Source: a virus (taxonomy: Duplodnaviria > Caudoviricetes). Taken from it: DNA of 64,000 nt. The stretch covers positions 1-64,000 of IMG/VR virus record IMGVR_UViG_3300033074_001483; one strand, written 5' to 3'. How positions within the stretch are numbered: position 1 is the first letter of the stretch; each line of letters begins with the position of its first letter. Position numbers and translations under genes: made by a program. Shown one piece after another: positions 1 through 64,000 of this stretch. Below the pieces are notes generated by a model. The model ran no database searches, was not told where the DNA came from, and saw only the letters and a program-made list of their open reading frames with translations.

Positions 1-2029
1 TTGGGGGGGAATGTGTTGGATAATGCCATCCAAGAAGGCGAATTCCTACTTGTGGACATCCAAGAATGTTTGGAAGGAATAAACTTTGAGATACAGTAAA
101 ACTTCCAGATACTTTTGTTGTTTGAGTAGGGTCGGCATTTGCTCCACCAATAACAGTATAAAAGCTTTCACCATCTGGGTCAAATGTCTGAATTGTATTC
201 AAATCAGAATAAACCAATGTAGAATTAACATCGAATAGTTCTGCTTTGAACTGGAAAGTTTCATTTCTTACATGGAGTGGGAATGGTATTTTCGTGAACA
301 AAATATCAGGTGAAAATCCATAATCACCGTACACCTTTAAGGACAATTCGGAAAAAGTTGGATAGCAACGGTATGGTACTATGACAAGAGTTCCATAGTA
401 ATCTTCCAGCGGTGTAAAGAATATCATTTGCTTATCGGGAAACCTTTTTAGAGTTGTTTTTTCCTTCGTTGTAATTTCGCCAAGCCAAAGACCATGTGGA
501 GATCTATAGTTCTTTTCTTGCCGAATAGACGGTATGGAACTTGTGAAATAGAACGATATCTTAGCACTTGTATCACTTAATGCTTTTTCAAACTGACAAT
601 TGAATGATAGGACATACAACGCTCCAGCCTTCAAACTAATGAAATTAGAGTTGTATGCGTCCCCCTGTAAATTGAGGAAGGAAGAACTTTCATAAGGAGC
701 ATATTCAGCACTTCCCGTAGTCCTCGGGGAATCTGCTTTCACAATGACATAACTTCCTCCATCTACCTTGGCGAATGAAGACGATGCTCCCATAATCTTC
801 ATCGCATCAATGTACGGGGTGACGGAATGTGATAGTTGTAATTCTCTTGAACTCGTAAACCAATACTTGCCAATATGGACTTGATTGTAGAACCTTCCCA
901 TTTCGGGATAAGTTTGATTGGCAGTAATTGCCCCGAGAGGTTCATCCACAACTAGTTGAAAGTCACCGGGATAAATCAAACTCTTACGATAGAGTTTGTG
1001 ACGAGCAATGAATCCTGAAAATGCTTTAAGATTTCGGTACACGATTTCTGCATATGACTCCTTGATGAAGAATACATTTCCCTGAGCATCTTTGGTTTTG
1101 GCATAAGCGTCAGAAGCAGTATTGTAAGCAACCCATGTATAGGAAGCAGTGAAAACACCGGCGTTGATACTTGATACAAATTGATCTTTGCCTTGGGTAT
1201 AGTAAAAAGCATCCGTCGTGATAAGAGTTTTGCTATCCAACACTTTCTTTACTTTGAAAGAAGCTGTTACGCCCGGAACGATACTTTCTCTATATGAAAA
1301 TGGTTGTTGAATGTTGTAAGCTTTGATATTAAACGATTGACCTTCCATCTGACTATTGAAAGATGATGTTGGAAAGATCGTCGGCGTGATTACGTTTGAT
1401 GGACCTGCGGCTAAAGAAATCCGATAGTCAATATCGGTTTTCTTCAGGTCTATTTTTCTACGATTTGTATCTTTTGGAGGGTTGGCGGGATATGAATGAA
1501 AACTTCCGGTAAATGGAATTGTTCTCGTCAAAATTTCGGCAACGTCATTCGTAACGACGGGATAGAGCAGACCACGAACCTCAAGCGTTGGTTTGTTATA
1601 GAAACGAACTTTGGATGCGTTATGAAGAGTCTTATCAATGGTTATATTCGTTCTCCATCTAACGACCTCACCTTTTTTTGTTTTCCCGACAAAGATAAGT
1701 TTACCTGCCCCGTTGTACGTTTCATCAAAAATATTGACAGAAACCACATATTGGGCAACGTCGGCGTACTGGACATTGCTTTTGGGAAACTCTATGAAGA
1801 GGGAGTTGCCATCAGAATCCAAACATTCAACTTGAATTTCGGAACCGGGTTCCAAGAAGTCAGACCCGTTAAATGCAACTGGATTTTTACCCGCCGTAAA
1901 GACAGGATTGAACTCGGCAACTACGAAATACTTGGATAGATAGGTGGTATCGTCAATATCCACCTTCATGGTGTCAAGACCTAACTCGACACCCTTCTTT
2001 CCAAAACTTGAGAGTATTTGATGGGCCAT
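1..2029 (-). CDS. Putative virion structural protein, partial (runs off the left edge; absent from the ORF track)
   Basis: Manual translation from ATG at 2029 (MAHQILSSFGKKGVELGLDTMKVDIDDTTYLSKYFVVAEFNPVFTAGKN...) is open for 676 codons to base 1. Preceded by the TATTTATA motif at 2035-2042. Beta-rich composition like the other structural genes; function inferred. Confidence 0.8.
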   Translation of the reverse strand, partial: MAHQILSSFGKKGVELGLDTMKVDIDDTTYLSKYFVVAEFNPVFTAGKNPVAFNGSDFLEPGSEIQVECLDSDGNSLFIEFPKSNVQYADVAQYVVSVNIFDETYNGAGKLIFVGKTKKGEVVRWRTNITIDKTLHNASKVRFYNKPTLEVRGLLYPVVTNDVAEILTRTIPFTGSFHSYPANPPKDTNRRKIDLKKTDIDYRISLAAGPSNVITPTIFPTSSFNSQMEGQSFNIKAYNIQQPFSYRESIVPGVTASFKVKKVLDSKTLITTDAFYYTQGKDQFVSSINAGVFTASYTWVAYNTASDAYAKTKDAQGNVFFIKESYAEIVYRNLKAFSGFIARHKLYRKSLIYPGDFQLVVDEPLGAITANQTYPEMGRFYNQVHIGKYWFTSSRELQLSHSVTPYIDAMKIMGASSSFAKVDGGSYVIVKADSPRTTGSAEYAPYESSSFLNLQGDAYNSNFISLKAGALYVLSFNCQFEKALSDTSAKISFYFTSSIPSIRQEKNYRSPHGLWLGEITTKEKTTLKRFPDKQMIFFTPLEDYYGTLVIVPYRCYPTFSELSLKVYGDYGFSPDILFTKIPFPLHVRNETFQFKAELFDVNSTLVYSDLNTIQTFDPDGESFYTVIGGANADPTQTTKVSGSFTVSQSLFLPNILGCPQVGIRLLGWHYPTHSPP

Positions 2030-2102
2030 ACGAGTATAAATACTCGCTGGCCCACCTTTTTACTCAAATTCTACCTTGGAGAAACTGCCTTCCCTCTTGA
2101 TT

Positions 2103-3245
2103 CTATGTTAAAGAGACTGGTATTAAAGTTTTTAAGACATTTTTCAAGCTTCCCGCCCCCTTGTGATACTCTTGACGTATGAAAAGTGATTTCTTTCCTT
2201 TACTGCGGAATTCCATTGTTATTGAAGGATTGCCATCAACGTCTATAGCAATTGACTCAGCTCTAACACGGATTTCCCCGAAATTGAGATAGTGGTCAAT
2301 AATGTCATTGAATTTGTAAAACTGATAGGTTCCGTCTTCTTGCTTGGCTCCAAGCACATTGGCATTTCCATCATCTGTCAGATACTTGGTTAAAAATTTT
2401 CTCAGTTTTTCTATATCGTTAAGCTCGGCAAGAATGGCAGTAAGTTGTTCGCTCACACCAAAGGATTTTCTCCGTTCTTCCATGTAATCATCGAATCCCG
2501 TGTGGTGTTTTCGCAAAAATGCATAGATGGTTTTTTTATCAATTCCTTCCCTGTACATTTCCCTGCACGCATTTAGGTGTTGGGAAAGGTTGACCTTAAC
2601 CCATTCGATTACATCTGTCTTCTCTTCATCGTGATGTTTATCCCGACATGCACAAAACTTGTAGAGTGGATGTTCCTTCCCCCAGTAGTCCCCAACTTCG
2701 TTCGTGGCGTGCAAACACCACTGCACTATATCAATGTCTCCTTTAAGAGACATACGATATTCTGTATCCGAAGTGGTTATCAGTGTAACATCCCGCTTTT
2801 CCGAATTGTGTTCGACGACAACCGAATCGTGTAAGTTTTTGGGGCGTTTAGACCTTCCGTGTAAGGTAGTCTTTTTGACTAGAGGATCGGTAGTGTATTT
2901 GTTACAGAAAGTAACTTCGTCATCCATTCCCCCCACCTTTTGCCGAGATGCTTCTTGCGAACGCTTGACCTTGGCGTTCCCTTTCAATACTTCTATTTTG
3001 GCAGGTATTGTTTGGTCTAAGTCCTGCCAGTACCGCAATTCACGACGCCACTCGTCGCATATTTCTTCCTCGGTCATTTTGTCAATTTTCCAAGAAGGAG
3101 ACCCCACGAAAGAAGGATACGGATTTATCCCCGCCTTATTGGCTAGGACATTGTACTCTTGAATTAGAGGGTTATTTTTGTGCCGCAGCATCGAGCATTG
3201 TGCTACCAATGGTTTCCGTGCTGCATCAAATTCATCAATTGTCAT
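2103..3245 (-). CDS. Hypothetical protein, candidate PD-(D/E)XK restriction endonuclease
   Basis: Contains KRDVTLITTSDTEYRMSLKG, resembling the K-x-D...S-L-K active-site variant of some type II REases. Lies directly downstream of a DNA methylase. Start placed at MTIDEF. Confidence 0.45.
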   Translation of the reverse strand: MTIDEFDAARKPLVAQCSMLRHKNNPLIQEYNVLANKAGINPYPSFVGSPSWKIDKMTEEEICDEWRRELRYWQDLDQTIPAKIEVLKGNAKVKRSQEASRQKVGGMDDEVTFCNKYTTDPLVKKTTLHGRSKRPKNLHDSVVVEHNSEKRDVTLITTSDTEYRMSLKGDIDIVQWCLHATNEVGDYWGKEHPLYKFCACRDKHHDEEKTDVIEWVKVNLSQHLNACREMYREGIDKKTIYAFLRKHHTGFDDYMEERRKSFGVSEQLTAILAELNDIEKLRKFLTKYLTDDGNANVLGAKQEDGTYQFYKFNDIIDHYLNFGEIRVRAESIAIDVDGNPSITMEFRSKGKKSLFIRQEYHKGAGSLKNVLKTLIPVSLT

Positions 3246-3282
3246 ACTTCGAGAGTATGACATAGACACTCATCAAAGTCAA

Positions 3283-4347
3283 TTAAAAAGTGTCTGTTCC
3301 GGCAAATAATCCACTCGAAATAGCGTTCATTAAAGGAGCTGACGGGGATGTGTTGATGACCAAAACTTCGTGAGATTCTTTCTTTTGAGCTTGTTGCTTT
3401 TGTTCCTCCGTCATCTTCTTCTCAACCACGCCGACTTTCACTTCACGATTTACGCCAATTCGTTTTTCTCCCTGAGAATAGCTATAGTGCCATGTAGGAT
3501 ATTCAAAACGAAACTCTTTATACCATTCTCGGATGGTTGGGCAGTTGTTGTACGACAGAATAAACCCTCCCTTATGTGATTTCAGAAGATCACGTAAAGC
3601 ATCGTGATCAAATCCACGATGATGAATTGGGAAGTTGCAGTTTGGATACAAAGGCTTAAAGAGTTCATTTTTCTTACCCGAATCGGCATCCTCATCCATT
3701 CTCTCATAGTATGGAGGGTCTGCATAAACAAAATCATCGGAGTGTTTCGACATTACTTGTTGAAAGTCTCCCCACTTTACTTTGAGATTTGGGCACTTGA
3801 AGTCTCTTAGACGAGCAATAATTTGTTTATGTACTTTCGCCTTTAGATATACCGACGAAGGCCATCCAAGAAACATTGGTCCGTAGGAGTATTGATGATT
3901 GTAATAGTACATGGCAACAAACTTCAATCGTTTGATGTCATTCTCAAATAAAATCTTATCTCCACGCTTGACAATATCTTTGTGTTGCTCCCACCACTCT
4001 TTGAGTTCTTCCCGAGTCTCGGTAAAGCACGTTTTCGTAGGTTTGTATTCCGCAACAGCGTCGGACAATTCTTTCGGACTTTTCAAAACTAGATTCCAGA
4101 ATTCTACCAGAGGTTGAAAAATGTCGTATCCAACAACCTCTATGTCTGGGCGAATGGTTGCCATATAGAGTTCGAACGATGCTCCACCAATAAACGGGGA
4201 TATGATCCGTTTAACACCTGATGGTACGTGTGGTGCAATCAATTTTGCAGCTTTCGTTTTGCCCCCGGCGTACCTTATGGGAGAATAAATTCGCTTTGGT
4301 TCACTCATAGTCATGCATAAATTATCACATTTCTTTACTATCATCAA
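3283..4347 (-). CDS. dam: D12-class N6-adenine DNA methyltransferase (Dam family)
   Basis: Motifs SPIRYAGGK, ISPFIGGAS and FVYADPPY. The true start may be 4308 or 4314. Confidence 0.9.
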   Translation of the reverse strand: MMIVKKCDNLCMTMSEPKRIYSPIRYAGGKTKAAKLIAPHVPSGVKRIISPFIGGASFELYMATIRPDIEVVGYDIFQPLVEFWNLVLKSPKELSDAVAEYKPTKTCFTETREELKEWWEQHKDIVKRGDKILFENDIKRLKFVAMYYYNHQYSYGPMFLGWPSSVYLKAKVHKQIIARLRDFKCPNLKVKWGDFQQVMSKHSDDFVYADPPYYERMDEDADSGKKNELFKPLYPNCNFPIHHRGFDHDALRDLLKSHKGGFILSYNNCPTIREWYKEFRFEYPTWHYSYSQGEKRIGVNREVKVGVVEKKMTEEQKQQAQKKESHEVLVINTSPSAPLMNAISSGLFAGTDTF

Positions 4348-4358
4348 CTTATTTTAAG

Positions 4359-4985
4359 TTAAAATTTCACAAGCTGTCCTCGGTAAGCATCATACCTCCA
4401 AAATTCACACCCAAGATAGTCCTTGATCTGCCTCATACGCTCCACATCCTTTTCTCGCAGAGCACCATAGATGTAATGCCTCGGTTCATCATATTCCACT
4501 ACGATATTCAACGTAGGTTCATAGTAATCAACGAAATATCCAAGATGCTCAATGAAATGTTGTCGGTTTCCAAACCACCCACGTTCCTTTTCTAGCTGGT
4601 CGAAGTATTGCTGTTCATTTTTACCCAAATTGCTAATTCGTCCACTACCACTTCGTTGAAGGCGTAGCACCCGAAGGCAAGCAGCTACACGCATTTTTCT
4701 ACATGTTTCGAAGTCGTGCTTCTTTCCATAAAAAGGATTGAGATTATCATACCGATGGACTCCATACATTCCATTTCTTGACCCTCGCATTTTTTGTTTG
4801 ACACTTTCAGGATGTCTTCGCTTAGATTGAGATTCGGACATTTTATGACGAGTAGAATCCGAGGGATGTCTGCCAAAAAATGTACATGATCTACATAATC
4901 TCTTTTGTCGCTCTGCAAAATTCTTGTTTCCAATACTGCTGTAAGTCAAGATGTCATTACACTGCGGGCATTTTCTTGTCAGCAT
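4359..4985 (-). CDS. Putative homing endonuclease (Zn ribbon + NUMOD3 + Vsr/DUF559-like nuclease domain)
   Basis: CPQC...CRSC, NUMOD3-like HPSDSTRHKMSESQ, C-terminal VDYYEPTLNIVVEYDEPRH. Start placed at MLTRKC. Confidence 0.75.
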   Translation of the reverse strand: MLTRKCPQCNDILTYSSIGNKNFAERQKRLCRSCTFFGRHPSDSTRHKMSESQSKRRHPESVKQKMRGSRNGMYGVHRYDNLNPFYGKKHDFETCRKMRVAACLRVLRLQRSGSGRISNLGKNEQQYFDQLEKERGWFGNRQHFIEHLGYFVDYYEPTLNIVVEYDEPRHYIYGALREKDVERMRQIKDYLGCEFWRYDAYRGQLVKF

Positions 4986-5106
4986 AGTATCGTTGCATAC
5001 GCTCTCGGTTGACTCGTTTTTTGTTGCGATGATACCATTCCCGCCTCCATCGTCGTTTAGATTCAAGTTGTGCATCTTCTGTCTTGTATTTTAGTTTTCG
5101 TCCCAT
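4957..5106 (-). CDS. Small basic protein (49 aa, MGRKLKYKTEDAQLESKRRW...)
   Basis: AGGAG Shine-Dalgarno and TACTTATA motif (5119-5126) upstream. Overlaps the start of the downstream endonuclease by 29 nt. Confidence 0.6.
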   Translation of the reverse strand: MGRKLKYKTEDAQLESKRRWRREWYHRNKKRVNRERMQRYYADKKMPAV

Positions 5107-5156
5107 TGGACTCCTTTCTATAAGTATATTACTCCAAGCAAAAAACTCCAACTATT

Positions 5157-8100
5157 TCACTCAAAAACGACTTTGCTCAGGCTACCCGAGCGGGTAATCT
5201 CGATCTGTTTATCTACTGCATCTTTCAGTACATCCAAATGTGAAATGATAAGTATGAAATCAAATCTGGATTTCAAAAACTGGAACAGCGTGTACATAGA
5301 CGCAAGGTTATCGGGGTCGAGCGTTCCGAAGCCTTCATCCACAGCACAAAAACTACATTTTGGTAGATTAGAAATCTCCGTAAGAGCAACTCGAATTGCC
5401 ACGGATGCCACAAATCGCTCATACCCCGAAGTCAGTTCAATTGGCCAACGTCCGTGTTCATAGACCACGTACGGAATGACATTCTTACCATCTGTCTCAA
5501 ACTGAATAGTATAGTCAACCACTTGACTGAGAATGGAGTTGACTTCTTTCTCAATCTCGGGAACGGTATTGCAAATGACTTGGTAAGGAATACCATCCCG
5601 ACCCACAGATTGTAGATAGAGTTGATAGGAATCAAATTCATACTCCATCTCCTGCACTTCCTGTATCGTCTTGGTAAGAGTTAAGATTTGATTGCGGAAC
5701 AATTCTCGCTTACCCGAGATTTCCATAAGCACTCGGTTTTGTTTCTGGAATTCAACGTCCAACTTGGTGAGCGTATTGCGATATGAATCAATCTTCGATT
5801 GAATCTTAACATTGGCTTCTACCGCTACTTGATTGCGATGGTAGAGTTCAATTTGCTGTGTAATGGTCTTGGCGGCAGTATCCAGCCTCTCCAACTCATT
5901 GGTTGCGATAATGATGTTTTTGCTGAACTTCGCACATTCATCCTTGATTTGACCACGTATAGTCAAGAGTTTAGTGTACGTTTCATAGGACTTCTCGACC
6001 CATTGGAATTTGGCAAGTTCGGAGCGGAGACCTTCCAACACGTCCATCATTTTGTCCGCTTCTTTTTTGTCTTCGGCAAGTTCTTTCTTCGCCTTTGTTG
6101 CATCTTTGACAAAGGCATTGTTGCAACAAAACTTGCAGTTGGGGTCATATTCATGTTTGTCTAGCTTGGCAGCCTTTTCCAACTTACCCTTGATTTCAAC
6201 CTTCTTGAGGTCAATCTTTTGCTTCAAGGCAGTAATCTTGTCGGACAACTCTTTGTGAGTCTTGTGTGCCTCAACAAAGTTGGACTTCTCAATCTTATCA
6301 ATCTCTCCATTGTGTTCCAATAGATTTTTCTCGGCAAGAGCAAGTTGCCCTCGATTATCATCAATCAGCTTTCGCTTCGCCGCCAACGTTTCCTCGGCAG
6401 TTTTTCGGCGTGCCTCCAAGAAACCAATGTCCGTTGGAACGTCAGTATCCAACTTGATAAGGTTTGCCGTTTCCGCAATAATCTGGTCATTGACGGCGGC
6501 AATCTGATTCTTCAGACTGGTCACTTCCTTGTCCACTTCTGCAAACAAACTGTCGGCGTGGGCAAGAGCATTCTGATTCTGTTGAATCTCGTGGGGATAG
6601 TTCTTATCCTTGTGAAGCTTGAGCACGGCAGTCAATTCTCGGTTTCGGTCACGGGCAGATTCGTCCAAGCGATCAAACACATTAAGTCCGATGAATTGTA
6701 CAAGCAAATCCTTGCGCTCACTGTTTCCCATGTCAATGAACGATGACAGATTCTTGGCACTTTGAAATGACGCAGCTGTAAGAATGAAATCCTCATATGT
6801 CCCAATGTAATCACGGATGATGTCATTGGTATCACGACGAGCAGTACCATGAAGTTCTTCTTCCACTCCATTTACAACCTTCCAAAACTTCACATCAACC
6901 TTGACATTACCCGAGCGAGTAGTTGAACCCTTACGTTCAATGAAGTATCGGACACCAGCAATCTCAAACTCCAACTTGCATTTGAAGCTGGTCTTTTGCA
7001 CATTGAGGACGTGCATACCTTTGAATCCTCGGTCGAACTTGTCAAAGAGACAGAAGATGAGAGCAGAGAGAATACTTGATTTACCGGACCTGTTAGGACC
7101 AAAAATACCATAGACACCACTCATCTGAGTAAAATCAATGACATTGTTTTCCCCATAGGTAAACATATTGTCAAACTCAAAACGGATGGGTTTCCACTTG
7201 AGATTGCGAGAGAATTCGTCACGCTTGATGAGCTGATTGGTATTCCTATTGATGGCAATGATAGCATCAATTTTGGCAGGGTCAACGATCTGAAGCTTCT
7301 TCTGTAGGAACTCAGTAATGAGACGATTCTGATAGTCAACGTTCGTCAAGTCTGTCAGAACAATGTCTTTGCATAACGGGATAATGTCTTTCTTGTCTCG
7401 CTCTTGATCCATGCGGACATAGGCAATCTCAACTACTTGTGCCTTCTGTTTAATGTCAGCAATGACTTGTTTGACTTCGGAGGCAATGGTCTCGAAACAC
7501 TTAGCACGGAGACGGACTTTCTTTGGCAAATCTGCCAAGTCGGTTACGAGTTTTCCCTTGTTGATGTCAATGGTGAAATATCCGAAATCATTTTTGAGTT
7601 CATGGAAGGTGTACTTGCGAGTAGCCAGATTCCACAGAGAGTATCCGTGATTCTTCAATGTCTCACCATGATTCTGTTGAATCATGCTACCAACATAGTG
7701 TATGCAAGGCTTATGGTTATCTGGGTCATAGTCCTGCATATCTTGCTTCTTATGTATGTCACCGAGAAGTGCAATATCATGCCAGTCAAATAATGGCGGC
7801 ATAATGGCGGGGTTGCTGATAGCGTATCCAGTATCCAATGATGCCTTATCTACTGGGCCGTGGAACATAGCGATGATATGCTCATATTGATTCCGATATA
7901 CATCTGGTATCGTATTGCCCATAATGTAGTGTTCAGGTTGGTCAAATACGCCCATATTATTAAAGAGAACATTCCCAAATCCATACAACCCCGTCGTCTT
8001 GAGATAGAAGACGTTGTTGTGATTGAGTGCATCAACAATGGGGGTCAAGCTATCCAGACGGCTCTTATTGGATAGAGTTGCGTCGTGATTGCCAGCTATG

Positions 8101-8363
8101 AGAATCAATGGGCGAAGATCGGCAATACCTTTGAAAAGGTCGGTCGCCATTTGTACGCACTCCGGGCTCAAGTCAGACTTGCTGTGGAATACGTCGCCGA
8201 GAAGGGCAACCAATGTGGTAGGTGGAGTCTTCTTGATTTCTTCGTAGAGGTTGTTGAACACTTCACGATATTCATCGTGTCGCTTATTCAGACGAATGTG
8301 TATGTCTGCTACGTGCAGAATATGTGAGTATTTGGGAATGGGAGAGTTAAGTAGAGTAATCAT
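5157..8363 (-). CDS. SbcD-SbcC (Mre11-Rad50 / gp47-gp46) fusion recombination nuclease-ATPase
   Basis: N-terminal metallophosphoesterase motifs (ADIH, GDVFH, GNHD, LGDIH), Walker A GPNRSGKS, long coiled coil with CKFC zinc hook, signature LTSGYE, Walker B AVDEGFG. Confidence 0.9.
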   Translation of the reverse strand: MITLLNSPIPKYSHILHVADIHIRLNKRHDEYREVFNNLYEEIKKTPPTTLVALLGDVFHSKSDLSPECVQMATDLFKGIADLRPLILIAGNHDATLSNKSRLDSLTPIVDALNHNNVFYLKTTGLYGFGNVLFNNMGVFDQPEHYIMGNTIPDVYRNQYEHIIAMFHGPVDKASLDTGYAISNPAIMPPLFDWHDIALLGDIHKKQDMQDYDPDNHKPCIHYVGSMIQQNHGETLKNHGYSLWNLATRKYTFHELKNDFGYFTIDINKGKLVTDLADLPKKVRLRAKCFETIASEVKQVIADIKQKAQVVEIAYVRMDQERDKKDIIPLCKDIVLTDLTNVDYQNRLITEFLQKKLQIVDPAKIDAIIAINRNTNQLIKRDEFSRNLKWKPIRFEFDNMFTYGENNVIDFTQMSGVYGIFGPNRSGKSSILSALIFCLFDKFDRGFKGMHVLNVQKTSFKCKLEFEIAGVRYFIERKGSTTRSGNVKVDVKFWKVVNGVEEELHGTARRDTNDIIRDYIGTYEDFILTAASFQSAKNLSSFIDMGNSERKDLLVQFIGLNVFDRLDESARDRNRELTAVLKLHKDKNYPHEIQQNQNALAHADSLFAEVDKEVTSLKNQIAAVNDQIIAETANLIKLDTDVPTDIGFLEARRKTAEETLAAKRKLIDDNRGQLALAEKNLLEHNGEIDKIEKSNFVEAHKTHKELSDKITALKQKIDLKKVEIKGKLEKAAKLDKHEYDPNCKFCCNNAFVKDATKAKKELAEDKKEADKMMDVLEGLRSELAKFQWVEKSYETYTKLLTIRGQIKDECAKFSKNIIIATNELERLDTAAKTITQQIELYHRNQVAVEANVKIQSKIDSYRNTLTKLDVEFQKQNRVLMEISGKRELFRNQILTLTKTIQEVQEMEYEFDSYQLYLQSVGRDGIPYQVICNTVPEIEKEVNSILSQVVDYTIQFETDGKNVIPYVVYEHGRWPIELTSGYERFVASVAIRVALTEISNLPKCSFCAVDEGFGTLDPDNLASMYTLFQFLKSRFDFILIISHLDVLKDAVDKQIEITRSGSLSKVVFE

Positions 8364-9301
8364 AATCCAAGTCTGTGTTTAAGAAAATCCATGAAGTCCA
8401 CCGCTTCGGCAGGATGTCGGATTGCGGCATGAGTTTTGGCAAATCCCATTGCGGCTGGGTCTTTACCATTAAGTTTAACCAGTTTGACTTCAAGACCGGG
8501 AACTTGTTTCATCAACAATTCACAATTGCGTATTGAATCTTCTGGGGCATCGCTGTCCAGAATCATGTTGACTTGTTTCGTTTTATTCAAAATCATTCGC
8601 TCTCTCAAAGTCTTTGACGGATACTTTCCAAAAAGAGGAATCGCATTGTTTCGGATGGCAATCGCATCGAAAACTCCTTCACAGAGGTTGAGTGGTTCAT
8701 GGTAATTGATGAAACTTTCAAACCCGACCAGCTCCATCGGAACTTCTGGTTTCTTATGTGGGATTGCTCCTTCTGTGTCATAATATCTTCGTCCAATGAA
8801 AAAGTTGAGATTGCCGTTGGCATCGTAGGAAGGAACGATAATATGATATGCATAGTCACCTTCTTCACAATACCCGATATTGTACCTAACTATGTCTTCG
8901 TGAGTGATTCCACGTTTCTTTAAGTAAGTGAAGGCATTCTTATATTCCACGTCATTTCGAGGAATAGAAAGCGGAATGAACTCTTCTGGAAGAACAACAT
9001 CGTTTGGGGAAGGCTTTTTACGACTGCGGACAGAAAGGCGAAGGTCGCCGGTGAGTTTTAGAAGACGATCCCGATAGGATTTGGGTGCTTTAACTTTGGT
9101 CAGAAAAGACCCAAGAAACGAACCCTTGATATTGCACGTCCAACAATGCCATTGTCCCGTCTCCAAGTTGATTTCTAGCTTGCGTTTGTAGTGATGGCAG
9201 CAGGGACAAAAATAAACCGCTTGGTTTCCTCCCTTTCTCAATCGGGCGGTTTGATTTAGCAGTTCATTGAGCAGAGAAACAATCTGCGACTGTACGAGCA
9301 T
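8360..9301 (-). CDS. DNA primase-like protein (Zn finger + Toprim)
   Basis: CPCC-H...WHCWTC zinc-binding domain, CEGVFDA and ILDSD Toprim motifs. Confidence 0.8.
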   Translation of the reverse strand: MLVQSQIVSLLNELLNQTARLRKGGNQAVYFCPCCHHYKRKLEINLETGQWHCWTCNIKGSFLGSFLTKVKAPKSYRDRLLKLTGDLRLSVRSRKKPSPNDVVLPEEFIPLSIPRNDVEYKNAFTYLKKRGITHEDIVRYNIGYCEEGDYAYHIIVPSYDANGNLNFFIGRRYYDTEGAIPHKKPEVPMELVGFESFINYHEPLNLCEGVFDAIAIRNNAIPLFGKYPSKTLRERMILNKTKQVNMILDSDAPEDSIRNCELLMKQVPGLEVKLVKLNGKDPAAMGFAKTHAAIRHPAEAVDFMDFLKHRLGL

Positions 9302-9309
9302 GACCCCAC

Positions 9310-9338
9310 TATACTCGACTTACCGAGGAAACTCAACT
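9310..9338 (-). promoter_or_regulatory. Sigma70-like promoter upstream of primase/SbcCD
   Basis: TTGAGT-17 nt-TATAGT just upstream of the ATG at 9301. Confidence 0.6.
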
Positions 9339-9662
9339 TATTTTAATCTCACACTTGGGTAGGGTGAGTTGGGAGTTATTATACTCGTCCAATTGTTCTT
9401 CGAGGCGACTTTTCGCCATGTGAAGGTCAATCCGATACCATTCCCCTTTTATTTCGAGGGCAAAAGGTTTCATGGTTTCCTTGATTCGCTTCTCTGCTTC
9501 ACGAAATTCGGGATGATGAAGAGAATAGACAATTCGATAACGTCTGAGGGGGTCTCCCGTTTGGTAAGTATGAAGGCGAGTGGTCAAGTCGGCAGTAGTG
9601 CCAACCTTAATCCAGCCGGGGAAGGCTTCATTGATAATGATGTATAAGTAACCTGATTTCAA
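9333..9662 (-). CDS. GIY-YIG superfamily T5orf172-domain protein
   Basis: GYLYII...WIKVGTTADLTTRL...QTG and GEWY motifs. TTG start assumed. Confidence 0.75.
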   Translation of the reverse strand: MKSGYLYIIINEAFPGWIKVGTTADLTTRLHTYQTGDPLRRYRIVYSLHHPEFREAEKRIKETMKPFALEIKGEWYRIDLHMAKSRLEEQLDEYNNSQLTLPKCEIKIS

Positions 9663-9667
9663 TGGTG

Positions 9668-9892
9668 TTATTCTTGTTCCAGACCTACCCCATAGATTTT
9701 CTTGTACTTGGGGCAGGAATGCATACAATCGTCACAAACTATTTCTTCGTCCCAACGAGCAAAATCTTTCCAATTTCCCTCTGCAACATTATAGTATCCA
9801 CCAGTGACAATTGCGCCCGTGGATGGGCATACACCAATTGTTCCATGAACAACTTTCCCACAACGATCACATATTACGGTGATGTCTTTCAT
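9668..9892 (-). CDS. Small Cys-rich (zinc-binding) hypothetical protein
   Basis: CDRC...C...CDDC..C pattern. TATTTAT motif 7 nt upstream of ATG 9892. Confidence 0.6.
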   Translation of the reverse strand: MKDITVICDRCGKVVHGTIGVCPSTGAIVTGGYYNVAEGNWKDFARWDEEIVCDDCMHSCPKYKKIYGVGLEQE

Positions 9893-9928
9893 ACATCGAA
9901 TAAATATCACTCTGCCATAGCAATCGTA

Positions 9929-10423
9929 TTAAGGATTGTAGCACGCTATAACAATTGCATCATAAATATCTTCCATTCGTTTATCCGGGTTTCCGTTTCT
10001 ATTTAATTTCATCCACGGTGTAACATCGAACATTTTGGTTATATGTTGTTTAACAAACTCTTTAGGTTTCATGCCCCTGATCCTTGAAACACCAAACAAC
10101 TGCTTACGCATAGTCACGGCATTTGCATAAAAAATGGGACATTTGTAGTGTTCTTCAAGAATGAAAGAAATGACAGCTTTATTTTTTGCTAATTTTAATA
10201 AAGTTTGTTGAGAAGTTTTTCCGAATGCGAATCCCGAAAGAGTCTCTTCAATAATTATCCTATTAAATACTTTACTGTCAAGTCCATCAATAATGAGATT
10301 TGCCTTTTCTTTATATTTGTTTACCTTTCCTATATCAAAAAATCCGGCATCCATAATGACTTTATTATCCACAATGGCAAATCCGCAAACCGAAGTCGAG
10401 AGGTCTAACCCAAGAGTTTTCAT
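9929..10423 (-). CDS. RuvC-like Holliday junction resolvase (RNase H fold)
   Basis: LGLDLSTSVCGFAI, IIIEE and DIYDAIVIA acidic motifs. Confidence 0.75.
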   Translation of the reverse strand: MKTLGLDLSTSVCGFAIVDNKVIMDAGFFDIGKVNKYKEKANLIIDGLDSKVFNRIIIEETLSGFAFGKTSQQTLLKLAKNKAVISFILEEHYKCPIFYANAVTMRKQLFGVSRIRGMKPKEFVKQHITKMFDVTPWMKLNRNGNPDKRMEDIYDAIVIACYNP

Positions 10424-11079
10424 ATATTTCTTTTCTTTCGTAAGGTGGCTTCACGAAGTTTTATTTTTGACTCTTCGGAATGATGTTTTCCTTTGAATGG
10501 TGATGGTTTTCCGAGTTTTGCCATTCGTATTTTATTTCTTGTTTCGACACCATAAGAAAGACCTTTATTCCACGCAACTTGGACACCGATCTTTCCTTTA
10601 TTCCACGGCACACGACCAAGTTGAGATGCACTTATATTGGATCGATGCTCTTTTGAAAATATCATTCCCTTTCGTGCATCACTTATTCTTTGCTTCGTTT
10701 CCTCATTTACAACCTTCCCCATTAAAGAATTACTTATCTTCTTCCTGCTTTCTGAGGACATTTTTCTTCCTCGCATTGGAGCAGTTGGGTCGAATGACAA
10801 ATTGTAACTCAATTCTGGATGTTGACGACATTCATCTAGGTATTTTTGTTCTATTGCTTCTAATTCAGTACTAGAAATGGTTTCTATAACCTCGAACCTA
10901 AATGCAATCTGACCATATTTATTCCACGCCGCCTGAAGATGGGGATTAGCATGATGTTTATGGTTTAATTTACATTTGTGAATGTACCAACGATAATAAA
11001 TGTTGGTTGAACTCCCCACATAGTACATTCCTGTGTGAACATTTGTTATTTTGTAAATCCCAGATATAATAGTGCTCAT
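10420..11079 (-). CDS. GIY-YIG homing endonuclease with NUMOD3 repeats
   Basis: SGIYKITNVHTGMYYVGSS...RW..H; repeated ETKQRIS/ESRKKIS NUMOD3 motifs. Confidence 0.9.
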   Translation of the reverse strand: MSTIISGIYKITNVHTGMYYVGSSTNIYYRWYIHKCKLNHKHHANPHLQAAWNKYGQIAFRFEVIETISSTELEAIEQKYLDECRQHPELSYNLSFDPTAPMRGRKMSSESRKKISNSLMGKVVNEETKQRISDARKGMIFSKEHRSNISASQLGRVPWNKGKIGVQVAWNKGLSYGVETRNKIRMAKLGKPSPFKGKHHSEESKIKLREATLRKKRNI

Positions 11080-11080
11080 A

Positions 11081-11215
11081 TCACTTTGACATTTCCATTT
11101 TCAGTACTTTTGCAACCCACTTATAAATCTTCAATCCACGGAGTTCGCAATATGCCTTGATTTCTTTGTAAACTTGTTTGTCTATGCGAATTGTCGCTAA
11201 ATCTTTTTGTTTCAT
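11081..11215 (-). CDS. Small ribbon-helix-helix-like DNA-binding protein (44 aa; below the ORF-track cutoff)
   Basis: Manual translation MKQKDLATIRIDKQVYKEIKAYCELRGLKIYKWVAKVLKMEMSK. Stop lies 1 nt before the GIY-YIG ATG. TATTTAT motif upstream. Confidence 0.6.
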   Translation of the reverse strand: MKQKDLATIRIDKQVYKEIKAYCELRGLKIYKWVAKVLKMEMSK

Positions 11216-11266
11216 ACCAATAAATAGCAAAATGAAATACAAAAAAATACAAAAATGTGATGAAAT

Positions 11267-11298
11267 AAATAGCGTTCGGGAAATCCAAACGCCATTTT
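11267..11298 (-). terminator. Putative intrinsic terminator
   Basis: ATGGCGTT...AACGCTAT hairpin followed by TTATTT, downstream of 11314..11631. Confidence 0.45.
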
Positions 11299-11313
11299 CG
11301 TAACTAATTATTT

Positions 11314-11631
11314 TTATCTGCCAGATGGGGCGTATCTTCGAGTGTCAAGTCCTTTGATATAGAGCGACAATTCTTTGGACTTTGGAGCCGGGGAAGCGTT
11401 AGCTTCAATAGCATCCAAAAGTTCGGTCACACCTTGCATTGGTTTCACGGCAAAATCGTCAACGCTGACGAGAGCTTCGTTACCATCAATCGGCATTCTG
11501 TCACCAGTCTGTGGTGCTTGGCCGGGTGGCTTGAGTCTCTGCTTTACTTCAAAGGCACCACCAGCACGCTGCGTAGCGTAGCGTTCTTCGAGGTTCTTTG
11601 ACAATGATGGTCTTTCTGAGGGGGTAGGCAT
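11314..11631 (-). CDS. Hypothetical protein
   Basis: 105-aa ORF, co-oriented and tightly packed with its neighbours. Confidence 0.65.
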   Translation of the reverse strand: MPTPSERPSLSKNLEERYATQRAGGAFEVKQRLKPPGQAPQTGDRMPIDGNEALVSVDDFAVKPMQGVTELLDAIEANASPAPKSKELSLYIKGLDTRRYAPSGR

Positions 11632-11641
11632 GGTTATCTCC

Positions 11642-12256
11642 TTATACCTGTACAGGTAATTCTATGTTTGTTATGGCATCGTAAAGACGCCTATTTCTTT
11701 CATCATAACGCAAAAACAAAATTGGATTTATTCTTTTTACAATCCTTTCTTGTCTTCGGAGATCTTTTTCTTTTCTAATCGGAGTGTTATGATTTCTCGC
11801 CTCGTCATATTCAAAAACTACATTTTTTTCTTTGTCATATCCGTCCAAAGAATATCCTGAAATTCTAATCTCTCCACCATTCTCAGCATGTTGTAACTGA
11901 ATGCCCATCATATCATTGATCTTTTTGATAAACAAACACGCACGTTTGTTGTATGCGGGACCACGATACCCAAGTCTATCAATTTGTTGTAGTCGTCGCT
12001 CTCTCAATTTTTCTCTGGTATTTTCCGTTACTATTTTCCTACGAAGTTTTTCTCTACTCTCATTGGAAAATTTATATCCCAATGTTCGTTTATTTCCCAC
12101 CATACTCAAAGAAATTTTTCGTTTTGCCTCAAAAGAAAGTCTGTTTCCCTTGTGAGAACATGATCTACACATCACTCCATTCGTTTCAGCACGATTTCTT
12201 TCTGCCAAAGAAACATAGGACATTGGGCAACGACAAGATGGACAGTTTCTCTCCAC
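11642..12256 (-). CDS. Putative homing endonuclease (Zn ribbon + NUMOD3 + Vsr/DUF559-like domain)
   Basis: CPSC...CRSC and SLDGYDKEKNVVFEYDEARNH; same architecture as 4359..4985. Confidence 0.75.
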   Translation of the reverse strand: MERNCPSCRCPMSYVSLAERNRAETNGVMCRSCSHKGNRLSFEAKRKISLSMVGNKRTLGYKFSNESREKLRRKIVTENTREKLRERRLQQIDRLGYRGPAYNKRACLFIKKINDMMGIQLQHAENGGEIRISGYSLDGYDKEKNVVFEYDEARNHNTPIRKEKDLRRQERIVKRINPILFLRYDERNRRLYDAITNIELPVQV

Positions 12257-12258
12257 AA

Positions 12259-12516
12259 TTATTTACTCCCAACTTTTTTCAAATGAAGCATTAAAGTCAA
12301 AATCCTATCACGCATCACTTGAGATTGCTCTTCATCTTGCCAATCACCAGTTTTTATCATATGAATTACTTCATCGGCGATTTGAATTTCAATTTTTGTA
12401 TTTCGCTCATATTGTTTATTATGTGGTTCTACAACAGGATCATCTCCCGGAAGAGTTGCTTCTTGACTCAGCTTAAAAGAATTGCCGCCTACATTTTCAA
12501 ACAATTTTGATTTCAT
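12259..12516 (-). CDS. Hypothetical protein
   Basis: MKSKLFENVGGNSFKL... with a TATTTATA motif at 12526-12533. Confidence 0.6.
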   Translation of the reverse strand: MKSKLFENVGGNSFKLSQEATLPGDDPVVEPHNKQYERNTKIEIQIADEVIHMIKTGDWQDEEQSQVMRDRILTLMLHLKKVGSK

Positions 12517-12537
12517 GTCCTTTTCTATAAATATCAC

Positions 12538-14973
12538 TTACCAGTCCATTTTAACCACAAAATTGATCGGAAGTTCGGGGGTGATTTTGATTGGTGTACC
12601 CAACTTGGCAACAGCTACAAGGTCCAATCCATCGTAAAGTCCAATGGTTGTTGTATATGGCGCAAGGAAGGAACCTGTTTTATCAAGTGCTGTCAATCTT
12701 TCATAGTCTTGAAACTCGTGATTGATTTCTGGTAAAGCATATCGCTGAGACATGAAATTCAAATAATCAATGACATCACTGAACAGCTTTTTCTTACAAG
12801 AAGGAGTGATGTATGTTGCATAGTTTTCTTGAGTCAGACGATAGGTGAAATATTTCCACACAATATTCATGTCCCGAACATCAATCTTGTTATCTTCATT
12901 CAAGTCAAGCACATTTTGAACCCATGTATCTTCGGTTTCCCATCGTACAATACTTTCACTGGCAAGTGTGGATGTTGCCTCAACATTATAGAATGATTGA
13001 CTGATATTCCATTCATACAAACTCTTTTCATCATCTGTTTTGAGAAGAGATGAGGTCCAGTCTGTTGATACTGTCGTGCCGAGGGTAGTTGTATTCTTGT
13101 ACTGCATATAGCGAAGAATTACATCTACATCTTGGAAATCGAAAATACCATTTCCATTGACATCAAATGAACCCGTCAGACGATGAATTGCTGATGGATT
13201 AGTACTTACATTGAACTCGCCGGGAGCAACTTGGCAGATGATTTGTTTCTCATAAATGGTATGTTGTCCTTTGAACTGTAAATCATATTCGTATGTGTTG
13301 GCATTGATCGGGTTAAAGAACAACCCATCAAAAACAGAACCAGAAGTCATGATGACAATTTTACCATTACGATAGAAAACATTTCCGACGTGGAACTCGT
13401 CTCTCAAGTTAGCAAGATTGTAAATGTATGCTTTGCCAGAAATATCATCCAAAACCATACCACTGCTTGACGTTGTATTCAAATTGACAAAGCGATTGGA
13501 ATCTGTTAGAAGCAATGGTGCTCCAACGACCATAGAGCGTCCATCAATAGAAACATCGTTTCCGTAGCTTCGGTATGGACTCAGGTATCTCTTCTTTCTT
13601 TGATATACATTGACGATTTCCCAATCTCCAGAAGATGTGTTTTTCTGAAGAAGCATCGCTTGCCCCGTCAAAGCATTTTCCAAATCGGACGCACATTGAT
13701 GAAGTTGATCAAGTGTACCACCCACATAACAAGAAGTAATTCCTTCATTGTTAATCTTAGGAATGCCCGAGACAGCATATCCAAATCCCGCATCTACAGA
13801 GTATCCCATGCGATTGTTTTTGATGGTCAGTGGGGTGCCGTAAGTTTTAAGATTCAAGACAAACTGTGAGTATGGAGTTTCCAAAGAGCTTGTTATATCA
13901 AGACATTTCTCATAAACATATGTTGCTCCCTGTTGATACAACCCCGACCCGCTAAATTCATAAACTGCTCTATCATATGGAGCACCAATCACAACAGTCG
14001 AATCATAAAGCGAAACCGCCCGCCCATAACCATTGGAAACATTCATTACAGATGAAGTATCCATGTCATATGGCATGAATGGTCCAAAGGTCAATGATTT
14101 CCAATTAGTTGTCGGATTAAAAATATGAGTTAATGTCCAACTTCCAGTAATAATTTCGTAATAGTAGGCTTGAGCATTGGCATTATTACCACATCCGACA
14201 ATCATACTTTGACTATATGATCCACTTTGCTTATTGAGTTTCAAATCCCATCCATAGAGAGCTTCTGAAATAGAACCGCTTGGTGCATTTAATTTTTGAT
14301 AGAGTGACCAAGTAACCGCACTTCCAGTTGTGAGATTTCTATACATGTAAATCATACCCGCCGAAGAACTGACATATGGAGAACTAATCGCTATCCATTT
14401 TGAGTTGATACTGACACCGTGACCAAAAGAATTTGTAATAGTAGTATCAGGATTGTAAATGGTGTAAAGATAAGTGCTGACGGTTGCTCCAAGTTCTGTC
14501 TTTGACAAATCGTGAAGTTCAACTGTTGTTCCTGAAGCCGTGGTAACGCTGGCACTTGTCGCAACAATTTGGGTAAAGTATGGAGAACCTACCACAAGAG
14601 TTTTTCCGTACATGTCCAGCGAAAATCCAAATCCATCTTCTACGGAAGATGTGTACAATGTTTTGTCAATGAGAATATCTTCGGTAAAGGATGGGAGTAA
14701 AGCATCCTCTGTATTGATGTTATAAAAAGGATACGCCCCCGTATTTTCAGTTGCCAAGATTACATCAATATCTTCTACATTTTTGAAGATCGTGCCAACA
14801 TAATCATGTTGGTCAGTATTCTTATTATAACGGAAGTAGTCGAGAGAACCAGTACGAAGAACACTCATTGATTCTGCTGTCCATCGGAGAATGGCAGGGT
14901 TTCCGACAGCCACATAATCTCCGTAGGTGGCTACTGCGTAACCGTAGTTTTCGTTCTTTATGAAGGCATACAT
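12538..14973 (-). CDS. Baseplate/tail-associated structural protein with FG-GAP-like repeats and a dockerin/EF-hand-like pair
   Basis: Repeats like FGFSLDMYGKTLVVGSP and YGRAVSLYDSTVVIGAP; Ca-loops DVNGNGIFDFQD and DLNEDNKIDVRD. C-terminal TTIGLY...LVAVAKL shared with 25703..26848. Confidence 0.65.
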   Translation of the reverse strand: MYAFIKNENYGYAVATYGDYVAVGNPAILRWTAESMSVLRTGSLDYFRYNKNTDQHDYVGTIFKNVEDIDVILATENTGAYPFYNINTEDALLPSFTEDILIDKTLYTSSVEDGFGFSLDMYGKTLVVGSPYFTQIVATSASVTTASGTTVELHDLSKTELGATVSTYLYTIYNPDTTITNSFGHGVSINSKWIAISSPYVSSSAGMIYMYRNLTTGSAVTWSLYQKLNAPSGSISEALYGWDLKLNKQSGSYSQSMIVGCGNNANAQAYYYEIITGSWTLTHIFNPTTNWKSLTFGPFMPYDMDTSSVMNVSNGYGRAVSLYDSTVVIGAPYDRAVYEFSGSGLYQQGATYVYEKCLDITSSLETPYSQFVLNLKTYGTPLTIKNNRMGYSVDAGFGYAVSGIPKINNEGITSCYVGGTLDQLHQCASDLENALTGQAMLLQKNTSSGDWEIVNVYQRKKRYLSPYRSYGNDVSIDGRSMVVGAPLLLTDSNRFVNLNTTSSSGMVLDDISGKAYIYNLANLRDEFHVGNVFYRNGKIVIMTSGSVFDGLFFNPINANTYEYDLQFKGQHTIYEKQIICQVAPGEFNVSTNPSAIHRLTGSFDVNGNGIFDFQDVDVILRYMQYKNTTTLGTTVSTDWTSSLLKTDDEKSLYEWNISQSFYNVEATSTLASESIVRWETEDTWVQNVLDLNEDNKIDVRDMNIVWKYFTYRLTQENYATYITPSCKKKLFSDVIDYLNFMSQRYALPEINHEFQDYERLTALDKTGSFLAPYTTTIGLYDGLDLVAVAKLGTPIKITPELPINFVVKMDW

Positions 14974-15012
14974 ACCTGATTATAAATAGACCTCTCCACT
15001 ATTTTTATGGAG

Positions 15013-18000
15013 TTATGCCGGGAAGTATTGTAAACTTGCCGTATCACTATAACTAGACGTTCCATTTGCATTAACAGCAGCAACTTGATACCAATACCAA
15101 TTGCTTGCGGTTACGTTGTAATCATCGTAGTAGCTTTGACTAATTGAACTTGTGGCATACGATGAAGTATAGTTGATACCATCCGTTGATCGGTCTATTA
15201 CAAAATATTCCTGATTATCGCTTCCAGATTCCCACGTTAACTGAACATATGTAGTTACTACGCTTGCACTCAAAGAATATGGGGCTGCCGGTGGAGCAGG
15301 AGGATCTGGAATGGCATATGGTTCACGCATATAGACTTTCACAGAACCAGTGTATGCCGAAATATCTCCATCAAATCTTTGTGGGAAATAATATTCCCCG
15401 TTGGATGGATTTACTCCAAAAGATGCTCCCGCCGAGGCTCCAATAATCGAATCAAAAGATGTCTCTTCAAGAGGCGAAAGCTCGCAAACAACTGTGTGAG
15501 CAACTGGATCAATCAACAATGTCCATCCGGGTACATCTGACCAGTAATTGTAAGCAATTAGTTTGTGTCCTCTGGCATCCCACTTGATGTCATCCACTCC
15601 TCGGAATCCACTGCCCGTGTACCATGAAAGATCATAGGTGTAAACGTCCGTCATATCCGGGTTTACTTCAATTATCAATGGAGGATAATCGGGACTTGTG
15701 CCCCAAGCTCCAATAAACACCGTATCGGTCAACGGACAATAGCATATGGACCCCGCCCATCCACCATATCCAGTTGTTCCATCATCCACAAATGATTTGC
15801 GATAACCAGAATATCCAGAATATCCACTTTGGAATGACCACAACATGTCTCCACTACCACTTTCAGTAGCAGTATTGTCGAGGACATTGTTTACAATGTT
15901 CCACGAACTACCATTGGAATCAATAAACGAAAGCATCTTTCCGTAGTAATATCCATAGTCAATTCCATTTTCAAACGAAGCTGTATCAGAAATCACAGCT
16001 GGATCAAACGCCCCATTCACATAGAGGTTATAAGTATTTTCGATGGTACTGTTGGACCCCGTGATTTGTTCAACATAAGCATTTGTCCCATCATGTTCAA
16101 ATACCCAAACGCTTTCTCCATCACTACACCAGTCCATTGCTCCATAGGTCAGAGCAATTGATGCTGACAAGCTACCAGTGCTATCAAACACCAACATCGT
16201 AGATGCTGTAATTGCTTCTCCCGATGGACTTTGGTATGTAGTTCCATCTGATAGTATGTAATACTTACCATTGCACACTACAGCATTTCTGCCGGGCCAA
16301 GTGTGGGTGTATGATTCGGTATAATCATTGTAGCGAGTTTGTCCATCAGTACTGAAAAACCAGTTATGACGGTTATGCTGAAAAGTTCCGTCGAGCAGGT
16401 AATCGTTATCTGATACAACAGTTGTATTACCATCAGATGTGATGTATCTGGGATATGCTCTTCCCATCCACTCCGTTGGTCCGGGTACAGAGGAAGTAAT
16501 CTTGTAGCTTCCTGAAAACCATACACACGATGCAGTATCTACCTCTGAAGCCGTATAAGGCGCAATCCATCCTGTATCACGAATTCTACTCAAACGAATG
16601 GAGTACAATCTACCTTCAGTAGCACCATCATAAGTTTGTTGTGCTGAATAAATGCGGGATACATTTGGAGCAAAACATAAACTGTATCCATAAAATCCAT
16701 CTGGAGTAAATGGATCGTTAGAAATCGTCTCACTATTAAGAGCCAAATAGTTCATCGGAAGATAAGTATTTCTATCCAATAATGCAACTGCTGGTACATT
16801 TGGCCCACCCTGATCATCAATACCAAAAACATAAACATTAGTACATGCGTCACCCACACCAGCTGCCTCAAATAATCCCGATGATGGTAAATCATCTTGA
16901 GTATGGATAATTGTATCCGATACTGGATCATACAAAGCGACTTTACCCGGGTTGCCGGGAAGACGAATGGACATCGTATTACTTTCTGAAATATAGCTTA
17001 CTACGATTCTAGCCTTAACACTTGTGCTACTTGTCGTAAACGTAGATCCATCTACTTTGACCATACCACGTCCCGGCAAAAGACTAGAATTATACGTCTG
17101 AGCGACATAGTAAGAGTTATTGATTGCTGAGTAGCAAGACATCCAGAAACCATATCCTCCTTGTAAGGCCGAAGAACTCAAAGCCGCAACCGTACTTCTG
17201 GTTGCACAATCCCAAATAATGATATTTGCTACAGTACTGTAGTTATAACGAGCAAAGAGAATACGATCATTGAATTCATCATATGACAAATATCCACTGA
17301 AATCAGGAACACCTACCTGCGATTGTCCACTATAACGAGGATATTCCGTAGCAGTTACATAATTTCCAACATTGTCATATTCATCAATAGACATCGTTAA
17401 AACTCCACTCGGTCCTTGCTTATAAACCCAAGCGAATACACGATCTTGAGTAGGACTGTAACACGCACCATTGATTCCTTGACTATAATGAATGATGGAA
17501 CCCGTATTGTTTACTGTATCCCAAAATACAAGTTTGGTCCCCGACTCTCCCACAACAACATAGTTTGAGGATGAAACATAAAAACAATCTGTTGGTTCTA
17601 TTGATGTGCTCCAGCTCGTTTCCAAACGAGCACCGGGACTAATGTAAAGTTTATATCGTCCAATGGCATTATCAGTAGATGACAATTCAATGTTATAGGT
17701 ATATCCACCTTTCAACACATAGTTGAATGCAGCATTACCAAAGCTTACATCACCACTCGGCACCCATCCATTCCAATCACTTTCTACGACAACACTACCT
17801 GTTTGGTCAACAAGTGCCAAATAGACATCGAAATCCTTAGAACGACCCCAAACAGAAATGCTCTGTGTTGCTAAACTGGTTGAGATTGGAATAAATTTTC
17901 CATAATTGTTTCGGTAAGTTGATATATCGCCATGATTTATGTATCCCTCTCTCATGTACGCTGCAAAATCATGCCCAACACAAGAAATCAAATCAAGCTC

Positions 18001-19962
18001 TGCTTCATTGCTTTCTGCCGATTCGCCCCCCGCATTTACGGCAGTTACTTTGTACCAGTAGGTATTACTTGCTGTTACGTTGTAATCAACCGAGTGAGTC
18101 GTTGGTGATGTGCCGATAAGAGTGTATGGCCCACCCTCCGATGGTGCTTTATAGATATTGTAATAATCCGCTTGGACGCTTCCGCTCCAATCGAGGATTG
18201 CCGATCCGCTAGATACCATTAAGAACAAAGGAGCCTCCGGTGGTGGTACGGGTGGTGCTGATGATGAAATGAAAACTTCAGCGACATTACTATATGGTTC
18301 TGTTGGCCATAACAGATGGCGAACTTTATACCAATAAGATGTATCAACAGCAACCGCTGTATCTTCATAACTGTAAACAAATGGGTCAATAGAATAAGTA
18401 ACTGGCCATGTTGACCCCGAGTCCACAGATCTGAATAACGACTGTGAAAATTCTCCACTGAAAATCCAGCTGACCGATGCTGTCGGTTCTCCACTCTGAA
18501 TAGCACTTGCGGTTGGAGGAGCATACCACGGCTTCATCAACACAGTACTATACCCCGCTTTCATTGCATTCACAATGTCCGTAGAACCAGTATCTTCTAC
18601 TTTAGTGGAACCAGAATAGAAAGACATGGAGAGAACGTGATGATTGCTACCAGAATTTATCTCAAGAAGTGCCCATACGTAATCAGCGTCTCCCTCGCCA
18701 GTGTACCACCATTTAGTATCCAAGGATGCCGTTGTGATAGAACGCTTGTCACTTCCCATTAGAGAAGTGTTTAAGAAAACCACAGACGAACTTTCAATTC
18801 GCTCTACCCAATGGACGTGACCCGAAACCATGATATCAATACCCCACTCTTGCCAAGGAATAGCCGCAAGATGTGGATTTGGTGCGTGACTTCCAGAAGA
18901 ACAAATGGCGGGGACATGAACTACTGCAATTCTCCATTGAATGTTAGGATTGTTTCGGGAATATTCCGTAGATTGGCTCAACCATGTCAGTTGTGGCATA
19001 CTCTGTGATAAAGCAATACCACTTGTACTCGTCGTATCCAAAAAGAATACATCCACTGTATTCAGGCTTTGTGTATAAACTCTTGCTGAACCAGTATATC
19101 CGGCAGGTGGTTTGAAATAGTTTAGGAAATAAGATGCTCCAATATCACTTAGATCATGATTTCCAACACATGCCCACAAACTTGAAGATGGTCCGAGCAT
19201 TCTGCCAGCTTGCCCTTCATATCCACCATAGGTATTTGGATCGAGTGCGCCCGGGTTTTCCGCATTGTAATAGTTGTCACCAGCCAAAATCCATGCATTG
19301 ACACTCATGGTTGCTCTAGCAACTCTATTTGCTTCGTGAAGTGAAGCGGTATGCAGTCCCCACGGAGTATCATCTATATCATTGTATTGATATCCGGCAT
19401 CGGCAGTTACAGCAAATGCTGTTCTTGAAGATGTCTCGGGAAGTATAGTAACGGATGCGAGGGAACTCGTCGGTTCAATGCTCGCCGAAAAGATTTCTTG
19501 AACTCGATATGTGTAAGTATTTCCTACCGAAACCGTATCATCAATGTAATAGTATGCAGAACGACTATCCGTTTGCATAGGTGGAAGCTCAATACCCCAA
19601 TCCCAAGTTGAACCCCCGTCCGAAGAACGGGAAAGAGACATAGTATGACGACCTTCAAAATGCCAGAAGACAACCGATTGTGTTGTGGTCCCGTGTTGCC
19701 ACGCCCAAAGGTCGGCAGGAGGAGGAACAATGAAAACAGGAGCAATAGAACTTGTTGGACCAGTTCCCCAATAGTTTACTGCCGATACTCTGTACAACAA
19801 AACATCGCCCCACCATGCGGCGTCATCATAATATGTCGTGACGACATTGGAGCACGTAAAAACTGTTGTCCACGACCCTGACTCTGGGGTAGAGCGTTCC
19901 AGCTTGAATCCCGTATGGTCAGAACCCGTGTAACTCCAGCTTACATATGATTGTGTATTCAT
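15013..19962 (-). CDS. Large multidomain protein: FN3 repeats + calcineurin-like (purple acid phosphatase-type) metallophosphoesterase + beta-propeller-like region
   Basis: FN3 signatures (YRVSAVN, YWYKVTAVNAGGES, YWYQVAAVNANGTS) and complete phosphoesterase motifs ADAG, GDNYY, GNHD, GHVH. Confidence 0.75.
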   Translation of the reverse strand: MNTQSYVSWSYTGSDHTGFKLERSTPESGSWTTVFTCSNVVTTYYDDAAWWGDVLLYRVSAVNYWGTGPTSSIAPVFIVPPPADLWAWQHGTTTQSVVFWHFEGRHTMSLSRSSDGGSTWDWGIELPPMQTDSRSAYYYIDDTVSVGNTYTYRVQEIFSASIEPTSSLASVTILPETSSRTAFAVTADAGYQYNDIDDTPWGLHTASLHEANRVARATMSVNAWILAGDNYYNAENPGALDPNTYGGYEGQAGRMLGPSSSLWACVGNHDLSDIGASYFLNYFKPPAGYTGSARVYTQSLNTVDVFFLDTTSTSGIALSQSMPQLTWLSQSTEYSRNNPNIQWRIAVVHVPAICSSGSHAPNPHLAAIPWQEWGIDIMVSGHVHWVERIESSSVVFLNTSLMGSDKRSITTASLDTKWWYTGEGDADYVWALLEINSGSNHHVLSMSFYSGSTKVEDTGSTDIVNAMKAGYSTVLMKPWYAPPTASAIQSGEPTASVSWIFSGEFSQSLFRSVDSGSTWPVTYSIDPFVYSYEDTAVAVDTSYWYKVRHLLWPTEPYSNVAEVFISSSAPPVPPPEAPLFLMVSSGSAILDWSGSVQADYYNIYKAPSEGGPYTLIGTSPTTHSVDYNVTASNTYWYKVTAVNAGGESAESNEAELDLISCVGHDFAAYMREGYINHGDISTYRNNYGKFIPISTSLATQSISVWGRSKDFDVYLALVDQTGSVVVESDWNGWVPSGDVSFGNAAFNYVLKGGYTYNIELSSTDNAIGRYKLYISPGARLETSWSTSIEPTDCFYVSSSNYVVVGESGTKLVFWDTVNNTGSIIHYSQGINGACYSPTQDRVFAWVYKQGPSGVLTMSIDEYDNVGNYVTATEYPRYSGQSQVGVPDFSGYLSYDEFNDRILFARYNYSTVANIIIWDCATRSTVAALSSSALQGGYGFWMSCYSAINNSYYVAQTYNSSLLPGRGMVKVDGSTFTTSSTSVKARIVVSYISESNTMSIRLPGNPGKVALYDPVSDTIIHTQDDLPSSGLFEAAGVGDACTNVYVFGIDDQGGPNVPAVALLDRNTYLPMNYLALNSETISNDPFTPDGFYGYSLCFAPNVSRIYSAQQTYDGATEGRLYSIRLSRIRDTGWIAPYTASEVDTASCVWFSGSYKITSSVPGPTEWMGRAYPRYITSDGNTTVVSDNDYLLDGTFQHNRHNWFFSTDGQTRYNDYTESYTHTWPGRNAVVCNGKYYILSDGTTYQSPSGEAITASTMLVFDSTGSLSASIALTYGAMDWCSDGESVWVFEHDGTNAYVEQITGSNSTIENTYNLYVNGAFDPAVISDTASFENGIDYGYYYGKMLSFIDSNGSSWNIVNNVLDNTATESGSGDMLWSFQSGYSGYSGYRKSFVDDGTTGYGGWAGSICYCPLTDTVFIGAWGTSPDYPPLIIEVNPDMTDVYTYDLSWYTGSGFRGVDDIKWDARGHKLIAYNYWSDVPGWTLLIDPVAHTVVCELSPLEETSFDSIIGASAGASFGVNPSNGEYYFPQRFDGDISAYTGSVKVYMREPYAIPDPPAPPAAPYSLSASVVTTYVQLTWESGSDNQEYFVIDRSTDGINYTSSYATSSISQSYYDDYNVTASNWYWYQVAAVNANGTSSYSDTASLQYFPA

Positions 19963-19968
19963 TCTCGT

Positions 19969-20652
19969 TTACGTTTGGATTGCAGTAATCATCGGAATTC
20001 CAGCCGGAACTTCCGTATATGTTTCGCAACTATTTGTCACGGAACCAGATAGGATAATGTTACCCAAAGTCCGAATTTCTTGAACTTTGGAGAACAAGTC
20101 GTTCCCTGCGATCAGATTACCAACCCCATCATCATAAATATCAACGTTATCATCAAGGTTGGTGTCATACATGCGAATAGTTCCCGCAACCAAGCGATCT
20201 CCCATCATATTTCGGGGTATTGAGAACATAAGAAAACGATTTCCGATGATTCTTATGGTTTCGCTTCTCGGGAAATCAATGTTTTCCATTCCAAAAATTT
20301 GAAGAGGATTGCGATATAAATTGTAAAATGCCTTCTCTATCTGGTCATAAACCAAACGTTTGTACGTACCATTGGCATTTTGAGGTTCGTCTGGATAGAA
20401 ATATCCGCTTCCACTCACACCTTCTTCATATTGAGCAAGGTCGTCCTCTTGTTGCTCCAAAGCGATACTACACTCACGATTCAGAATAGGAGTTCCTGAA
20501 TAATCAATGTAATCAAGAGCAACGGCAATTTCTGGAGTATCTGGTGGTTCAATTAAAACAAGGTCATCATTGACAACATTAGACAGTTCCCATGCCTTTA
20601 TCGCCGGAAAGGGTGATAGCACTTTACTGCTTTTTCCAATTTGCTTAATCAT
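19969..20652 (-). CDS. Structural protein, paralog of the N-terminal part of 24553..25692
   Basis: Aligns by eye with 24553..25692 (PPDTPEIAVALDYIDY vs PPDSPEVPVAMDYVDY; LFSKVQEIR in both). Confidence 0.7.
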   Translation of the reverse strand: MIKQIGKSSKVLSPFPAIKAWELSNVVNDDLVLIEPPDTPEIAVALDYIDYSGTPILNRECSIALEQQEDDLAQYEEGVSGSGYFYPDEPQNANGTYKRLVYDQIEKAFYNLYRNPLQIFGMENIDFPRSETIRIIGNRFLMFSIPRNMMGDRLVAGTIRMYDTNLDDNVDIYDDGVGNLIAGNDLFSKVQEIRTLGNIILSGSVTNSCETYTEVPAGIPMITAIQT

Positions 20653-21968
20653 TATTCAAGAATTCTTCCCCAAGTGTATTTGAAATACAGTGTCAGAGTT
20701 TGTGTATCTGTCTTTACTTGTGGTTGGTCAAATCTCATTGTATATGCACACGCCTGAAACCAAGGGTCATAAAAGAGCGGGGAGCCATGTCTGGAACCCA
20801 AACCACAAGTGTATAATCTATCACTATTGGAATCATTCAACCCAAAAGTTGCGTACTTAAATCTGCTATAGCTACCACAAGTATAAGGTGTAAGAGTAGA
20901 GCTTGCCAAGGAAGCACTCTGACTTCTATTAATCTTGCCCGGTGATCCAAGCGATCCTGTTGGAGGAAATAAAGATTCTGAATTTGCCGACAACCAAAAA
21001 TAACAATTCCCTTCAGAAGTAAATGGTTCAAAATTAGATTGACCGACAGCACTATCTGCTCCACTGGAAAAAATTCTATTTTGCCAAGTATATAAATTTA
21101 GAACTTGAATGGATTGAGTTACATTCGTATTCGTAGATGGTGCTACTGGCCATCCAGAAATAGGAACATTTGACGTATAAACAGAGTTTGTCGGAGAAAG
21201 TTGAATGAACAATCCATAAACCATTCTTAATCTTTGGTCGAAGCTTAATGTTACTGGAGCTGGAAGACGGATTCTTGAAAACACGGTCTTGCTTTGGGCA
21301 GTTACCGACCATCCCACTCCAACTTCTGTATAGCTTCTGGAAATGCTTTCACTTCCGAAATCATACGTTCGATAATGCATAACAGTTCCATTTGGAGCAT
21401 CCATGATAGTTCCATTGTACAAATCCAAATAGGAAGAAGTTGTAATTCCCGTACCGGCACGACGAACTTCTTGTTCCAATCTATCTTGTGATGTTTTCCA
21501 AATAGTAAAGGATTGGGTGGAAACCACCAATAGGGAATTGTTAACAGAAGCGGATAAGTCGCTTACCACTGTATCAACAGAAAATGACCCAGTTACCATA
21601 ATTTCGGTCCCATCTTCAAACTTAATCATATCCCCGGCTTGAAGTGACCCGGAATAACCTTCATATATGGAGGAAGAAAAATCTTGGATTCCACCCGGCT
21701 TAACATCAAGATATAAAAATCCATTGATTACAGACCCCGAAGAAGCACTGCTCGTGATGAAATTCATTCTGGTTCCAGTTCCCGCAATACCAAGTCTCAT
21801 ACACGTCATATAAGGATGGGCTGCAACAGCATCCATACCGTTATTAAGAATAAGGTTCTTTCTCCATTCCGGCTGACGCCAGATTTCTTTTCCAGTATTG
21901 GTATCTACAACGGCTACTTTGTAAAATCCTTGGAGCATTGCCCCGCATTGATGTGGTACGTAATTCAT
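20652..21968 (-). CDS. Tail-fibre/collar-like structural protein, paralog 1 of 3
   Basis: Shares GFYKVAVVD...W.KNLILN.GMD and EVGV...FSRI motifs with the next two ORFs. Confidence 0.65.
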   Translation of the reverse strand: MNYVPHQCGAMLQGFYKVAVVDTNTGKEIWRQPEWRKNLILNNGMDAVAAHPYMTCMRLGIAGTGTRMNFITSSASSGSVINGFLYLDVKPGGIQDFSSSIYEGYSGSLQAGDMIKFEDGTEIMVTGSFSVDTVVSDLSASVNNSLLVVSTQSFTIWKTSQDRLEQEVRRAGTGITTSSYLDLYNGTIMDAPNGTVMHYRTYDFGSESISRSYTEVGVGWSVTAQSKTVFSRIRLPAPVTLSFDQRLRMVYGLFIQLSPTNSVYTSNVPISGWPVAPSTNTNVTQSIQVLNLYTWQNRIFSSGADSAVGQSNFEPFTSEGNCYFWLSANSESLFPPTGSLGSPGKINRSQSASLASSTLTPYTCGSYSRFKYATFGLNDSNSDRLYTCGLGSRHGSPLFYDPWFQACAYTMRFDQPQVKTDTQTLTLYFKYTWGRILE

Positions 21969-21972
21969 ATGT

Positions 21973-23280
21973 TTAACTGCTTGTTAGTACTCGGTTCCAA
22001 CTCCACAAATAACGGAAAGTAAGTGCCTGAGTGTTGTATTTAGATTGAGTTTGCTCAAACATCACTGCAAACGTTTGTCCATTTGACGTGGAAGTTCCAT
22101 ATCCACCATTATTATTTCCAAATCCAGTAGTCTTCAGAGTTGTAAAGTTGATCTGTGTCGGATTGAAAGTAGCATATTTAGTCCTCTGATAACTTCCAAG
22201 AACATACTCGTCCAATTCCGAACTTGCTGTTGCCGCTGTCCCAAAACTTGTTCTGGTTGGTGGAGACGATGGCATCTGAACAAGTGATTGAGAATTTGTG
22301 GATAACCAAAACCCGCATATTTGTCCAGAGGAAGGTACATCCAATGTTCCGTTGTTCGTAACAGATGTTCCGTTCGAATTATTTATGTAGGAATAAAACG
22401 GTCTTCCAGTAACCGTTGTATGTTGCATCGCCTGTAAAGATTGAGTTATATTTGTGTTTTTGGCCGGTGAAACTGGCCAACCAGAAATAGAGGGATTGGT
22501 CATATAGCTTGCAGATTCAGGAGAATAACACACATTCAAAGTGTAGTACAATCTTAACCTTTCACTTATTCCAACTGCCACTGGCGAGGTCAAAAGTATT
22601 CTTGAAAAAGTGCTTTTTTGAGGGGAATCGTCTGCATCCCACGCTACTCCTACTTCATTATAATTTCTTAAAATGCTTTCAGAGGCAAAGTCAAAAATCC
22701 TTTGGTGATGGATTTGATTTACAGATGACGAGTAAGAATAACAAGACGTTGCATTTTCTATGAAATAGGACGCATTGGTTATTCCAGTTCTGGCACATCT
22801 TTTAACTTCTATTTGAAGTCCTGTTTGTGATGTTTTCCATATAGCAAACGATTGGCTGGCAACAGTTATAGTTGAACTTAATGATGCAGAAAAGTCACTG
22901 ACTCCTGTTACTACAACATCCGTTCCATCGTTAAAACGAATAAGATCACCTGCATCCAGAATTCCTCCAATCCATCCTCCATATGTTGTGGTATTCAAAT
23001 CTTGAATTCCGCTTCCAACGGGTAATAAATAAAACCATCCACCAATCGCAGACCCCGAGGATTCTCCTCCTTGAAGATTGTTTACACGAGTTCCCCCTCC
23101 AGCAATTCCGAACTCCATCACTTCAACTGGATACATCGAAGCAAGAGCGTCCATTCCCTGATTTAGAATCAGGTTCTTTTTCCACTCTGGTTGTTTCCAA
23201 ATCTCTTTTCCAGTTGCATCTACTACCGCAACTTTATAGAAACCTTCGAGAGTTAATCTAATTTTTCCGTCATAGTTCAT
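21973..23280 (-). CDS. Tail-fibre/collar-like structural protein, paralog 2 of 3
   Basis: Same motifs. Start placed at MNYDGK, giving a TAATG overlap with the upstream gene. Confidence 0.65.
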   Translation of the reverse strand: MNYDGKIRLTLEGFYKVAVVDATGKEIWKQPEWKKNLILNQGMDALASMYPVEVMEFGIAGGGTRVNNLQGGESSGSAIGGWFYLLPVGSGIQDLNTTTYGGWIGGILDAGDLIRFNDGTDVVVTGVSDFSASLSSTITVASQSFAIWKTSQTGLQIEVKRCARTGITNASYFIENATSCYSYSSSVNQIHHQRIFDFASESILRNYNEVGVAWDADDSPQKSTFSRILLTSPVAVGISERLRLYYTLNVCYSPESASYMTNPSISGWPVSPAKNTNITQSLQAMQHTTVTGRPFYSYINNSNGTSVTNNGTLDVPSSGQICGFWLSTNSQSLVQMPSSPPTRTSFGTAATASSELDEYVLGSYQRTKYATFNPTQINFTTLKTTGFGNNNGGYGTSTSNGQTFAVMFEQTQSKYNTQALTFRYLWSWNRVLTSS

Positions 23281-24539
23281 TATGCCAAGACTCTGCTCCA
23301 CGTCCATCGGTAAGTGAATGAAAGCGTTTGTGTATTGTACTTCGATTGTGTTTGTTCAAACAACATTGCGTATGATTGTCCCGTCGAACGATAAGCATAG
23401 TATGTTGTTGGTGAGTGATAACCAAATCCAAATGAAGCCAGATCTTGGTAGTTCATTTGGCTAAGTCCAAACGTTCCATTCTTATACAATGTATATGAAC
23501 CAGCAATATAAACATCTTGTGTAGATGTAGTTGTATCTGCGGTTCCAAAAGAATCTCTGTTGACGGGAGTATTTCCAAACGTCACGAGAGATTGTGAATT
23601 GGTTGATGCCCAAAATGCACATTGGTTTCCAGTTGAAGCTGGTTCCAGCGGCGTGATAGTTGTTGCAGAAACACCATTCGTGTTAATTGATGATACCAAG
23701 ATTTGTTGGATAGATTCCGTCATATTGGTATTCGTAGATGGTGCTACTGGCCATCCATTAACAATTGCATTTGAAACATATTGAGACGATGTTGGTAAGA
23801 ACGTTACTTGTAATTGATAAACCAGACGCAACCTTTGTCCTGTATCAATGGATACAGTTACGGGCAAAAGAATACGTGAGAACGTAGTTCCTACTCCCGA
23901 TGTCGCCCTAGATACTCCGACTTCCGCATAAGTAGTAGGAGATACTTCTACTGCAAAGTCATAGGTTCTCAAATATGTTACCACATTTTCTGAAATACTG
24001 GATCCACAATTGCCAACACCAGTTAGATAGGAGGAACCTACAATACCGCTGCCGCCACGCTTTGATTCATATTGCATCTCCGTTTGTGATGTTTTCCAGA
24101 TGGTGAATGATTGGGAAGAAACAGTGTCGGTTGGAGTAACCGCACAAGTTGTTGACCCAACGCCTCCGACCTTTACTTCAGTTCCATCGTTAAATCGAAT
24201 TATATCACCCGTGGCCAAACTTCCACTCCATCCACCCCAAATTTCGGTGTCAAAATTTTGGATTCCTCCCGGTTGAGGATCAAGGACCAATCCTCCAAGA
24301 ATGACGGATGCGGATGACGCACTACTGGTAATTGAATTTACACGACTCCCAGTGCCGGCAACTCCGTAACGCATTACTTCGGCTAAGTAAAAAGACGGGA
24401 GCATATCCATTCCCTGATTAAGAATAAGATTCTTCTCCCACTCTGGTTGTCTCCAAATTTCATTTCCATCAGCACCTACAACGGCGACTTTGTAGAAGCC
24501 TTCAAGTCCCAGTTTGAATTCTTGTGTTATTTCTTTCAT
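23280..24539 (-). CDS. Tail-fibre/collar-like structural protein, paralog 3 of 3
   Basis: Same motifs. Start placed at MKEITQEF. Confidence 0.65.
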   Translation of the reverse strand: MKEITQEFKLGLEGFYKVAVVGADGNEIWRQPEWEKNLILNQGMDMLPSFYLAEVMRYGVAGTGSRVNSITSSASSASVILGGLVLDPQPGGIQNFDTEIWGGWSGSLATGDIIRFNDGTEVKVGGVGSTTCAVTPTDTVSSQSFTIWKTSQTEMQYESKRGGSGIVGSSYLTGVGNCGSSISENVVTYLRTYDFAVEVSPTTYAEVGVSRATSGVGTTFSRILLPVTVSIDTGQRLRLVYQLQVTFLPTSSQYVSNAIVNGWPVAPSTNTNMTESIQQILVSSINTNGVSATTITPLEPASTGNQCAFWASTNSQSLVTFGNTPVNRDSFGTADTTTSTQDVYIAGSYTLYKNGTFGLSQMNYQDLASFGFGYHSPTTYYAYRSTGQSYAMLFEQTQSKYNTQTLSFTYRWTWSRVLA

Positions 24540-24552
24540 ATGTTTGTTTTGG

Positions 24553-25692
24553 TTATTCTGGAATAACTGTTCCGTTGGAACTTGTGGCGAATCCTGTTCC
24601 TCCATAAACAATACTCCTTGTTCCATTCAAAAATCCTATACTCATAGTTTGATATGCATTCTTAGCAGGTGCAACTATTGCTTCATTCTTTATGGATGCA
24701 CTATAGAAATTGACATCCCACGATGCACTTTCTGCATGTTCGATTTCGACAATTATATCAGAGAGCGACCCGCTATAGAATGTGATGTCCAACGATTGCG
24801 ACTCCACACTTGCACTAATTGTCATAACCCGATCAAATATCGAACCACTTAGGAATATAATATCCAGTGATCCAGTATCATTACCATACATTTCTACCGC
24901 TTGATCAAACAAAGTTCCTTGATAGAACCTTGTAATGGCAGTAGTCATGATATCTTCCTCAGTTCTATAATCCAAAGAACCATATACATATCCAACTCCA
25001 ATTCCAGCTTGAATTCCTCCAACGCTTATCACTTCGTTAATGTGGGTGTCGTCATAGACTTCACAACTATTGGTGACTTCACCATCTATAATTATGTTTC
25101 CAAGTGATCTTATCTCTTGAACTTTGGAAAACAAATTAGTGCCTGCCAAGAGGTTTTGATATCCATCATCATGAATTTCTACATTATCATCAAGTGAAGT
25201 ATCATACAATTGAATGGTATTGGGTACAAGACGATCTCCCCAGAAACGTTGGGGAATGTTAAATAAACGAATGAATTCGGAAATTTGTCGGTCAGTTTTA
25301 CCAAGCGGGAAATCAATGTGGTCCATCCCGAAGATTTTGGTGGGGTCTCGGTAAAGATTATAAAAACTCCTCCACGTTTGATCCCAAACGAGGCGTTTAT
25401 AGGTTCCGTCTTGATTCTGAGGAGCATCGGGGAAAAAGAATCCCGACCCGCTCACTCCTTCTTGATAAATAACCTCATTTCCATCCTGTTGCTCAAGAGC
25501 AATATTACAGACACGGTTTAGAATGGGGCTGGAGCCGCCATAGTCAACATAGTCCATCGCAACTGGTACTTCTGGACTATCAGGAGGTTCGATTAAGACT
25601 ACATCATCATTCTGAACATTGTACAGCTCCCACTGCTTACTCGCAGCGAAGGGAGTTGTCAGAAAGTTCTGGTGATTGATGTGCTTGATCAT
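24553..25692 (-). CDS. Structural protein (paralog of 19969..20652 with a C-terminal extension)
   Basis: Sequence similarity noted above; position within the baseplate cluster. Confidence 0.7.
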   Translation of the reverse strand: MIKHINHQNFLTTPFAASKQWELYNVQNDDVVLIEPPDSPEVPVAMDYVDYGGSSPILNRVCNIALEQQDGNEVIYQEGVSGSGFFFPDAPQNQDGTYKRLVWDQTWRSFYNLYRDPTKIFGMDHIDFPLGKTDRQISEFIRLFNIPQRFWGDRLVPNTIQLYDTSLDDNVEIHDDGYQNLLAGTNLFSKVQEIRSLGNIIIDGEVTNSCEVYDDTHINEVISVGGIQAGIGVGYVYGSLDYRTEEDIMTTAITRFYQGTLFDQAVEMYGNDTGSLDIIFLSGSIFDRVMTISASVESQSLDITFYSGSLSDIIVEIEHAESASWDVNFYSASIKNEAIVAPAKNAYQTMSIGFLNGTRSIVYGGTGFATSSNGTVIPE

Positions 25693-25702
25693 TCATTCAA
25701 TC

Positions 25703-26848
25703 TTAGAAGTCGAGACGAACTTTGATCAGCAGTTCTTGGTCAAACGATTTAACAGCCGGTCTGCTCATTTTGGCAACTGCTACAAGTTCGTTGCTATCAT
25801 TGTACAATCCAACCGTTGTGATATAAGTTTTTGGGTCGTTGATGAAATCAGTATTGAAAATCGTTCCCTTGGAATGACCAGCAATACCATCGGTTCCATC
25901 GTACACGTAAGTTGGATTGTTGCTGTAGTTGAAGTCTCGGTTCATAACACGCACGAAATAATGTCGTGCGGGAACATATTCACTTTTACGGATCTTAATA
26001 GTAGTATCAGCACTTTGAAGCATTGCTGCTAGAGTTTTGTGATTGTAAGTGTAATCGGTCGAGATCGTAGTGCCAGGAGTATATGGCCACGTACTGTCAG
26101 TTCCCGGGCCTCCAGTACCTATGCCAGCACCAGTATTTCCACTAAGACCAAGTTTTTCCGCAATTATGGCAGCGTTGAGAATTATGATACCATCATTTGG
26201 ATAGAAAAGTCCAAACCCTTCATAAGTCGGTTCGGCAGGAGGATTATTCAAAGTTCCACGAATGATTTGATAGACAGATGATTGTTGAGTCAAATACTGA
26301 GAATTATCAATGAACGTAATGGAATTTCCATCAGAACCGCTTAACGTAAATTCAATTAGCCCTTCATCAATTCGGTCTTTCATCTTGTACGCTGAAAAAT
26401 TCATGACCCATATATCCGTTGCATCTGTTGTCGTACTCGCACTCTGCATTGTGAAAACACCATCCAAATCAGATGTTCCAAGAAGAATATTTTTGTACTG
26501 AGTGTAAACGGTTTTGGCAGGAGAAGCCATAATATTTGCCGTTTCATTTGGGAATGATCCGCTACCAATATCTCCTGCCACACTTCCATAAGCAATCGAG
26601 AAGTACGGATCGTTATTCACATATGCCGTGTCGCCAGGATACATGTTAAGGTAATACATCGTGCGGCGAACATCATAAAAAGATGTCCCATACGATGGAT
26701 TTCCTGCGGAACCTGTTAGTGAAAAGAAGTCATCACGCAATGTGCTTTGACTGATATTCGTAATACCACTTGGCCAAAATCCACTTGCCACACGGGTCGT
26801 ACGTCCAGCTACAACGTCTTGATCGGGATTAAATGTTTTGAATATCAT
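25703..26848 (-). CDS. Baseplate/tail structural protein
   Basis: C-terminal PKTYITTVGLYNDSNELVAVAKMSRP domain shared with 12538..14973; cluster context. Confidence 0.65.
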   Translation of the reverse strand: MIFKTFNPDQDVVAGRTTRVASGFWPSGITNISQSTLRDDFFSLTGSAGNPSYGTSFYDVRRTMYYLNMYPGDTAYVNNDPYFSIAYGSVAGDIGSGSFPNETANIMASPAKTVYTQYKNILLGTSDLDGVFTMQSASTTTDATDIWVMNFSAYKMKDRIDEGLIEFTLSGSDGNSITFIDNSQYLTQQSSVYQIIRGTLNNPPAEPTYEGFGLFYPNDGIIILNAAIIAEKLGLSGNTGAGIGTGGPGTDSTWPYTPGTTISTDYTYNHKTLAAMLQSADTTIKIRKSEYVPARHYFVRVMNRDFNYSNNPTYVYDGTDGIAGHSKGTIFNTDFINDPKTYITTVGLYNDSNELVAVAKMSRPAVKSFDQELLIKVRLDF

Positions 26849-26854
26849 AATCTA

Positions 26855-27493
26855 TTAGGATGTTGGTGCGGTAACGGTGACTTCAATTGCAATGCTTCCG
26901 CCAGATTCATTTCCAACAATCGTCAAGTTGGTCGTGGTTGTTCTACCAAGACTGCTGTTTGGGACAAAGCGAAAAGTGTTGCCCACAACGACTTGAGCAC
27001 TAGTCGTGTTGACATCACCTGCAAATGTTGGAATTGTATTTGAAACGGCGTTTACCGCATTGGTTTGTTGAACAATGAGAGTTCCTACATTTTTGTTTCC
27101 AAGAATGGCAGTGTACCCGGCCTGAAGGTTATATGCTGGATTCGTGGAAGGGCTGATGATGATTTCACCAGTGTAGTCTCGTGTTACCAAAATCTTATCT
27201 TGAGCAATCGTGATGACTGGAATCGCCGTCACACCTTGGTTCAAGGTTACAAGTTTGTACTTCATCACTTGCGTCTCATCCGTCAACGGTTCAAAGATAG
27301 GAGTATTCCTCAACGCAATATCATAGAATGCGCTGCCGTTGGGGTGGTTGGGCTGATAGAGCCGGTAGTCAATCTCATCATCCGCTAAAGCGAACGACGT
27401 GATATTCAAATTGCCGTTTTTTGCAAGAAGTTCACGACCCTTCTTGGTCAGAACGGCATCAACCGTCACAGTTTGATTGTCGAGATATGCCAT
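26855..27493 (-). CDS. Virion structural protein (tail-collar-like N-terminus)
   Basis: MAYLDN..VTVDAVLTKKGRELLA...ITSFALADDEIDY pattern that I recognise from jumbo-phage structural genes. Confidence 0.65.
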   Translation of the reverse strand: MAYLDNQTVTVDAVLTKKGRELLAKNGNLNITSFALADDEIDYRLYQPNHPNGSAFYDIALRNTPIFEPLTDETQVMKYKLVTLNQGVTAIPVITIAQDKILVTRDYTGEIIISPSTNPAYNLQAGYTAILGNKNVGTLIVQQTNAVNAVSNTIPTFAGDVNTTSAQVVVGNTFRFVPNSSLGRTTTTNLTIVGNESGGSIAIEVTVTAPTS

Positions 27494-27499
27494 AAGTTA

Positions 27500-28273
27500 T
27501 TATACTCCAATACGTTGTAAAAGTTTCTGCATAGAAGATGGATTTATTCCATATTTGAATGCTAATTGTCTCTTGTTTATATTACCGGATAAATACATTT
27601 CTTTTATTGTTTCATATTCTTCTTTTGGAACTTTATTTTTGTGGTATCTGCCTTCGGCAACTGCTTTCTTTACTCCATCTTTTATTCGATTTCGTTCTTT
27701 ATCCGTGAACATCTTCGGAGATTCTAATTTACCTTCCGAAATATGCAAACAATGCTCTGAAGAATAAATCCTTCCAAGATTTGCCTGTTGTGCTTTTTGT
27801 ATATTTTGACGTGAGGTTACTCTTCCCGCCATTTTCTTTATGGTTTCCACAGAATGGGTTCTTCCCGCTCGGTCAACAGACATCTTCATCTTCTGCTCAT
27901 TAGTCCATCGTGGAACTCCTTTTTGAGCCGCCGATATTTTTTCACGTACCCATTGTGGCCTAACCGAGCCGGAAGCTACAGGACATACTGCACTTTTTCG
28001 TATATTGTAACAGTTTGGTGTTCCAACATATAAATCCAATTCGGTTTGTTCTTTTACCAATAATTCTTCGAGAGAACATTCTTTATAAATTTCAAAAATG
28101 AATGAGTCGCCACCATACTTATTCCACGCATTTTGCAAATATGGATTATCGTGTCTGTTTTTCTTCAGATCCAACAAGTGCCTGCTCCATCGGCGAACAA
28201 CATCATCGGAACTTCCGATGTAGAATTTCCCATTCTGTTTATTTGTTATTCGATATACACCGACAAAAGCCAT
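27500..28273 (-). CDS. GIY-YIG homing endonuclease with NUMOD3 repeats and C-terminal HTH
   Basis: GVYRITNKQNGKFYIGSS; HTH-like INKRQLAFKYGINPSSMQKLL. Confidence 0.9.
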   Translation of the reverse strand: MAFVGVYRITNKQNGKFYIGSSDDVVRRWSRHLLDLKKNRHDNPYLQNAWNKYGGDSFIFEIYKECSLEELLVKEQTELDLYVGTPNCYNIRKSAVCPVASGSVRPQWVREKISAAQKGVPRWTNEQKMKMSVDRAGRTHSVETIKKMAGRVTSRQNIQKAQQANLGRIYSSEHCLHISEGKLESPKMFTDKERNRIKDGVKKAVAEGRYHKNKVPKEEYETIKEMYLSGNINKRQLAFKYGINPSSMQKLLQRIGV

Positions 28274-28327
28274 ATTCTTTTATAAAAAGGTACTCATCTA
28301 TAAGTATTATCCTGAGACCTTTTTCTT

Positions 28328-29005
28328 TTACTTGTTTATGACGTTATCACTCTGAATCAGGTTCAAATTGCTCACTTGAGTCGCCTGAACAGGAGATGTT
28401 CCGTCTTCCAATCCATCTTCCCCCACTGTAGAGAGATTTGTTTGTTGATTTCTCTTATACGATCCCGAGGTAATTTGGTTGTTTTCTTTACCATAAGTCA
28501 CAAGACTGTACAGCGAAAACAAATGTCTTTTGTGAGTAAAGTGATTTCTGGGGTATCCACCAACAATTTCAAAATAAGTACCATCATCCCTAAAAATTGG
28601 GGGAGGACCATAAACATCCCTCGATTCCAGACTTGAACTCAGAGTGTTATAGGTGTACGTATAATTATTGGTAACGGCGTTTGGGCTGTTTCTAAATGTA
28701 CTCTCCGTATGTGACCATAAGTCGGGAGGATATTGATACTGTGGGGCTGCTGGGGTACGATCTTCTATGCTTGCAGAATAAACAATAGAATCAAACCATT
28801 CCTTTGATACGACTACATAATCGTACAAATAAATTGAACAAGTTGAATACAATGCATCTTTTGGGTTATCTGTTCTGCTGTACGATCCACTACGAGCATA
28901 AATGGTATGCTTGGTCCATCTCTTTAACAAAAAGGACGAACTCCCATACAAAGGATGGGTTGTTTTAGTCATGTCAAAAAATATTTCGCCTTTTCGGTTA
29001 TGCAT
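28328..29005 (-). CDS. Hypothetical structural-cluster protein
   Basis: 225-aa ORF packed between structural genes. Confidence 0.65.
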   Translation of the reverse strand: MHNRKGEIFFDMTKTTHPLYGSSSFLLKRWTKHTIYARSGSYSRTDNPKDALYSTCSIYLYDYVVVSKEWFDSIVYSASIEDRTPAAPQYQYPPDLWSHTESTFRNSPNAVTNNYTYTYNTLSSSLESRDVYGPPPIFRDDGTYFEIVGGYPRNHFTHKRHLFSLYSLVTYGKENNQITSGSYKRNQQTNLSTVGEDGLEDGTSPVQATQVSNLNLIQSDNVINK

Positions 29006-29015
29006 AGTCTCTAAA

Positions 29016-32000
29016 TTATGTTGGGCATCCCAATGTTAAACTCCACGCCGTTCCTCCAAGAGGAGCATAGATTTTAACCGTGGCATAACGACTACTTTCA
29101 TTCTTAATGAATGACGTACTTCCCGCTCCCGGTCCTGTAATTGCTTCGGGTGGGTATCCGAGAGAAGTTAACGCATTGTTCAATTGAGATTGATAGCTAG
29201 TACTACCTCGGTATCCAGTGTTAATTACAACACCACCATTCCATTCAACGATAAATTTATCTGGAACATTTTGAGCATTAAATGTTAAATTGACAGTTCC
29301 GGTTCCGGTTCCCAAATCAACAGTGAACGTAGATGGCATGGTTTGTCCTCCCGAGAACGATTGTGCTCCACCACACGGGATAGATGGAATCAATACATCA
29401 ATTACATTGTTTGCATAATCAACATCTTCACCACGGGAAGCAGTTAGTGCCACATAATATGTTCCACCAACAGCGTAAGTATGAGATGGATTTTCTTCCA
29501 CACTTGTCCCTCCATCACCAAAATCCCATTCGAATCCATTAGCATTTTGACTTAGATTCTGAAAGACTACCGTAAGTGGTTCAAAACCAGTAGATGGAAT
29601 TGGAATAAAATTGGCCACTGGCACAATAGGTGGGGGTTGTACCACTTCGGGGTCTCCAATAAGGTATCCACCGGCAAACGTACCCAGTTGATATACGTCA
29701 GCAAAATCACCTATGTAATTTCCTCCGTAATTAACTGGCAAATCTCTTGTTGAAAGGTTTATGTAGGACAAATCCAAATACATGGAACTACTTTCTTCCA
29801 AAGACATTGAAAGACGTAGAAGTTTTGTATTTGGGTCTTGAAAATAATGAGATGCAGTAATGTCAGCATAGAATACTGAACCAGTATTCATTTCACTCAT
29901 TATCTCCTTATGAGTGTATTTTGGTCTTTCCAAAACAGTTGGCTCAATCAAAATTCCGACAATAGCATTTGAACGTGCTGGAACAACATTCTTGATTGCT
30001 TCAAAGATGGATCTATTAAAGTACATCTTGTAGAGAATCATCAGTTCATTAAACAATGTATTACTTCCACTGTATTCATTCAAAGAAGTAGCATATTGCT
30101 TACGGAAATTTTTCAATGTCTGGTAACTGGAAGAGTACTGATTTGTTGGATCTCCAATAGCATCCATGAAATCATAGTTTCCGAAATAACGGATGATATC
30201 TTTATTCCTGAAATCTTGGGGGTCTGCAAAAAATCCAATTTGATTGGAGTCTGGTGCTACACTTATTGGGTTTACCCAAGTGGAACGCTCTTTATCATCA
30301 AATCTTGTTTCAATGGATTGAGAAACGTGGCGAACCTTTTCGTTTCGGAATTTGTTCGGTCCATATTTGGAAACACCCCAAGTGCTCGGATAATCTACAA
30401 CTTTGAACTGGAATGGATAGCAAGATTGAGAAATCCAACATCCCGACCCGCTATCATAAACAAGTTTTTGAGAACCGCTCCAAGGATACCATACTATAGA
30501 GTAATCCATAGTAGATACCTCAATTCCAAGGTATTTATCAATTTTTATAGATGAACTAACAGCATAAAATGGATTTGCATTTTTCCAAATGCCCCAAGGT
30601 TGGGAAGACGCTCCTACGATTGGATCTGCAACGCCAATAGGATTTTGTCTCAAATCAAATGGGTAGTCCGTATGTTGACGGAACATCAAAAATTCATGGA
30701 ACGGGCGGGATCCACTAAAAGCATACGAATTGATGTTATTGACGTAATCTTCGAAATTGGAATCTGTCAGTGGATCATACCATACCTGAAGTTTGTCAAA
30801 TACTCCATGAAATCCTTGACCATTGTGGTAGGTAAACCATCCACCCCGTAGCAAATAATTCCCGACTCCAATTGAAGAAAATTTCTGGTTGGAGTCATAA
30901 TCATATGATATCGCACTTGAAGTTAAGCGCATTAGTGTCTGTCCACGCTCATTCTTTTGTACGTACAAATCAAAGACACACGGTACAGCATCAGGATTTT
31001 CATCAAATTCAAATCCATCTGGTGAAAGGTTTCGGCGAATCATTACGCTATAAATGCTTCCATCGAACAGAGGAAATGTATCACTGTACAACTTCAGTTG
31101 TGGATTATCTTTAAGTCCTATTCTAAACCACATCTGTCCAACATTTGGACGTTCACGACGAACAAACCCAACTGCCCATGCCCCAGAACCAGATGGAGTA
31201 TTTGCTGCTATACTTGATGTAACCGCACCCATGATAGCAATTTCTTGGTTATAATTGTAAATGGATGCGTCATCTAGGCACAATTTGAATAAGAATGTCT
31301 TGGCATCTGTCGGGTAGTTGTTGTACATTGTATTGTACTGCGACGATGTATCAAACATGTATAAATACGTTCTTTCATACGTTGTATAAGATGCCCGAGC
31401 ATCTGTATAAGAAATTCCACCATACTCACGCATGGTAAGAAGCGTGGACGGAATTCCATAACATGCCAGAATCAACTTAACTGCTTCTTCCGTACCTTTG
31501 GTCTTGTAAATCTGTGGAAGATTTATGAGAAGACGATTGCGGATAGCCTTGAAGCGTTCTTCCGCCGACATCTCATTCAATCCATCTATTTGTTCCGAAG
31601 TCAAATAGTTGTTTAAGAGGTTGGATTGTTCTAACGAGTCGTCTAATGTCCAACCAAAAGTTTCCAACATATAGTCAACGACATGTCGAGTGAACTCTTC
31701 CGTTGCTCCATGTCCAATTCTTCGTTCGGATGGAATGTTGGCAACATATTCATAAATCTGGTCGAAGAAATGACCAATCATAGACAAGAAAATGATGTAA
31801 TCATCATTATCGGTATTGGTCAAAATGTGTTGTGGGCAATTGTTGACTAAACTATCCAAATTGTTCTTATCATAGGCACTTGCCGAAATATCCATGTCGG
31901 CAACATAGCTGGCACTGATAAATGCCCCACTAACATAAGTGTAAGCACCACTTCGATAGAGATACGATTCATATCCATCAAAGGAGTTTACAATTTCTGT

Positions 32001-33599
32001 CATCTTCCCCTGAAGATTATTGTACTCTTCTGTATAGAAGGGGTAATAGCTACCACTCGCCAGATAGAATATTTCATTCTTATCATTCAAAGTTTGAAGC
32101 GACGAGGTATAAGATGCCAAACTTATAACCTTATTCTTGAAAATGTTAAGGCGAAGTTGTACCGATGAAAATACAACGAAATTGCTAAAGTTGGTATAGT
32201 CAACGCTGAGTTCGGTCAAGTTTCTGCTGACTGTCAAATCTCTATCCGTTTGATCATCTACCGCCAAATCTTCGGCAGTATAAATCATGTTGGTATTGGT
32301 CAAACTAACATTTGGAATCGGAAGGGAAAAGTTTGGAGGACCAATTTGATGAATTATTCCATCTTGCGGACTCTTAACAATAGCATTGAGAACGTATGGT
32401 GTAAGCGATATGTTAGAAACCCAACACTTATCTTGAATTGAAATATTGGCCGGAAGCTCATCCTTCAACTTTACGATTAGCGTTAAAGGATCACTTGGAT
32501 TGACCTTTTCATCCAACATCCCATGTTGTAAAATCGGAAGGAGGAGATTGTTTCCAAAATCCAAAGCATTTCGTAAATACGAAAAGTATTTCTCTTTGTA
32601 AGTTGTTGCTAGAAGATTTGATATTGGTTGATAGTAGTACTTCGTAAAGAAATCATAGACAAATGCCTTTGCCTCTACATAAGGTTGAAGAGGATGTGCT
32701 CCAATTGGTTTGAACTTACGTTCAATAGATGCCGAAACATATCCGTTGAACTGGCGGTCTAGCTCAGAAAAATCAACAATCTCGGACGAATTGGAGAGGA
32801 GATAATTGCTGAAGTATGTTTGAATACCTTGAATTCGGACGATACTTCCAGTAATAGTATCAATGCTGCCCTGTGCTCTTGGAACAGTAGTATAGATAAT
32901 CAAATCTTCGTAAAGGTTACGAAGGAAAGTAAGCATAGCACCATCCGTTGCCAAAAAGAAAATGCTCTTGACAACATTGATCTCTTTGGTGTAGAGAGGA
33001 CTTATTTTATTGTAAATCTGTTCGTATGGGCACTTTGCCGTTGATGTGAGGTAAAGAGGAGAAACATCTTGGACAATGACTTTCTTATTACAAAATGCAT
33101 TGTAAGTTGGAGAATCCGTAGCTAACGGAATGAGCTTGACTTCTTTTCTCGATGGAGAGATATCTTTGATAATCAAAGGATCGGCAGAACTTCCTGCCAT
33201 CTCTCGTGCAAAGTTGTAAGTGAAAAAGTAGCTTCCAGAATGAACATTGATAGACTCTGAAAGTTGTTCTGGAGGACTGGTCAGAATCTTTTCATTCTTG
33301 AAAAGAATGAAATCAGGTTTTAATTCAGCATAAGAATATGTTACAACCGAGTCAAGAGTATTCAGATAAGAAAGAGTCGTGATATTGTAACTCTTGGACT
33401 GATTTAGAACATTCCATCCTACAAAATTGTTTTGTCTATCCCACGCCCCAAACTCAATGATATCGTTCGCAGAAAATCCATACCATAGATCGGAAGTAAA
33501 TCCCTTTACAAACAGGGAGTGTTCCGTACGGTTCAAATACGAACCCGTATTCAAACTTGCAGTATTCTCTGCAACCATTTGGTATGATGTAAACTCCAT
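29016..33599 (-). CDS. Large baseplate/tail structural protein with a C-terminal PKD domain
   Basis: IYKTKGTEEAVKLIL segment resembles baseplate wedge/tail protein I; PKD motif ANF...WDFGDGGTS...PSHTYAVGGTY. Confidence 0.7.
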   Translation of the reverse strand: MEFTSYQMVAENTASLNTGSYLNRTEHSLFVKGFTSDLWYGFSANDIIEFGAWDRQNNFVGWNVLNQSKSYNITTLSYLNTLDSVVTYSYAELKPDFILFKNEKILTSPPEQLSESINVHSGSYFFTYNFAREMAGSSADPLIIKDISPSRKEVKLIPLATDSPTYNAFCNKKVIVQDVSPLYLTSTAKCPYEQIYNKISPLYTKEINVVKSIFFLATDGAMLTFLRNLYEDLIIYTTVPRAQGSIDTITGSIVRIQGIQTYFSNYLLSNSSEIVDFSELDRQFNGYVSASIERKFKPIGAHPLQPYVEAKAFVYDFFTKYYYQPISNLLATTYKEKYFSYLRNALDFGNNLLLPILQHGMLDEKVNPSDPLTLIVKLKDELPANISIQDKCWVSNISLTPYVLNAIVKSPQDGIIHQIGPPNFSLPIPNVSLTNTNMIYTAEDLAVDDQTDRDLTVSRNLTELSVDYTNFSNFVVFSSVQLRLNIFKNKVISLASYTSSLQTLNDKNEIFYLASGSYYPFYTEEYNNLQGKMTEIVNSFDGYESYLYRSGAYTYVSGAFISASYVADMDISASAYDKNNLDSLVNNCPQHILTNTDNDDYIIFLSMIGHFFDQIYEYVANIPSERRIGHGATEEFTRHVVDYMLETFGWTLDDSLEQSNLLNNYLTSEQIDGLNEMSAEERFKAIRNRLLINLPQIYKTKGTEEAVKLILACYGIPSTLLTMREYGGISYTDARASYTTYERTYLYMFDTSSQYNTMYNNYPTDAKTFLFKLCLDDASIYNYNQEIAIMGAVTSSIAANTPSGSGAWAVGFVRRERPNVGQMWFRIGLKDNPQLKLYSDTFPLFDGSIYSVMIRRNLSPDGFEFDENPDAVPCVFDLYVQKNERGQTLMRLTSSAISYDYDSNQKFSSIGVGNYLLRGGWFTYHNGQGFHGVFDKLQVWYDPLTDSNFEDYVNNINSYAFSGSRPFHEFLMFRQHTDYPFDLRQNPIGVADPIVGASSQPWGIWKNANPFYAVSSSIKIDKYLGIEVSTMDYSIVWYPWSGSQKLVYDSGSGCWISQSCYPFQFKVVDYPSTWGVSKYGPNKFRNEKVRHVSQSIETRFDDKERSTWVNPISVAPDSNQIGFFADPQDFRNKDIIRYFGNYDFMDAIGDPTNQYSSSYQTLKNFRKQYATSLNEYSGSNTLFNELMILYKMYFNRSIFEAIKNVVPARSNAIVGILIEPTVLERPKYTHKEIMSEMNTGSVFYADITASHYFQDPNTKLLRLSMSLEESSSMYLDLSYINLSTRDLPVNYGGNYIGDFADVYQLGTFAGGYLIGDPEVVQPPPIVPVANFIPIPSTGFEPLTVVFQNLSQNANGFEWDFGDGGTSVEENPSHTYAVGGTYYVALTASRGEDVDYANNVIDVLIPSIPCGGAQSFSGGQTMPSTFTVDLGTGTGTVNLTFNAQNVPDKFIVEWNGGVVINTGYRGSTSYQSQLNNALTSLGYPPEAITGPGAGSTSFIKNESSRYATVKIYAPLGGTAWSLTLGCPT

Positions 33600-33600
33600 A

Positions 33601-34062
33601 TTACGTATTCTTGTTCTTCACGATTGGGGTGTATGGGAAATCTTCCGAAAAATCCGTCTCAACTCTACCTTGTCCAAGTGCTTTCCTGAGTTCCAAGATA
33701 ACGGTCTTGGTTGCCATTTGATCGGCGACAGACCCACTTACTTCATTCTGTGTAATCACTGAATCGAGTTGTGTTTTGAGCGTGACATTCTCTTGTTGCA
33801 CAATATCCAATTGCTGCTGTAAATTGCTGACGCTTTCTTGTGTATCTTGAATTACTTGAGGAACAAACTCTTCAAAATTGACATTGTACATCGTCTCAAT
33901 TTTGGAGTTATCGTACACCGGATTTTGCAATGGGAAGGCGACATAAACTTGATTGAAGTTTACCGAACAACTATCAAAAATCATATTACCTACACTATCA
34001 AATTTGTAAGTGTAGGTGCCATATTTTTGAAAGTTCCAGATGTCTTGTGAAAAGTCTGCCAT
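33601..34062 (-). CDS. Hypothetical coiled-coil protein
   Basis: 153-aa ORF with a heptad-rich centre, coupled to its neighbours. Confidence 0.65.
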   Translation of the reverse strand: MADFSQDIWNFQKYGTYTYKFDSVGNMIFDSCSVNFNQVYVAFPLQNPVYDNSKIETMYNVNFEEFVPQVIQDTQESVSNLQQQLDIVQQENVTLKTQLDSVITQNEVSGSVADQMATKTVILELRKALGQGRVETDFSEDFPYTPIVKNKNT

Positions 34063-34063
34063 A

Positions 34064-36643
34064 TTACGGTGTCTGACTTGCGCTGATGTATGGAATACCC
34101 AACGGCCAAGTAAAGAATGTTACGCTAGATGGATATTCTACTCCACCACGGACAATTTTGAATGTTTTACCAGTGTCAATGGTATAGATTTCATCCTCAT
34201 CTTGAACTCGGATTAGAACTCGATAGTAACGCTCTTGTGGAAGTGCCGTTGTATCCACAAAGAAGTAATTGCCATGAGGGTAATTACAACTTATCTGAGT
34301 ATAACTATCAAAATTGAGCACAATTTCCTCAGTTTGATCATCTTTAAGCGCATAGAAAGACGACGATGGAAGGTACTCTGGAATCATGTATTGTTCTTGC
34401 TGAGTTGCCTTTCCGAAGTATTTCAATGGAAACTTTTTACGTCCAAACACATTCATTCTTACAACATCTCCCACTCTATATTGGGGTTGGAGGTTCTGTA
34501 AGTTAATGCTAAACGGATATGAAATGTCCATAGCAGTCATAACACTGGCAGACATTTCTACGCTGCTGGTGTATTGATAGCTTGACGTAAACACGCTTCC
34601 GCTCAGTTGGAGATTGACTGCTGCTCCGAGAAGCGGACCATCAATTAACTGGCCGACAAAACTTGCACTATTTGCTCCCGCACTTGCTGTATCAGGAGAA
34701 CCATTGGAACCACTGATTGTATAGAGACCAATAGCATTTCCCCAAACGTAAGTTCCATTGATGTAGGCATACGCATATGGTTCAATTGCAGACGGCAATA
34801 TAATATTGACTCTTGCGCCAAGCAAGGATGCCTCTGTCCAAGAACCAGTCAAATATGCATTTTCAAACTTATGGTCCACGTAGAATGCACCAAATGTGCT
34901 TCCACTCCACACTCCGTTCAAAAACGATCCGGATGCAAATGATGCACTGAAAGATTTTCCGCAAGGTCCATTGACAAGTGATTCAGAAACAGAAACCAAT
35001 CCTGAGACATTTCCGATAACCGGCAATCCGAGAATATTTCCGCCCAATCCTTGACCAACAACAAATCCATAGAACCAGTTACTTGCTGTATCGAAGTAGA
35101 ATCCATTAAATGAACCCGAGAAATCAATTACAGAAGCAGTTACTTCTCCAACATAGGCATAAATACTACCAGTTGTCTCAATAGACCCACTCAGAATGCC
35201 AATGATACTTCCAGAAATTCCAGTATCACTGACTTCAACATCTATTCCTTCTACCGACCCGCTGAAATATGATGATGTGAAAATGCCACTGCCCGACAGA
35301 GATCCTGACACATAAGATGCTCGCCCATCCAAAGCTCCCGAAACATTTGCTTCTACTCGATAGATAACACTATCAAAACTAGGATTGCTTTCTGTAATGT
35401 AGTGAGAAGTAAGCGTTAATAACGCACTTCCTGAAAATATTCCGGCTACTCCACCAGCAATTGTTAATGATGAACCACTCTGAATAGACGCAGAAATTCC
35501 AGAACCAGTTGTGGCAATAGTCACGCTTCCTGTTGAAATACTGCCGGTGACATAAACGGAGTCATTCCAACAAACATCCAGAACAGGTGAGTAAATTGTA
35601 TTGGTATCTTTGCTGAAGAACTTCAGCACAAAACCAGAACCAGTAGAAACTAGTTCGTCGGAACTGATAAGAATAAATCCATTGTTCGGATGACTACCAC
35701 TAATCCATCGCATTACCATTGCCGTGACATCCATATCAATGTCGGCAGATTTGTATCCGAAATTTTGATGGCTGTACATGTCAGTGTACCATGTTCCACC
35801 ACCATATCCGAATGATTGAGTAGCAAGAGAAGGAGTGTTGATGAAGTCAATATCCCCACGAGTTCCGCTCACATAGGTATTATACCAAGGAGTTCCATCG
35901 TTGTTATCCCTATACAACCAACTCACACCTTCATCTGACCCACCATCTGACCAATAACCATTACCCATGTTCCAACTTTGACTTACTGCCAAAGCAAAAA
36001 TGGTATAGTTGATTGGAAGTTGGTATTCATTACATATCTTTATCTTGAGATAGAACTTGGGGTCTGTAATGACACCCTCGGCAATTGATTGCGAAATCAC
36101 AGTCAAATCAAATCCAAGCATGGCTCTATCAACGTATTTGACTGTTCTCGTTGTCCAATTTCCTTCGTTGCGTGTATCTATACCCGACCCCGTTCCCGTC
36201 AAGCACCCACTGGAACCGCTCAAAGTTCCTTCAAATAATCCTGTGGAATAGGTAGCCGAAATAGAACCAGTGATGTAACCATCAACCAAACTTCCCGAGA
36301 CTACACTTGCACTTAACTCTTGAGGAGTTCCATCAATTGAACCCGAAAAATATGAGGCACTGAAATCAAGATTGCTTCCTGAAATGCTTCCACTTGCGAA
36401 ATCTACCGTTCCAGAAAAAGAACCCGTGAAGATAGCTGTAAAATAAGTAACCTGTTGGTTATTGAAGATGGCATTGGTATATGGATAATCCTTTGTGGCA
36501 CTATACACTCTCTGAGGAATGTTTGTTGTACCTATTTGTAGGATTTCGTCAATACCAAAGTTCTTATCTTCATAACCTGAGCGGTTACTGATGTAGGTAT
36601 CTTCTGCTGGATATATGAAATGATGCACGGTTATCCCTTCCAA
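34064..36643 (-). CDS. Structural protein with a DNRLRE-like N-terminal domain and S/G-rich beta repeats
   Basis: FIYPAEDTYI...NFGIDEILQIG and RAMLGFDL motifs; many SGS repeats. Confidence 0.6.
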   Translation of the reverse strand: MEGITVHHFIYPAEDTYISNRSGYEDKNFGIDEILQIGTTNIPQRVYSATKDYPYTNAIFNNQQVTYFTAIFTGSFSGTVDFASGSISGSNLDFSASYFSGSIDGTPQELSASVVSGSLVDGYITGSISATYSTGLFEGTLSGSSGCLTGTGSGIDTRNEGNWTTRTVKYVDRAMLGFDLTVISQSIAEGVITDPKFYLKIKICNEYQLPINYTIFALAVSQSWNMGNGYWSDGGSDEGVSWLYRDNNDGTPWYNTYVSGTRGDIDFINTPSLATQSFGYGGGTWYTDMYSHQNFGYKSADIDMDVTAMVMRWISGSHPNNGFILISSDELVSTGSGFVLKFFSKDTNTIYSPVLDVCWNDSVYVTGSISTGSVTIATTGSGISASIQSGSSLTIAGGVAGIFSGSALLTLTSHYITESNPSFDSVIYRVEANVSGALDGRASYVSGSLSGSGIFTSSYFSGSVEGIDVEVSDTGISGSIIGILSGSIETTGSIYAYVGEVTASVIDFSGSFNGFYFDTASNWFYGFVVGQGLGGNILGLPVIGNVSGLVSVSESLVNGPCGKSFSASFASGSFLNGVWSGSTFGAFYVDHKFENAYLTGSWTEASLLGARVNIILPSAIEPYAYAYINGTYVWGNAIGLYTISGSNGSPDTASAGANSASFVGQLIDGPLLGAAVNLQLSGSVFTSSYQYTSSVEMSASVMTAMDISYPFSINLQNLQPQYRVGDVVRMNVFGRKKFPLKYFGKATQQEQYMIPEYLPSSSFYALKDDQTEEIVLNFDSYTQISCNYPHGNYFFVDTTALPQERYYRVLIRVQDEDEIYTIDTGKTFKIVRGGVEYPSSVTFFTWPLGIPYISASQTP

Positions 36644-37266
36644 TCCAAATGATTGTGTTTTTTGAGATTATCCTCTTTTGATAGAGGTTGTAAATTGGTA
36701 TAATGAAATGCTTTTTTCTGTTCGTCTTCATCAGCCAAATTGAACTTACTAATTGGATTTATATGGTCAATATGCCACACAAGTCCATGATTTTCCCACG
36801 TCCATTCTTGTCTAAATTGACGTTCTAAATGAAGTTTTAGATCATTCAATGTACATCCAAACAATTCCGCCGATTTTTTGACTAATTTATTAGCGTTTTG
36901 AGTTTTCAATGCATTGCGTAATCTGCTACGATGCAATGATATAATTTTGTAAATAGGGTCCGTATGATATTTGTTTTTTGTATAGTGTTTATGATGATTT
37001 TTATATTCAATACTACTGTATTTTTTCAAATATCTATCACGCACCAATTTCTTGTTTTCAGTTCTGTATTTTAGGCAGGTATCTAAAATGTGTTCCTTTT
37101 TCTCCAAATATCTATCGGCATTATAAGTAGCGATTTTATCCTTATTTTTGTCTTGCCATTTTTTACAAGCCATAAGAATTTGCTTTTTATTTTGTTGATA
37201 ATAAAGACGTTTACGTTCTTTTTCACGCTCTTTATTAGCTTGATAATATGATTGATTCTTATTCAT
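36631..37266 (-). CDS. HNH homing endonuclease
   Basis: WHIDHINPISKF...HYTNLQPL...NLKK. Start placed at MNKNQSYY. Confidence 0.85.
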   Translation of the reverse strand: MNKNQSYYQANKEREKERKRLYYQQNKKQILMACKKWQDKNKDKIATYNADRYLEKKEHILDTCLKYRTENKKLVRDRYLKKYSSIEYKNHHKHYTKNKYHTDPIYKIISLHRSRLRNALKTQNANKLVKKSAELFGCTLNDLKLHLERQFRQEWTWENHGLVWHIDHINPISKFNLADEDEQKKAFHYTNLQPLSKEDNLKKHNHLDWKG

Positions 37267-37267
37267 A

Positions 37268-39247
37268 TTATAATACCGATCCTCGTATGTCGGAATCTGG
37301 GTATTTGACCTCAAAAATTGATGGATCAACAGATGGATAAATGATTCCATTTTTGGTTGCCGAAACAATGTCATACTCTACGGTAGAGTAATCACCATCT
37401 AGTGATGTCTTATTGTAAACCTTAATGTCCACCACTGCTTGAACCCCATCTCTTTTGGCAATCTCAAGACTCAACTGACTCAAGTTAATTGGTTGTGAGA
37501 AGTTCCATTGGTCAATGTTGAAAAAGTCCTTGACTGTATTGATACAATCTAAGAGGACATCCTTCTTGTTAAATCCTTTGTACACCGTAATTGTAAAATC
37601 CACACCGATGTTAATAATATAACCATCAATGATGTTTACAGCATCGGTCAACATCCTATACTGCTTCAAGTAAGTGATTAGATTTGTAATCAGTGCTTGA
37701 TTTGGTCTCGTCAGTTTTTTATTGGCATCAAATGAAAGCAAATATAAGTTGATGGCAAATGGATTCGTGGTATCATATGTCAATCCTCGGAAATAGTTAG
37801 TACTGACATTATTGACCAAGGATGCCATGTTATCTTGGTCAACGACTCCTACCAAAATCTTATTTACACCAACTGCCAGATTTGTATCTGTAATCACCTG
37901 TGCTTTAGCAATAGAACCAAATTTGGGTGGTAATGAATAAATACGAGCAAGGAAATCGTTCTGGGTTACAGCACGATTTTGGGCGGCAAAGTTTGCCATT
38001 GCGTTGAGTTTGATTTCCTCGTCTGTTTCTGCCTCGCCTCCTCCCACGATTGGTGCAAGATTGGTTACTCTTAAAGAATTCTTGACCGTGGTGAGCATAT
38101 CCACTTGTTCTGGCAACAATCCTTCGGACGAGTTATCAAACTCTGCCTGAACAACATTTCGTATTTCATCTCCTTGACAATTGCTTGCCAACCCTCCCCC
38201 AACAAGATACTTAATGGTCAATGTTGTATTCTGCGGTGCAATACCATAATTTTCACTCTTGAGGAAATTACTTGGATCAATTGGAACATTGACATTTCGG
38301 ATGTTCCCGAGTCCTTGCCCAATCAGGGCAGAATCGAACGTGACAAGTTCATCATCCATTCCATTGATGCCTGCTCCAAATTGTAAAGTGGTAATATTGT
38401 TTTCATCTACCCGTGTAATGAAGCGACGAGAAGTTTTGAGATACTTCAAAATATATGGAACAGAATCCTTGTACTGTTTCAGCGATCCTTCATATTCAGC
38501 ATCGTTGGGAACAGAAGTTGGGACCAATTCTTGTGCCAAAAAATCTACTTCATACCATTTATTGTTATCCGAATCTACCACTTCAAGTACTGCCAGAACA
38601 TTATTCTCCTCCAACTGTACTTCATAGAAAGATGTCGGGTCATTAACTGTTATTTCTTTTGTCAATATTTGACCAGCACTTACCGGACCTTCTTTTCCAA
38701 GAAGGAAAAATTCAGGAGTTCCGTCATCATTTCTTGAGTAAACTGTTTCCGTTCTTGGAGAATTGGAAGAACTAACTGAAAAATCAACCCCCGAAGTCAA
38801 AACGTAATAGGAATTGGCGTTGTTTGAAAACTGACTATTTTCTCTAACCAACAACATGTAATCGGGATCTGGATAGTAGTTTCCTGCTCCATCGTCGGCG
38901 GATGGACAAATTTGATACAACATGACATTACCAGAAGCTGCACGAGAAGTCTTTACTCTGTATCCAAGAAAATTAGCAAGACTAAGAATATTCCTACGTT
39001 CCGTTGCACTCAACATCAAACCTTCTTTGAATGCATAATCGGTATAATAACTCAGAACATCACCTACATATGCCGCTTGTTCAATGAACATCATGCCGGG
39101 GGAAGCTGCCGAAAAATCTTTGTAGGTATTTGGATAGTAGGTCTTGGCAAAGTTAATCAGGGCATCTCGCAACTGTGCAAAATCACGGTTTAGATAGCGA
39201 ATATCCTTGCTATTTGGGGTGAATGACTTTTGTACTGTGCTTGGCAT
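37268..39247 (-). CDS. Baseplate wedge subunit (T4 gp6 / baseplate J-like)
   Basis: YLNRDFAQLRDALINFAKTYYPNTYKDF...GMMFIE and QNRAVTQNDF motifs. Confidence 0.85.
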   Translation of the reverse strand: MPSTVQKSFTPNSKDIRYLNRDFAQLRDALINFAKTYYPNTYKDFSAASPGMMFIEQAAYVGDVLSYYTDYAFKEGLMLSATERRNILSLANFLGYRVKTSRAASGNVMLYQICPSADDGAGNYYPDPDYMLLVRENSQFSNNANSYYVLTSGVDFSVSSSNSPRTETVYSRNDDGTPEFFLLGKEGPVSAGQILTKEITVNDPTSFYEVQLEENNVLAVLEVVDSDNNKWYEVDFLAQELVPTSVPNDAEYEGSLKQYKDSVPYILKYLKTSRRFITRVDENNITTLQFGAGINGMDDELVTFDSALIGQGLGNIRNVNVPIDPSNFLKSENYGIAPQNTTLTIKYLVGGGLASNCQGDEIRNVVQAEFDNSSEGLLPEQVDMLTTVKNSLRVTNLAPIVGGGEAETDEEIKLNAMANFAAQNRAVTQNDFLARIYSLPPKFGSIAKAQVITDTNLAVGVNKILVGVVDQDNMASLVNNVSTNYFRGLTYDTTNPFAINLYLLSFDANKKLTRPNQALITNLITYLKQYRMLTDAVNIIDGYIINIGVDFTITVYKGFNKKDVLLDCINTVKDFFNIDQWNFSQPINLSQLSLEIAKRDGVQAVVDIKVYNKTSLDGDYSTVEYDIVSATKNGIIYPSVDPSIFEVKYPDSDIRGSVL

Positions 39248-39249
39248 AA

Positions 39250-39669
39250 TTATACTTTGCTCTTGTTAAGGACAATTTCAACAACATCCTCTTGATTGAT
39301 AGCATCAACAGTAAATTTTACTGCGATGTACAGTTTATAAATATCTCGTAGGTCTGTACTTTCGTCGTTTTCAAAGTATTTCACTTCAACAGAATTTACT
39401 GTGACCCCGGGAATCCACTGGGCGATGTCTTCTTTTATCGTATTTTCTACCTTGGCTGGTATAAAATCATCATTCGGCTCAAAGGTAATATTCCACAAAC
39501 GACTCCCGAATGTTGGGTTCATTCGACGTTCTCCCGGTGCTGTCCGAATGAGATTGATGATATTCATTCGGTACGCAGTAAAGGTATCAGTAGATTGGTC
39601 AAAATATCCTACTGGTCCGCTGGTGATTGGAAGGTTAATCCCAATCGGAGTATTTTTGACTACTGCCAT
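39250..39669 (-). CDS. Baseplate wedge protein (gp25/GPW family)
   Basis: NIINLIRTAPGERRMNPTFGSRLWNITFEP. Confidence 0.9.
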   Translation of the reverse strand: MAVVKNTPIGINLPITSGPVGYFDQSTDTFTAYRMNIINLIRTAPGERRMNPTFGSRLWNITFEPNDDFIPAKVENTIKEDIAQWIPGVTVNSVEVKYFENDESTDLRDIYKLYIAVKFTVDAINQEDVVEIVLNKSKV

Positions 39670-40346
39670 TAGTGTCTTGGTCCTTTAGATTGTTGGAGAA
39701 TTTTTCTCATACGATCAAAATTCGTCAACGCCGCTCCAACTGCTCCCGGCACTATTCCCGCCCGAGCTACGTCCAAGGCCGATACTTCGCCCATCGCTTC
39801 CATAGGGATATGTGTACTTTCTTGACCTTCGACAAGTTGAGGAGGACGTGCTAACGGTACTCCGGGGCTTACTCCCGGCATACTTGGCATACGAGCAAAT
39901 GATGGCATTTCAGATTCATCCATCATTTCTCCAACCCCAGTCATTGCCGTTGGACCTGTTGGCATACTTGCCATTGCTGCCACAACTCCCGGTCCACCAC
40001 CCATTGCCATTCTTTCTTGGCCACTAAATGGACGGGTTTGATTCAAAATTGAATTGAGAACTGGGTCTTTAGTAAATTGTTTAGGTTGTTTTGGACCCGA
40101 CGGTTGATTTTTCATTACTGGAGTACCCGCAAACATTTCTCGTAATGATTGTTTTAGCGTAGTTTCTTCGGTTTCCATTTCCTCTTGAACAGGTTGAGAT
40201 TCTGGTTGCCTTGCTTCGGCAACGACAGTTCTACCCATCATGTTTTGGAATGTTTCGGCAATAATCCCGGGAAGTTGCTTTCGCACTTCCTTTGCTACAA
40301 GGATTTCGATTATCTGTGTGAGTTGTGTAAGTTCGGACTTTTTCAT
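39669..40346 (-). CDS. Hypothetical protein (P/M/Q-rich)
   Basis: Start placed at MKKSELTQ, 3 nt after a TATTTATA motif. Confidence 0.65.
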   Translation of the reverse strand: MKKSELTQLTQIIEILVAKEVRKQLPGIIAETFQNMMGRTVVAEARQPESQPVQEEMETEETTLKQSLREMFAGTPVMKNQPSGPKQPKQFTKDPVLNSILNQTRPFSGQERMAMGGGPGVVAAMASMPTGPTAMTGVGEMMDESEMPSFARMPSMPGVSPGVPLARPPQLVEGQESTHIPMEAMGEVSALDVARAGIVPGAVGAALTNFDRMRKILQQSKGPRH

Positions 40347-40360
40347 AGGTATAAATATCC

Positions 40361-41959
40361 TTACGCTGGCCGATAGTTCGCACCTTTCCATCCTCCCGGT
40401 ACTCCATTTCCAGACCCCACGCTTATTTTTATAGGCGCAGAACCTTCGGGAATTGAAGCACCATCTTGCCCCGGGGCTAATCCACCACCCGTGGTGAATA
40501 CTCTTCGGCTCATTAGTGTGTGTAGTTTGTCTCGTAATGCAATCAACTGTTGTACTTGCACTGGCAATTGAGTCTGAGACGGGGACTCTTTACCAGCATC
40601 CGTGTGCGAATGCTTATACCAATGGGTATGTGCAAGTAACCAATTGCAAAGTTCATAAAGCCAATTGACTGCCGTTTGACCAAGAAGAACAGGCTCGCTT
40701 GTTTGGTCATATTCTCCCAAATAAATGGCGGGGGAGTTAATGACAGTCTTCGTGTGCGTTGTCATGACAATCTGTTGGTGGGCATCCACTGTATATTCGT
40801 TGTCGGTTACAACAGCATAACGTTTCTTAGAGTAATGGAATGTTTCGCCATAACGTGCCGAAAGAACTAGACGGTCTGTATTGATTACGATCTGATCACC
40901 ATTGAGTTTTGGATATTTGAATGAACTTTGTCCTTTGAATTTGGACACTTCTTCACCCTTTTCATCTCCAAACATTCTCTTATAGCACGTCGTTACCCAT
41001 TGACTTATGGTCTGACCGCACGAAATGAAAATTGTTGACCCATCGTGATTGATATTCTCATCCAAAAATCCCCCAACATTTTTTTCCATTTTTGTCCCGA
41101 CAACAGTTGCGGGGTTCGGACTGTGTTGTAAAGAAAGAGGTTGTCCTTCTTTTAATAATGGACGCTGGCGATTGCGAATGATAATCATTGGATTACCACC
41201 ATCTTTGTAATCCTTGTATTTGGGATCTCCTACATCGTTTCCTCTATTGGTGTCATATGCCGTGAAATGAATTCCCTGTCCATGACGACTTTCCAGTAAC
41301 AAGTCTCCTTCAAACCGACGAATAGTACGAATTTTCGGGTTAGCCCAGAAATACTTTCCAGCGTATCCATGATATCCACTGTCCTTTTGAAGCATTTCTT
41401 TGGAAGGAGCTTTGATGAGAGACTCTTTTCTACCAGTATAAGGGTCAGTTGAAAACAACTCGGTATTTGATTTTCCCGCAACCGATGTATTGGCAGTAAA
41501 ATCCAGATTGTTGTTTGGCCAGTTATGATAATTAAGTTTTCGGGTGTAATACAACTTCCCGTTTTGTGTCAATAGGATTACTGTTTCATTGATGAGGGGG
41601 TACTCGGAAATGTTGGCATCCAGAGGATATGCCCATTGAAGTTGATCCTTGTCCGTCAGTTTTTCCGATACTAGTGGTCTTACCAGTGCCCGTCCGATCC
41701 AAGTGTAATCTAAATCGTCTTTGAGAGGTTGGGCATCGTTCAAATCAACAGGCCATCGGTCAATATCAATCTTTTTATGAAGCTTATCTCCTTTAGTAAA
41801 AATAGGATGCCTTTCATCCATGACAACATCCAACACAACACCCGGTTCCATCTCATAAAATTCGCCCATCCCACCGCCCTGCCCGGGAGTGTGTGTCGTT
41901 GCTAGACCAAAGCTATCTAGCGTACGAGAGTTTTTTGATAGATTTTTCCAGTAAGACAT
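40361..41959 (-). CDS. Baseplate hub/spike protein (gp5/VgrG-like)
   Basis: OB-fold-like N-terminus (GRALVRPL...AYPLDANISEYPLINETVILL), GDLLLESRHG, beta-helix-like C-terminus ending in HTHWYKH. Adjacent to gp25/gp6. Confidence 0.7.
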   Translation of the reverse strand: MSYWKNLSKNSRTLDSFGLATTHTPGQGGGMGEFYEMEPGVVLDVVMDERHPIFTKGDKLHKKIDIDRWPVDLNDAQPLKDDLDYTWIGRALVRPLVSEKLTDKDQLQWAYPLDANISEYPLINETVILLTQNGKLYYTRKLNYHNWPNNNLDFTANTSVAGKSNTELFSTDPYTGRKESLIKAPSKEMLQKDSGYHGYAGKYFWANPKIRTIRRFEGDLLLESRHGQGIHFTAYDTNRGNDVGDPKYKDYKDGGNPMIIIRNRQRPLLKEGQPLSLQHSPNPATVVGTKMEKNVGGFLDENINHDGSTIFISCGQTISQWVTTCYKRMFGDEKGEEVSKFKGQSSFKYPKLNGDQIVINTDRLVLSARYGETFHYSKKRYAVVTDNEYTVDAHQQIVMTTHTKTVINSPAIYLGEYDQTSEPVLLGQTAVNWLYELCNWLLAHTHWYKHSHTDAGKESPSQTQLPVQVQQLIALRDKLHTLMSRRVFTTGGGLAPGQDGASIPEGSAPIKISVGSGNGVPGGWKGANYRPA

Positions 41960-41960
41960 A

Positions 41961-42350
41961 TTATTTTGTTGGAGGGGTTGGAACCACTACAGAATCGAGT
42001 TCTTTCTTGATTTCTGTAAGTTTTGCTGTAGTAGCACTTTGAAGAAGTTGCTCTTTCTCTTCGTCACTCAATCCGGTGGTATCTCCACCAGTTGCTTCGA
42101 TCTGAGTAGATTGCAGACGTTGAACTACCGAGGCGAGTTTCACAAGTTGCTCATCATTTTTGATACCTACATCGAGTAGTTCTTTGATGCGTGGAAGAAA
42201 GACTTGGGCATCATTGGCGTTCTTAATGAGGGAACGCACTTCTGAAAACAGGGTATCAAGTTGGTCCTTTTTACTAGTGCTTCTATCTAATATATCTTTA
42301 CACAAATCCCTAAATGATTTCCCGTCAGCAACCTCGAAGTCAAGATTCAT
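41961..42350 (-). CDS. Hypothetical helical protein
   Basis: 129-aa ORF coupled to its neighbours. Confidence 0.65.
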   Translation of the reverse strand: MNLDFEVADGKSFRDLCKDILDRSTSKKDQLDTLFSEVRSLIKNANDAQVFLPRIKELLDVGIKNDEQLVKLASVVQRLQSTQIEATGGDTTGLSDEEKEQLLQSATTAKLTEIKKELDSVVVPTPPTK

Positions 42351-43086
42351 AAATGTTTTCTTTCAGTATTTCTGGAATACGTTCAAATTCAAAATAAGGT
42401 ATTCGAACAAGTTTAATTCCTCTTTGTTTGGCATATTCGTTTTTTATTCCATCCCTCCATTTTGTTTCTTGTAAATCTTTTATAGTTTTATGATTTTTTC
42501 CAAGATACATTGGTCGGAAATGTTGTTCTCCATCATATTCTATAAGTATCTTCTTACCTAAAATATAAAAATCAAACTTGAAAGGATAATTGGTTTTTGG
42601 ATTTCGACAGTCAGAAAAGGTTTGTTGTTCTTTGAATAAAACATTGTTAGTTTCTAACCATTGTCGGATAGCTATTTCACCACGAGAAGAATTACATTTT
42701 GGGCATCCGTGTTTTAAGTTTATATGCCACGCAGGAGCTTGCCGAAATATGCCATGTTTTTTACATATTATATCCACCTTTTTCTTTGCATTGACATATT
42801 TGACCAGCGAATAGTCATATACATCTCCGTGAATTTTGCGTGCGTCTGTGGTAAACTTTTCAAAAGATTTTATACGATTGCATCCATTCCTCAAATATCT
42901 ACACTTTGGGCATCCTTGCCCTCTCATATGAGAATATGCAATTTGAGAAAATTGTCCATGTAAAGGACAGATGATTATTACCTTATCCGAACAACAAATG
43001 TAGTTCACTAAAGAATAATCATATCTTTCGCCATGAAAAAATTTCGATCTTCTAAGAAAAGTTTCTATTGACAATCTATGATTCAC
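42340..43086 (-). CDS. Putative homing endonuclease (DUF723-like repeats + Vsr-like nuclease domain)
   Basis: Two HG..YDYSLV.Y....KV.IIC..HG.F.Q....H..G.GCPKC repeats; FDFYILGKKILIEYDGEQH. Confidence 0.8.
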   Translation of the reverse strand: MNHRLSIETFLRRSKFFHGERYDYSLVNYICCSDKVIIICPLHGQFSQIAYSHMRGQGCPKCRYLRNGCNRIKSFEKFTTDARKIHGDVYDYSLVKYVNAKKKVDIICKKHGIFRQAPAWHINLKHGCPKCNSSRGEIAIRQWLETNNVLFKEQQTFSDCRNPKTNYPFKFDFYILGKKILIEYDGEQHFRPMYLGKNHKTIKDLQETKWRDGIKNEYAKQRGIKLVRIPYFEFERIPEILKENIYES

Positions 43087-43164
43087 ATAAATAAATATGG
43101 GTCAATACCTGAAAATCAAAGTTATTTATTCAGAACCAGCATTTATTTTAACTTTACGCTTAGC

Positions 43165-44058
43165 TCAGCTATAGCGTTCAGTTACCACATCCCCATTCTC
43201 AATGTAAGAACGCTGAATGTTATCGTGATATTGCTTCATCTTGTTAATAACCTTGGTTATCTGCTGTGTTTTACACGATGCCATTTCACGGATGTAAAGG
43301 TACAATGCTTTTTTGTTGAAGGCGTCAATTCTCTCCGAATTTCGGAACAGATTGACCACGGCATTGGCAATGTTTAAGTCTCGTTGTTTAGTGAAGATTT
43401 TGTCAACATTCTTTTCCCAAAAGTCAACAATCAATCTGATAAAGTCGGACATCTCCTGTTGGGCATAGTACTTATCATGTGCTTGAAGTTGGACTGTATG
43501 CTCGTCTCTTTCCTCACTTATCTCTACATTTTGATTGAACTTCTTGTAGTTTGTATTATTGAGAAGAATGAGATAGTGCTTGGCAATGATGGAAAAGTAA
43601 GCGAATGCTTTAGTCTTCTTGTTGGGGTCGGTCTTACTCTTGCGTGATGGGTCAAACTTGTGCATGTTGGCAACAAGGTGAGTTAGACATTCCTTCTGAA
43701 CATCTTGGGGACCAGTTTCAAAATAGGAAAACTTGAAAGTATTGAAAACATTCTCTACCAATTTTTGGAATGGATGAAGAATCTGTTCACGAAAAATTTT
43801 CTCACGAACATCTTGGTTTGTTTCTTTGTTGTACAAAATAATAGCATCCTCAGTTTCCTGAGTAAAATACATTCGTGAAACGTTTTTGGTCCGTCGTCTT
43901 CGCCGACGTTTAGGAGCTTGAACGGGGGGAGAAGAAACCAAAATTACAGGAGATTTAACGACGATTCGCTTTATGCGTCTTGTCTTTATTGCCCTGGTGA
44001 TTTTCTTTTTTGGTGTGCGCCGTGCCTTAACATGTATAACCTTTTTCTTTTTATGCAT
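43165..44058 (-). CDS. Phage sigma factor, T4 gp55-like (late transcription)
   Basis: YFTQETEDAIILYN...FKFSYF...DVQKECLTHLVANMHKFDP...KAFAYFSIIAKH resembles sigma region 2 of the gp55 family. Confidence 0.65.
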   Translation of the reverse strand: MHKKKKVIHVKARRTPKKKITRAIKTRRIKRIVVKSPVILVSSPPVQAPKRRRRRRTKNVSRMYFTQETEDAIILYNKETNQDVREKIFREQILHPFQKLVENVFNTFKFSYFETGPQDVQKECLTHLVANMHKFDPSRKSKTDPNKKTKAFAYFSIIAKHYLILLNNTNYKKFNQNVEISEERDEHTVQLQAHDKYYAQQEMSDFIRLIVDFWEKNVDKIFTKQRDLNIANAVVNLFRNSERIDAFNKKALYLYIREMASCKTQQITKVINKMKQYHDNIQRSYIENGDVVTERYS

Positions 44059-44064
44059 ACGGAG

Positions 44065-44355
44065 TTATTGTGTCCTCTCATTCAACTTCTCTATGAGGTC
44101 CAATAACTCCTTGAAGATTCGTCCCACTTGATCATCCGATTCGAAATTCCCCTTATCATTTAATGATGTAGCAAACGTACCTTCTTTGTCTATCGCTCGC
44201 ATCTCTTCGAGAGTATTTACCAAATCCATTTTGAATTCCAGTATCCAGTTCTCGTAAGTTTTGATTTTGAAAAGGAGTCTTCTGATAAGAATGAAAGCAG
44301 CGAAACAAAATCCTAACGAGATAATCAGGCCGAAAGTCAATAGAAAAGTAATCAT
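44065..44355 (-). CDS. Membrane-anchored hypothetical protein
   Basis: N-terminal hydrophobic helix followed by a charged helical domain. Confidence 0.6.
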   Translation of the reverse strand: MITFLLTFGLIISLGFCFAAFILIRRLLFKIKTYENWILEFKMDLVNTLEEMRAIDKEGTFATSLNDKGNFESDDQVGRIFKELLDLIEKLNERTQ

Positions 44356-44358
44356 GGT

Positions 44359-44544
44359 TTAATCTTCTTCACTGGGAGCGTCAGAATCAAGAAATTCCTT
44401 TAAGGTTTCGTTTGCTTCTTCGACGATATCCCAATCTTTATTTGCAATTGCATCTGTCAGTTGCTCTATGATGTATTTTATGTCGGATTGATCCATAGAA
44501 TGTTTTGCCTTTTCCAAGGTTAACCGACCCATACATATAGACAA
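44359..44544 (-). CDS. Small acidic hypothetical protein
   Basis: Downstream of a TTGACA-17-TATTAT promoter at about 44583-44611. Confidence 0.5.
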   Translation of the reverse strand: MSICMGRLTLEKAKHSMDQSDIKYIIEQLTDAIANKDWDIVEEANETLKEFLDSDAPSEED

Positions 44545-44624
44545 ATTTTCAAAAAAGGTAAAAATCTACCTTCATTGACGTAATAATATACTAACCAATT
44601 CGATCTGTCAACTTATTTTAAGTG

Positions 44625-45626
44625 TTACATCCAAGGCTGACGATTGTTGATTGGATGATGTCCTTCCTCATGTGGATGCTCATGAGTAGTTCCATCTTCG
44701 TGGGTATGTTTCTCAGTTTCTATTTTGGGTTTTTCAGCAGGAGTTTCAATTATTTCTTCTGGAAGGGAGGATTTTATAAACGGCATTGGAGGTTCCGGTT
44801 GAGGATTGCTAGTTGCTTCTTCCTCCCTGTTCTTATACGTTGCCACGTTATAGGCCAGAATTAAAGCAACGGCTAGTGGGTCAAATACGAAGATAAGAGT
44901 GATGATAAACCACTTGGCAACTTTGTCAAGACTTGTTCCGAATTGATCTGCTACAAACTTGAAGGTCTGAATGTCTTTCTTTTCCGCCGAAGAAAACTTC
45001 ATCTCATTTACTTGTTGGTCAATCTTAGCAATTTCATCCACGGTAGTCTGAATTTTATCGTTTTCAGAGCGAATATCACTATCCGCAGACTTGATAAGTT
45101 CGGCGGTCTGGTCTTGAATCTGCTTCAACTGAATAGGATTGCGGGTCAAGAAAGCATTGGTGAGTGCTTCGTTCATACGGCTTTCTTGCATAAGACGCAT
45201 ATCATTGAGGGTCTTGATACGAGTCTTGGACTGTGAAATCTTGTCTTGAAGATAGGTCTTTTGCTCCTCCACCATCACAATCTTGTCCTGTGCTGCCTTA
45301 AACTCAAGGGAAGACTTCTGATATGCTGCTGAAAGGTATCCAAAAATACCCAAGGAAGTCACGAGCATTAAAACAAGTGTTGCGATGCTAAGGTACGTCT
45401 TTAGAAATCCCTTGGTCTTCTTCCAGTAGCGGTAAAGGTAGGTTACGGCAACCAATTTACCAACCTCTAATGCAGATGCCATGATTGCTGTAAGGACAAA
45501 TGCCCCTGCGAATAAAGTAGCAATACCATATACAGAGAAAAATGCTGCCACGAGTGCGATAACGATGGCAGTAATGCCAAGCAATCTATCGAATCGGATG
45601 AATCGGTCAATTATACGATCTTTCAT
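44625..45626 (-). CDS. Membrane protein with a long coiled coil
   Basis: Three N-terminal TM helices, coiled coil, a C-terminal TM helix (IFVFDPLAV) and an H/E-rich tail. Confidence 0.7.
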   Translation of the reverse strand: MKDRIIDRFIRFDRLLGITAIVIALVAAFFSVYGIATLFAGAFVLTAIMASALEVGKLVAVTYLYRYWKKTKGFLKTYLSIATLVLMLVTSLGIFGYLSAAYQKSSLEFKAAQDKIVMVEEQKTYLQDKISQSKTRIKTLNDMRLMQESRMNEALTNAFLTRNPIQLKQIQDQTAELIKSADSDIRSENDKIQTTVDEIAKIDQQVNEMKFSSAEKKDIQTFKFVADQFGTSLDKVAKWFIITLIFVFDPLAVALILAYNVATYKNREEEATSNPQPEPPMPFIKSSLPEEIIETPAEKPKIETEKHTHEDGTTHEHPHEEGHHPINNRQPWM

Positions 45627-45655
45627 ACGTGGTTATAAATATCCCCTGTACATGC

Positions 45656-45678
45656 AAAAACCCCCGATTTCTCAGGGG
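45656..45678 (-). terminator. Intrinsic terminator after hsp20
   Basis: CCCCTGA-GAAA-TCGGGGG followed by TTTTT. Confidence 0.75.
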
Positions 45679-45699
45679 TGTGCATAACTACATACGTAC

Positions 45700-46173
45700 T
45701 TATTGAACCGCAATCTGTCTTACTTCGACGGGTTTGGGGTCTGGTTCTCTTTTTGGAAGAGTGACTTCAAGAACACCATTTTCAAACTTGGAAGCAATCT
45801 TATCGGTGTCAATGTTTTTTCCGAGGGCAAACGAGCGACAGAAGGCAGAATGCTTCAATTCACGATGAACGTAAGACTTACCTTTCTTTTCATCTACATC
45901 CTTCTTTTCGCCTTTGATACGAAGGATACCACCCTCAAGTTCTACTTTGACTTGCTCTTTTTTCAAGCCGGGAACCTCGGCCTCAATAACCATCTGAGTT
46001 TCTTCGTCACGAACGTCAACTTTTGGATAAGTTCCCTTTTCAAAAAAGTCCTTCCCAAAAACGTCAAACGAATCATTGAAGAAGTCGTCAAATAGAGTTG
46101 AGAATGGGGTTAAGAACTCGTCCTTGTTGAAGACCGCAGGACTAAACGGAGATGTAATTCTTGCGAGTTGCAT
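45700..46173 (-). CDS. Small heat-shock protein, Hsp20/alpha-crystallin family
   Basis: PKVDV...IEAEVPGL...L.IKGEK...F.RSF.L...ASKFENGVLEVTLPK. Confidence 0.95.
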   Translation of the reverse strand: MQLARITSPFSPAVFNKDEFLTPFSTLFDDFFNDSFDVFGKDFFEKGTYPKVDVRDEETQMVIEAEVPGLKKEQVKVELEGGILRIKGEKKDVDEKKGKSYVHRELKHSAFCRSFALGKNIDTDKIASKFENGVLEVTLPKREPDPKPVEVRQIAVQ

Positions 46174-46302
46174 AGCTTTTTTCCTTTCTTTAACTACAAG
46201 TTGTCAGTTAAAATATCTGCCCTCACAAGAGGCACAGATATGAATGCTAAACAGCATTCTATGGATACATATAATACATCCAACAAAAATTGTCAAGAAT
46301 TT

Positions 46303-47679
46303 TTAGTACACCACAATCTGAAACCACACATTTTCTGGATATCCAGACCAGTCACCTGTACCTCTTACGGAGGCAGTAAACTTGGTTGTCGTTCGACGTG
46401 CCCAAGGATAAGTCATGACAGTAAACACTTCGTTACCTTGTTCTCCACCCGCACCAAATGCAAAATACGTTGTATCAGACATTGCGGTTGTTAACGTAAC
46501 GATAAAGTTTCCAACATTCGTTGATCCATTGTAACTTTGTGTATATGGATAAGGAAATGATCTCACAAAGCTTGTGTTTATATCTGTAATTGTGTTAAAC
46601 CCAACCGCTGGGTTGATATCTCGTCCTGCCCATGATACATCAGAGATATTATGTCCGGCAACAATCATTGGTTTATTAAGAGCGTTTCCAGTGATTTGAT
46701 CTGCGGGAGTATTTGTGCTATAGTTCGAGGCTGTTGGCACAATAACATATGCCCACGCCTTTGCCGATCCGGGCATAAGTGCTCCATCAACATAGCTTGC
46801 AGTTTTTGCTTTGTCAGACCAACTGGACGTTCCAAGAAAACCTACCCGTTCTTCCCCAACAAGACTTGCTGTGAAATCAGTTGCTTCAACTTTTCTGACA
46901 TAAAGTTCTCCATTAGTTGAAAGAAACATGAGACTTGAACTATCCGAAGTTGAATAATCCCAAGTGGACCAGAAAAATCCCGGCTTATTAACGTATTGCA
47001 AATCAATATTGGGACCCAGAGGATATGGATCATCGTTATTATCAAGATGATCAAACCGAATATGTCCTTTATCCTGAACTTCTTCAATGAAATAGAGCCT
47101 TCCCCAGTCATTTTTCAAAGGATCAGGCCCGCCACTATTGGATCCTCCTTGGAAGAAAATACAGTTTGTGTGATTATCATAAGCCAGACTTTGTTTCATA
47201 GGAATGATAAGTCTTGATCCGGATGCCACCCTTATAGCAATGCTTGCGGTAAGAGTGCTTACATGACCACTTCCAGTAAGATAACTAGCCGTAAGGGATG
47301 AAGTAGCATAAAGTGACTGGGTAGAAAATAAACTTTGTGTAGCAAATCGTGACTGGGTAGCAAATGCACTTTGAGATGCATATAAACTACTGGTTGCGAA
47401 CAAAGATTGAGTTGCAAACTCTGCTTGAGTTGCATTTTCTATTGTTATTGCACTAATATTAACATAGCTGGCAGTTTCGGCAAAGCTTGCGGTTTCTGCA
47501 TAGGACGCAGAAATAGATGCAGTCGCATGTCCAACGGGAACACTTGCGGAAATAAACGCTCCAAGTGCGTCTAAGCTTGTGCGATACGTAGTCAATGAGC
47601 TACTATCAACAAGAGGAATGAAATCTTCTGCTATTACAGCAGAAAAGTCATTGAGTTCACTGATTTTGATGCTGGCCAT
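46303..47679 (-). CDS. Tail-fibre-like protein with ASYA/ATQS repeats
   Basis: MASIKISEL N-terminus and tandem SASYA/ATQS repeats. Confidence 0.55.
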   Translation of the reverse strand: MASIKISELNDFSAVIAEDFIPLVDSSSLTTYRTSLDALGAFISASVPVGHATASISASYAETASFAETASYVNISAITIENATQAEFATQSLFATSSLYASQSAFATQSRFATQSLFSTQSLYATSSLTASYLTGSGHVSTLTASIAIRVASGSRLIIPMKQSLAYDNHTNCIFFQGGSNSGGPDPLKNDWGRLYFIEEVQDKGHIRFDHLDNNDDPYPLGPNIDLQYVNKPGFFWSTWDYSTSDSSSLMFLSTNGELYVRKVEATDFTASLVGEERVGFLGTSSWSDKAKTASYVDGALMPGSAKAWAYVIVPTASNYSTNTPADQITGNALNKPMIVAGHNISDVSWAGRDINPAVGFNTITDINTSFVRSFPYPYTQSYNGSTNVGNFIVTLTTAMSDTTYFAFGAGGEQGNEVFTVMTYPWARRTTTKFTASVRGTGDWSGYPENVWFQIVVY

Positions 47680-47680
47680 A

Positions 47681-48772
47681 TTAGAATTCGATTACTGTTA
47701 AGCTAGATGTTCCAAACTTGGTTCCGTTGAAAGACCGATTGATATAATAGTCCCCATCGTCATTGTATGCCCGAGCTATGTAGTAAACCGTTTCTCCTTG
47801 CAATGCTGTTGGGGTATCAAGATAACTTGTACAAATTGTATCAACACTGTCTAAACTTGATGAAGATATACCAATTGTATTGATCAGAGCAACATCCCCA
47901 CCTATGGACGCACTTCTCCACAAGGATATACCTGTCACTCCTCCAACGGCTACGGACAGATTTACCAAATATGTTGGAGCATCATTTGTAACAGACATGG
48001 TAACAACCAAATCAATAATGTTATCGGGAGAAGTTTCAGTAATACTATTTCCTGTTTGTTTTTCGACCGAAATGGCAGATTGTTTATCTTGAATACCATT
48101 GTTTGCTGTTCCCGCTGTTCCTGCCACAGTAGCATAAGTTGCCGTATTTGCTGTTCCAGTAACAAGACTGAATGAAGCAGTTATGGCATTGGATGCTGTA
48201 ACAGCACTGGATGCTGTGTACATAAACGAAGCGGTATAAGCATATGCCGACGCTGTAGCATAAGAAGCTGAAAATGCAAAAAATGATTGTGTTGCATAAC
48301 TGCTACTTATTGCATAAGATGCAGTTCCATTTCCCACCAATGGCGAGTAAATCAAATAGGAAGCACTACGAGCATAATCAGCAAAAGCAGATGAATAAAT
48401 CAACTGAACAGAAGATGTGAGAGCATAGGAAGCAGTTATAACATACGATCCACTTAATGACCAAGATGCTGAAAGTGCTGTAAGAGCATGTGATGCTGTA
48501 ATAGCACTCAATGCAAGAGCGGCAATAGCGGCATAAGAGGAAGACGCTTGTGGGGGTGCCCAAGATGCTGAGACTGCTTTTTCCGCCCAACTTGATGTCC
48601 CAAAAAGTGAACCAGAAAGGTTGCCGCCTGAAAGCAGATAGCTGCTAAGTTCTGTGAGCGTTAACTTTTTGGATTCAGGATTCGGCGCAACATCTGCTAA
48701 GAGCAGGAGGTCGGAAGGACTCAACTCCGCAGCTGTGATTTGAACCAGTTCTGATACTCGCTTATTTGCCAT
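47681..48772 (-). CDS. Tail-fibre-like protein with ASYA repeats
   Basis: MANKRVSEL N-terminus and many ASYA/ASHA/ASFM repeats; paralogous in style to the previous ORF. Confidence 0.55.
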   Translation of the reverse strand: MANKRVSELVQITAAELSPSDLLLLADVAPNPESKKLTLTELSSYLLSGGNLSGSLFGTSSWAEKAVSASWAPPQASSSYAAIAALALSAITASHALTALSASWSLSGSYVITASYALTSSVQLIYSSAFADYARSASYLIYSPLVGNGTASYAISSSYATQSFFAFSASYATASAYAYTASFMYTASSAVTASNAITASFSLVTGTANTATYATVAGTAGTANNGIQDKQSAISVEKQTGNSITETSPDNIIDLVVTMSVTNDAPTYLVNLSVAVGGVTGISLWRSASIGGDVALINTIGISSSSLDSVDTICTSYLDTPTALQGETVYYIARAYNDDGDYYINRSFNGTKFGTSSLTVIEF

Positions 48773-48802
48773 ATACGATAAATAGCGACCACAGAGCTTT
48801 TT

Positions 48803-49591
48803 TTACTTGGCATTTGACGTATTGAGCGGGGTCGTCTCTTTTCGTATCTTACGAATAATGAACTGAACTAGACCACTTCGGACAATATCATCTTCAGTAA
48901 AGCGGAACACATGAATACCATTCGCACGGCTTTCTTCGTCGTCCAAATGTCCAAGCATTTTTATAAAACCACTCTTGCCATTGATGTCGCTTTGCTCTGG
49001 ATCACCCAATATAAATACTTTTGAAAACTCCCCGGTGCGTGTAATAAGCGTGAAAAGTTCCTTGAAGGTCATGTTCTGAGCTTCATCGGCTATAATAACT
49101 TTCGCATTCCAGTTCAATCCACGGAGGAATCCTACGGGAATGCCGGTGACACGTTCTTCTTTCAAAAGAATATCAATATCACCCTTTGGAAGCATTTCCG
49201 ACATCTTATCCAGTAGAGGTTGAATATAAGGTGCCAGTTTTTCATCCGCTTCACCGGGAAGAAATCCAAGTTTGGCGTCAGCACTCTCAACAGCACTGCG
49301 AATGTACACAAGATCACTGACTCGCTTTTCGTTAATCATGGTGAGAGCATGAAATACAGCAAGAAAAGTCTTGCTGGTTCCAGCAGGACCAGAAACAAAC
49401 ATGATTTTAGTTGTCTTGGATGCTGCAAGAGTTAGAAACTCTTTTTGTTTTTCGGTCAAGTCTCTTTGATACAATTTCAAGAGACCTTTCAGTTTAGATC
49501 GTTGTGGAATAATATGGCTTTTGTCTGTTCTTACTGACTCATTCGTTATCGGATTGATCTGGTCTTGGGCGATTCGGTTTTTCTTTTTCAT
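48803..49591 (-). CDS. phoH: PhoH-family ATPase
   Basis: GPAGTSKT, LGFLPG, FLRG...IIADEAQN, GDPEQSD and EDDIVRSGLV motifs. Confidence 0.95.
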   Translation of the reverse strand: MKKKNRIAQDQINPITNESVRTDKSHIIPQRSKLKGLLKLYQRDLTEKQKEFLTLAASKTTKIMFVSGPAGTSKTFLAVFHALTMINEKRVSDLVYIRSAVESADAKLGFLPGEADEKLAPYIQPLLDKMSEMLPKGDIDILLKEERVTGIPVGFLRGLNWNAKVIIADEAQNMTFKELFTLITRTGEFSKVFILGDPEQSDINGKSGFIKMLGHLDDEESRANGIHVFRFTEDDIVRSGLVQFIIRKIRKETTPLNTSNAK

Positions 49592-49916
49592 CAGTTTTTT
49601 CTTTAAGCAGTTTGCGTAACGCTTCTACTCTCGGGCACAACTCAAATATTTGATTTTCCGTATAGTATTTGCCAATGTGCTCCAAATTGATACCAAATTC
49701 TCGTTCATTGAGGGTAATAACAAACGGAGAATTGCTGAACTGAAAGACTTCCACAATAGGAAGTTTGTTTTCGATAGCGAACTTGATTGAAGATACAACA
49801 TGTTCCATCATGTCAACTTTGAATTTGTTGACGAAGACTCTCATCTCGTCATTAGGTGACGGGAGAACATATAACTCATTTTCTTTCATATTGGTCCGCT
49901 TACTTCTTTTGACCAT
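49539..49916 (-). CDS. Hypothetical protein
   Basis: Start placed at MVKRSK, 4 nt after a TATTTAT motif. Confidence 0.6.
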   Translation of the reverse strand: MVKRSKRTNMKENELYVLPSPNDEMRVFVNKFKVDMMEHVVSSIKFAIENKLPIVEVFQFSNSPFVITLNEREFGINLEHIGKYYTENQIFELCPRVEALRKLLKEKTDEKEKPNRPRPDQSDNE

Positions 49917-50014
49917 ACCAATAAATATGACGAAGCGTGATGAAGCACATAAACAAAGATCGGAAATGTACACAAAAAAGCACTATGACGTGCTTTTCTA
50001 TGATACTTATTTGT

Positions 50015-50458
50015 ATGAATACTGAAATATGGAAAGATGTTTGTGGATATGAAGGGTTGTATCAAATCTCATCATTTGGAAACGTGAGACGAACAACGGA
50101 GAAGTATAAACGTATGAGGACTATGAAGTTTATGAAGTCTAAGCGAGGTTATCTAAGGATTATGTTGTGGAAAGATGGCATTCGAAAACCGTATGCAGTT
50201 CATCGTTTGGTAGCAATTGCATTTATTTCTAATGATTGCCCAGAAAAGATTTTTGTTCATCATAAAAATCATAAACGAGATGATAATAGAGTGGAAAATT
50301 TAGAGTGGGTCACTGCTAAAATGAATTCAGATTACAATCCATCTGTTAGTGATGTAATCAATCATACTCTAAAAGAAGTATTTTATATTATGAAAATAAA
50401 AAAACCGAGCAGTATCACCTGCTCGGTCATTATGGACTCTCTTTACAGAGATATGTAG
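50015..50458 (+). CDS. NUMOD4-HNH homing endonuclease
   Basis: EIWKDVCGYEGLYQISSFGNVR; VHRLVAIAF...VHHKNHKRDDNRVENLEW. GATACTTAT motif at 50002-50010. Confidence 0.9.
   Translation: MNTEIWKDVCGYEGLYQISSFGNVRRTTEKYKRMRTMKFMKSKRGYLRIMLWKDGIRKPYAVHRLVAIAFISNDCPEKIFVHHKNHKRDDNRVENLEWVTAKMNSDYNPSVSDVINHTLKEVFYIMKIKKPSSITCSVIMDSLYRDM
50396..50427 (-). terminator. Intrinsic terminator of the converging minus-strand transcript
   Basis: ACCGAGCAG-gtgata-CTGCTCGGT followed by a T-run. Confidence 0.7.
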
Positions 50459-50488
50459 CAACATTTCATCCCCAATTGCTACACAAAC

Positions 50489-50746
50489 TTACCATACTCG
50501 ATGTTTCTTCGGGTCGAAGACTTCCACTTTCACGGGTGCTCCATGAGAATGGTATCTCTCCACCTTTGACCAAAATTCCAACTCGCTGACACAAGCTGGA
50601 TCATTAACATCGGAGTACTCCTTATCGGAGACCCGATAACCAGCACGAAGTACAACGTACGTTACTGGTCTCGCCTCTGCTGTTTTTCCGTCTGTCACCT
50701 GTTGAGGTTCAGGTGCGGCCTTCTCAGTTTTCTTTCGTTTTCCCAT
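50489..50746 (-). CDS. Hypothetical protein
   Basis: Start placed at MGKRKK. Confidence 0.55.
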   Translation of the reverse strand: MGKRKKTEKAAPEPQQVTDGKTAEARPVTYVVLRAGYRVSDKEYSDVNDPACVSELEFWSKVERYHSHGAPVKVEVFDPKKHRVW

Positions 50747-51017
50747 TTTGTAGGTACTTGTTGATGAACTCGGCAACCTGTTTTGCATGTTCTGGAGTTA
50801 CGATGATATTGTCTGCCCACGGGTTGCCCGTACGTAGGATATTCCAACACCATCGGATTCGTTCACGCCAACAGAGAGGTCGGGAAGGGGCGTGCTCCCA
50901 AATAGAAAACCAGAATTCGTCAGGACAATCTTTATTTGGCCAAAAAGTGACTTCAATGGCTTCGCCATGACATTCACACTTAACCATTAAGGACTGTTCT
51001 TTTAGTTCTTCAGGCAT
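50724..51017 (-). CDS. Hypothetical protein (CECH motif)
   Basis: Downstream of a TTGACA-17-TAAAGT promoter at about 51028-51056. Confidence 0.65.
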   Translation of the reverse strand: MPEELKEQSLMVKCECHGEAIEVTFWPNKDCPDEFWFSIWEHAPSRPLCWRERIRWCWNILRTGNPWADNIIVTPEHAKQVAEFINKYLQNGKTKEN

Positions 51018-51062
51018 TGTGCGAGAACTTTACCACGGATGTAACCTGTTGTCAAGTCCAAT

Positions 51063-51416
51063 TTACTGAGTCGGAGATGCAAAATTGGTCACGACTGATG
51101 GAGAACTCGCAGGGAGTTGAACAATGGCAGATTGATTAGTGCCGGTGCCAACTACATTGACGGCAAATGCTCGAAACTTGTAAATGAATCCGGGCTGGAG
51201 ATTTCTTACTACAGCAGAGTTAGTTGTGGACGGAACATACGTGATGTAAGTCCAATTCGTCACGGCAGGAATCTTTTGGTATTCAATTCGGTATCCAGTA
51301 ACCAGCTCGTGTGCTGGGTTTGGTGTCCAAGTGAAAGTTGCATTGTAAGATACAACTTGTGCAATGGCGACTGCCAAAGTTCCAACGAGTAGAATGGATG
51401 CGAGTAGTTTCTTCAT
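51063..51416 (-). CDS. Secreted single-FN3-domain protein
   Basis: Signal peptide MKKLLASILLVGTLAVAIA; FN3 pattern W.PNP...GYRIEY...NLQPGFIYKFRAFAVN. Confidence 0.75.
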   Translation of the reverse strand: MKKLLASILLVGTLAVAIAQVVSYNATFTWTPNPAHELVTGYRIEYQKIPAVTNWTYITYVPSTTNSAVVRNLQPGFIYKFRAFAVNVVGTGTNQSAIVQLPASSPSVVTNFASPTQ

Positions 51417-51432
51417 ACCTATAAATAGTTGT

Positions 51433-51780
51433 TTATTGTATCACCAGCCTAAAATCTTTTACCATACTTGGGAGACTTTGAGCATCTGATGGAGTTATTA
51501 CAGCTATCTCATTGCCGAGGTCGCCTTCTAATCCATTATATGCTTTCGCTCTTGAGGAAAGATAAAGTAAAGTATTTGGAGGTAGATTGGAAATTGTTGC
51601 ACTTGTCATATACCCGACATTGATTGAGTTAGTATAGTTTTGACTGGATGGACCATAGTACAAAACAAAACCCGCCGTATCATTAGTACTTCCTTGATAA
51701 GAAATGTTGACTTTCAAATCCGAAGCAAGTACAGCGCATACGGCGGCAATGCAACAAACAATGGCGAGTAGTTTTTTCAT
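51433..51780 (-). CDS. Secreted single-FN3-domain protein
   Basis: Signal peptide MKKLLAIVCCIAAVCAVLA; GFVLYYGPSSQNYTNSINVG...ISNLPPNTLLYL. Confidence 0.7.
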   Translation of the reverse strand: MKKLLAIVCCIAAVCAVLASDLKVNISYQGSTNDTAGFVLYYGPSSQNYTNSINVGYMTSATISNLPPNTLLYLSSRAKAYNGLEGDLGNEIAVITPSDAQSLPSMVKDFRLVIQ

Positions 51781-51785
51781 GAAAT

Positions 51786-51873
51786 TGGCGGATGGTAAGA
51801 GAATCGAACTCTTGCTCGGTTTACCGAGGCCACAGTTTTCGAAACTGGCCCATTACCTCTCTGGCAACCATCC
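51786..51873 (-). tRNA. tRNA-Ser(CGA), canonical 7/5 fold
   Basis: GGATGGT/ACCATCC acceptor, loop TTCGAAA, long variable arm, TTCGATT T-loop, G73, encoded CCA. Confidence 0.9.
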
Positions 51874-51924
51874 AAATTTTGACGGATAAGTGTGTTTTTG
51901 AAAATTTGTTTCATATTTATTTGT

Positions 51925-52638
51925 ATGAAACTTCTTATACCAATAAATACACTTGATAAATATAAAAGTCGTGATCAAATACCATTAGAATGTGAAATCT
52001 GTAAGATTACCTTTTATAGAAACAAAAATGATATTCAATGGGCATTGAAATGTAAAACCAAAAATTGTTTGAAGGTCTGTGGGAAAAAATGTCAACAGAT
52101 AATCAATGATAAACGTCTCACTCTTGAATGTTATCAGTGTGGAACTTCTATCAAACGACAAAGACAATCAATCGCCAAATCAAAATTCCAATTCTGTTCA
52201 AGCAAATGTTCCGCAACATATTGGAATTCTCACAAAACTTGGGGAAGTAATCGTTCCAAACTTGAAATGTGGATTGAACAACAACTCACTACTACATACC
52301 CCAACCTTCCCATTGAATATAACAAAACCGATGCCATCAATGCTGAGTTAGATATTTACATTCCATCTTTAAAACTTGCGTTCGAGCTCAATGGCATATT
52401 CCATTATGAACCCATCTTCGGGATAGACAAACTAAAATCATTCCAAACAAATGATGCTCGAAAATTCCAATCTTGTATGGAAAATGGAATAGGACTTTGT
52501 GTTATTGATACATCTTCAATAAAGTACTTCAAAGAAGAACGAGGAAAGAAATTCCTTTCGATAATCACCCAAATCATAGACAAGAAAGTGGCGGAAGGCA
52601 CAGAGCACGATTCTGATGCACATTTAAGGCACGTATAG
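51925..52638 (+). CDS. Putative homing endonuclease (Zn-finger repeats + Vsr-like nuclease), antisense within the tRNA array
   Basis: CEIC, CGKKC, CYQC, CSSKC; ELDIYIPSLKLAFELNGIFHY. CATATTTAT motif at 51912-51920. 3' end overlaps tRNA-Ser(GGA) on the opposite strand. Confidence 0.75.
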   Translation: MKLLIPINTLDKYKSRDQIPLECEICKITFYRNKNDIQWALKCKTKNCLKVCGKKCQQIINDKRLTLECYQCGTSIKRQRQSIAKSKFQFCSSKCSATYWNSHKTWGSNRSKLEMWIEQQLTTTYPNLPIEYNKTDAINAELDIYIPSLKLAFELNGIFHYEPIFGIDKLKSFQTNDARKFQSCMENGIGLCVIDTSSIKYFKEERGKKFLSIITQIIDKKVAEGTEHDSDAHLRHV

Positions 52639-52677
52639 ATTTCCAATCTATCCCCACACCTAGCAGGTTTACCTTCC
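52589..52677 (-). tRNA. tRNA-Ser(GGA), non-canonical 8/4 fold
   Basis: 8-bp acceptor GGAAGGTA/TGCCTTCC, 5-bp D-stem, anticodon arm ATAGA-TTGGAAA-TCTAT, long V-arm, 4-bp T-stem CAGA/TCTG with loop ATCGTGC, G73, CCA. Confidence 0.85.
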
Positions 52678-52679
52678 AG

Positions 52680-52855
52680 TTCTTGGCATAGTCTTATGGA
52701 AGTTTAATACCTAGACCATTTCGCCGTCATCGCTATCCCTCTTTAGGCTGGGAGACCTGTCATGGTCTTCGGGTGAACTTAACACCTTACTTATTGTCCA
52801 TGATTTCCCCGTGTGTCCACACTACGGGAGTTCATTTTTCGGTATTCCTGCTATG
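52680..52855 (-). ncRNA. Unassigned structured RNA (about 175 nt)
   Basis: Follows a promoter and boxA-like motif; no convincing ORF. Terminal CATAG/CTATG pairing, hairpin CCCGT-A-GTG-TGGA-CAC-ACGGG, TCCC/GGGA and GACCAT/ATGGTC complementarities. Confidence 0.5.
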
Positions 52856-52929
52856 TCAAAGAACTATAAATCTTCGAGCATAAATATAGCAGAAGTTTTC
52901 CAAGGATGCAAGAAAAAAGTTTAAGAAAA

Positions 52930-53253
52930 TTACTGTTTGAGTTCCCAGTGTAAAATATCGTGGCAATTACCACATAGAACTTTACACTTGGCAATTTCCA
53001 AAAGAATTCTCTCCTTACACCAGTTGTGTCGCCTGACAGCTGTGCTGACATCCAAATCTTTTTTGGAAGGATCGAGATGATGAAATTTGATTACTGCGGG
53101 ATGCTTGAAACCACATCCCTCACACTTCAATGTAGATTTGTAATCATCAAACCATTCAATGATTTCACGTTTGCGAGCATCAACACGTTTTCTATGGTGA
53201 ACTTTATTCTGTTCATACCACGACTTGTTTTGTTGTTTAGTGGCCATAGACAT
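52930..53253 (-). CDS. HNH endonuclease
   Basis: CEGCG...FHHLDP...CKVLCGNCHDILH. Confidence 0.9.
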   Translation of the reverse strand: MSMATKQQNKSWYEQNKVHHRKRVDARKREIIEWFDDYKSTLKCEGCGFKHPAVIKFHHLDPSKKDLDVSTAVRRHNWCKERILLEIAKCKVLCGNCHDILHWELKQ

Positions 53254-53288
53254 AAATATGTCTGAACCACAGAAAGAAGTTCAGAAAA

Positions 53289-53362
53289 TGGCTGGGACGG
53301 AAGGAGTTGAACCCTCACTGAACGGGTCAGAACCGTGTGTGCTACCATTACACCACGTCCCA
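53289..53362 (-). tRNA. tRNA-Gln(CTG)
   Basis: TGGGACG/CGTCCCA acceptor, loop TTCTGAC, TTCAACT T-loop, CCA. Confidence 0.9.
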
Positions 53363-53419
53363 GTAAAGCGGGGAAACCATATTTCAGATCGCCCCATCGC
53401 CTTGCGGCGAGAAGTAAAT

Positions 53420-53493
53420 TGGTGGAGCCACGGGGAATCGCACCCCGATCTCAAGTATGCCATACTCGTGTCCTACTGTTGAACGATGGCCCC
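53420..53493 (-). tRNA. tRNA-Ala(GGC), variant elbow
   Basis: G3:U70 identity pair, loop ATGGCAT, D-loop AACAGT and T-loop TGCGATT, CCA. Confidence 0.88.
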
Positions 53494-53747
53494 GACACCA
53501 AGGGGAAGTGCCCCTCGGGTGGATTCGCTACACCATAAGGTGCAGGAGTTCCGACGTTTTTTACAAGATTGTCTCAAACTTGTTCTCGGCAGAGGTCGCT
53601 AACTACAAAACTATGACCGCCTTGCCTTCTTGGAATTCTCCTAGAGCAGTGGACGGAATGACATTTTGTAATTCCCTCAGTCACCGAAAAGTAGCACGGC
53701 GTCTGGTGCGATTGTTGATGAAACATTTCGTACGCCGTTTGTTAAAT
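53494..53747 (-). ncRNA. Unassigned structured RNA between two tRNA-Ala genes
   Basis: String of stems: ACGGCGT/ACGCCGT, GGAATT/AATTCC, GGCA..GGTC/GACC..TGCC, ACAAG/CTTGT, TGCACC-TTAT-GGTGTA, CACC.GAGGGG-CACTT-CCCC.GGTG. No convincing ORF. Confidence 0.5.
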
Positions 53748-53822
53748 TGGTGGAGCTACGGGGAGTCGAACCCCGATCTGCGGCTTGCAAAGCCACCGTA
53801 TTACCGTTATACAGATAGCCCC
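53748..53822 (-). tRNA. tRNA-Ala(TGC)
   Basis: G3:U70, loop TTTGCAA, TTCGACT, CCA. Confidence 0.92.
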
Positions 53823-54149
53823 ATACTAGATGCCAGTTTTATACTCACTACGAGTCCCTTTCGGAGTTATGGTGAGCCCGGAGGCTCAATTATTGGTTGC
53901 AGTGTGCATCTATTTCTAAACACTTAATGTCCGTTTGGGTGTCACCCCACGCTCTTAGCCCGACAATTAGGCGGCTCGGTAGTCCGAAAGTTATGTTGAC
54001 AACATAACACACTCTTTAGCACAAGTGAATTGGAAATTGTTCTTGGGTTACAGGACTTATTGGCCAATGCCTACTCGCTCTCCATCATTCTAACCGGAGA
54101 TCATCCCGGCAGAGTATCAGCATCACGAGCTTGCTGAGAACAATTAAAT
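53823..54149 (-). ncRNA. Unassigned structured RNA (about 325 nt)
   Basis: AATTGTTCT/AGAACAATT closing stem, TCAGCA/TGCTGA, perfect GTTATGTT-GTC-AACATAAC, GAGCC-TCCG-GGCTC, TCC-GAAA-GGGA, TAGATGC/GCATCTA long-range pair. Confidence 0.6.
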
Positions 54150-54239
54150 TGGTAGCGGAAGTAGGAGTTACACCTACCATAGTTAGCAGTGCTAACGCAC
54201 GTTATGAGCGTGCTTGGCGTCTTCCGGCCTGTCCCCGCA
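54150..54239 (-). tRNA. Atypical CAU-anticodon tRNA with a long variable arm
   Basis: TGCGGGG/TTCCGCT acceptor (U1:U72 mismatch), GCACG-CTCATAA-CGTGC, inserted GTTAGC-ACT-GCTAAC hairpin, GTAGG-TGTAACT-CCTAC T-arm, A73, CCA. Confidence 0.75.
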
Positions 54240-54686
54240 ATAAATCTCAAAGAACTTTTGTCTGTACGACTGGCATTGAATACCTGTCCGTATCCGATGG
54301 CATTTTGCACATCTCACCGAACACTTTTCAATCTCCAATCTAATCTTATCCCACGAAAATCCTCTCACAAGCATTGCATACACGGCGTCTTCTTTTTGTG
54401 AAGGGTCTTCGTGATCAAAGTCTAATACTCGTATGTCTGTTTCCCCACAATCTACGCACGGATGTATCATCAAATACTCACACACTTTTTGCTGTGAGTC
54501 TGCCAGTCTGCGTTTCGTTCCTTTGTTTGAACGAGTGATATACTCCCGTCTATTCTGTTTGTAATGCTGTTTTACGTACTTCCCATGACACTCTTTACAT
54601 TCAGAACAACGAAGATTTTTCGCTTTATTTCGGAATGAGAAACACTCATCCTCTTTTGGCTTTTTACAAGTACAACATTCTCTCAT
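54192..54686 (-). CDS. HNH endonuclease with an N-terminal zinc finger
   Basis: CCTC...CSECKEC; CVDCG...LDFDHED...CSVRCAKCHRIR. Stop codon lies 48 nt inside the atypical CAU tRNA. Confidence 0.85.
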   Translation of the reverse strand: MRECCTCKKPKEDECFSFRNKAKNLRCSECKECHGKYVKQHYKQNRREYITRSNKGTKRRLADSQQKVCEYLMIHPCVDCGETDIRVLDFDHEDPSQKEDAVYAMLVRGFSWDKIRLEIEKCSVRCAKCHRIRTGIQCQSYRQKFFEIYCGDRPEDAKHAHNVR

Positions 54687-54739
54687 ACTCATAAATATCA
54701 TCGTGGAGTCAAAAACATCAAAGTATTTTGACTACAAAG

Positions 54740-54811
54740 TGGTTGCGGTCGCTGGAATCGAACCAGTCCCTCACCTTATGAGAGTGAGATGCACCATTAC
54801 AACTCCCCGCA
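54740..54811 (-). tRNA. tRNA-Met/Ile2(CAT), imperfect acceptor stem
   Basis: TCACT-CTCATAA-GGTGA anticodon arm, TTCGATT T-loop, A73, CCA; two mismatches at the base of the acceptor stem. Confidence 0.75.
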
Positions 54812-54813
54812 AT

Positions 54814-54870
54814 TCAAAGAACAATCTTACGTTCTGCCTATAAATATAGCAGGACTTTTGAAAATGTCAA
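54814..54870 (-). promoter_or_regulatory. Composite promoter (TTGACA...TATATTTATA) plus boxA-like GTTCTTTGA
   Basis: TTGACA-16-TATATT overlapping the TATTTATA motif, then TGTTCTTTGAA immediately before the tRNA. Confidence 0.65.
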
Positions 54871-54881
54871 GCCTCCACGAA

Positions 54882-55064
54882 TTATTTTATTCGGTCCTGA
54901 ATATCCTTGGAAGTCAAAGATTTCAATGCTTCCCGGTCCTCTTTTTTGAGGCGATTTACCAAATACCCCGGCTTTTTCGGACCAGTACCCAATGCGGCAT
55001 GAAGAAGCAAACTATCAAAAACTTCTTGTGCTCGGCGTCGTTGTCGTCTAGTCAGTGATGACAT
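54882..55064 (-). CDS. Small basic hypothetical protein
   Basis: MSSLTRRQRRR..., start overlapping the coaD stop. Confidence 0.5.
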   Translation of the reverse strand: MSSLTRRQRRRAQEVFDSLLLHAALGTGPKKPGYLVNRLKKEDREALKSLTSKDIQDRIK

Positions 55065-55503
55065 ATTTTCGGTATTCCTCGGGAGAAATTTTTTCAATTG
55101 CTCTCAATGCGCTGGAACTGATATGTCTCAAATTTGGATTGCAATAAAATGCAACAATCTTGACATAGGGTTCCATACTTCTCAGAAATGCAACGAAATT
55201 TTGTTCGTATTCCAAATCTGCACCGCTGCGGAGTCCACGAACAAGTGTTACATCGTAATCCAAATTCCTTTCAAGACCCCGAATGTAATCGGAAAGTAAT
55301 CCCCCGAATTCATCACTATCCACATCCATATCTTTCAAGAAATTAACAGGAAGAGGGTGAGTAGAAAGTGGTTTTTCTGGATTAACACCACGAGCAACAA
55401 TCACTTTGTCAAAAACTTTAGTTGCCTGTTTGACAACATCTAAATGCCCAACGTGAAAGGGGTTGAACGAACCGGCGTAAACTCCAACTTTTAGTTTGCT
55501 CAT
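55048..55503 (-). CDS. coaD: Phosphopantetheine adenylyltransferase
   Basis: YAGSFNPFHVGH, LVRGLRSGADLEYE and HISSS motifs. Confidence 0.85.
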   Translation of the reverse strand: MSKLKVGVYAGSFNPFHVGHLDVVKQATKVFDKVIVARGVNPEKPLSTHPLPVNFLKDMDVDSDEFGGLLSDYIRGLERNLDYDVTLVRGLRSGADLEYEQNFVAFLRSMEPYVKIVAFYCNPNLRHISSSALRAIEKISPEEYRKYVITD

Positions 55504-56099
55504 ACTTTTACGATTAGTGCTTTATAACTCGGCAAACCCTTGACTCCCATCAATGGTACAATCTTCTCGGGTTTATCTTTGAAAAATTCATCTGTGGCAA
55601 CTTTTGGTCCGGGCCACAAATCCGTTCCGTAATCATCTATCAATACCACTGCACCTTTTTCCAGATGATTGTATATCAATCTTAATGCCGACTCAGTACT
55701 TGTTTTCAAATCACCATCAAGATGTGCGAATGAAATCTTTAACGGAATGTCGGATTCGGTCAACTGTTCAAACCATCCTTTATGGATAATTGGGATAGGA
55801 ACATTATACGATCTGAATGTCAATAGAAAAGACTCTACCGAACTTGACATTTCTCCACCATGACCTTCAGCCCTTGGCAATCCCATAAAGCTATCATAAA
55901 CATGAACGGGACGATTTGTGAGAGCATTTATCATTCTGGCAGTGTAACCCTCATGACATCCAAACTCAACTACATCACCTTCCAAATGCTCGGTTTCCAT
56001 GACATAATGGCAAATGTGTACTATCCGTGAAAAGTCCTGCATTCCAATACAGGACTTCAACATTGTGGCAAGTTTTTGTGATAATGTTTCATCAAACAT
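55500..56099 (-). CDS. TylF/MycF-family SAM-dependent O-methyltransferase
   Basis: LEGDVVEFGC, VYDSFMGLP, KGWFE, FAHLDGDL and GAVVLIDDY motifs. Confidence 0.85.
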   Translation of the reverse strand: MFDETLSQKLATMLKSCIGMQDFSRIVHICHYVMETEHLEGDVVEFGCHEGYTARMINALTNRPVHVYDSFMGLPRAEGHGGEMSSSVESFLLTFRSYNVPIPIIHKGWFEQLTESDIPLKISFAHLDGDLKTSTESALRLIYNHLEKGAVVLIDDYGTDLWPGPKVATDEFFKDKPEKIVPLMGVKGLPSYKALIVKV

Positions 56100-56100
56100 A

Positions 56101-56487
56101 TTACCACCATAGATGTCGGAACCACTCGGCAAATAATTCTATTCCCGCTTCATAGCGTTTCCAGTTTTTGTCTTGTTCTTCGGCAGTAAGTTTTGAATAC
56201 TTTTCGTTTTCATGATTAAGAGACCAATCAAATGCAAAAATCATTTCGTCCAAGTAATCATCCCATTGTTTAGAAGTCAACTGGCCGGGGAATCCCATAT
56301 TGACTTCTTTGAAGCGAATAAGTCGTGGAAGAATAAACTCCGCAATCACCGAATCCAGACCCCAAGTTTCAGCATCCGAAAACCCTTGGGTTTTCAATTG
56401 TCTAAAATGCTTTTTGTATCGTTTGTCGGTTTTCTCAAGGTATAATGGTTCTTTGAGAGACCAACGACTTGTTAGTTTTTTGCTCAT
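56101..56487 (-). CDS. Hypothetical protein
   Basis: 128-aa ORF in the operon, ending in LFAEWFRHLWW. Confidence 0.65.
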   Translation of the reverse strand: MSKKLTSRWSLKEPLYLEKTDKRYKKHFRQLKTQGFSDAETWGLDSVIAEFILPRLIRFKEVNMGFPGQLTSKQWDDYLDEMIFAFDWSLNHENEKYSKLTAEEQDKNWKRYEAGIELFAEWFRHLWW

Positions 56488-56939
56488 AGTGATGCATATA
56501 GACGACGAAATGCTGCTTCTTCATCCCACGTTCCTCCTGTCAGAACCTCGATACATCTTCCATGTGGGAGTTCAAAATCTGGAACATGATACTTTTCTCT
56601 TCCTCGGATTTCTCCTGTGAAAACATGAATTTCAACAACATCATTTCGTGAACCTTTGAATTCTTCTCGAACATCACGATACGGATTAACTGTTGACACA
56701 ATGACATCAATTCCTTGATCTGCTATATGTGCTACAAACCGTTGGAGAGCACGAGTCTGTTCAATACGATATTCTTTGGTGAAATTTTCAGGTTTGTCGT
56801 AAGGAACAGCAAAGATTTTTCGGAGGTTATCACCATCAAGATGGAGAACTGCTGAACCTTTGGCACGCAATTCAGAAGCGAGTCGTTTTGCCAATGTAGT
56901 CTTGCCACAACCGGGTTGTCCTATAAACCAGTAAATCAT
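56484..56939 (-). CDS. cysC: Adenylylsulfate kinase-like P-loop kinase
   Basis: WFIGQPGCGKTTLA, LDGDNLR, VIVSTVNPYRDVRE; shorter than typical CysC. TTGACT-16-TATAAT promoter upstream (about 56946-56973). Confidence 0.7.
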   Translation of the reverse strand: MIYWFIGQPGCGKTTLAKRLASELRAKGSAVLHLDGDNLRKIFAVPYDKPENFTKEYRIEQTRALQRFVAHIADQGIDVIVSTVNPYRDVREEFKGSRNDVVEIHVFTGEIRGREKYHVPDFELPHGRCIEVLTGGTWDEEAAFRRLYASL

Positions 56940-56981
56940 GCCGTTATTATAGCATGGATACTATTGAAGTCAAGTGGAAAG

Positions 56982-57055
56982 TGGTGGAGCTAAAGGGAAT
57001 TGAACCCTTATCTTCGCAGTGCGAGTGCGATGTCCTGCCGTTGAACGACAGCCCC
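56982..57055 (-). tRNA. tRNA-Ala(CGC)
   Basis: G3:U70, TCGCA-CTCGCAC-TGCGA, TTCAATT, CCA. Confidence 0.92.
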
Positions 57056-57437
57056 ATTCGGGCAACTTGTCAGTCACCCACGATGTTACTCGTTATCCAA
57101 ACCTATTTCTACGAGCTGCACGTAGATGCCAGTCTTGACCCTACCTCGGAACCTCGGTCAATCCTATAGCACGTTACTACAACAAAAGCCGCCGTTCCGC
57201 AGCGACGTGTCAGTTTAGAAATTCGGTGCTCATGGTCTGCTTATAGTACTCTGGAGGTCTCGCAGAAGCCCTGACCCAGACACGAGCAAAATATCGTTTG
57301 CAGATCGTATCGTCGAACGATACGCTGTGCAAACGGAAAAATGGTGAGATGGGCAGTGCAAACTGCTTTCTACAGGGGGGACGGCACCACGTCTGTCCCT
57401 TATGGAGTACTCCTTTCGGGACGCCCATCTCATTCTG
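57056..57437 (-). ncRNA. Unassigned structured RNA (about 380 nt) between RNase P RNA and tRNA-Ala(CGC)
   Basis: GAGATGGGC/GCCCATCTC multibranch domain, GTTTGCA..CGTATCG-TTCGA-CGATACG..TGCAAAC hairpin, TGCTC.GTG.TCTG/CAGA.CAT.GAGCA, TTGACC/GGTCAA, CTACG/CGTAG. Confidence 0.6.
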
Positions 57438-57728
57438 TTTTTGTCGCAGCCGTAGCCGCAATTCTGTTCTATCTCTACATTTTTCTCAAGGTCAACCATA
57501 CGGTTGCCAAGTCCCTCACGGGATGCCTCAACCCGGGCTTTACAATGGGAAGCACTACCCTTTGCCCTGTTTGAGTTGCTGTTACTTTGTGGTGTTAACG
57601 AATGGTTTGCCCACGGTCAAGAGGGCGTCGGTAAAGACCCATTCTCCCAAACAGCTGCTTTACAGTTGCGAACTTCCTCTGGTTGCTCCTGTTCAGGCGG
57701 AACCAGCGTAGAGTCGCTTACGACAAAA
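57438..57728 (-). ncRNA. rnpB: RNase P RNA (compact, about 290 nt, reduced specificity domain)
   Basis: Manually mapped on the bacterial consensus: P1 TTTTGTCG/CGACAAAA, P2 CTCTAC/GTAGAG, P3 CTGGTT/AACCAG, P4 AG(T)TCGCAA/TTGCGGCT with bulged U after GAGGA and ACAGAA before the 3' strand, P5 CTGT/ACAG, J5/15 CAA, P15 CTCA/TGAG with L15 GGGT, P16 GGGC/GCCC, P6 AAGCA/TGCTT, P18-like hairpin. Confidence 0.88.
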
Positions 57729-57731
57729 TTC

Positions 57732-57775
57732 TCAAAGAACTGGTGGTACGATACCACACTTCGTCAAAATGTCAA
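57732..57775 (-). promoter_or_regulatory. Sigma70-like promoter plus boxA-like motif for the rnpB operon
   Basis: TTGACA-16-(TGG)TATCGT, then AGTTCTTTGAG 3 nt before P1. Confidence 0.6.
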
Positions 57776-57780
57776 CCTTT

Positions 57781-58137
57781 TTATGGGATGACTGCACCTT
57801 GCCCCGGTGCTGGAGGGGGAGTAACCACTGGTGGAGTTACAACTGGAGGCGTAACCACTGGTGGTTGAGTATTGACTCCTGTTTTATTCTCCAAAAATCG
57901 TCTTGCTGTATAAGTTCCACAGAGGACCAGAGTTACATAAACATATGGTTCTGGTACATCGGCAAGTTTGTCCGTTTTGAAAGTGACGTATCCGATAAGT
58001 GTCATAAAGAACACCATCCATATGAGAAACATCAGTCCTGTGCGGGACATTCTTCCTCGGTGGTCCAAGAGTAGTTCGATTGGTTTTGCCATATGTGATA
58101 AAAGTTGGTGCTGCCTATCAGATTCGAACTGATACAT
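57781..58137 (-). CDS. Two-TM membrane protein (holin-like) with a PPVVT-repeat tail
   Basis: Two hydrophobic helices and C-terminal (PPVVT)x3. Confidence 0.5.
   Translation of the reverse strand: MYQFESDRQHQLLSHMAKPIELLLDHRGRMSRTGLMFLIWMVFFMTLIGYVTFKTDKLADVPEPYVYVTLVLCGTYTARRFLENKTGVNTQPPVVTPPVVTPPVVTPPPAPGQGAVIP
57820..57866 (-). repeat. Three tandem 15-nt repeats encoding PPVVT
   Basis: Plus-strand ggagtaaccactggt/ggagttacaactgga/ggcgtaaccactggt. Confidence 0.8.
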
Positions 58138-58205
58138 TCTACCTTCTCAGGGTAGCGACTCCTTCCAGTTGGTCTAAGGCAGCGTTTGACTATCTATAAA
58201 TAGTT

Positions 58206-58562
58206 TTAGAACCCCTGTTCCGACTCACGAAATTTCTTGATGTCTTCTAGCAATCCTTCTCGGTCATCACGGTATTTCTGAATCATGTAGGCAAATCCCT
58301 CACGGTCTTCTTCCTCCACCATTTCTGTAACGAATCTGGCAATGTCTTCGTCGGAGGGTTGCCAGTCAAACTCTTCACAAACAGCGGCGATTTTGGTTCC
58401 CATCGGGGTCATGTTGAATGCACATTCTACAAGACCAAGCTTTTGAATTTGGTCAAGGTAATGGATAATCATCATTACCGAAATGGTTTGGGTTGGTTCT
58501 TCAAACACACCCTCTAACTTGAGGCGTTCGAGAATTGCCTTTACTGTTTCGTCAATTGTCAT
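58206..58562 (-). CDS. Acidic hypothetical protein
   Basis: 118-aa ORF with its own promoter. Confidence 0.65.
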   Translation of the reverse strand: MTIDETVKAILERLKLEGVFEEPTQTISVMMIIHYLDQIQKLGLVECAFNMTPMGTKIAAVCEEFDWQPSDEDIARFVTEMVEEEDREGFAYMIQKYRDDREGLLEDIKKFRESEQGF

Positions 58563-58574
58563 AGGAAATTTTAC

Positions 58575-58613
58575 CTTTCGGGAAGACTATAACATACATC
58601 TTCCCGAAAGTCA
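58575..58613 (-). promoter_or_regulatory. Sigma70-like promoter embedded in a perfect 12-bp inverted repeat
   Basis: TTGACT-17-TATAGT; CTTTCGGGAAGA (58575-58586) and TCTTCCCGAAAG (58599-58610) flank the -10 box. Confidence 0.6.
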
Positions 58614-58616
58614 AGG

Positions 58617-58988
58617 TTAAAACCAGAGCCAATCGGCGTCCTTCTTGAAGGTGGGCATTACAGCATCGTAGTCGCCTTGGCGGATTTTCGCCAAGACACG
58701 ACGCTCTTGTGCCTTGCGTTGTTTCCACAGAGTTTTACGGAAGTGTTTGGGAGCGTGATTCCAGTGTTTGTGAGTCCCATTTTCGATGGCACGGGCTTGA
58801 CGCTCAATGCTTTCGAAATGACTTTTGATTTGTTCCAAAGTATCCCACAATCGCACCCAGTAGTCACGGGGAGCAACGTCAATGCGATACGGACAGAGAG
58901 TCTCGTAGGGATGATTTTGGTTACGGATACGATTCCAGTGTTTGACACGGAAGCGTCGGTTGCGAATGTACTTGTTTTCAGTTCTCAT
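58617..58988 (-). CDS. Basic hypothetical protein
   Basis: 123-aa ORF, R/K/W-rich. Confidence 0.6.
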   Translation of the reverse strand: MRTENKYIRNRRFRVKHWNRIRNQNHPYETLCPYRIDVAPRDYWVRLWDTLEQIKSHFESIERQARAIENGTHKHWNHAPKHFRKTLWKQRKAQERRVLAKIRQGDYDAVMPTFKKDADWLWF

Positions 58989-59067
58989 TGGTTATGCGAA
59001 CCTACACCTTTATGATGTAAGTCACATACCAAAGAACATGAGTTGAGTTGTCATATACATAAGAAAT

Positions 59068-59145
59068 TGGTCGGAGTGATAGGATTTGAACCTACGACCT
59101 TCTGCTCCCAAAGCAGACGCACTAGCCAAGCTGTGCTACACTCCG
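59068..59145 (-). tRNA. tRNA-Pro(TGG)
   Basis: CGGAGTG/CACTCCG, TCTGC-TTTGGGA-GCAGA, TTCAAAT, CCA. TATTTATA motif 5 nt upstream. Confidence 0.93.
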
Positions 59146-59158
59146 TTGTCTATAAATA

Positions 59159-59506
59159 TCAGTACGGTCTTGGTTTAGTTTTACCATCAACAATTGTTAA
59201 AGTTCCTTTTATTTTTGGCAATTCTTCAACTAATCCACCTACCGAGACGAGCGATTCGTTTTCGATTTTCGCTTTCTCTTGCAAATTCTTCTCGTCACGA
59301 GCAATGGTTTCGTCGGCGAGTTTCTTGTATTCGTCGGGGAGAGACTCTCCAACAGCTTTAAGAACGTCTCTAGCGAACTCTGCGTCCTTCTGGAGCCTTT
59401 CTTTAACAAACTCTTGGGCGAGTTCGACCTTTTTGCGTTGCACTTCTTGTGCGATCCAAACGTTCTTGGCATTCAGTTTTCTCTTTGCTGATCTTAATCC
59501 ACCCAT
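59159..59506 (-). CDS. Coiled-coil hypothetical protein
   Basis: Start placed at MGGLRSAKRK to avoid a 170-nt overlap. Confidence 0.55.
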   Translation of the reverse strand: MGGLRSAKRKLNAKNVWIAQEVQRKKVELAQEFVKERLQKDAEFARDVLKAVGESLPDEYKKLADETIARDEKNLQEKAKIENESLVSVGGLVEELPKIKGTLTIVDGKTKPRPY

Positions 59507-59522
59507 AACTAATTCTTTCTCA

Positions 59523-59855
59523 TTACTTGTTTTTATTTTGCCCCTGTCCTTGCCCTTGCCCCTGACTTCCCGAGTTTTGGTTTCCACCACCCTGATTGCC
59601 GCCTTGATTCCCCTGATTTTCTTTGTCTTTCTTTTCCTTAATCTTTTTTCCATAGAAAAGACGACGAATCTTTTTCCATTCTTTTTCGTCATCGGTCAAC
59701 GGCTTCCCGTGCTTGACATCTGCTTCGATAAAAGAAGCAAGACTAGAAGATTCTGTAGTCATTACTTCTTCAGGGTCCAATGGACCAATGAAAGTAATAT
59801 CGAGAAATGCGTACTGCCTTGTCTCAATGAATTCTTGTGCTTGATCTTCTGTCAT
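59523..59855 (-). CDS. Hypothetical protein with a G/Q/N-rich tail
   Basis: Start placed at MTEDQAQ, just after the tRNA-Val CCA; tail NQGGNQGGG...QGQGQGQ. Confidence 0.55.
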   Translation of the reverse strand: MTEDQAQEFIETRQYAFLDITFIGPLDPEEVMTTESSSLASFIEADVKHGKPLTDDEKEWKKIRRLFYGKKIKEKKDKENQGNQGGNQGGGNQNSGSQGQGQGQGQNKNK

Positions 59856-59859
59856 AAAT

Positions 59860-59933
59860 TGGTGGGCCATGATGGTTACGCTCCATCGTCTCATCAGTGT
59901 CAGTGATGAATTCTACTATTAAACTAACAGCCC
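59860..59933 (-). tRNA. tRNA-Val(GAC), variant elbow
   Basis: GGGCTGT/ATGGCCC, CATCA-CTGACAC-TGATG, D-loop AATAGT, T-arm GATGG-AGCGTAA-CCATC, A73, CCA. Confidence 0.85.
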
Positions 59934-60005
59934 GTATTCCGTGATTAAAGCGGGTTCACGGAAAAAGAAACCATATCGCACGCCATAAGGCTGCGAGGAG
60001 CGACA

Positions 60006-60377
60006 TTAAGGAATGTCTCCGACCTTTAGCCACGTTGGGATAAACCCAATGTCATCAAGGACTCTTTTCTTGGTCTGGTTTATCACCGACTTGTAAACCC
60101 AATCGGGATACCCTTGACAATACTCACGAATCTCTTGAGGAAAGAACAAAGGACACTGCAATTGCCGATCCCACATTCCTTCTGACCAAAGTTTGATTTG
60201 AAGATTGACCGACTCTTTCCCTTCTTGGGCACGCTTCACTAAGTCCCATTCCCGTGTCGGCACCATCAATCCATTTTCCAAACAGAGAAAGCTATACATT
60301 CCACTTTCACCATTTGGTTCATTCGGAGGTAAAAATCCCGGATGACATTCAAAGAGCTTTGGGAAATTGATGTACAA
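60006..60377 (-). CDS. Hypothetical protein, start uncertain
   Basis: The frame stays open about 50 codons upstream of the TTG start (see findings). Confidence 0.55.
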   Translation of the reverse strand: MYINFPKLFECHPGFLPPNEPNGESGMYSFLCLENGLMVPTREWDLVKRAQEGKESVNLQIKLWSEGMWDRQLQCPLFFPQEIREYCQGYPDWVYKSVINQTKKRVLDDIGFIPTWLKVGDIP

Positions 60378-60489
60378 CTCCCAATTTTCAACAAATTCTT
60401 TTCTCTTAACCGCCCGATACTTCGGGAGATTAACAGGCTTTAGATTCCCTTGTCCTTCATTGCGTTTGGCATTGTCATAGCATCCTCCG

Positions 60490-60675
60490 TCATTTGTTTT
60501 GTTGATGTCGCAGTATGCGAAACACCGTACTAAGAATAATTACTATCGGCCACACCAAAACATTCAGTAACCAGAACGATATTCTCTCTTGCCAATTACC
60601 AAGGGGTGCCATTTCCATGTACAGCAAAAAACCCCATACTAACCCGACCAGTAAATAAAGGACGATGTATAGCAT
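60490..60675 (-). CDS. Small two-TM membrane protein
   Basis: Hydrophobic 61-aa ORF behind a TTGACA-17-TAGAGT promoter. Confidence 0.6.
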   Translation of the reverse strand: MLYIVLYLLVGLVWGFLLYMEMAPLGNWQERISFWLLNVLVWPIVIILSTVFRILRHQQNK

Positions 60676-60689
60676 GGGAGAACTCTACA

Positions 60690-60854
60690 CTATTTTGAAG
60701 TATCTGTCAAGTGCCATTTCTTGCACGCCTTACATCGGTAAGGGCGAAGACAAGCCCCGAAACCGCCAAGCGACTCTTGAAGGATGCGATGAATCTCCCG
60801 CATTACTTCTTCTTTGGAAGCGTACTCACGCTTTCCTTGGCAGTGGAACTTCAT
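60690..60854 (-). CDS. Small zinc-finger-like protein (54 aa; not in the ORF track)
   Basis: Manual translation MKFHCQGKREYASKEEVMREIHRILQESLGGFGACLRPYRCKACKKWHLTDTSK, with a Y.C..C..WHLT motif. Confidence 0.65.
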   Translation of the reverse strand: MKFHCQGKREYASKEEVMREIHRILQESLGGFGACLRPYRCKACKKWHLTDTSK

Positions 60855-60859
60855 GAATG

Positions 60860-60933
60860 TGGTAGGCGATATTGGAGTTGAACCAATGCCTGTTCTGTGT
60901 GAGAGAACTATTCTACCGTTATAATAATCGCCT
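60860..60933 (-). tRNA. tRNA-Val(CAC)
   Basis: AGGCGAT/ATCGCCT, GTTCT-CTCACAC-AGAAC, TTCAACT, CCA. Confidence 0.9.
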
Positions 60934-60937
60934 ATTG

Positions 60938-61234
60938 TTAGATTTTGACAAACTTACCGATGTTTCTTTCAATTGACTTCTTGGATTTGGGATCAAATCC
61001 CATTTCCCAACAATTGTCTTCGGCATCGGAATGACACCATAGAGATGGACTTCCCATTTCACCACCCGTATCAAAAATGACAACTTTCACTTTACTGCCA
61101 TCCTTGAGTTCCATCTCGTCTTTACATTCTCCCCAACAAATCATAAAGACATCAGCAAGTTTATGAATCTTGCGCTTCTTTACGAACTTCAATCCGAGGG
61201 ACTTCCAGTTTGTAACTAATTCTTGGTTTGTCAT
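60938..61234 (-). CDS. Hypothetical protein
   Basis: Start placed at MTNQELV, after the tRNA-Ser CCA. Confidence 0.6.
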   Translation of the reverse strand: MTNQELVTNWKSLGLKFVKKRKIHKLADVFMICWGECKDEMELKDGSKVKVVIFDTGGEMGSPSLWCHSDAEDNCWEMGFDPKSKKSIERNIGKFVKI

Positions 61235-61238
61235 AAAT

Positions 61239-61329
61239 TGGCGGTAGGCTGAGGTCACGCTCCCCACACCCGTCTAAGGGGTGCAATCACGTTAGCACCG
61301 TGTTCTGGGCCTCGCCCAGTTAACCTACC
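61239..61329 (-). tRNA. tRNA-Ser(GCT), non-canonical 8/4 fold
   Basis: GGTAGGTT/AGCCTACC 8-bp acceptor, D-arm CTGGG-CGAGG-CCCAG, loop GTGCTAA, long V-arm, T-arm GGGG-AGCGTGA-CCTC, G73, CCA. Confidence 0.83.
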
Positions 61330-61694
61330 AAAAACTGCGGTATTGTCGAAACACTTATTTGATTTCTTCCATCGAGAATGTTTGATGGAATGAGATACTT
61401 TTTCTCATCCCCATCTACAATGAATACCAAATCACAATCTTCTTTGGATAAATGTTTGATGTCCAACTTTTTTCCTCGTGTGTTACTTACGGTTCTCAAC
61501 TCAACATTATAAGTGTTGTGTTTGTTTTTCTTAAAGCACGTTTTTACTTGAACTCTAAGACACTTACCGTCCTTTTCCACAATCAAATCATAAGGTTGAC
61601 TATCAGATAGTGGAACTGCAACTGTATATTCCATTTTGAGGAAATACGCAATCGCATATCCAGTTCCAACATCACCTTGTTTTCGACTATTCAC
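61320..61694 (-). CDS. PD-(D/E)XK endonuclease (group I intron-associated type)
   Basis: KQGDVG...YDLIVEKDGKCLRVQVKT. Stop codon lies within the 5' end of tRNA-Ser(GCT). Confidence 0.85.
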   Translation of the reverse strand: MNSRKQGDVGTGYAIAYFLKMEYTVAVPLSDSQPYDLIVEKDGKCLRVQVKTCFKKNKHNTYNVELRTVSNTRGKKLDIKHLSKEDCDLVFIVDGDEKKYLIPSNILDGRNQISVSTIPQFLVG

Positions 61695-61820
61695 TTAAAT
61701 CGGTCCAGTATTTTCATATTGAAAACCTGTGTAAAAAGTCACGGATCAAGTTCGCCACAATTTCCTGCCTGTGGACTTAACCACTCAGCTCATGGTCGGT
61801 GTTGACCGAGTACCTCAGAT

Positions 61821-62078
61821 TCAACGAATGTATTTTGCTTTCTTTATTCGCTCAACACATTCAAATCCATATTCGTCTTGCCACTTTGCCGAAGCCGCCC
61901 ACATCGTTCTTACTTCTTCCAAAGTTGGTGGAGGCATTGCTCTCAACTTCGCCATTCGATCTTTCAACCATTGTGGTGCCCCAATAACCCATTCACCAAG
62001 TACCTTTGTCCATCGGTCTCGATGCTCACACTGGCAAAACCCCGGAATCAACCCGTGACATGTACCACATGTTTTCAT
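61821..62078 (-). CDS. Hypothetical protein with an N-terminal Cys cluster
   Basis: MKTCGTCHGLIPGFCQCEH. Confidence 0.55.
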   Translation of the reverse strand: MKTCGTCHGLIPGFCQCEHRDRWTKVLGEWVIGAPQWLKDRMAKLRAMPPPTLEEVRTMWAASAKWQDEYGFECVERIKKAKYIR

Positions 62079-62241
62079 GACATGCAACAAATAATTGCTG
62101 CCATCATCATTGCATCGTCAGAATCACGTCGGCGACGATCATCATCATCTTCATCTCGTTTGCGCTTACGCTCACATTCATCACATTCATTGCGATAGTT
62201 GAGATTTTTCACTTCTCGGTTGCATTTGTAGCACTTTTCAT
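62075..62241 (-). pseudogene. Small Cys/acidic ORF apparently frameshifted right after its ATG
   Basis: ATG at 62241 reads MKSATNATEK*, whereas the -1 frame reads KCYKCNRE...DDAMMMAAIICCMS. One A is missing from the ATGAAAA run. Confidence 0.4.
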
Positions 62242-62246
62242 AAATC

Positions 62247-62325
62247 TGGTGCGCTTGACAGGACTCGAACCTGTGATGATAAGTTGCGTGTAAAGCAACC
62301 GCCGTCGCCGCTGGGCCACAAGCGC
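62247..62325 (-). tRNA. tRNA-Val(TAC)
   Basis: GCGCTTG/CAAGCGC, GTTGC-TTTACAC-GCAAC, TTCGAGT, CCA; slightly enlarged variable loop. Confidence 0.9.
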
Positions 62326-62414
62326 ATTGTCGGGTATAAATATGCCACAAACTTCCAAAAAAGTCAAGCTGTTTCAGGGTTTAGACCACTACTTATAGTA
62401 GAGATGGTCTAAAT

Positions 62415-62834
62415 ATGAAACAGCAAAGCAATTGTTTATCTTGTAATTCCCTTATTGAGTATGATGACGGAAATGAGTACGGTCATTTTTGCAACAACCG
62501 CTGTCAACAAGAGTATCGGTATTTACACAATACGAAACCACGAATAGAAATGGGTAAGGTGTCCGAACGACATACCCTTAAAAGGTATCTAATTCGAGAG
62601 CGTGGAGAAAAATGTGTTATCTGTAACAATCTTCCTGTGTGGAATGGAATGCCCCTCTCATTGATTGTAGATCATATAGACGGAAATTCCGACAACCATT
62701 CCCCAATCAATCTTCGTTTAGTATGTCCTAACTGTAATTCTCAACTTCCAACTACAAAAAATAGGACAATGAAATCTGCGAAGCGAAACGTGTACCTGCG
62801 TAAGTATAAACAAACACACGAGGTTAGAAACTAA
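62415..62834 (+). CDS. HNH endonuclease, antisense between two tRNA genes
   Basis: CVICN...LIVDHIDGNSDNHSPINLRLVCPNCNSQ. Confidence 0.9.
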   Translation: MKQQSNCLSCNSLIEYDDGNEYGHFCNNRCQQEYRYLHNTKPRIEMGKVSERHTLKRYLIRERGEKCVICNNLPVWNGMPLSLIVDHIDGNSDNHSPINLRLVCPNCNSQLPTTKNRTMKSAKRNVYLRKYKQTHEVRN

Positions 62835-62837
62835 AAT

Positions 62838-62925
62838 TGGCGGTAGGCTGAGGTCACGCTCCCCACACCCTTTCAGGTGCGATCCGATTTCAAGTCGGTC
62901 CTGAGTCTCACTCAGTTAACCTACC
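62838..62925 (-). tRNA. tRNA-Ser(TGA), non-canonical 8/4 fold
   Basis: Same acceptor and T-arm as tRNA-Ser(GCT); D-arm CTGAG-TGAGA-CTCAG (compensatory changes); ACCGA-CTTGAAA-TCGGA; G73, CCA. Confidence 0.87.
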
Positions 62926-63043
62926 GTTTATTTGGGTCAATACAGTAAACGTCAAACATTCTTCCGTTAGGAAGACGAAAACGTATCACTCGTTCTTTCG
63001 ACTTCTCTTGTCTCCTAAACAGTGATTTGATCCATTTCATCAT
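62921..63043 (-). CDS. Small basic peptide (40 aa)
   Basis: MMKWIKSLFRRQEKSKERVIRFRLPNGRMFDVYCIDPNKR behind a composite TTGACT/TATATTTATA promoter; stop lies inside the tRNA 5' end. Confidence 0.45.
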   Translation of the reverse strand: MMKWIKSLFRRQEKSKERVIRFRLPNGRMFDVYCIDPNKR

Positions 63044-63078
63044 ATCTGTCTATAAATATACCACGTTCCCGATAAAAG

Positions 63079-63507
63079 TCAAGGAGAAGTTCTCAACTCT
63101 TTTGGAGGAACTGGTTTATCGTTCTTGTTGGTAATTGTGAACCCACATTTCGCTTCTTTAATGTAGGCGGTTTCCGTTCCGTCGGGATAAATGAATGTAT
63201 AGGCAGTGAAAATCTGGTTACTCAATACTAATCCATAAATCGGTATGCTGACGTAATTTGATACAGTTGATGGAACACAATTGTATTGGTCATACCCTGT
63301 GTATGGAGTAGAAGTAAAATTAGTCACCGCAACCGTTACACTATTGGTATATGTATTGGTTCTACTACCATAGTAAACACGAATGTATGCCGGAGGTTGC
63401 CCATCTTTGAGCGGAGCATTGTCAGGGTTCCATCTGAAAATAACCATTGCTGGATATGCTATGTAAATGGAGAGACATAGCACAAGCATCATGAATATCT
63501 TTTTCAT
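63079..63507 (-). CDS. Secreted FN3-like protein
   Basis: Signal peptide MKKIFMMLVLCLSIYIAYPA; W.PD...YIRVYYGSRTNTYTNSV resembles 51433..51780. Confidence 0.65.
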   Translation of the reverse strand: MKKIFMMLVLCLSIYIAYPAMVIFRWNPDNAPLKDGQPPAYIRVYYGSRTNTYTNSVTVAVTNFTSTPYTGYDQYNCVPSTVSNYVSIPIYGLVLSNQIFTAYTFIYPDGTETAYIKEAKCGFTITNKNDKPVPPKELRTSP

Positions 63508-63674
63508 TCATCTTTTTTGATTACTTCGTCCCGATAGTACCCGCACGGACACCACAGACGAATTGTGTTTTCTTTGTCAACTACCAAGTGTTCATCCCTT
63601 TTAGGGATTCGCCTACGTAATGGACCATGACATTTTGGGCAATGGTCATTGTTGAGAAAATACTGTTGCTCCAT
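63504..63674 (-). CDS. Small zinc-ribbon protein
   Basis: CPKC...WCPCGYY; TACTTATA motif upstream. Confidence 0.6.
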   Translation of the reverse strand: MEQQYFLNNDHCPKCHGPLRRRIPKRDEHLVVDKENTIRLWCPCGYYRDEVIKKDE

Positions 63675-63685
63675 ACCTATAAGTA

Positions 63686-64000
63686 TCAAGCAATTGCACT
63701 GTCTTTAGCGATAGTGCAATGAAAACATTTAGAATATCCCGGTGGGGGAATGGTAATGCGACTCTTTATAGAAAGACCAATCTCTTTACGAATGTCTTCC
63801 ATCGTCACACACCACAGATTGAACCACCAAAATCCACCTTCGTATAGAATTGTGGGGTCATAAACAAAGGGAACTATTTCACCCTCATGCTTTCCCCAAT
63901 TCTCAAGATTTGTTGGATTATCTTCGGGACGAACTACAGTAACGTGTGCTTTCCACCGAGGGCGAACGACCCGAAGCGATTTCGGGATTAGAGAATAGTA
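63686..64000 (-). CDS. 2H phosphoesterase-family protein, partial (enters from the right edge; not in the ORF track)
   Basis: Manual translation ...RWKAHVTVVRPE...YSKCFHCTIAKDSAIA* shows two H-x-T motifs. Confidence 0.65.
   Translation of the reverse strand, partial: YYSLIPKSLRVVRPRWKAHVTVVRPEDNPTNLENWGKHEGEIVPFVYDPTILYEGGFWWFNLWCVTMEDIRKEIGLSIKSRITIPPPGYSKCFHCTIAKDSAIA

Follow-up and report, generated by a model that had tools for sequence, protein, structure and literature searches.

Five of the 15 tRNA genes in the stretch of phage DNA analysed here replace the almost universal tRNA corner contact G18-U55 with a matched A18-G55, and they look like working tRNAs built on an alternative corner that we also found in other phages, in core tRNAs of ocean SAR11 bacteria and in a ribosome-rescue RNA. 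The stretch (the window) is the first 64 kb of an 85.5-kb phage contig with a GC content of 42%, whose minus-strand array holds about 61 tRNA genes for all 20 amino acids. Twenty of these have G55, of which 16 lack GG in the D-loop and carry AG while the other four also fit A18; in contrast, 40 of 41 U55 tRNAs keep GG (16/4 versus 1/40, Fisher 3.7e-10). We found no paper describing this elbow in tRNAs.

A coupled A18/G55 elbow in the phage tRNA array

A first-pass annotation had reported that every tRNA with G in place of U55 also has A in place of G18, that Ser(GGA) keeps both canonical elements, that four tRNAs swap U54-A58 for A54-U58 and that a long-arm CAU tRNA combines G55/U56 with an AA in its D-loop. 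All of these sequence statements hold on the minus strand, and the phenomenon is larger than that annotation had seen. The tRNA-Ala(GGC) gene (53420-53493) has the D-loop AACAGTA and the T-loop TGCGATT, which is of the UGNRA type with U54-A58 kept, and it carries both G3-U70 and an encoded CCA. The tRNA-Val(GAC) gene (59860-59933) combines A18/G55 with the swapped pair A54-U58 (D-loop AATAGTA, T-loop AGCGTAA). Two class II tRNAs share the T-loop AGCGTGA (A54, G55, U58): tRNA-Ser(TGA) (62838-62925), with the D-loop TGAGA (A18 G19), and tRNA-Ser(GCT) (61239-61329), with the D-loop CGAGG, for which A18 G19 is assigned by homology to the Ser(TGA) copy. The two Ser genes share their 3' 33 nt, and the D stem of Ser(GCT) differs from that of Ser(TGA) by compensatory pairs. 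The fifth gene (54150-54239) encodes a long-variable-arm tRNA with anticodon CAU, a U1-U72 mismatch, the T-loop TGTAACT (G55, U56) and the D-loop CGGAAGAC (A18, A19), so that 18/55 and 19-56 are changed together; the same A19-U56 combination occurs in another contig (L092; L-numbers label the other contigs compared here).

Three canonical or partly canonical genes provide comparison. The tRNA-Ser(GGA) gene (52589-52677) keeps G18 G19 and U55 but has A54-U58 (T-loop ATCGTGC), showing that the 54/58 swap is independent of the 18/55 state; ATCGT-type T-loops with GG in the D-loop also occur in other viral contigs and in the tRNA-Phe of Acinetobacter phage P577. The canonical tRNA-Ala(CGC) (56982-57055; AACGGCA and TTCAATT) has a D arm equal to that of Ala(GGC) except at positions 18 and 20, and tRNA-Val(CAC) (60860-60933) is likewise canonical (AACGGTA and TTCAACT). 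All of these genes lie on the minus strand.

Alignment with Infernal to the Rfam tRNA model RF00005 placed the A of Ala(GGC) (50.2 bits) and of Val(GAC) (49 bits) under consensus G18 and the G under U55. ARAGORN and Rfam at default settings found only two of the five G55 genes in the window, the long-arm CAU gene being detected by neither, and five of the G55 genes of the contig were missed by Rfam even at E<=1, although many score above the Rfam cut-off. A structure-only scan with no loop-sequence or CCA requirement gave 38 array hits at a score of >=20 and none on the plus strand or on reversed sequence. All 46 array hits at a score of >=19 end in CCA, including the long-arm CAU gene (score 19). 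Within the window, 5 of 5 G55 tRNAs fit A18 and 10 of 10 U55 tRNAs have GG (exact p = 1/3003). These statistics are inflated by paralogy and shared ancestry, since tRNA paralogues are not independent samples, and for four G55 genes of the contig (Ser GCT, the long-arm CAU, Cys and Asp at 75548) a GG also occurs in the D-loop, such that A18 rests on register or homology.

Covariation and conservation of the elbow

The first-pass annotation had named covariation at 18/55 and 54/58 among homologous phage tRNAs as a test of its reading. Among 79 distinct tRNAs with unambiguous 7-nt D-loops from other viral contigs, we counted 29 A18/G55, 45 G18/U55 and 2 mixed combinations (Fisher 1e-18), and only D-loop index 4 showed this coupling. 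The pair 19-56 covaries as Watson–Crick (U19-A56, A19-U56 and C19-G56), and 54/58 is coupled as well (U-A 156, G-G 26, A-U 19). Covariation at the three positions recurs across about 18 amino-acid families and 19 viral contigs, and the design is frequent in large phage tRNA arrays, reaching 14 of 15 tRNAs in one contig (L055).

The G55 genes show no sign of decay. Mean stem score is 20.39 for G55 and 20.38 for U55 tRNAs, all anticodon loops have U33 and normal length, and identity elements are intact: in addition to G3-U70 in Ala(GGC), G-1 and C73 are present in both His genes, the G55 form (contig 76197-76270) and its U55 paralogue (76063-76136), which also share an identical T stem. Moreover, the G55 genes supply anticodons that the canonical set lacks, since all three Thr tRNAs, Cys, Ala GGC, Val GAC, Ser GCT, Ser TGA, Glu CTC and Arg GCG exist only in this form on the contig, although the contig is a fragment and canonical Thr or Cys tRNAs could lie elsewhere in the genome. 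Orthologues in L272–L275 keep both loops through compensatory stem changes. Those of Ala(GGC) in L273, L274 and L275 retain A18/G55 with compensatory changes in the anticodon, acceptor and T stems, while the orthologue of Ser(TGA) in L272 (a 354-kb contig, locus GC 31%) has the same two loops with fully compensatory D-stem and variable-arm changes.

The same design in other RNAs

Compared with the canonical elongator tRNA, including those of the large arrays of T4-like and jumbo phages, the genes described here share the cloverleaf fold, acceptor and T stems of 7/5 bp (8/4 is possible in the Ser genes), G53-C61, G19-C56, U33, identity elements and CCA. They differ in that G18 becomes A and U55 becomes G, with 54-58 often A-U or G-G instead of U-A, so that the sites for Gm18 and Psi55 are absent, as is the m5U54 site wherever position 54 is not U. 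In sequence, their T-loops match instead the general T-loop motif UGNRA/YGNRA of FMN and cobalamin riboswitches, RNase P and rRNA (Chan, Chetnani and Mondragon 2013, as cited in bioRxiv 10.1101/2022.12.26.521914), with G at motif position 2, a purine at position 4, a non-canonical 1-5 pair, two flipped-out bases after the motif and an adenine supplied by the partner loop. Non-tRNA T-loops have the consensus UGNRA/CGNRA, with an almost invariant intercalating adenosine bonded to the sugar edge of G2, and a GGAAG T-loop exists in rRNA (bioRxiv 10.1101/2022.12.26.521914); CGCGA and GGCAG are seen in these tRNAs. Here, however, the motif sits in a tRNA and its partner is the D-loop, with a Watson–Crick 19-56 pair next to it. 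The AGCGU and GGCAG classes depart from the UGNRA consensus at positions 1 and 5, the A1-U5 combination of AGCGU being no part of the published consensus, and for these classes the analogy rests on a single rRNA example and on tmRNA.

Alphaproteobacterial two-piece tmRNA uses the same design in its tRNA-like domain. The Rfam alpha_tmRNA consensus (RF01849) has the T-loop GGCgGUA, with G at the U55 equivalent, and 76 marine alpha-type tmRNA genes with GGCAGTA have AG where Escherichia coli ssrA has GG; Caulobacter tmRNA likewise has G at the U55 equivalent, the U342-to-G change being mentioned in PMC1168896. The T arm GTCGG-GGCAGTA-CCGAC is letter-for-letter the one in five tRNAs of this contig, four with GGCAGTA plus the Glu(CTC) variant GGCAGCA. 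tmRNA, however, has no D stem or anticodon arm and works with SmpB, whereas the genes here are complete tRNAs.

The elbow also occurs in housekeeping tRNAs of Pelagibacterales (SAR11), of which tRNA-Phe(GAA), tRNA-Val(GAC) and tRNA-His were compared. The loop pair AATAGTA/AGCGTAA of the phage Val(GAC) is found in the chromosomal tRNA-Val(GAC) of more than 100 Pelagibacterales species genomes, and in a complete SAR11 genome the single tRNA-Phe is AGGAGTA/TGCGAAT, while tRNA-Phe genes recovered from 17 other published alphaproteobacterial genomes are canonical, for example AGGGGTA/TTCGATT. These are chromosomal, single-copy genes among otherwise canonical tRNAs. SAR11 is unlikely to be the host of this phage, since the phage His tRNAs have G-1 and C73 whereas the SAR11 His tRNA has A73.

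Staphylococcal non-proteinogenic tRNA-Gly are natural tRNAs that also lack G18 and U55 (PMC4574755). Those, however, lose G19 and C56 as well (U18U19 or C18U19) and are diverted from the ribosome, whereas here the outer pair is kept and the inner pair is replaced in a coupled way across about 14 amino-acid families on this contig. Phage tRNAs that escape tRNA-cleaving defence, such as T5 tRNAs versus PARIS and Retron-Eco7, similarly differ from host tRNAs at the site a nuclease reads, but the known cases change the anticodon loop of one or two tRNAs, whereas here the elbow of a third of the set is changed and no cognate nuclease is known for this phage.

Competing accounts and the predicted alternative contact

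The first-pass annotation inferred selection for a folded but non-standard elbow rather than decay, possibly to evade host tRNA-targeting defence nucleases or modification enzymes, and this interpretation is only partly supported: our data support the former, while evasion as the purpose is not shown. Evasion is plausible. The CRISPR-associated Schlafen nuclease CbCash targets the UUC motif and cuts the T-loop 5' of U55, single U54 or U55 substitutions abolish cutting, and its authors leave open whether phage tRNAs are targeted (PMC13462974); a G55 tRNA also cannot receive Psi55. A second set of tRNAs lacking the U54-U55-C56 element would survive host or rival-phage nucleases that cut or read the canonical T-loop and would not depend on host TruB, TrmA or TrmH. 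Phage tRNAs are known to rescue infection from the tRNA nucleases PARIS and Retron-Eco7, and several anticodons exist here in both forms (His GTG, Asp GTC, Gly TCC, Phe GAA, Lys CTT and Ile GAT), as would be expected of a back-up set. However, two thirds of the tRNAs of this phage remain canonical, and with no G55 copy for Leu, Pro, Asn, Gln, Tyr and Trp the protected set would be incomplete. The same elbow is used by housekeeping SAR11 tRNAs and by tmRNA, where phage defence is not an obvious driver, and is therefore not phage-specific, and no nuclease, anti-defence gene or tRNA-modification gene was recognised among the ten array ORFs tested. Counter-defence, which concerns why the design is used and so is compatible with our account of what the genes are, remains a tentative hypothesis that is not needed to explain the design.

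Another possibility, somewhat better supported though still short of likely, is that A18/G55 is a near-neutral alternative, structurally equivalent to G18/U55 and reached now and then by a double change, which persists because it folds at least as well, perhaps without needing modifications, and is more common in phage arrays only because those genes turn over fast and are exchanged by homing endonucleases. Consistent with this, it occurs sporadically in unrelated settings (2 of the roughly 30 tRNAs recovered from a SAR11 genome, tmRNA and many phages), the state is stable per gene among relatives, HNH and PD-(D/E)XK endonuclease genes are interspersed in the array, and riboswitch T-loops of this type fold without any modification. 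This view is weakened, however, by the near absence of single-mutant intermediates (2 of 76 A/G-by-G/U combinations), indicating that crossing between the two states is not easy, and by fractions as high as that in L055, which suggest a directional pressure, not drift. That these are decaying pseudo-tRNAs with uncoupled mutations in redundant copies is very unlikely: ARAGORN and Rfam give them lower scores or miss them, and a homologue of the long-arm UAU tRNA is annotated as tRNA-pseudo in phage P577, but the coupled changes, stem quality, CCA and identity elements, compensatory substitutions in orthologues and anticodons found in no other form on the contig already contradict this reading. 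We consider it almost as unlikely that they are tRNA-shaped RNAs with a job outside translation, such as decoys for nucleases, primers or regulators, comparable to the staphylococcal tRNA-Gly species that feed cell-wall synthesis and likewise lack G18 and U55, since here G19-C56 is kept, 14 amino-acid families are represented on the contig and about 18 across the other viral contigs, Thr and Cys decoding by the phage set depends on these genes, and SAR11 uses the design for its single tRNA-Phe.

The explanation we favour, with fairly high confidence, is that these are working phage tRNA genes whose elbow is locked by a different inner contact. Our analysis demonstrates the covariation, the conservation, the intact identity elements and the use of the same design in essential cellular RNAs, whereas the actual A18-G55 geometry, charging and decoding in the unknown host, and any selective advantage are inferred from sequence alone, no RNA run being on record. 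In the usual tRNA, G18 slides between bases 57 and 58 of a UUCRA T-loop and bonds to U55 (pseudouridine). Here the T-loop has the sequence of the general T-loop motif, N-G-N-R-N, appearing in this contig as UGCGA, AGCGU, GGCAG and GGCGU, and the D-loop offers an adenine at 18; in riboswitches, RNase P and rRNA an adenine intercalates between motif positions 4 and 5 and hydrogen-bonds to the sugar edge of the G at position 2. The outer pair 19-56, the flat face on which the ribosome, RNase P and T-boxes stack, is kept as G-C or covaries as a Watson–Crick pair, and the L-shape and its outside surface should therefore be preserved. What disappears are G18, U54 (in the AGCGU, GGCAG and GGCGU classes) and U55, which are the substrates for Gm18, m5U54 and Psi55 and form the UUC element read by at least one T-loop nuclease.

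The tRNA array and the rewired elbow

The contig is a single 85,516-bp viral sequence with 42% GC, of which the window is the first 64 kb. Upstream lie tail, baseplate and SbcCD-like genes, PHROGs recognizing only baseplate and SbcCD-like proteins there, and from 51.7 kb to 78.9 kb the minus strand carries a tRNA array interspersed with small ORFs. ARAGORN at default settings found 10 tRNAs in the window and 40 in the contig, while Rfam found 9 in the window. We developed a scan that asks only for acceptor, D, anticodon and T stems plus U33, with no requirement on loop sequences or on CCA. At a score of >=20 this gave 38 hits in the array, 1 elsewhere on the minus strand, and none on the plus strand or on reversed sequence; at >=19 it gave 46 array hits, every one of which ends in CCA. 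Adding genes seen only by ARAGORN or by the first-pass annotation, the contig has about 61 tRNA genes covering all 20 amino acids. The genes have the cloverleaf of elongator tRNAs (RF00005), with acceptor, D, anticodon and T arms and a 7-nt anticodon loop with U33, and Infernal scores for Ala(GGC) and Val(GAC) were 49-50 bits.

The first-pass annotation had claimed that every tRNA here with G in place of U55 also has A in place of G18, and each of its sequence statements proved correct. The D-loop and T-loop are AACAGTA and TGCGATT in Ala(GGC), AATAGTA and AGCGTAA in Val(GAC), CGAGG and AGCGTGA in Ser(GCT), and TGAGA and AGCGTGA in Ser(TGA). Ser(GGA) has GG in the D-loop and the T-loop ATCGTGC, keeping U55 but with A54/U58, and the long-arm CAU tRNA pairs CGGAAGAC with TGTAACT (G55, U56). 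Infernal's alignment to the Rfam tRNA model places the A of AACAGTA and AATAGTA under consensus G18 and the G of the T-loop under U55. The pattern continues beyond the window, with 15 more G55 tRNAs at contig 71.6-78.9 kb (locus L117, a further stretch of the same contig). Their T-loops are AGCGT in Phe, Asp, His and Thr GGT; TGCGA in Arg GCG and Asp; GGCAG in Glu CTC, Ile GAT, Lys CTT, Cys, Thr CGT, Thr TGT, a long-arm UAU tRNA and a CAU tRNA; and GGCGT in Gly TCC. Overall, 16 of 20 G55 genes have no GG in the D-loop and carry AG, the other four having a GG that is also compatible with A18, whereas 40 of 41 U55 genes have GG (Fisher 3.7e-10). All five G55 genes of the window, and all 20 of the contig, depart from the conserved elbow nucleotides of the family (G18, G19, U54, U55, C56 and A58) in having G55 with A at position 18; G19 and C56 are kept, or are changed together in the CAU long-arm tRNA, and pair 54/58 is U-A, A-U, G-G or G-U.

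To determine whether the coupling is general, we searched IMG/VR for exact matches to the T arm shared by several of these genes (GTCGG-GGCAGTA-CCGAC), which returned more than 116 loci. The same structure-only scan on those loci gave 252 hits, against 4 on reversed sequence, of which 214 were distinct. Every one of the 137 tRNAs with U55-C56 has GG in the D-loop, whereas of the 63 with G55-C56, 55 have AG and no GG. For the 79 tRNAs with a 4-bp D stem and a 7-nt D-loop, positions 18 and 19 can only be loop bases 4 and 5, and in that subset we counted A18/G55 29, G18/U55 45, A18/U55 1 and G18/G55 1 (Fisher 1e-18). No other D-loop position tracks position 55. These loci were fished with a G55 T arm, so that although the coupling is informative the G55 fraction is not a prevalence in phages or a basis for comparing phages with cells, and relatedness among the tRNAs inflates the p-values. 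Pair 19-56 covaries as Watson-Crick (AGAATTA with AAAATTA, TTTAA with AATGATA, TGGAA with a C19 D-loop, and GGTAG and TGTAA with A19). Pair 54/58 is coupled as well (U-A 156, G-G 26, A-U 19), and since the A54-U58 swap occurs with either 18/55 state the two changes are independent.

We next asked whether the G55 genes are decaying. They have neither the broken stems, the lost 3′ end nor the uncoupled loop mutations of pseudo-tRNAs: mean stem scores are the same for G55 and U55 genes (20.39 and 20.38), CCA is encoded in all of them and Ala(GGC) keeps the synthetase identity element G3-U70, which does not depend on the anticodon. The two His genes of the contig (76063-76136 and 76197-76270), one U55 and one G55, both have the His identity elements, an encoded G-1 opposite C73, and share the same T stem. 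On this contig, which is a fragment, Thr (three anticodons) and Cys exist only as G55 genes, as do Ala GGC, Val GAC, Ser GCT, Ser TGA, Glu CTC and Arg GCG. Three related contigs carry Ala(GGC) next to a canonical Ala(CGC) and Gln(CTG), as here, and keep A18, G55 and G3-U70 while the anticodon stem (G30-C40 to C-G), the acceptor stem (C6-G67 to U-A) and the T stem change compensatorily. A 354-kb contig (locus GC 31%) has the Ser(TGA) gene with identical TGAGA and AGCGTGA loops, its D stem and variable arm being fully compensated. The tRNA cluster of Acinetobacter phage P577 is almost entirely canonical, but its tRNA-Phe (AGATGGAT / ATCGTTA) and the Phe gene of this contig (AGATAGAT / AGCGTTA) differ in the two loops only at positions 18 and 55.

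Other features of the array and its relatives

Among cultured phages, megablast of 52.5-63 kb found only two canonical tRNA matches, and a more sensitive blastn search of the G55-rich part hit mainly canonical Lys and Trp tRNAs. The nearest cultured relative by protein is Microcystis phage Mel-JY01, at 37% identity to the SbcC-like protein, but it has a single tRNA, so it gave no comparison and no reliable host. No RNA dataset is listed for 52589-62588. Ten array ORFs examined for tRNA-processing or modification genes gave HNH, NUMOD4 and PD-(D/E)XK endonucleases, a cytidylyltransferase-like protein, a TylF-type methyltransferase and an APS-kinase-like P-loop protein, none of which is tRNA-specific. 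The cytidylyltransferase-like protein (PF01467), the TylF-type methyltransferase and the APS-kinase/zeta-toxin-like P-loop kinase form a run of small enzyme genes within the array (window 55048-56939, minus strand). Between tRNA-Ala(CGC) and the next gene lies a long stretch without a convincing ORF (window 57056-57780), where an RNase P RNA had been proposed at 57438-57728; Rfam gave no RNase P match in 44-64 kb, nor any other credible match to this stretch, even at E<=10.

Other tRNA genes of the contig are also unusual. Three similar Leu tRNAs with anticodons TAG, TAA and CAA (L117:2464-2548, L117:10083-10167 and L117:13691-13775; contig 66464, 74083 and 77691, minus strand) have canonical T-loops but a very long D region, about 16-17 nt between short stems and containing GGGAAGCTGG, and only a 9-nt variable region where a class II long arm would be expected. 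A 91-nt tRNA-like gene (L117:8628-8718; contig 72628-72718, minus strand) has a good acceptor stem, a canonical T arm and CCA, together with a 6-bp D-like hairpin without GG and no clear anticodon arm. In 35 of 60 tRNA genes across 51.7-78.9 kb the encoded CCA is followed directly by ATTT, and in 8 more by CTTT, which may be a shared processing or transcription signal. Among the loci recovered with the shared T arm, a 39-kb viral contig (L047) has a skipping-rope RNA (RF02924, 56.8 bits; 5301-5402) about 200 nt upstream of a GGCAGTA T arm that ends in CGCCTCA-ACCA (5595-5625).

A proposed T-loop/adenine lock and its cellular counterparts

Outside tRNA, the T-loop motif has the consensus UGNRA or CGNRA and its partner donates an almost invariant adenosine, which intercalates between motif positions 4 and 5 and makes two hydrogen bonds to the sugar edge of the G at position 2; tRNAs are singled out as the exception, with U at position 2, and a GGAAG T-loop is known from rRNA (bioRxiv 10.1101/2022.12.26.521914). 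The G55 tRNAs have a five-nucleotide motif with G at position 2 and a purine at position 4, followed by two more loop bases. TGCGA, AGCGT, GGCAG and GGCGT occur in this contig, and TGCAA, CGCGA and GGCGG in other viral contigs, while the D-loop offers an adenine where G18 normally sits. The TGCGA genes (Ala GGC, Arg GCG, Asp) fit the published consensus, whereas the AGCGT (A-U) and GGCAG (G-G) classes fall outside it, apart from the rRNA GGAAG example. We therefore read the A18/G55 elbow as the general T-loop/adenine lock used inside a tRNA, in which the outer 19-56 pair is kept, so that the surface seen by the ribosome, RNase P and T-boxes would be unchanged. The coupling, the intact stems and the retained identity elements are established by the sequences, but the docking geometry, including insertion of the adenine, is inferred from the sequence signature alone, as is actual charging of these tRNAs.

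About 70 of the IMG/VR hits are not tRNAs but alphaproteobacterial two-piece tmRNA genes (Rfam RF01849, 89-132 bits). They sit on marine contigs filed as viral (L003, L008, L023, L026, L030 and about 70 more of loci L001-L116), and could be phage-borne tmRNAs, integration sites or misfiled SAR11 DNA. All have the T arm GTCGG-GGCAGTA-CCGAC, and the Rfam consensus T-loop for that family is GGCgGUA. In 76 such genes the D-loop analogue reads (U/C)AG where E. coli ssrA, which has a canonical TTCAA T-loop, reads UGG. The G at the U55 equivalent of Caulobacter tmRNA is mentioned in passing in PMC1168896. The phage genes themselves are not tmRNAs (RF01849 / RF00023), since the window genes have full anticodon arms and Rfam gave only a sub-threshold partial match of tmRNA_permuted to the Ala(GGC) T arm (27.7 bits against a 47-bit cut-off).

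The same design was found in housekeeping tRNAs. A scan of 185,579 species genomes for AATAGTA, a 29-30-nt gap and then GGAGCGTAACC gave at least 120 hits, nearly all of those recovered being Pelagibacterales, where they are the chromosomal tRNA-Val(GAC) and, in some species, tRNA-His. In a complete 1.3-Mb SAR11 genome the recovered tRNAs are canonical except three: Val(GAC) with AATAGTA / AGCGTAA, Phe(GAA) with AGGAGTA / TGCGAAT, and Thr(GGT), whose T-loop GTCAGTA has G54/G58 but which keeps G18/U55. That genome has one tRNA-Phe match, whereas tRNA-Phe genes recovered from 17 other published alphaproteobacterial genomes (leaving out the unpublished genome G041, locus L279) are canonical, with AGTYGGTA or AGGGGTA and TTCRA on an otherwise nearly identical body. 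So the paired switch has happened in an essential single-copy tRNA and is compatible with an ordinary bacterial translation system. SAR11 is nevertheless probably not the host of this phage, since the phage His tRNAs use G-1 and C73 whereas the SAR11 His tRNA has A73.

Possible reasons for the alternative elbow

The first-pass annotation had inferred selection for a folded but non-standard elbow rather than decay, possibly to evade host tRNA-targeting nucleases or modification enzymes, and this interpretation is supported in part: our data argue against decay, but evasion remains a hypothesis. It has one concrete published anchor. CbCash, a type III CRISPR-associated Schlafen nuclease, cuts tRNAs mainly in the T-loop 5′ of U55 and targets UUC, single U54 or U55 substitutions abolishing cutting, although its authors state that it is unknown whether phage tRNAs are targeted (PMC13462974). 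G55 tRNAs would also escape Psi55 and Gm18, and those without U54 would escape m5U54. An exclusive counter-defence role is argued against, however, by the two thirds of the set that are canonical, by the absence of a G55 copy for six amino acids (Leu, Pro, Asn, Gln, Tyr, Trp), by the lack of any recognized tRNA-directed gene among the array ORFs tested, and by the existence of the design in housekeeping cellular RNAs. A near-neutral or modification-independent alternative is at least as likely. The near absence of mixed intermediates shows only that the two states are separated by a fitness valley. A more far-reaching possibility, which we consider unlikely on present evidence, is that the rewired elbow is a nuclease-proof and modification-independent tRNA chassis on which phages would assemble whole or partial tRNA sets, so that translation continues when T-loop-directed immune nucleases (Schlafen/Cash-like), or the phage itself, destroy canonical tRNAs. 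Natural matched pairs such as the two His genes would then be the two arms of that strategy.

The G55 genes also differ from the staphylococcal cell-wall tRNA-Gly, non-proteinogenic tRNAs restricted to one amino acid that lose G19 and C56 too (PMC4574755), in that G19-C56 is retained and 14 amino-acid families are covered in the contig. Full-text searches, which do not cover subscription-only papers, found no description of A18-G55, or of the G18A plus U55G pair, in tRNA, and the L-array paper (PMC8421152) does not mention G18 or U55. The present analysis adds the link to the published UGNRA T-loop consensus, the tmRNA parallel including the D-loop analogue, the SAR11 housekeeping cases with the orthologue comparison, and the matched His pair. 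By every structural test these are tRNAs, departing from the family in its defining elbow nucleotides; they are of real interest to tRNA biology but are not a new kind of molecule.

G18-Psi55 and T54-A58, positions on which TruB, TrmA and TrmH act, are taught as invariant features of cytoplasmic tRNA. A strictly covarying natural alternative, present in a third of this phage's tRNAs, in many other phages, in single-copy tRNAs of one of the most abundant bacteria on Earth and in tmRNA, shows that the tRNA corner has at least two designs that, as judged from sequence, work. It links the tRNA T-loop to the general T-loop motif of other RNAs and explains why gene finders under-call phage tRNAs. 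It also provides natural matched pairs for asking what Psi55 and m5U54 are for, gives a concrete candidate for resistance to T-loop-cutting immune nucleases, and could supply scaffolds for orthogonal tRNAs.

Follow-up and report, generated by a model that had tools for sequence, protein, structure and literature searches.

A phage family of CAU-anticodon tRNAs with a hairpin in the variable region and a putative initiator-type identity

A 90-nt tRNA gene with a CAU anticodon and a long, base-paired variable arm is located on the minus strand of a contig from a huge uncultured phage, and comparison with its relatives makes it close to certain that this gene encodes a real, selected tRNA belonging to a phage-only family. 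Judged from the sequences of the gene and its homologs, the tRNA has a somewhat better than even chance (roughly 0.55) of being a methionine-accepting, initiator-type phage tRNA to which an arm has been added. By the textbook rule, only the Leu, Ser, Tyr, and Sec tRNAs have long variable arms, and few known RNAs are as strongly conserved as the initiator tRNAs. A phage family that is itself conserved and that has such an arm on an initiator-type acceptor and D stem would show how far the initiator scaffold can change naturally.

The long CAU tRNA gene and its neighborhood

The window, that is, the whole stretch of DNA that was analyzed, covers positions 1 to 64,000 of an IMG/VR virus record that is 85.5 kb long, has a G+C content of 41.9%, and is estimated to be 24% complete. 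The window encodes baseplate, tail-fiber, and SbcCD-like proteins. With default settings, 40 tRNA genes are called in the contig. All of them lie at 51.7-78.8 kb in minus-strand orientation, and none (0/40) has a CAU anticodon. The CAU tRNAs of the contig are three in number: the long one described here, a short partner, and a third at G000:C1:78856-78929, beyond the window. The features that are relevant to the long tRNA are the following.

54150-54239, minus strand: complete gene of the long CAU tRNA (90 nt), with the CCA encoded
54233-54239, minus strand: 5' strand of the acceptor stem, positions 1-7, with U1 opposite U72
54216-54232, minus strand: A8-C9-A10 linker and D arm; 3-bp stem (11-13/22-24) with G11-C24, 8-nt loop
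54197-54213, minus strand: anticodon arm, with CAU at 54204-54206
54182-54196, minus strand: hairpin of the variable arm, with a stem of 6 bp and a loop of 3 nt, which follows position 43 immediately
54178-54181, minus strand: four unpaired bases, UAUG, from the variable arm to the T stem, found in 42/42 family members
54161-54177, minus strand: T arm; 5-bp stem and 7-nt loop UGUAACU, in which G55 and U56 replace U55 and C56
54150-54160, minus strand: 3' strand of the acceptor stem (66-72), A73, and encoded CCA
54192-54701, minus strand: HNH homing-endonuclease gene between the two CAU tRNAs (phrog_2255, E = 4e-28, residues 5-154 of 169)
54740-54811, minus strand: short partner CAU tRNA, 72 nt; U1-A72, U11-A24, and mismatches G6·A67 and G7·G66

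The sequence-only reading had described a 90-nt cloverleaf with a CAU anticodon, a 6-bp hairpin, U1·U72, A8, A73, and the T loop given above, and every detail was confirmed on the minus strand. The anticodon arm has a perfect 5-bp stem (27-31/39-43) and a 7-nt loop in which position 33 is U and position 37 is a purine. The stem includes A29-U41, C30-G40, and G31-C39, and the three consecutive G-C pairs are absent, as had been claimed; equally correct was the observation that the 72-nt CAU tRNA at 54740-54811 begins with the same 8 nt. The variable region of 19 nt is of class II length (more than 10 nt, with a stem-loop), and the 7-bp acceptor stem contains two G·U pairs in addition to the U1·U72 mismatch. 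The elbow bases that are conserved in tRNAs generally (G18, G19, U55, C56, and U8-A14) are absent: A8 and C14 occupy the positions where U8-A14 is standard, and D-loop bases 4 and 5 are A and A, which covary with T-loop positions 55-56. All other parsed tRNAs of the contig have U8 except Phe. The minimum-free-energy fold is the same cloverleaf with an energy z-score of -1.7, which is not significant alone; because the folding energy is unremarkable, the case for the long tRNA rests on comparison.

The gene escapes routine annotation. It is missed by ARAGORN in a default run and by the Rfam tRNA model RF00005 when searched at the locus up to E = 10 (the gathering threshold of 29 bits is not reached), and only at a relaxed threshold does ARAGORN call both neighboring CAU tRNAs, with exactly the ends first read from the sequence. 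At the same locus and E value limit, the short CAU tRNA matched only the tRNA-Sec model of Rfam, at 18.5 bits. Even for members with a canonical elbow (L006:10776-10864 and L023:10038-10120), the Rfam tRNA model gives no hit at E <= 0.01, while the homologs in L006, L007, and L008 are called by ARAGORN at default settings. Routine annotation would overlook the whole long CAU family, and huge phages that seemingly lack Met or fMet tRNAs may encode them, since the Rfam tRNA model misses the family.

The HNH reading frame enters the long tRNA by 48 nt, with its last 16 codons and stop inside the tRNA. Because the stop lies within the tRNA, cutting at the 5' end of the tRNA would yield a non-stop HNH message. 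The insertion is present in the window and in L001 and absent at this position from L006, L010, and L013, where the CAU tRNAs lie 6-30 nt apart. The idea that the two CAU genes are halves of one tRNA split by the HNH gene was considered and rejected, as both are intact and adjacent in relatives without HNH.

The short partner keeps its G6·A67 and G7·G66 mismatches and has a 4-bp T stem flanked by A·C. Homologs are present in L006 and L009, and compensatory changes are seen in its anticodon and T stems in L001, L006, and L009, including three double changes in the anticodon stem relative to L001. By this comparative reckoning the short gene is a real but irregular tRNA, and it may be an Ile2 or elongator Met species. 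The third CAU tRNA (G000:C1:78856-78929, minus strand, 74 nt) has an elongator-like acceptor, G1·U72, U11-A24, and a rebuilt T loop, GGCAGAA, and is missed by ARAGORN even at relaxed settings.

Several further tRNAs of this phage depart from the textbook form. Variable-region hairpins are also present in tRNA-Arg(ACG) (G000:C1:74745-74829), tRNA-Asn(GUU) (72360-72455), and tRNA-Lys(UUU) (70456-70544), all on the minus strand, so that in this phage an extra arm occurs on other tRNAs as well as on the CAU tRNA. In tRNA-Arg(ACG), a GNRA-capped 3-bp stem is followed by AUAU, which is the same module as in the CAU family. Conversely, tRNA-Leu(GAG) at 58106-58183 (minus strand) measures only 78 nt, with a 5-nt variable loop, and looks like a class I tRNA; a second tRNA-Leu(GAG) at G000:C1:70255-70338 has a short arm.

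Within the tRNA array lies an operon (55048-56939, minus strand) for a CoaD-like cytidylyltransferase, a TylF-like methyltransferase, and an APS-kinase-like protein, whose position is kept in relatives. The TylF-like neighbor has no close relative among viral contigs, and the CoaD-like gene, located 240 nt upstream of the short CAU gene, served instead to find relatives; it has 289 homologs, many of them on contigs of 50-360 kb.

Homologs, covariation, and the elbow

A covariance model built from the long tRNA (R1) recovers homologs in L013 (101.6 bits), L011, L008, L010, and L006, with a range of 55-101 bits and E values from 1e-13 to 1e-26. These homologs sit directly downstream of the CoaD operon, and the gene order Ala(CGC), CoaD operon, CAU, CAU, Ala(UGC), Ala(GGC), Gln(CUG) is common to all five. 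The closest relative, L001, has a CoaD that is 92% identical and an unchanged copy of the long tRNA; divergence of the flank begins a few bases past the CCA. A pattern of fixed length was derived from six homologs, using their D arms and the 5' halves of their anticodon arms; it matches 23 viral and 53 metagenome loci, and the family totals 42 distinct sequences from the viral and metagenome collections. The 36 pattern-derived sequences were preselected for purine 11, pyrimidine 24, G31, and C39, so that only the six homologs found with the model provide independent evidence at those columns.

No match to the family pattern occurs in 185,579 prokaryote genomes, and the window's own anticodon arm and T stem, searched as an exact pattern, gave no hit in viral contigs. 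Among cultured phages, no blastn match was obtained with the window's copy of the tRNA, only partial matches to ordinary tRNA-Met and none of full length with the copy of one relative, and only tRNA-Ala by megablast of the 7 kb from 51000 to 58000. A complete relative of 297 kb (G001, the record of L020) encodes 36 tRNAs, four of which are CAU tRNAs and two of which are tRNA-Ile(UAU). Related huge phages also encode a tmRNA (G001 107795-108185; L023:1678-2077).

In the model-based alignment, 96% of the cells are paired and both sides change in 20 of 25 pairs. The covariation score of 0.514 compares with 0.154 for shuffled alignments (0/500 reach the observed value) and with at most 0.162 when the partners are slid. 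Compensatory changes occur in all five helices, the variable arm included, and affect four of the five anticodon-stem pairs. An independent MAFFT alignment of 22 long-arm members, analyzed by RNAalifold, returns the same cloverleaf and variable helix, with 15 of 22 pairs compensated. The long tRNA and its L013 homolog differ at 17 positions: 15 are in stems, two are in the 25-26 linker, and none are in loops, and the stem differences amount to seven compensated pairs and one change from G·U to G-C.

All 42 members have a hairpin in the variable region, followed by the same four bases, and the stem ranges from 2 bp with a GNRA tetraloop (in the 83-nt forms) to 7 bp, in a variable region of 12-22 nt; 14 of the 42 have only the 2-bp GNRA mini-hairpin. 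Both sides change in all six modeled pairs, and 25 distinct stem sequences occur among the 42 members. An early expectation had been that a recent degenerate copy would have homologs without the hairpin insert. The homologs keep the insert, which speaks against such a copy.

Covariation also accounts for the odd T loop. D-loop bases 4-5 and T-loop bases 55-56 occur in three combinations, GG/UC (23 members), AG/GC (10), and AA/GU (9), with zero exceptions in 42; the T-loop columns were left free by the search pattern. Expressed as 18:55 and 19:56, these states correspond to G18·U55 with G19-C56, A18·G55 with G19-C56, and A18·G55 with A19-U56, the last being that of the window. As the elbow bases covary across the 42 sequences, the contact between D loop and T loop appears to be kept, and the odd T loop is, on this comparative evidence, a compensated elbow. 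The replacement of G19-C56 by A19-U56 together with A18·G55 provides natural covariation evidence for the elbow contact. Elsewhere in the contig, tRNA-Ala(GGC) (53420-53493, minus strand) and tRNA-Arg(GCG) (G000:C1:74596-74670, minus strand) have A in place of G18, together with G55, and thus the A18/G55 state that is seen in part of the CAU family. Taken at the level of the alignment, the long tRNA is one that folds to the normal L-shape, with a rebuilt elbow and with a hairpin projecting from the variable region.

Initiator-type marks and competing readings

The sequence-only reading had offered an initiator or Met variant as one option, and this option gained support, because the family has the acceptor and D-stem marks of a formylatable initiator tRNA. 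At 1:72, the 42 members have U·U (16), U-A (13), A-U (6), C·A (4), A·A (1), C·U (1), or G·A (1); the pair is never G-C or C-G (23 mismatches and 19 A-U/U-A), while pairing in the rest of the acceptor stem reaches 98.9%. No variation is seen at G2-C71 or C3-G70 (47/47 alignment rows), and A73 is found in 38 of the 42 members. Position 11:24 is G11-C24 in the window and A11-U24 in most relatives, with purine11:pyrimidine24 in 6/6 homologs found without the pattern constraint, whereas pyrimidine11:purine24 is found in all remaining tRNAs of the contig that have a standard 4-bp D stem, among them the short and the third CAU tRNA. Recognition by the formyltransferase has been ascribed to the 1:72 mismatch together with 2:71 and 3:70 (PMC5389676) and to the 1-72 mismatch together with R11:Y24 (PMC9976931). 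Among the CAU tRNAs of the contig, only the long one combines an unpaired 1:72, G2-C71, C3-G70, purine11:pyrimidine24, and A73. In one member (L087), C1·A72 and the three G-C pairs of the anticodon stem occur together with an acceptor stem that resembles the one of E. coli tRNA-fMet, and these features point to descent of the family from a bacterial initiator.

The proposed sequence of events is as follows. The long tRNA would be transcribed within the minus-strand tRNA array and would bring its own CCA. As its anticodon is CAU, which alone is sufficient for E. coli MetRS (PMC9976931), host MetRS is predicted to charge it with methionine. Being the sole CAU tRNA of the contig with all formylation marks, it would then be formylated by the host formyltransferase and would act as the initiator tRNA of the phage. 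Fmt genes were not found in G001, the only complete record, and IF3 and MetRS genes were not found in G000-G004, of which only G001 is complete; host enzymes would consequently have to act. The variable-arm side of a tRNA is the face left exposed by class I synthetases. The added arm would lie on this face and, by the same reasoning, would probably be clear of the formyltransferase; it may stabilize the unusual core (A8 and C14 for U8-A14), or it may be a handle or a shield.

A more far-reaching version, which we regard as doubtful, makes the molecule a phage-private initiator: arm, core, and elbow would preserve its use by MetRS, Fmt, and the ribosome, yet would let it resist defenses directed at initiator tRNA (e.g., VapC-type anticodon-loop nucleases) or would mark it for a phage factor. 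If this were true, the phage could keep starting translation once the host initiator tRNA is destroyed, and the combination of hairpin and UAU in tRNA-Arg(ACG) and tRNA-Asn would belong to a wider restyling of phage tRNAs. An arm that shields the tRNA from host nucleases or makes it orthogonal would also be useful for engineering orthogonal initiation.

The relatives encode further CAU tRNAs. In some of them, a second CAU tRNA with purine11:pyrimidine24 has a D arm resembling the one in E. coli tRNA-fMet (L018:4775-4851 and L022:7256-7330), and this gene could, by its sequence, be the true initiator of those phages. A type with an enlarged D arm (~22 nt) and an initiator-like acceptor is found at L008:11003-11084, L013:4530-4607, L009:5313-5395, and L082:5402-5479. 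A second long-arm CAU type of 86-87 nt, with a 4-bp variable stem, U·U at 1:72, and A11-U24, occurs at L046:1124-1210, L080:785-871, L054:1813-1899, and L003:10543-10628 and co-occurs with the mini-hairpin form. With a second initiator-like CAU or long-arm type present in some relatives, the family does not always provide the sole initiator-like gene.

The alternative that survives best, although it is an unlikely one, is that of an elongator Met tRNA, which would read internal AUG codons and in which the weak 1:72 and the arm would be lineage quirks of an initiator-derived ancestor. EF-Tu accepts A-U or U-A at 1:72 in other tRNAs, and 19 of the 42 members have one of these pairs. The nearby CAU paralogs all have the same acceptor sequence, so that the latter may reflect ancestry and not function, and the existence of another fMet-like CAU tRNA in some relatives points the same way. 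So does the anticodon stem, as the three G-C pairs are present in only 3 of the 42 members and the middle pair is inverted in 18; the au/GC/GC form seen in 7 of the 42 does occur naturally in alpha-proteobacteria (PMC5389676). Against an elongator, 1:72 is mismatched in 23 of the 42 members in a stem that is otherwise almost fully paired, and none of the contig's other tRNAs that have a standard D stem shows purine11:pyrimidine24. Moreover, the third CAU tRNA of the contig, described above, already offers an elongator-like acceptor together with U11-A24, and elongator-Met-like CAU tRNAs are also present in relatives (L038:5748-5824 and L046:1498-1573).

It is improbable that the gene encodes a tRNA-Ile2, in which host TilS would convert C34 to lysidine and the tRNA would read AUA as isoleucine. 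AUA makes up 12.5 of every 1000 codons in the contig, a tRNA-Ile(UAU) was not found there, and the number of CAU tRNAs is exactly three, all of which would suit an Ile2 species. Yet G001 keeps the long CAU family despite its two tRNA-Ile(UAU) genes, and a phage TilS was not found in that record. The acceptor end of the long tRNA resembles fMet and not Ile2, with U·U at 1:72 in place of a stable pair, and a separate Ile2-like CAU tRNA (L082:8446-8522) is encoded in a relative that also has the family.

Less credible still is a non-translating tRNA-like RNA, be it a decoy for an enzyme that attacks initiator or Met tRNAs, as had been suggested at the outset, or an RNA with a role in regulation or priming. 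The unusual core (A8 and C14), the extra arm, and the failure of the Rfam tRNA model would be compatible with such a molecule. Selection, however, keeps far more than a decoy needs: not just the anticodon arm with its canonical loop but the whole L-shape, including the 7-bp acceptor stem, A73, CCA, and the compensated elbow.

Another early suggestion, a mis-sense tRNA that LeuRS, SerRS, or TyrRS would charge through the long arm and that would place another amino acid at AUG, has become very improbable. A class II-length variable arm and A73 are indeed present, and class II bodies with foreign anticodons do exist, namely the allo-tRNAs and the nematode nev-tRNAs. The length of the arm is not conserved, however, as it ranges from 2 to 7 bp and is reduced to the mini-hairpin in 14 of the 42 members, and its geometry of 0 unpaired bases before and 4 after the stem is unlike that of the phage's own tRNA-Ser (3/1) and tRNA-Leu. 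The resemblance to Leu identity that had been noted holds for A73 and the long arm and fails in the core, where A8 and C14 replace the U8-A14 pair that E. coli LeuRS needs. TyrRS, for its part, reads the GUA anticodon. E. coli tRNA-Ser has G73, which differs from A73 of the long tRNA, and CAU drives charging by MetRS (PMC9976931).

Finally, a decaying pseudo-tRNA left by duplication or HNH insertion, which might be suspected from the failure of default finders, the non-canonical T loop, and the abutting and overlapping HNH gene, was rejected as barely conceivable in view of the syntenic homologs, the covariation, the compensated elbow, and the identity of the gene in L001, where CoaD is 92% identical.

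Comparison with known systems

A full-text literature search found no described phage CAU or initiator tRNA with a long variable arm, and a review of non-canonical tRNAs lists Ser, Leu, and Tyr as class II and contains no CAU or phage case (PMC7609411). The putative initiator-type tRNA described here is best compared with three groups of known molecules.

The first group is bacterial tRNA-fMet of the E. coli metZWV/metY type, with which the long tRNA shares the CAU anticodon in a C-U-CAU-A-A loop, the unpaired or weak 1:72, G2-C71, C3-G70, purine11:pyrimidine24, A73, and a nearly identical acceptor sequence. It differs from tRNA-fMet in its A8 and C14 (not U8 and A14) and its 3-bp D stem, and the family differs in a hairpin variable region of 12-22 nt instead of 5 nt. 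Most family members furthermore lack the three G-C pairs, and the subgroup of the window has the A18·G55 and A19-U56 elbow.

The class II tRNAs (Leu, Ser, Tyr, and Sec) form the second group and have the base-paired variable arm and the 3-bp D stem in common with the long tRNA. In contrast to them, the long tRNA has a CAU anticodon and an arm that follows directly after position 43 and is succeeded by four conserved unpaired bases, and the arm of the family varies from 2 to 7 bp and is often GNRA-capped. With acceptor and T stems of 7 and 5 bp, the long tRNA is also unlike the tRNA-Sec/allo-tRNA fold (8/4, 9/3, or 9/4).

The third group consists of the allo-tRNAs of bacteria and the nev-tRNAs of nematodes, which, like the long tRNA, combine a long arm with the anticodon of a class I family. 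Those molecules have a Ser or Leu body that is charged via the arm and give rise to mis-sense decoding, whereas here the body is initiator-like and the anticodon is the main element for MetRS.

Follow-up and report, generated by a model that had tools for sequence, protein, structure and literature searches.

A divergent bacterial type-A RNase P RNA that lacks the specificity domain, encoded in the tRNA gene array of a jumbo phage

The locus and its genomic setting

The stretch of DNA analysed here (64,000 nucleotides, in the following called the window) represents the first 64 kb of an 85.5-kb viral record of IMG/VR (IMGVR_UViG_3300033074_001483), for which CheckV gives a completeness of about 24%. 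The record codes for baseplate-wedge and tail proteins as well as for an SbcCD-like nuclease and contains 40 tRNA genes, each of which (40/40) is located on the minus strand. On account of the virion genes and the 40 tRNA genes, the record can be regarded as a fragment of a jumbo, tRNA-rich tailed phage.

Inside the tRNA gene cluster, and on the same strand as all tRNA genes, lies a minimal RNase P RNA that extends over 290 nt from the 5' strand to the 3' strand of helix P1 (57439..57728, minus strand). The first clue to its nature came from two short stretches of the minus strand that are similar to the RNase P blocks CR-I and CR-V: GAGGAAGUUCGCAAC and ACAGAAUUGCGGCUA are able to form a P4 helix with a bulged U. 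A convincing ORF is present on neither strand of 57056-57790, and a coding region at this place was rejected, since the indels of the homologues are not multiples of three and are located in hairpins. As all three stop codons are in use across the genome, recoding is unlikely.

About 13-20 nt upstream of P1, there is a sigma-70-type promoter (57748..57775, minus strand) that is composed of TTGACA, a 16-nt spacer and TATCGT with a TG-extended -10 element (10/12 matches). TTGACA/-10 pairs were also recognized by eye at the equivalent place in three related loci (L007, L010 and L011). At its other end, the RNA is adjoined by a cloverleaf-like RNA of about 95 nt (57335..57432, minus strand; fold z = -3.66), in which a closing stem of 9-10 bp is followed by (A)CCA. 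This RNA, which ends in ACCA, is conserved in the clade of the window directly after the P1 3' strand. It probably serves as a substrate of RNase P, in which case its 5' processing would trim the 3' end of the ribozyme as well.

In seven relatives (L020, L023, L034, L037, L038, L058 and L059) a tRNA is found 5-15 nt past P1, and tRNA-Ala(GGC) is often the tRNA that comes next after the P1 3' strand in other family members. A tRNA array is the setting of the RNA in nearly every contig of the family, and the tRNAs within 3 kb are all co-stranded. In relatives, tmRNA genes are also located close to the minimal RNase P RNA. Neither the 85-kb record nor five records of related phages, one of which has 365 kb and is rated 100% complete, yielded a gene for the protein subunit RnpA (PF00825). 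A HARP-type PIN_5 domain was not found either.

Relatives of the RNA and their similarity to RNase P models

The flanking protein encoded at 58206-58562 did not retrieve any related loci when used as a query; relatives were fetched via the neighbouring gene for an APS-kinase-like protein. Seven viral contigs share the non-coding stretch in a conserved form (nhmmer, E 1e-26 to 1e-45). A search with the pattern GAGGAAGTTCGNNNCNNNANAGCAG gave 42 contigs in IMG/VR, the longest of them with 365 kb, and at least 120 metagenome contigs. According to the profile HMM (E<=5e-14), 67 of the 80 metagenome contigs that were fetched contain true members with lengths of 173-400 nt, and the total RNA length in the minimal family ranges from 173 to 423 nt. 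Among prokaryotes, represented by one genome per species (~185,000), only one of 16 motif matches is a true member; the other 15 were rejected as chance matches in GC-rich coding sequence of bacterial genomes. This sole member, on a contig of 203 kb that was assigned to a Cellvibrionaceae MAG by binning, is the only clue to the host that we have. BLAST against the phages of GenBank gave no match to the window region or to the relative L020.

From the sequence of the window alone, the initial annotation had proposed an RNase P RNA with a type-A catalytic domain and had suggested the Rfam models as a check. The outcome of this check differs between the window copy and its relatives. When the whole window was searched at the Rfam gathering score, the only matches were tRNAs and RNase P was not among them. 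The RNase P models did not match 56800-58400 at E<=10, nor did RF00010, RF00011, RF00373 and RF02357 match the record at E<=10 when they were run singly. In contrast, L020 matches RF00010 (RNaseP_bact_a) with 44.1 bits (E 1.9e-10), L038 matches RF00373 (RNaseP_arch) with 47.1 bits (E 3.3e-10) and L059 matches an RNase P model with 25 bits (E 0.003), in all three cases exactly at the family coordinates and over the whole model, with scores below the Rfam gathering scores of 84-100 bits. The gathering threshold of RF00010 itself (100 bits) is reached neither by the best member (44 bits) nor by the window copy, which does not score at all.

The window RNA on its own is linked to these relatives by direct matches (E 5.8e-19 for L038 and 7.6e-16 for L020), and a profile built without L020 and L038 recovers both of them at E<=1e-37. 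The Rfam alignment of L020 matches P1-P3, CR-I, P5, the J5/15 sequence GCAAG, CR-IV and CR-V as well as CAAAUAG...GGGUA of L15, and the consensus blocks of the S-domain and P18 are deleted in it. A half-model of the 3' half (R1), which was built only from the minimal family and with which 68 kb were searched, gave four matches (L114, E 4.8e-5; L126, 0.026; L145, 0.16; L153, 0.22), each of which falls on the correct strand within a phage RNase P RNA verified by Rfam. E. coli rnpB is not reached by R1 at E<=1 and is not found by the sequence-only profile of the family.

Taken literally, the missing covariance-model match of the window copy speaks against an RNase P RNA, but this objection is overturned by the comparative data of the family. 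Rfam matches of relatives and covariation bear out the original proposal, and we have hardly any doubt that we are dealing with a divergent offshoot of the bacterial type-A RNase P RNAs, which consists of the catalytic domain only and belongs to a jumbo-phage clade. The minimal family is mostly missed by standard RNA databases.

The minimal family is not the only kind of RNase P RNA in phages. The initial annotation had referred to reports of RNase P RNAs from huge phages. We found no description of a phage-encoded RNase P RNA in the searchable literature; however, such RNAs are indeed present in jumbo-phage contigs of IMG/VR. Of 76 viral stretches with the canonical motif GAGGAAAGTCCGGGC, those located in the tRNA arrays of large phage contigs were identified by Rfam as RNase P RNAs. 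They comprise full-length RNAs (L099, L145, L126 and L150, with 350-358 nt and 261-280 bits with RF00010), intermediate ones (L088 and L092) and RNAs that are reduced in another way (L127 with 207 nt and 118 bits, L114 and L153). A BLAST search with a full-length phage RNase P RNA gave only unannotated faecal-metagenome contigs and probable contaminants. Like the minimal family, these RNAs are phage-encoded and located in dense tRNA arrays, often near a tmRNA gene, but they keep a canonical P4 (GAGGAAAGUCCGGGC / ACAGAAYCCGGCUUA), and L127, unlike the minimal family, also keeps a P8-like hairpin and a CR-II-like block. Since the other reduced RNAs possess the canonical P4 and are built differently, the reduction in size seems to have happened more than once.

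Secondary structure and loss of the specificity domain

Folding of the single sequence was uninformative (z = -2.1 for the plus strand and -1.3 for the minus strand), and the structure was examined in an alignment of 23 sequences with the helices P1, P2, P3, P4, P5, P6, P15, P16 and P17, of which P4 and P6 were treated as pseudoknots. Standard pairs make up 93.0% of the cells, compared to 32-49% if the 3' partners are slid by 1-3 columns, and both sides have changed in 29 of the 50 pairs. For the covariation score, a value of 0.455 was obtained, which none of 500 shuffles reached and which contrasts with 0.06-0.10 for the slid partners. P2, P5 and P17 are paired in 100% of the cells, all with compensatory changes. 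The alignment displays invariant blocks, namely CR-I, J5/15, the GGU of L15, CR-IV and CR-V, which are separated by hairpins of variable length, and indels are confined to P3, the S position and the P18 position. The claim of the initial annotation that all catalytic helices can be mapped by compensatory pairs holds in large part: covariation supports P1-P5 and P15-P17, but P6 is invariant and the P18 position is dispensable.

In the following, all elements of the window RNA are given on the minus strand. The 5' strand of P1 (UUUUGUCGU followed by AGC; 57716..57728) has its partner at 57439-57450 and shows changes on both sides in 7/12 pairs, with the compensatory variants GUCG/CGAC, GACAC/GUGUC and CUAG/CUAG. 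P2 is formed by CUCUAC (57708..57713) and GUAGAG (57473-57478), with compensatory changes in 4/6 pairs and seven different sequence variants across the family. The same proportion of compensatory pairs (4/6) is found in the P3 hairpin (57679..57706), which varies in length within the family and is 97% paired. CR-I, which is composed of J3/4 and the 5' strand of P4 with the bulged U (57666..57679), reads GAGGAAGUUCGCAA in the window RNA and GAGGAAAGUCCGGG in E. coli, and its positions G54-G64 are invariant. In P4, 99.5% of the cells are paired and the distal 3 bp are all compensatory; GAGGAAGUUCG, C267, A270, A271 and CGGCUA are invariant. The minimal family thus shares a defining trait of RNase P RNAs, a P4 built from CR-I and CR-V that has a bulged U and conserved adenines on its flanks (J3/4, ACAGAA).

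The 5' strand of P5 (CUGU, 57662..57665) pairs with ACAG at 57579-57582, and 3/4 of its pairs are compensatory. The 5' strand of P6 (AGCA, 57656..57659) forms a pseudoknot with UGCU in the loop of P17 (57551-57554); it is 100% paired, and because the helix is invariant and shows no covariation, its assignment is based on its position and on the analogy to type-A. The CAA of J5/15 (57576..57578), with the invariant A156 and A157, is the counterpart of C247-A248-A249 in E. coli. The arm of P15, P16 and P17 (57527..57575) has compensatory changes in 2/3, 4/4 and 2/3 pairs, respectively. On the 3' side of L15 (GGGUU, 57530-57534), GGU (G200, G201, U202) is invariant and corresponds to G292-G293-U294 of E. 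coli, which pairs with the 3'-CCA of the tRNA. The P18 position is occupied by two hairpins (57487..57524), the first of which has a GUGA loop; they are absent from L020, L025, L029, L030, L038 and L058. The invariant columns at 57454..57486 comprise CR-IV (AGAAAAAUG), the P2 3' strand GUAGAG, J2/4 with CR-V (AUAGAACAGAA) and the P4 3' strand UUGCGGCU, for which the E. coli equivalent is AGAUGAAUG-ACUGU-CCACGACAGAA-CCCGGCUU.

It had been claimed on the basis of the window alone that only about 73 nt separate P6 from the P5 partner strand and that P8/P9 and the T-loop module are missing from them. Both observations stand: the segment 57583-57655 has exactly 73 nt, the helix boundaries agree with the earlier coordinates, and of the S-domain only a stub is left, the CR-II and CR-III blocks being deleted in the Rfam alignment of L020. 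Counted between the two strands of P5, there are 79 nt in the window RNA and 30-40 nt in minimal members, compared to approximately 165 nt in E. coli. The 79 nt consist of the P6 5' strand, the conserved UUGGGAG (57644-57650), a stem with about 33 nt and the conserved block GUUAACACCACAAAGUA. The stem (GAAUGG/CCAUUC around approximately 33 non-conserved nt) forms the insert at 57600..57644, and this insert is all that occupies the place of P7-P14, for which E. coli uses about 156 nt.

On its own, the insert folds no better than shuffled sequence (z = 0.06). In L003, L007, L029, L038 and L058 there is a bare hairpin of 4-5 bp at this position; elsewhere in the family, it is filled with unrelated sequence that reaches a length of about 150 nt. 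Since L002, L012, L022, L023 and L024, which carry long inserts, do not achieve any RNase P score, these inserts are not cryptic S-domains. A specificity domain P7-P14 with the CR-II/CR-III T-loop module was not found in the minimal family. We also considered an S-domain that is provided in trans by the downstream RNA and rejected this as a general solution, because most members do not possess such an RNA and because it gives no RNase P score.

The single-stranded block GUUAACACCACAAAGUA (57583..57599) consists of near-invariant columns, resembles GGUAAACUCCACCC on the 3' side of P7 in E. coli and is aligned by the half-model R1 to ACCCCA of the full-length phage RNase P RNA L126. The block and UUGGGAG may form a P7-like stub, in which UUGGG could pair with CC(A)CAA. 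However, since both strands are invariant, we do not claim this pairing.

Overall, the RNA agrees with type-A RNase P RNA (RF00010; E. coli M1, encoded by rnpB) in the order and pairing of P1-P5, in the P6 pseudoknot and in P15-P16-P17. Its P4 is of equal length as in E. coli M1, with 8 bp and a bulged U after the third pair, and the two RNAs have CR-I, the J5/15 CAA, the L15 GGU, CR-IV (AGAnnAAUG) and CR-V (ACAGAA..GGCU(U)A) in common. Typical of type-A is the P15-P16-P17 arm with the L15 GGU together with the P6 pseudoknot to the P17 loop, and both are present here, P6 as an invariant helix. There are also clear differences, as the minimal family lacks P7-P14, treats P18 as optional and is encoded by phages within tRNA arrays. 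Moreover, P4 reads AAGUU/GGCU in the minimal family and AAAGU/GCUU in type-A; the E. coli pairs A67-U359 and G68-C358 are replaced by G-C and U-G in the window RNA, so that near-universal bases are exchanged.

The initial annotation had rightly pointed to the S-domain-less type T RNAs of archaea (PMC7191817). Type T (RF02357) is a natural RNase P RNA of approximately 200 nt from Pyrobaculum and its relatives, which lacks P11, J11/12, J12/13 (CR-II, CR-III) and P12 and thus the module that reads the T-loop, and according to P Finder (PMC7191817), S-domain-less type T RNAs are restricted to Thermoproteaceae. In contrast to type T with its archaeal sequence and archaeal protein partners, the phage RNA derives from a bacterial type-A C-domain, and the minimal phage members lack P8 and P9 in addition, unlike type T. 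RF02357 gave no match at E<=10, and the core blocks follow the bacterial type-A consensus.

Phage tRNAs and the predicted function of the ribozyme

A link between the reduced ribozyme and elbow-variant tRNAs had been suggested from the window. The variants are real, but their connection to the ribozyme is one of association only, and the majority of tRNAs in the record (33/40) possess a canonical UUCRA T-loop. G55 occurs in 5/40 tRNAs, four of which also have an A instead of G18, and the outer platform of the elbow (G19 and C56) is retained in the variants. CCA is encoded in 39/40 tRNA genes of the record. Within the loci of the minimal family, 46 of 390 distinct tRNAs (11.8%) carry G55, 42 of them also without the GG of the D-loop, and CCA is encoded in 94%. 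Neither G55 nor its combination with a missing D-loop GG occurs in the phages with full-length (136 distinct tRNAs, 38% with CCA), intermediate (49 tRNAs, 82%) or otherwise reduced RNase P RNA (52 tRNAs, 10%), which amounts to 0/237 for G55 in the pooled groups. The difference in G55 between the minimal family and the full-length group has a p-value of 6.5e-7 (Fisher) if the phages are treated as independent, although they are related. Every tRNA is an elbow variant in L029 (18/18) and L045 (16/16), which belong to the lineage with the smallest ribozyme, and no variant tRNA is present in the fetched loci of many members, for example L020, L037, L038 and L058.

Homology, fold, conservation, genomic context and the loss of the S-domain are documented by the analysis; catalytic activity, substrates and protein partner of the RNA are predicted here. 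It is known that bacterial C-domains are able to cleave pre-tRNA in isolation, provided that the RNase P protein is there, that 'mini' RNase P RNAs of E. coli and B. subtilis, which were engineered to contain the C-domain only, do so with the protein subunit, and that the type T RNA of archaea has activity despite its lack of an S-domain. The engineered minis are laboratory constructs, whereas the phage family is natural, widespread and under selection. Judging from sequence and context, we consider it likely that the RNA matures the 5' ends of the CCA-bearing phage pre-tRNAs together with the RnpA protein of the host and that it is anchored by the contact between L15 and CCA instead of the elbow. 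The ribozyme would be transcribed within the tRNA array from its own sigma-70-type promoter and, as the catalytic subunit, would take the 5' leaders off the phage pre-tRNAs and the adjacent CCA-ended tRNA-like RNA. Catalysis would be provided by the core of the bulged-U P4, J3/4, J5/15, CR-IV and CR-V, and the invariant GGU of L15 would hold the genomically encoded 3'-CCA of the substrates, replacing the anchoring at the elbow that is normally given by the lost S-domain. The host RnpA is inferred as protein cofactor, since no phage rnpA was found.

One could go further and assume that the ribozyme has co-evolved with the A18/G55 tRNAs and prefers them or even serves them alone, as the elbow-checking RNase P of the host would handle them poorly. 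The confinement of G55 to the minimal family among the phage groups compared, the exclusively variant tRNA sets of L029 and L045 and the near-universal encoded CCA, which fits an enzyme that relies on the acceptor end, are in favour of this assumption. However, the association was counted across related phages, canonical elbows predominate in the record, L020, L037, L038 and L058 do without variants in their fetched loci, and the variants keep G19 and C56, so that we hold such a specialization, attractive as it is, to be rather doubtful. It is improbable that the RNA is not a general tRNA enzyme at all and serves the adjacent cloverleaf-like RNA, a phage tmRNA or the mRNA-tRNA junctions of long transcripts. 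Although the clade of the window has a conserved structured RNA with an ACCA end immediately after the ribozyme, and tmRNA genes are nearby in relatives, most members lack the cloverleaf-like element and have an ordinary tRNA in the next position, and the tRNA array is the only context that the whole family has in common.

The absence of rnpA from the phage records examined, the non-consensus base pairs in P4 and the conservation of those parts to which the protein attaches in bacterial enzymes (the P2/P3 side, CR-IV and CR-V) would also be compatible with a weak or dead RNA that binds host RnpA and thereby stops tRNA maturation in the host or redirects the protein. But a decoy of this kind would need neither the invariant L15 GGU nor the adenines of J5/15, the bulged U of P4 or a covarying P15-P17 arm, and the co-oriented tRNA arrays with a tRNA directly after the RNA point to processing, which makes this explanation quite improbable. 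A functionless, decaying fragment of a captured host rnpB gene, finally, might escape all Rfam models and lack large parts of the ancestral RNA, as the window copy does. It would not, however, be expected to keep nine helices by compensatory changes over more than 100 contigs, to retain invariant core blocks and its own conserved promoter, and the RNA is present in only 1 of ~185,000 species genomes; we therefore give hardly any credence to decay.

Only two ribozymes are universal, and RNase P is one of them; how its S-domain contributes to the reading of the tRNA elbow is a classic question. To our knowledge, archaeal type T has been the only natural S-domain-less RNase P RNA known until now. 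What is new is a large natural family of catalytic-domain-only RNase P RNAs of the bacterial type, which are virus-encoded, in some cases smaller than 200 nt, and tied to tRNA sets with a co-varying change of the elbow and a near-universal encoded CCA. The existence of this family also illustrates that the annotation of viral metagenomes by covariance models misses divergent ribozymes. The comparative series from full-length via partly reduced to minimal RNAs bears on the contribution of the S-domain, on the smallest working RNase P and on private tRNA maturation. With regard to the last, it is conceivable, albeit speculative, that these phages maintain an orthogonal tRNA supply, in which phage tRNAs with an encoded CCA and with A18/G55 instead of G18/psi55 would depend for their maturation on a phage ribozyme that has given up the recognition of the elbow and reads the acceptor end only. 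If this were true, the phage would keep making functional tRNAs that are not recognized by host enzymes or by tRNA-targeting defences of the host.

Elbow-variant tRNAs and encoded CCA ends

Five tRNAs with G55 in the T-loop, which reads UGCGA or AGCGU, are present in the viral record; two of them are located at 53420-53493 and 59860-59933 of the window and three at 74596-74670, 75548-75622 and 78438-78511 of the record. In four of the five, G18 of the D-loop is replaced by A as well. The variant elbow is found in all tRNAs of two relatives, the viral/metagenome loci L029 (18 of 18) and L045 (16 of 16), and in none of the 237 tRNAs of phages with other types of RNase P RNA. In phages that carry the minimal ribozyme, CCA is encoded in the genome for 94% of the tRNA genes; elsewhere, this applies to 38% (full-length RNase P RNA), 82% (intermediate) and 10% (otherwise reduced) of the tRNA genes.

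The surroundings of the ribozyme

Directly 3' of the minimal RNase P RNA there is a conserved RNA of approximately 95 nt (57335-57432, minus strand), which contains the conserved module CCCGAAAGGAGUACUCCAUAAGGG and folds (z = -3.66) into a cloverleaf-like four-way junction with a closing stem of 9-10 bp, after which comes (A)CCA. Neither ARAGORN nor Rfam calls it as a tRNA. Counterparts are also present in L002, L003, L010 and L011. An ORF-less stretch of about 280 nt (57056-57334, minus strand) with a terminator-like hairpin at 57206-57188 lies between this RNA and tRNA-Ala(CGC).

The downstream operon (55048-56939, minus strand; promoter TTGACT-16-TATAAT at 56973-56946) encodes an APS-kinase-like P-loop protein, then a protein for which Pfam gives no match, a TylF-type methyltransferase and a cytidylyltransferase-like protein. 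Just upstream of the ribozyme promoter, a small ORF (57781-58137, minus strand) encodes a protein of 118 aa without a family match, which possesses a hydrophobic segment and a C-terminal PPVVT repeat.

Atypical members of the minimal family

An insert at the position of the S-domain in L011 (2830-2975), and likewise in L039, contains an ORF of 47 codons for a zinc-ribbon-like mini-protein with two CxxC pairs (MKWPIQKQDIFVSCPKCSHK...CPDC...), which runs on into the conserved GUUAACACCAC block of the RNA. This ORF may have arisen by chance or may be a nested gene. Two further members look damaged: in L047 (4197-4507, minus strand) neither CR-V nor the 3' strand of P4 is recognisable downstream of CR-IV, and in L213 (1547-1777, minus strand) the P4 3' strand UUCUGGCU is no longer complementary to the 5' strand.

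RNase P RNAs of other phages

Our literature search found no report of a phage-encoded RNase P RNA. Full-length type-A RNAs (RF00010, 261-280 bits) occur within tRNA arrays on jumbo-phage contigs of 114-369 kb (L099:800-1149, L145:6330-6684, L126:6074-6431 and L150:536-887). Close to phage RNase P RNAs there are also tmRNA genes (L022:9098-9482, L024:5523-5903, L067:2665-3087, L088:4494-4569 and L114:1-209), and L067:3317-3761 matches GOLLD RNA below the gathering score (113 bits, E 6e-29).

Other reduced RNase P RNAs of 207-243 nt (L127:10596-10802, L153:2248-2468 and L114:5635-5877) keep the canonical P4 sequence and differ from the minimal family in architecture; in L127, a hairpin resembling P8 is retained along with a CR-II-like block. 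All three appear to have been reduced independently.
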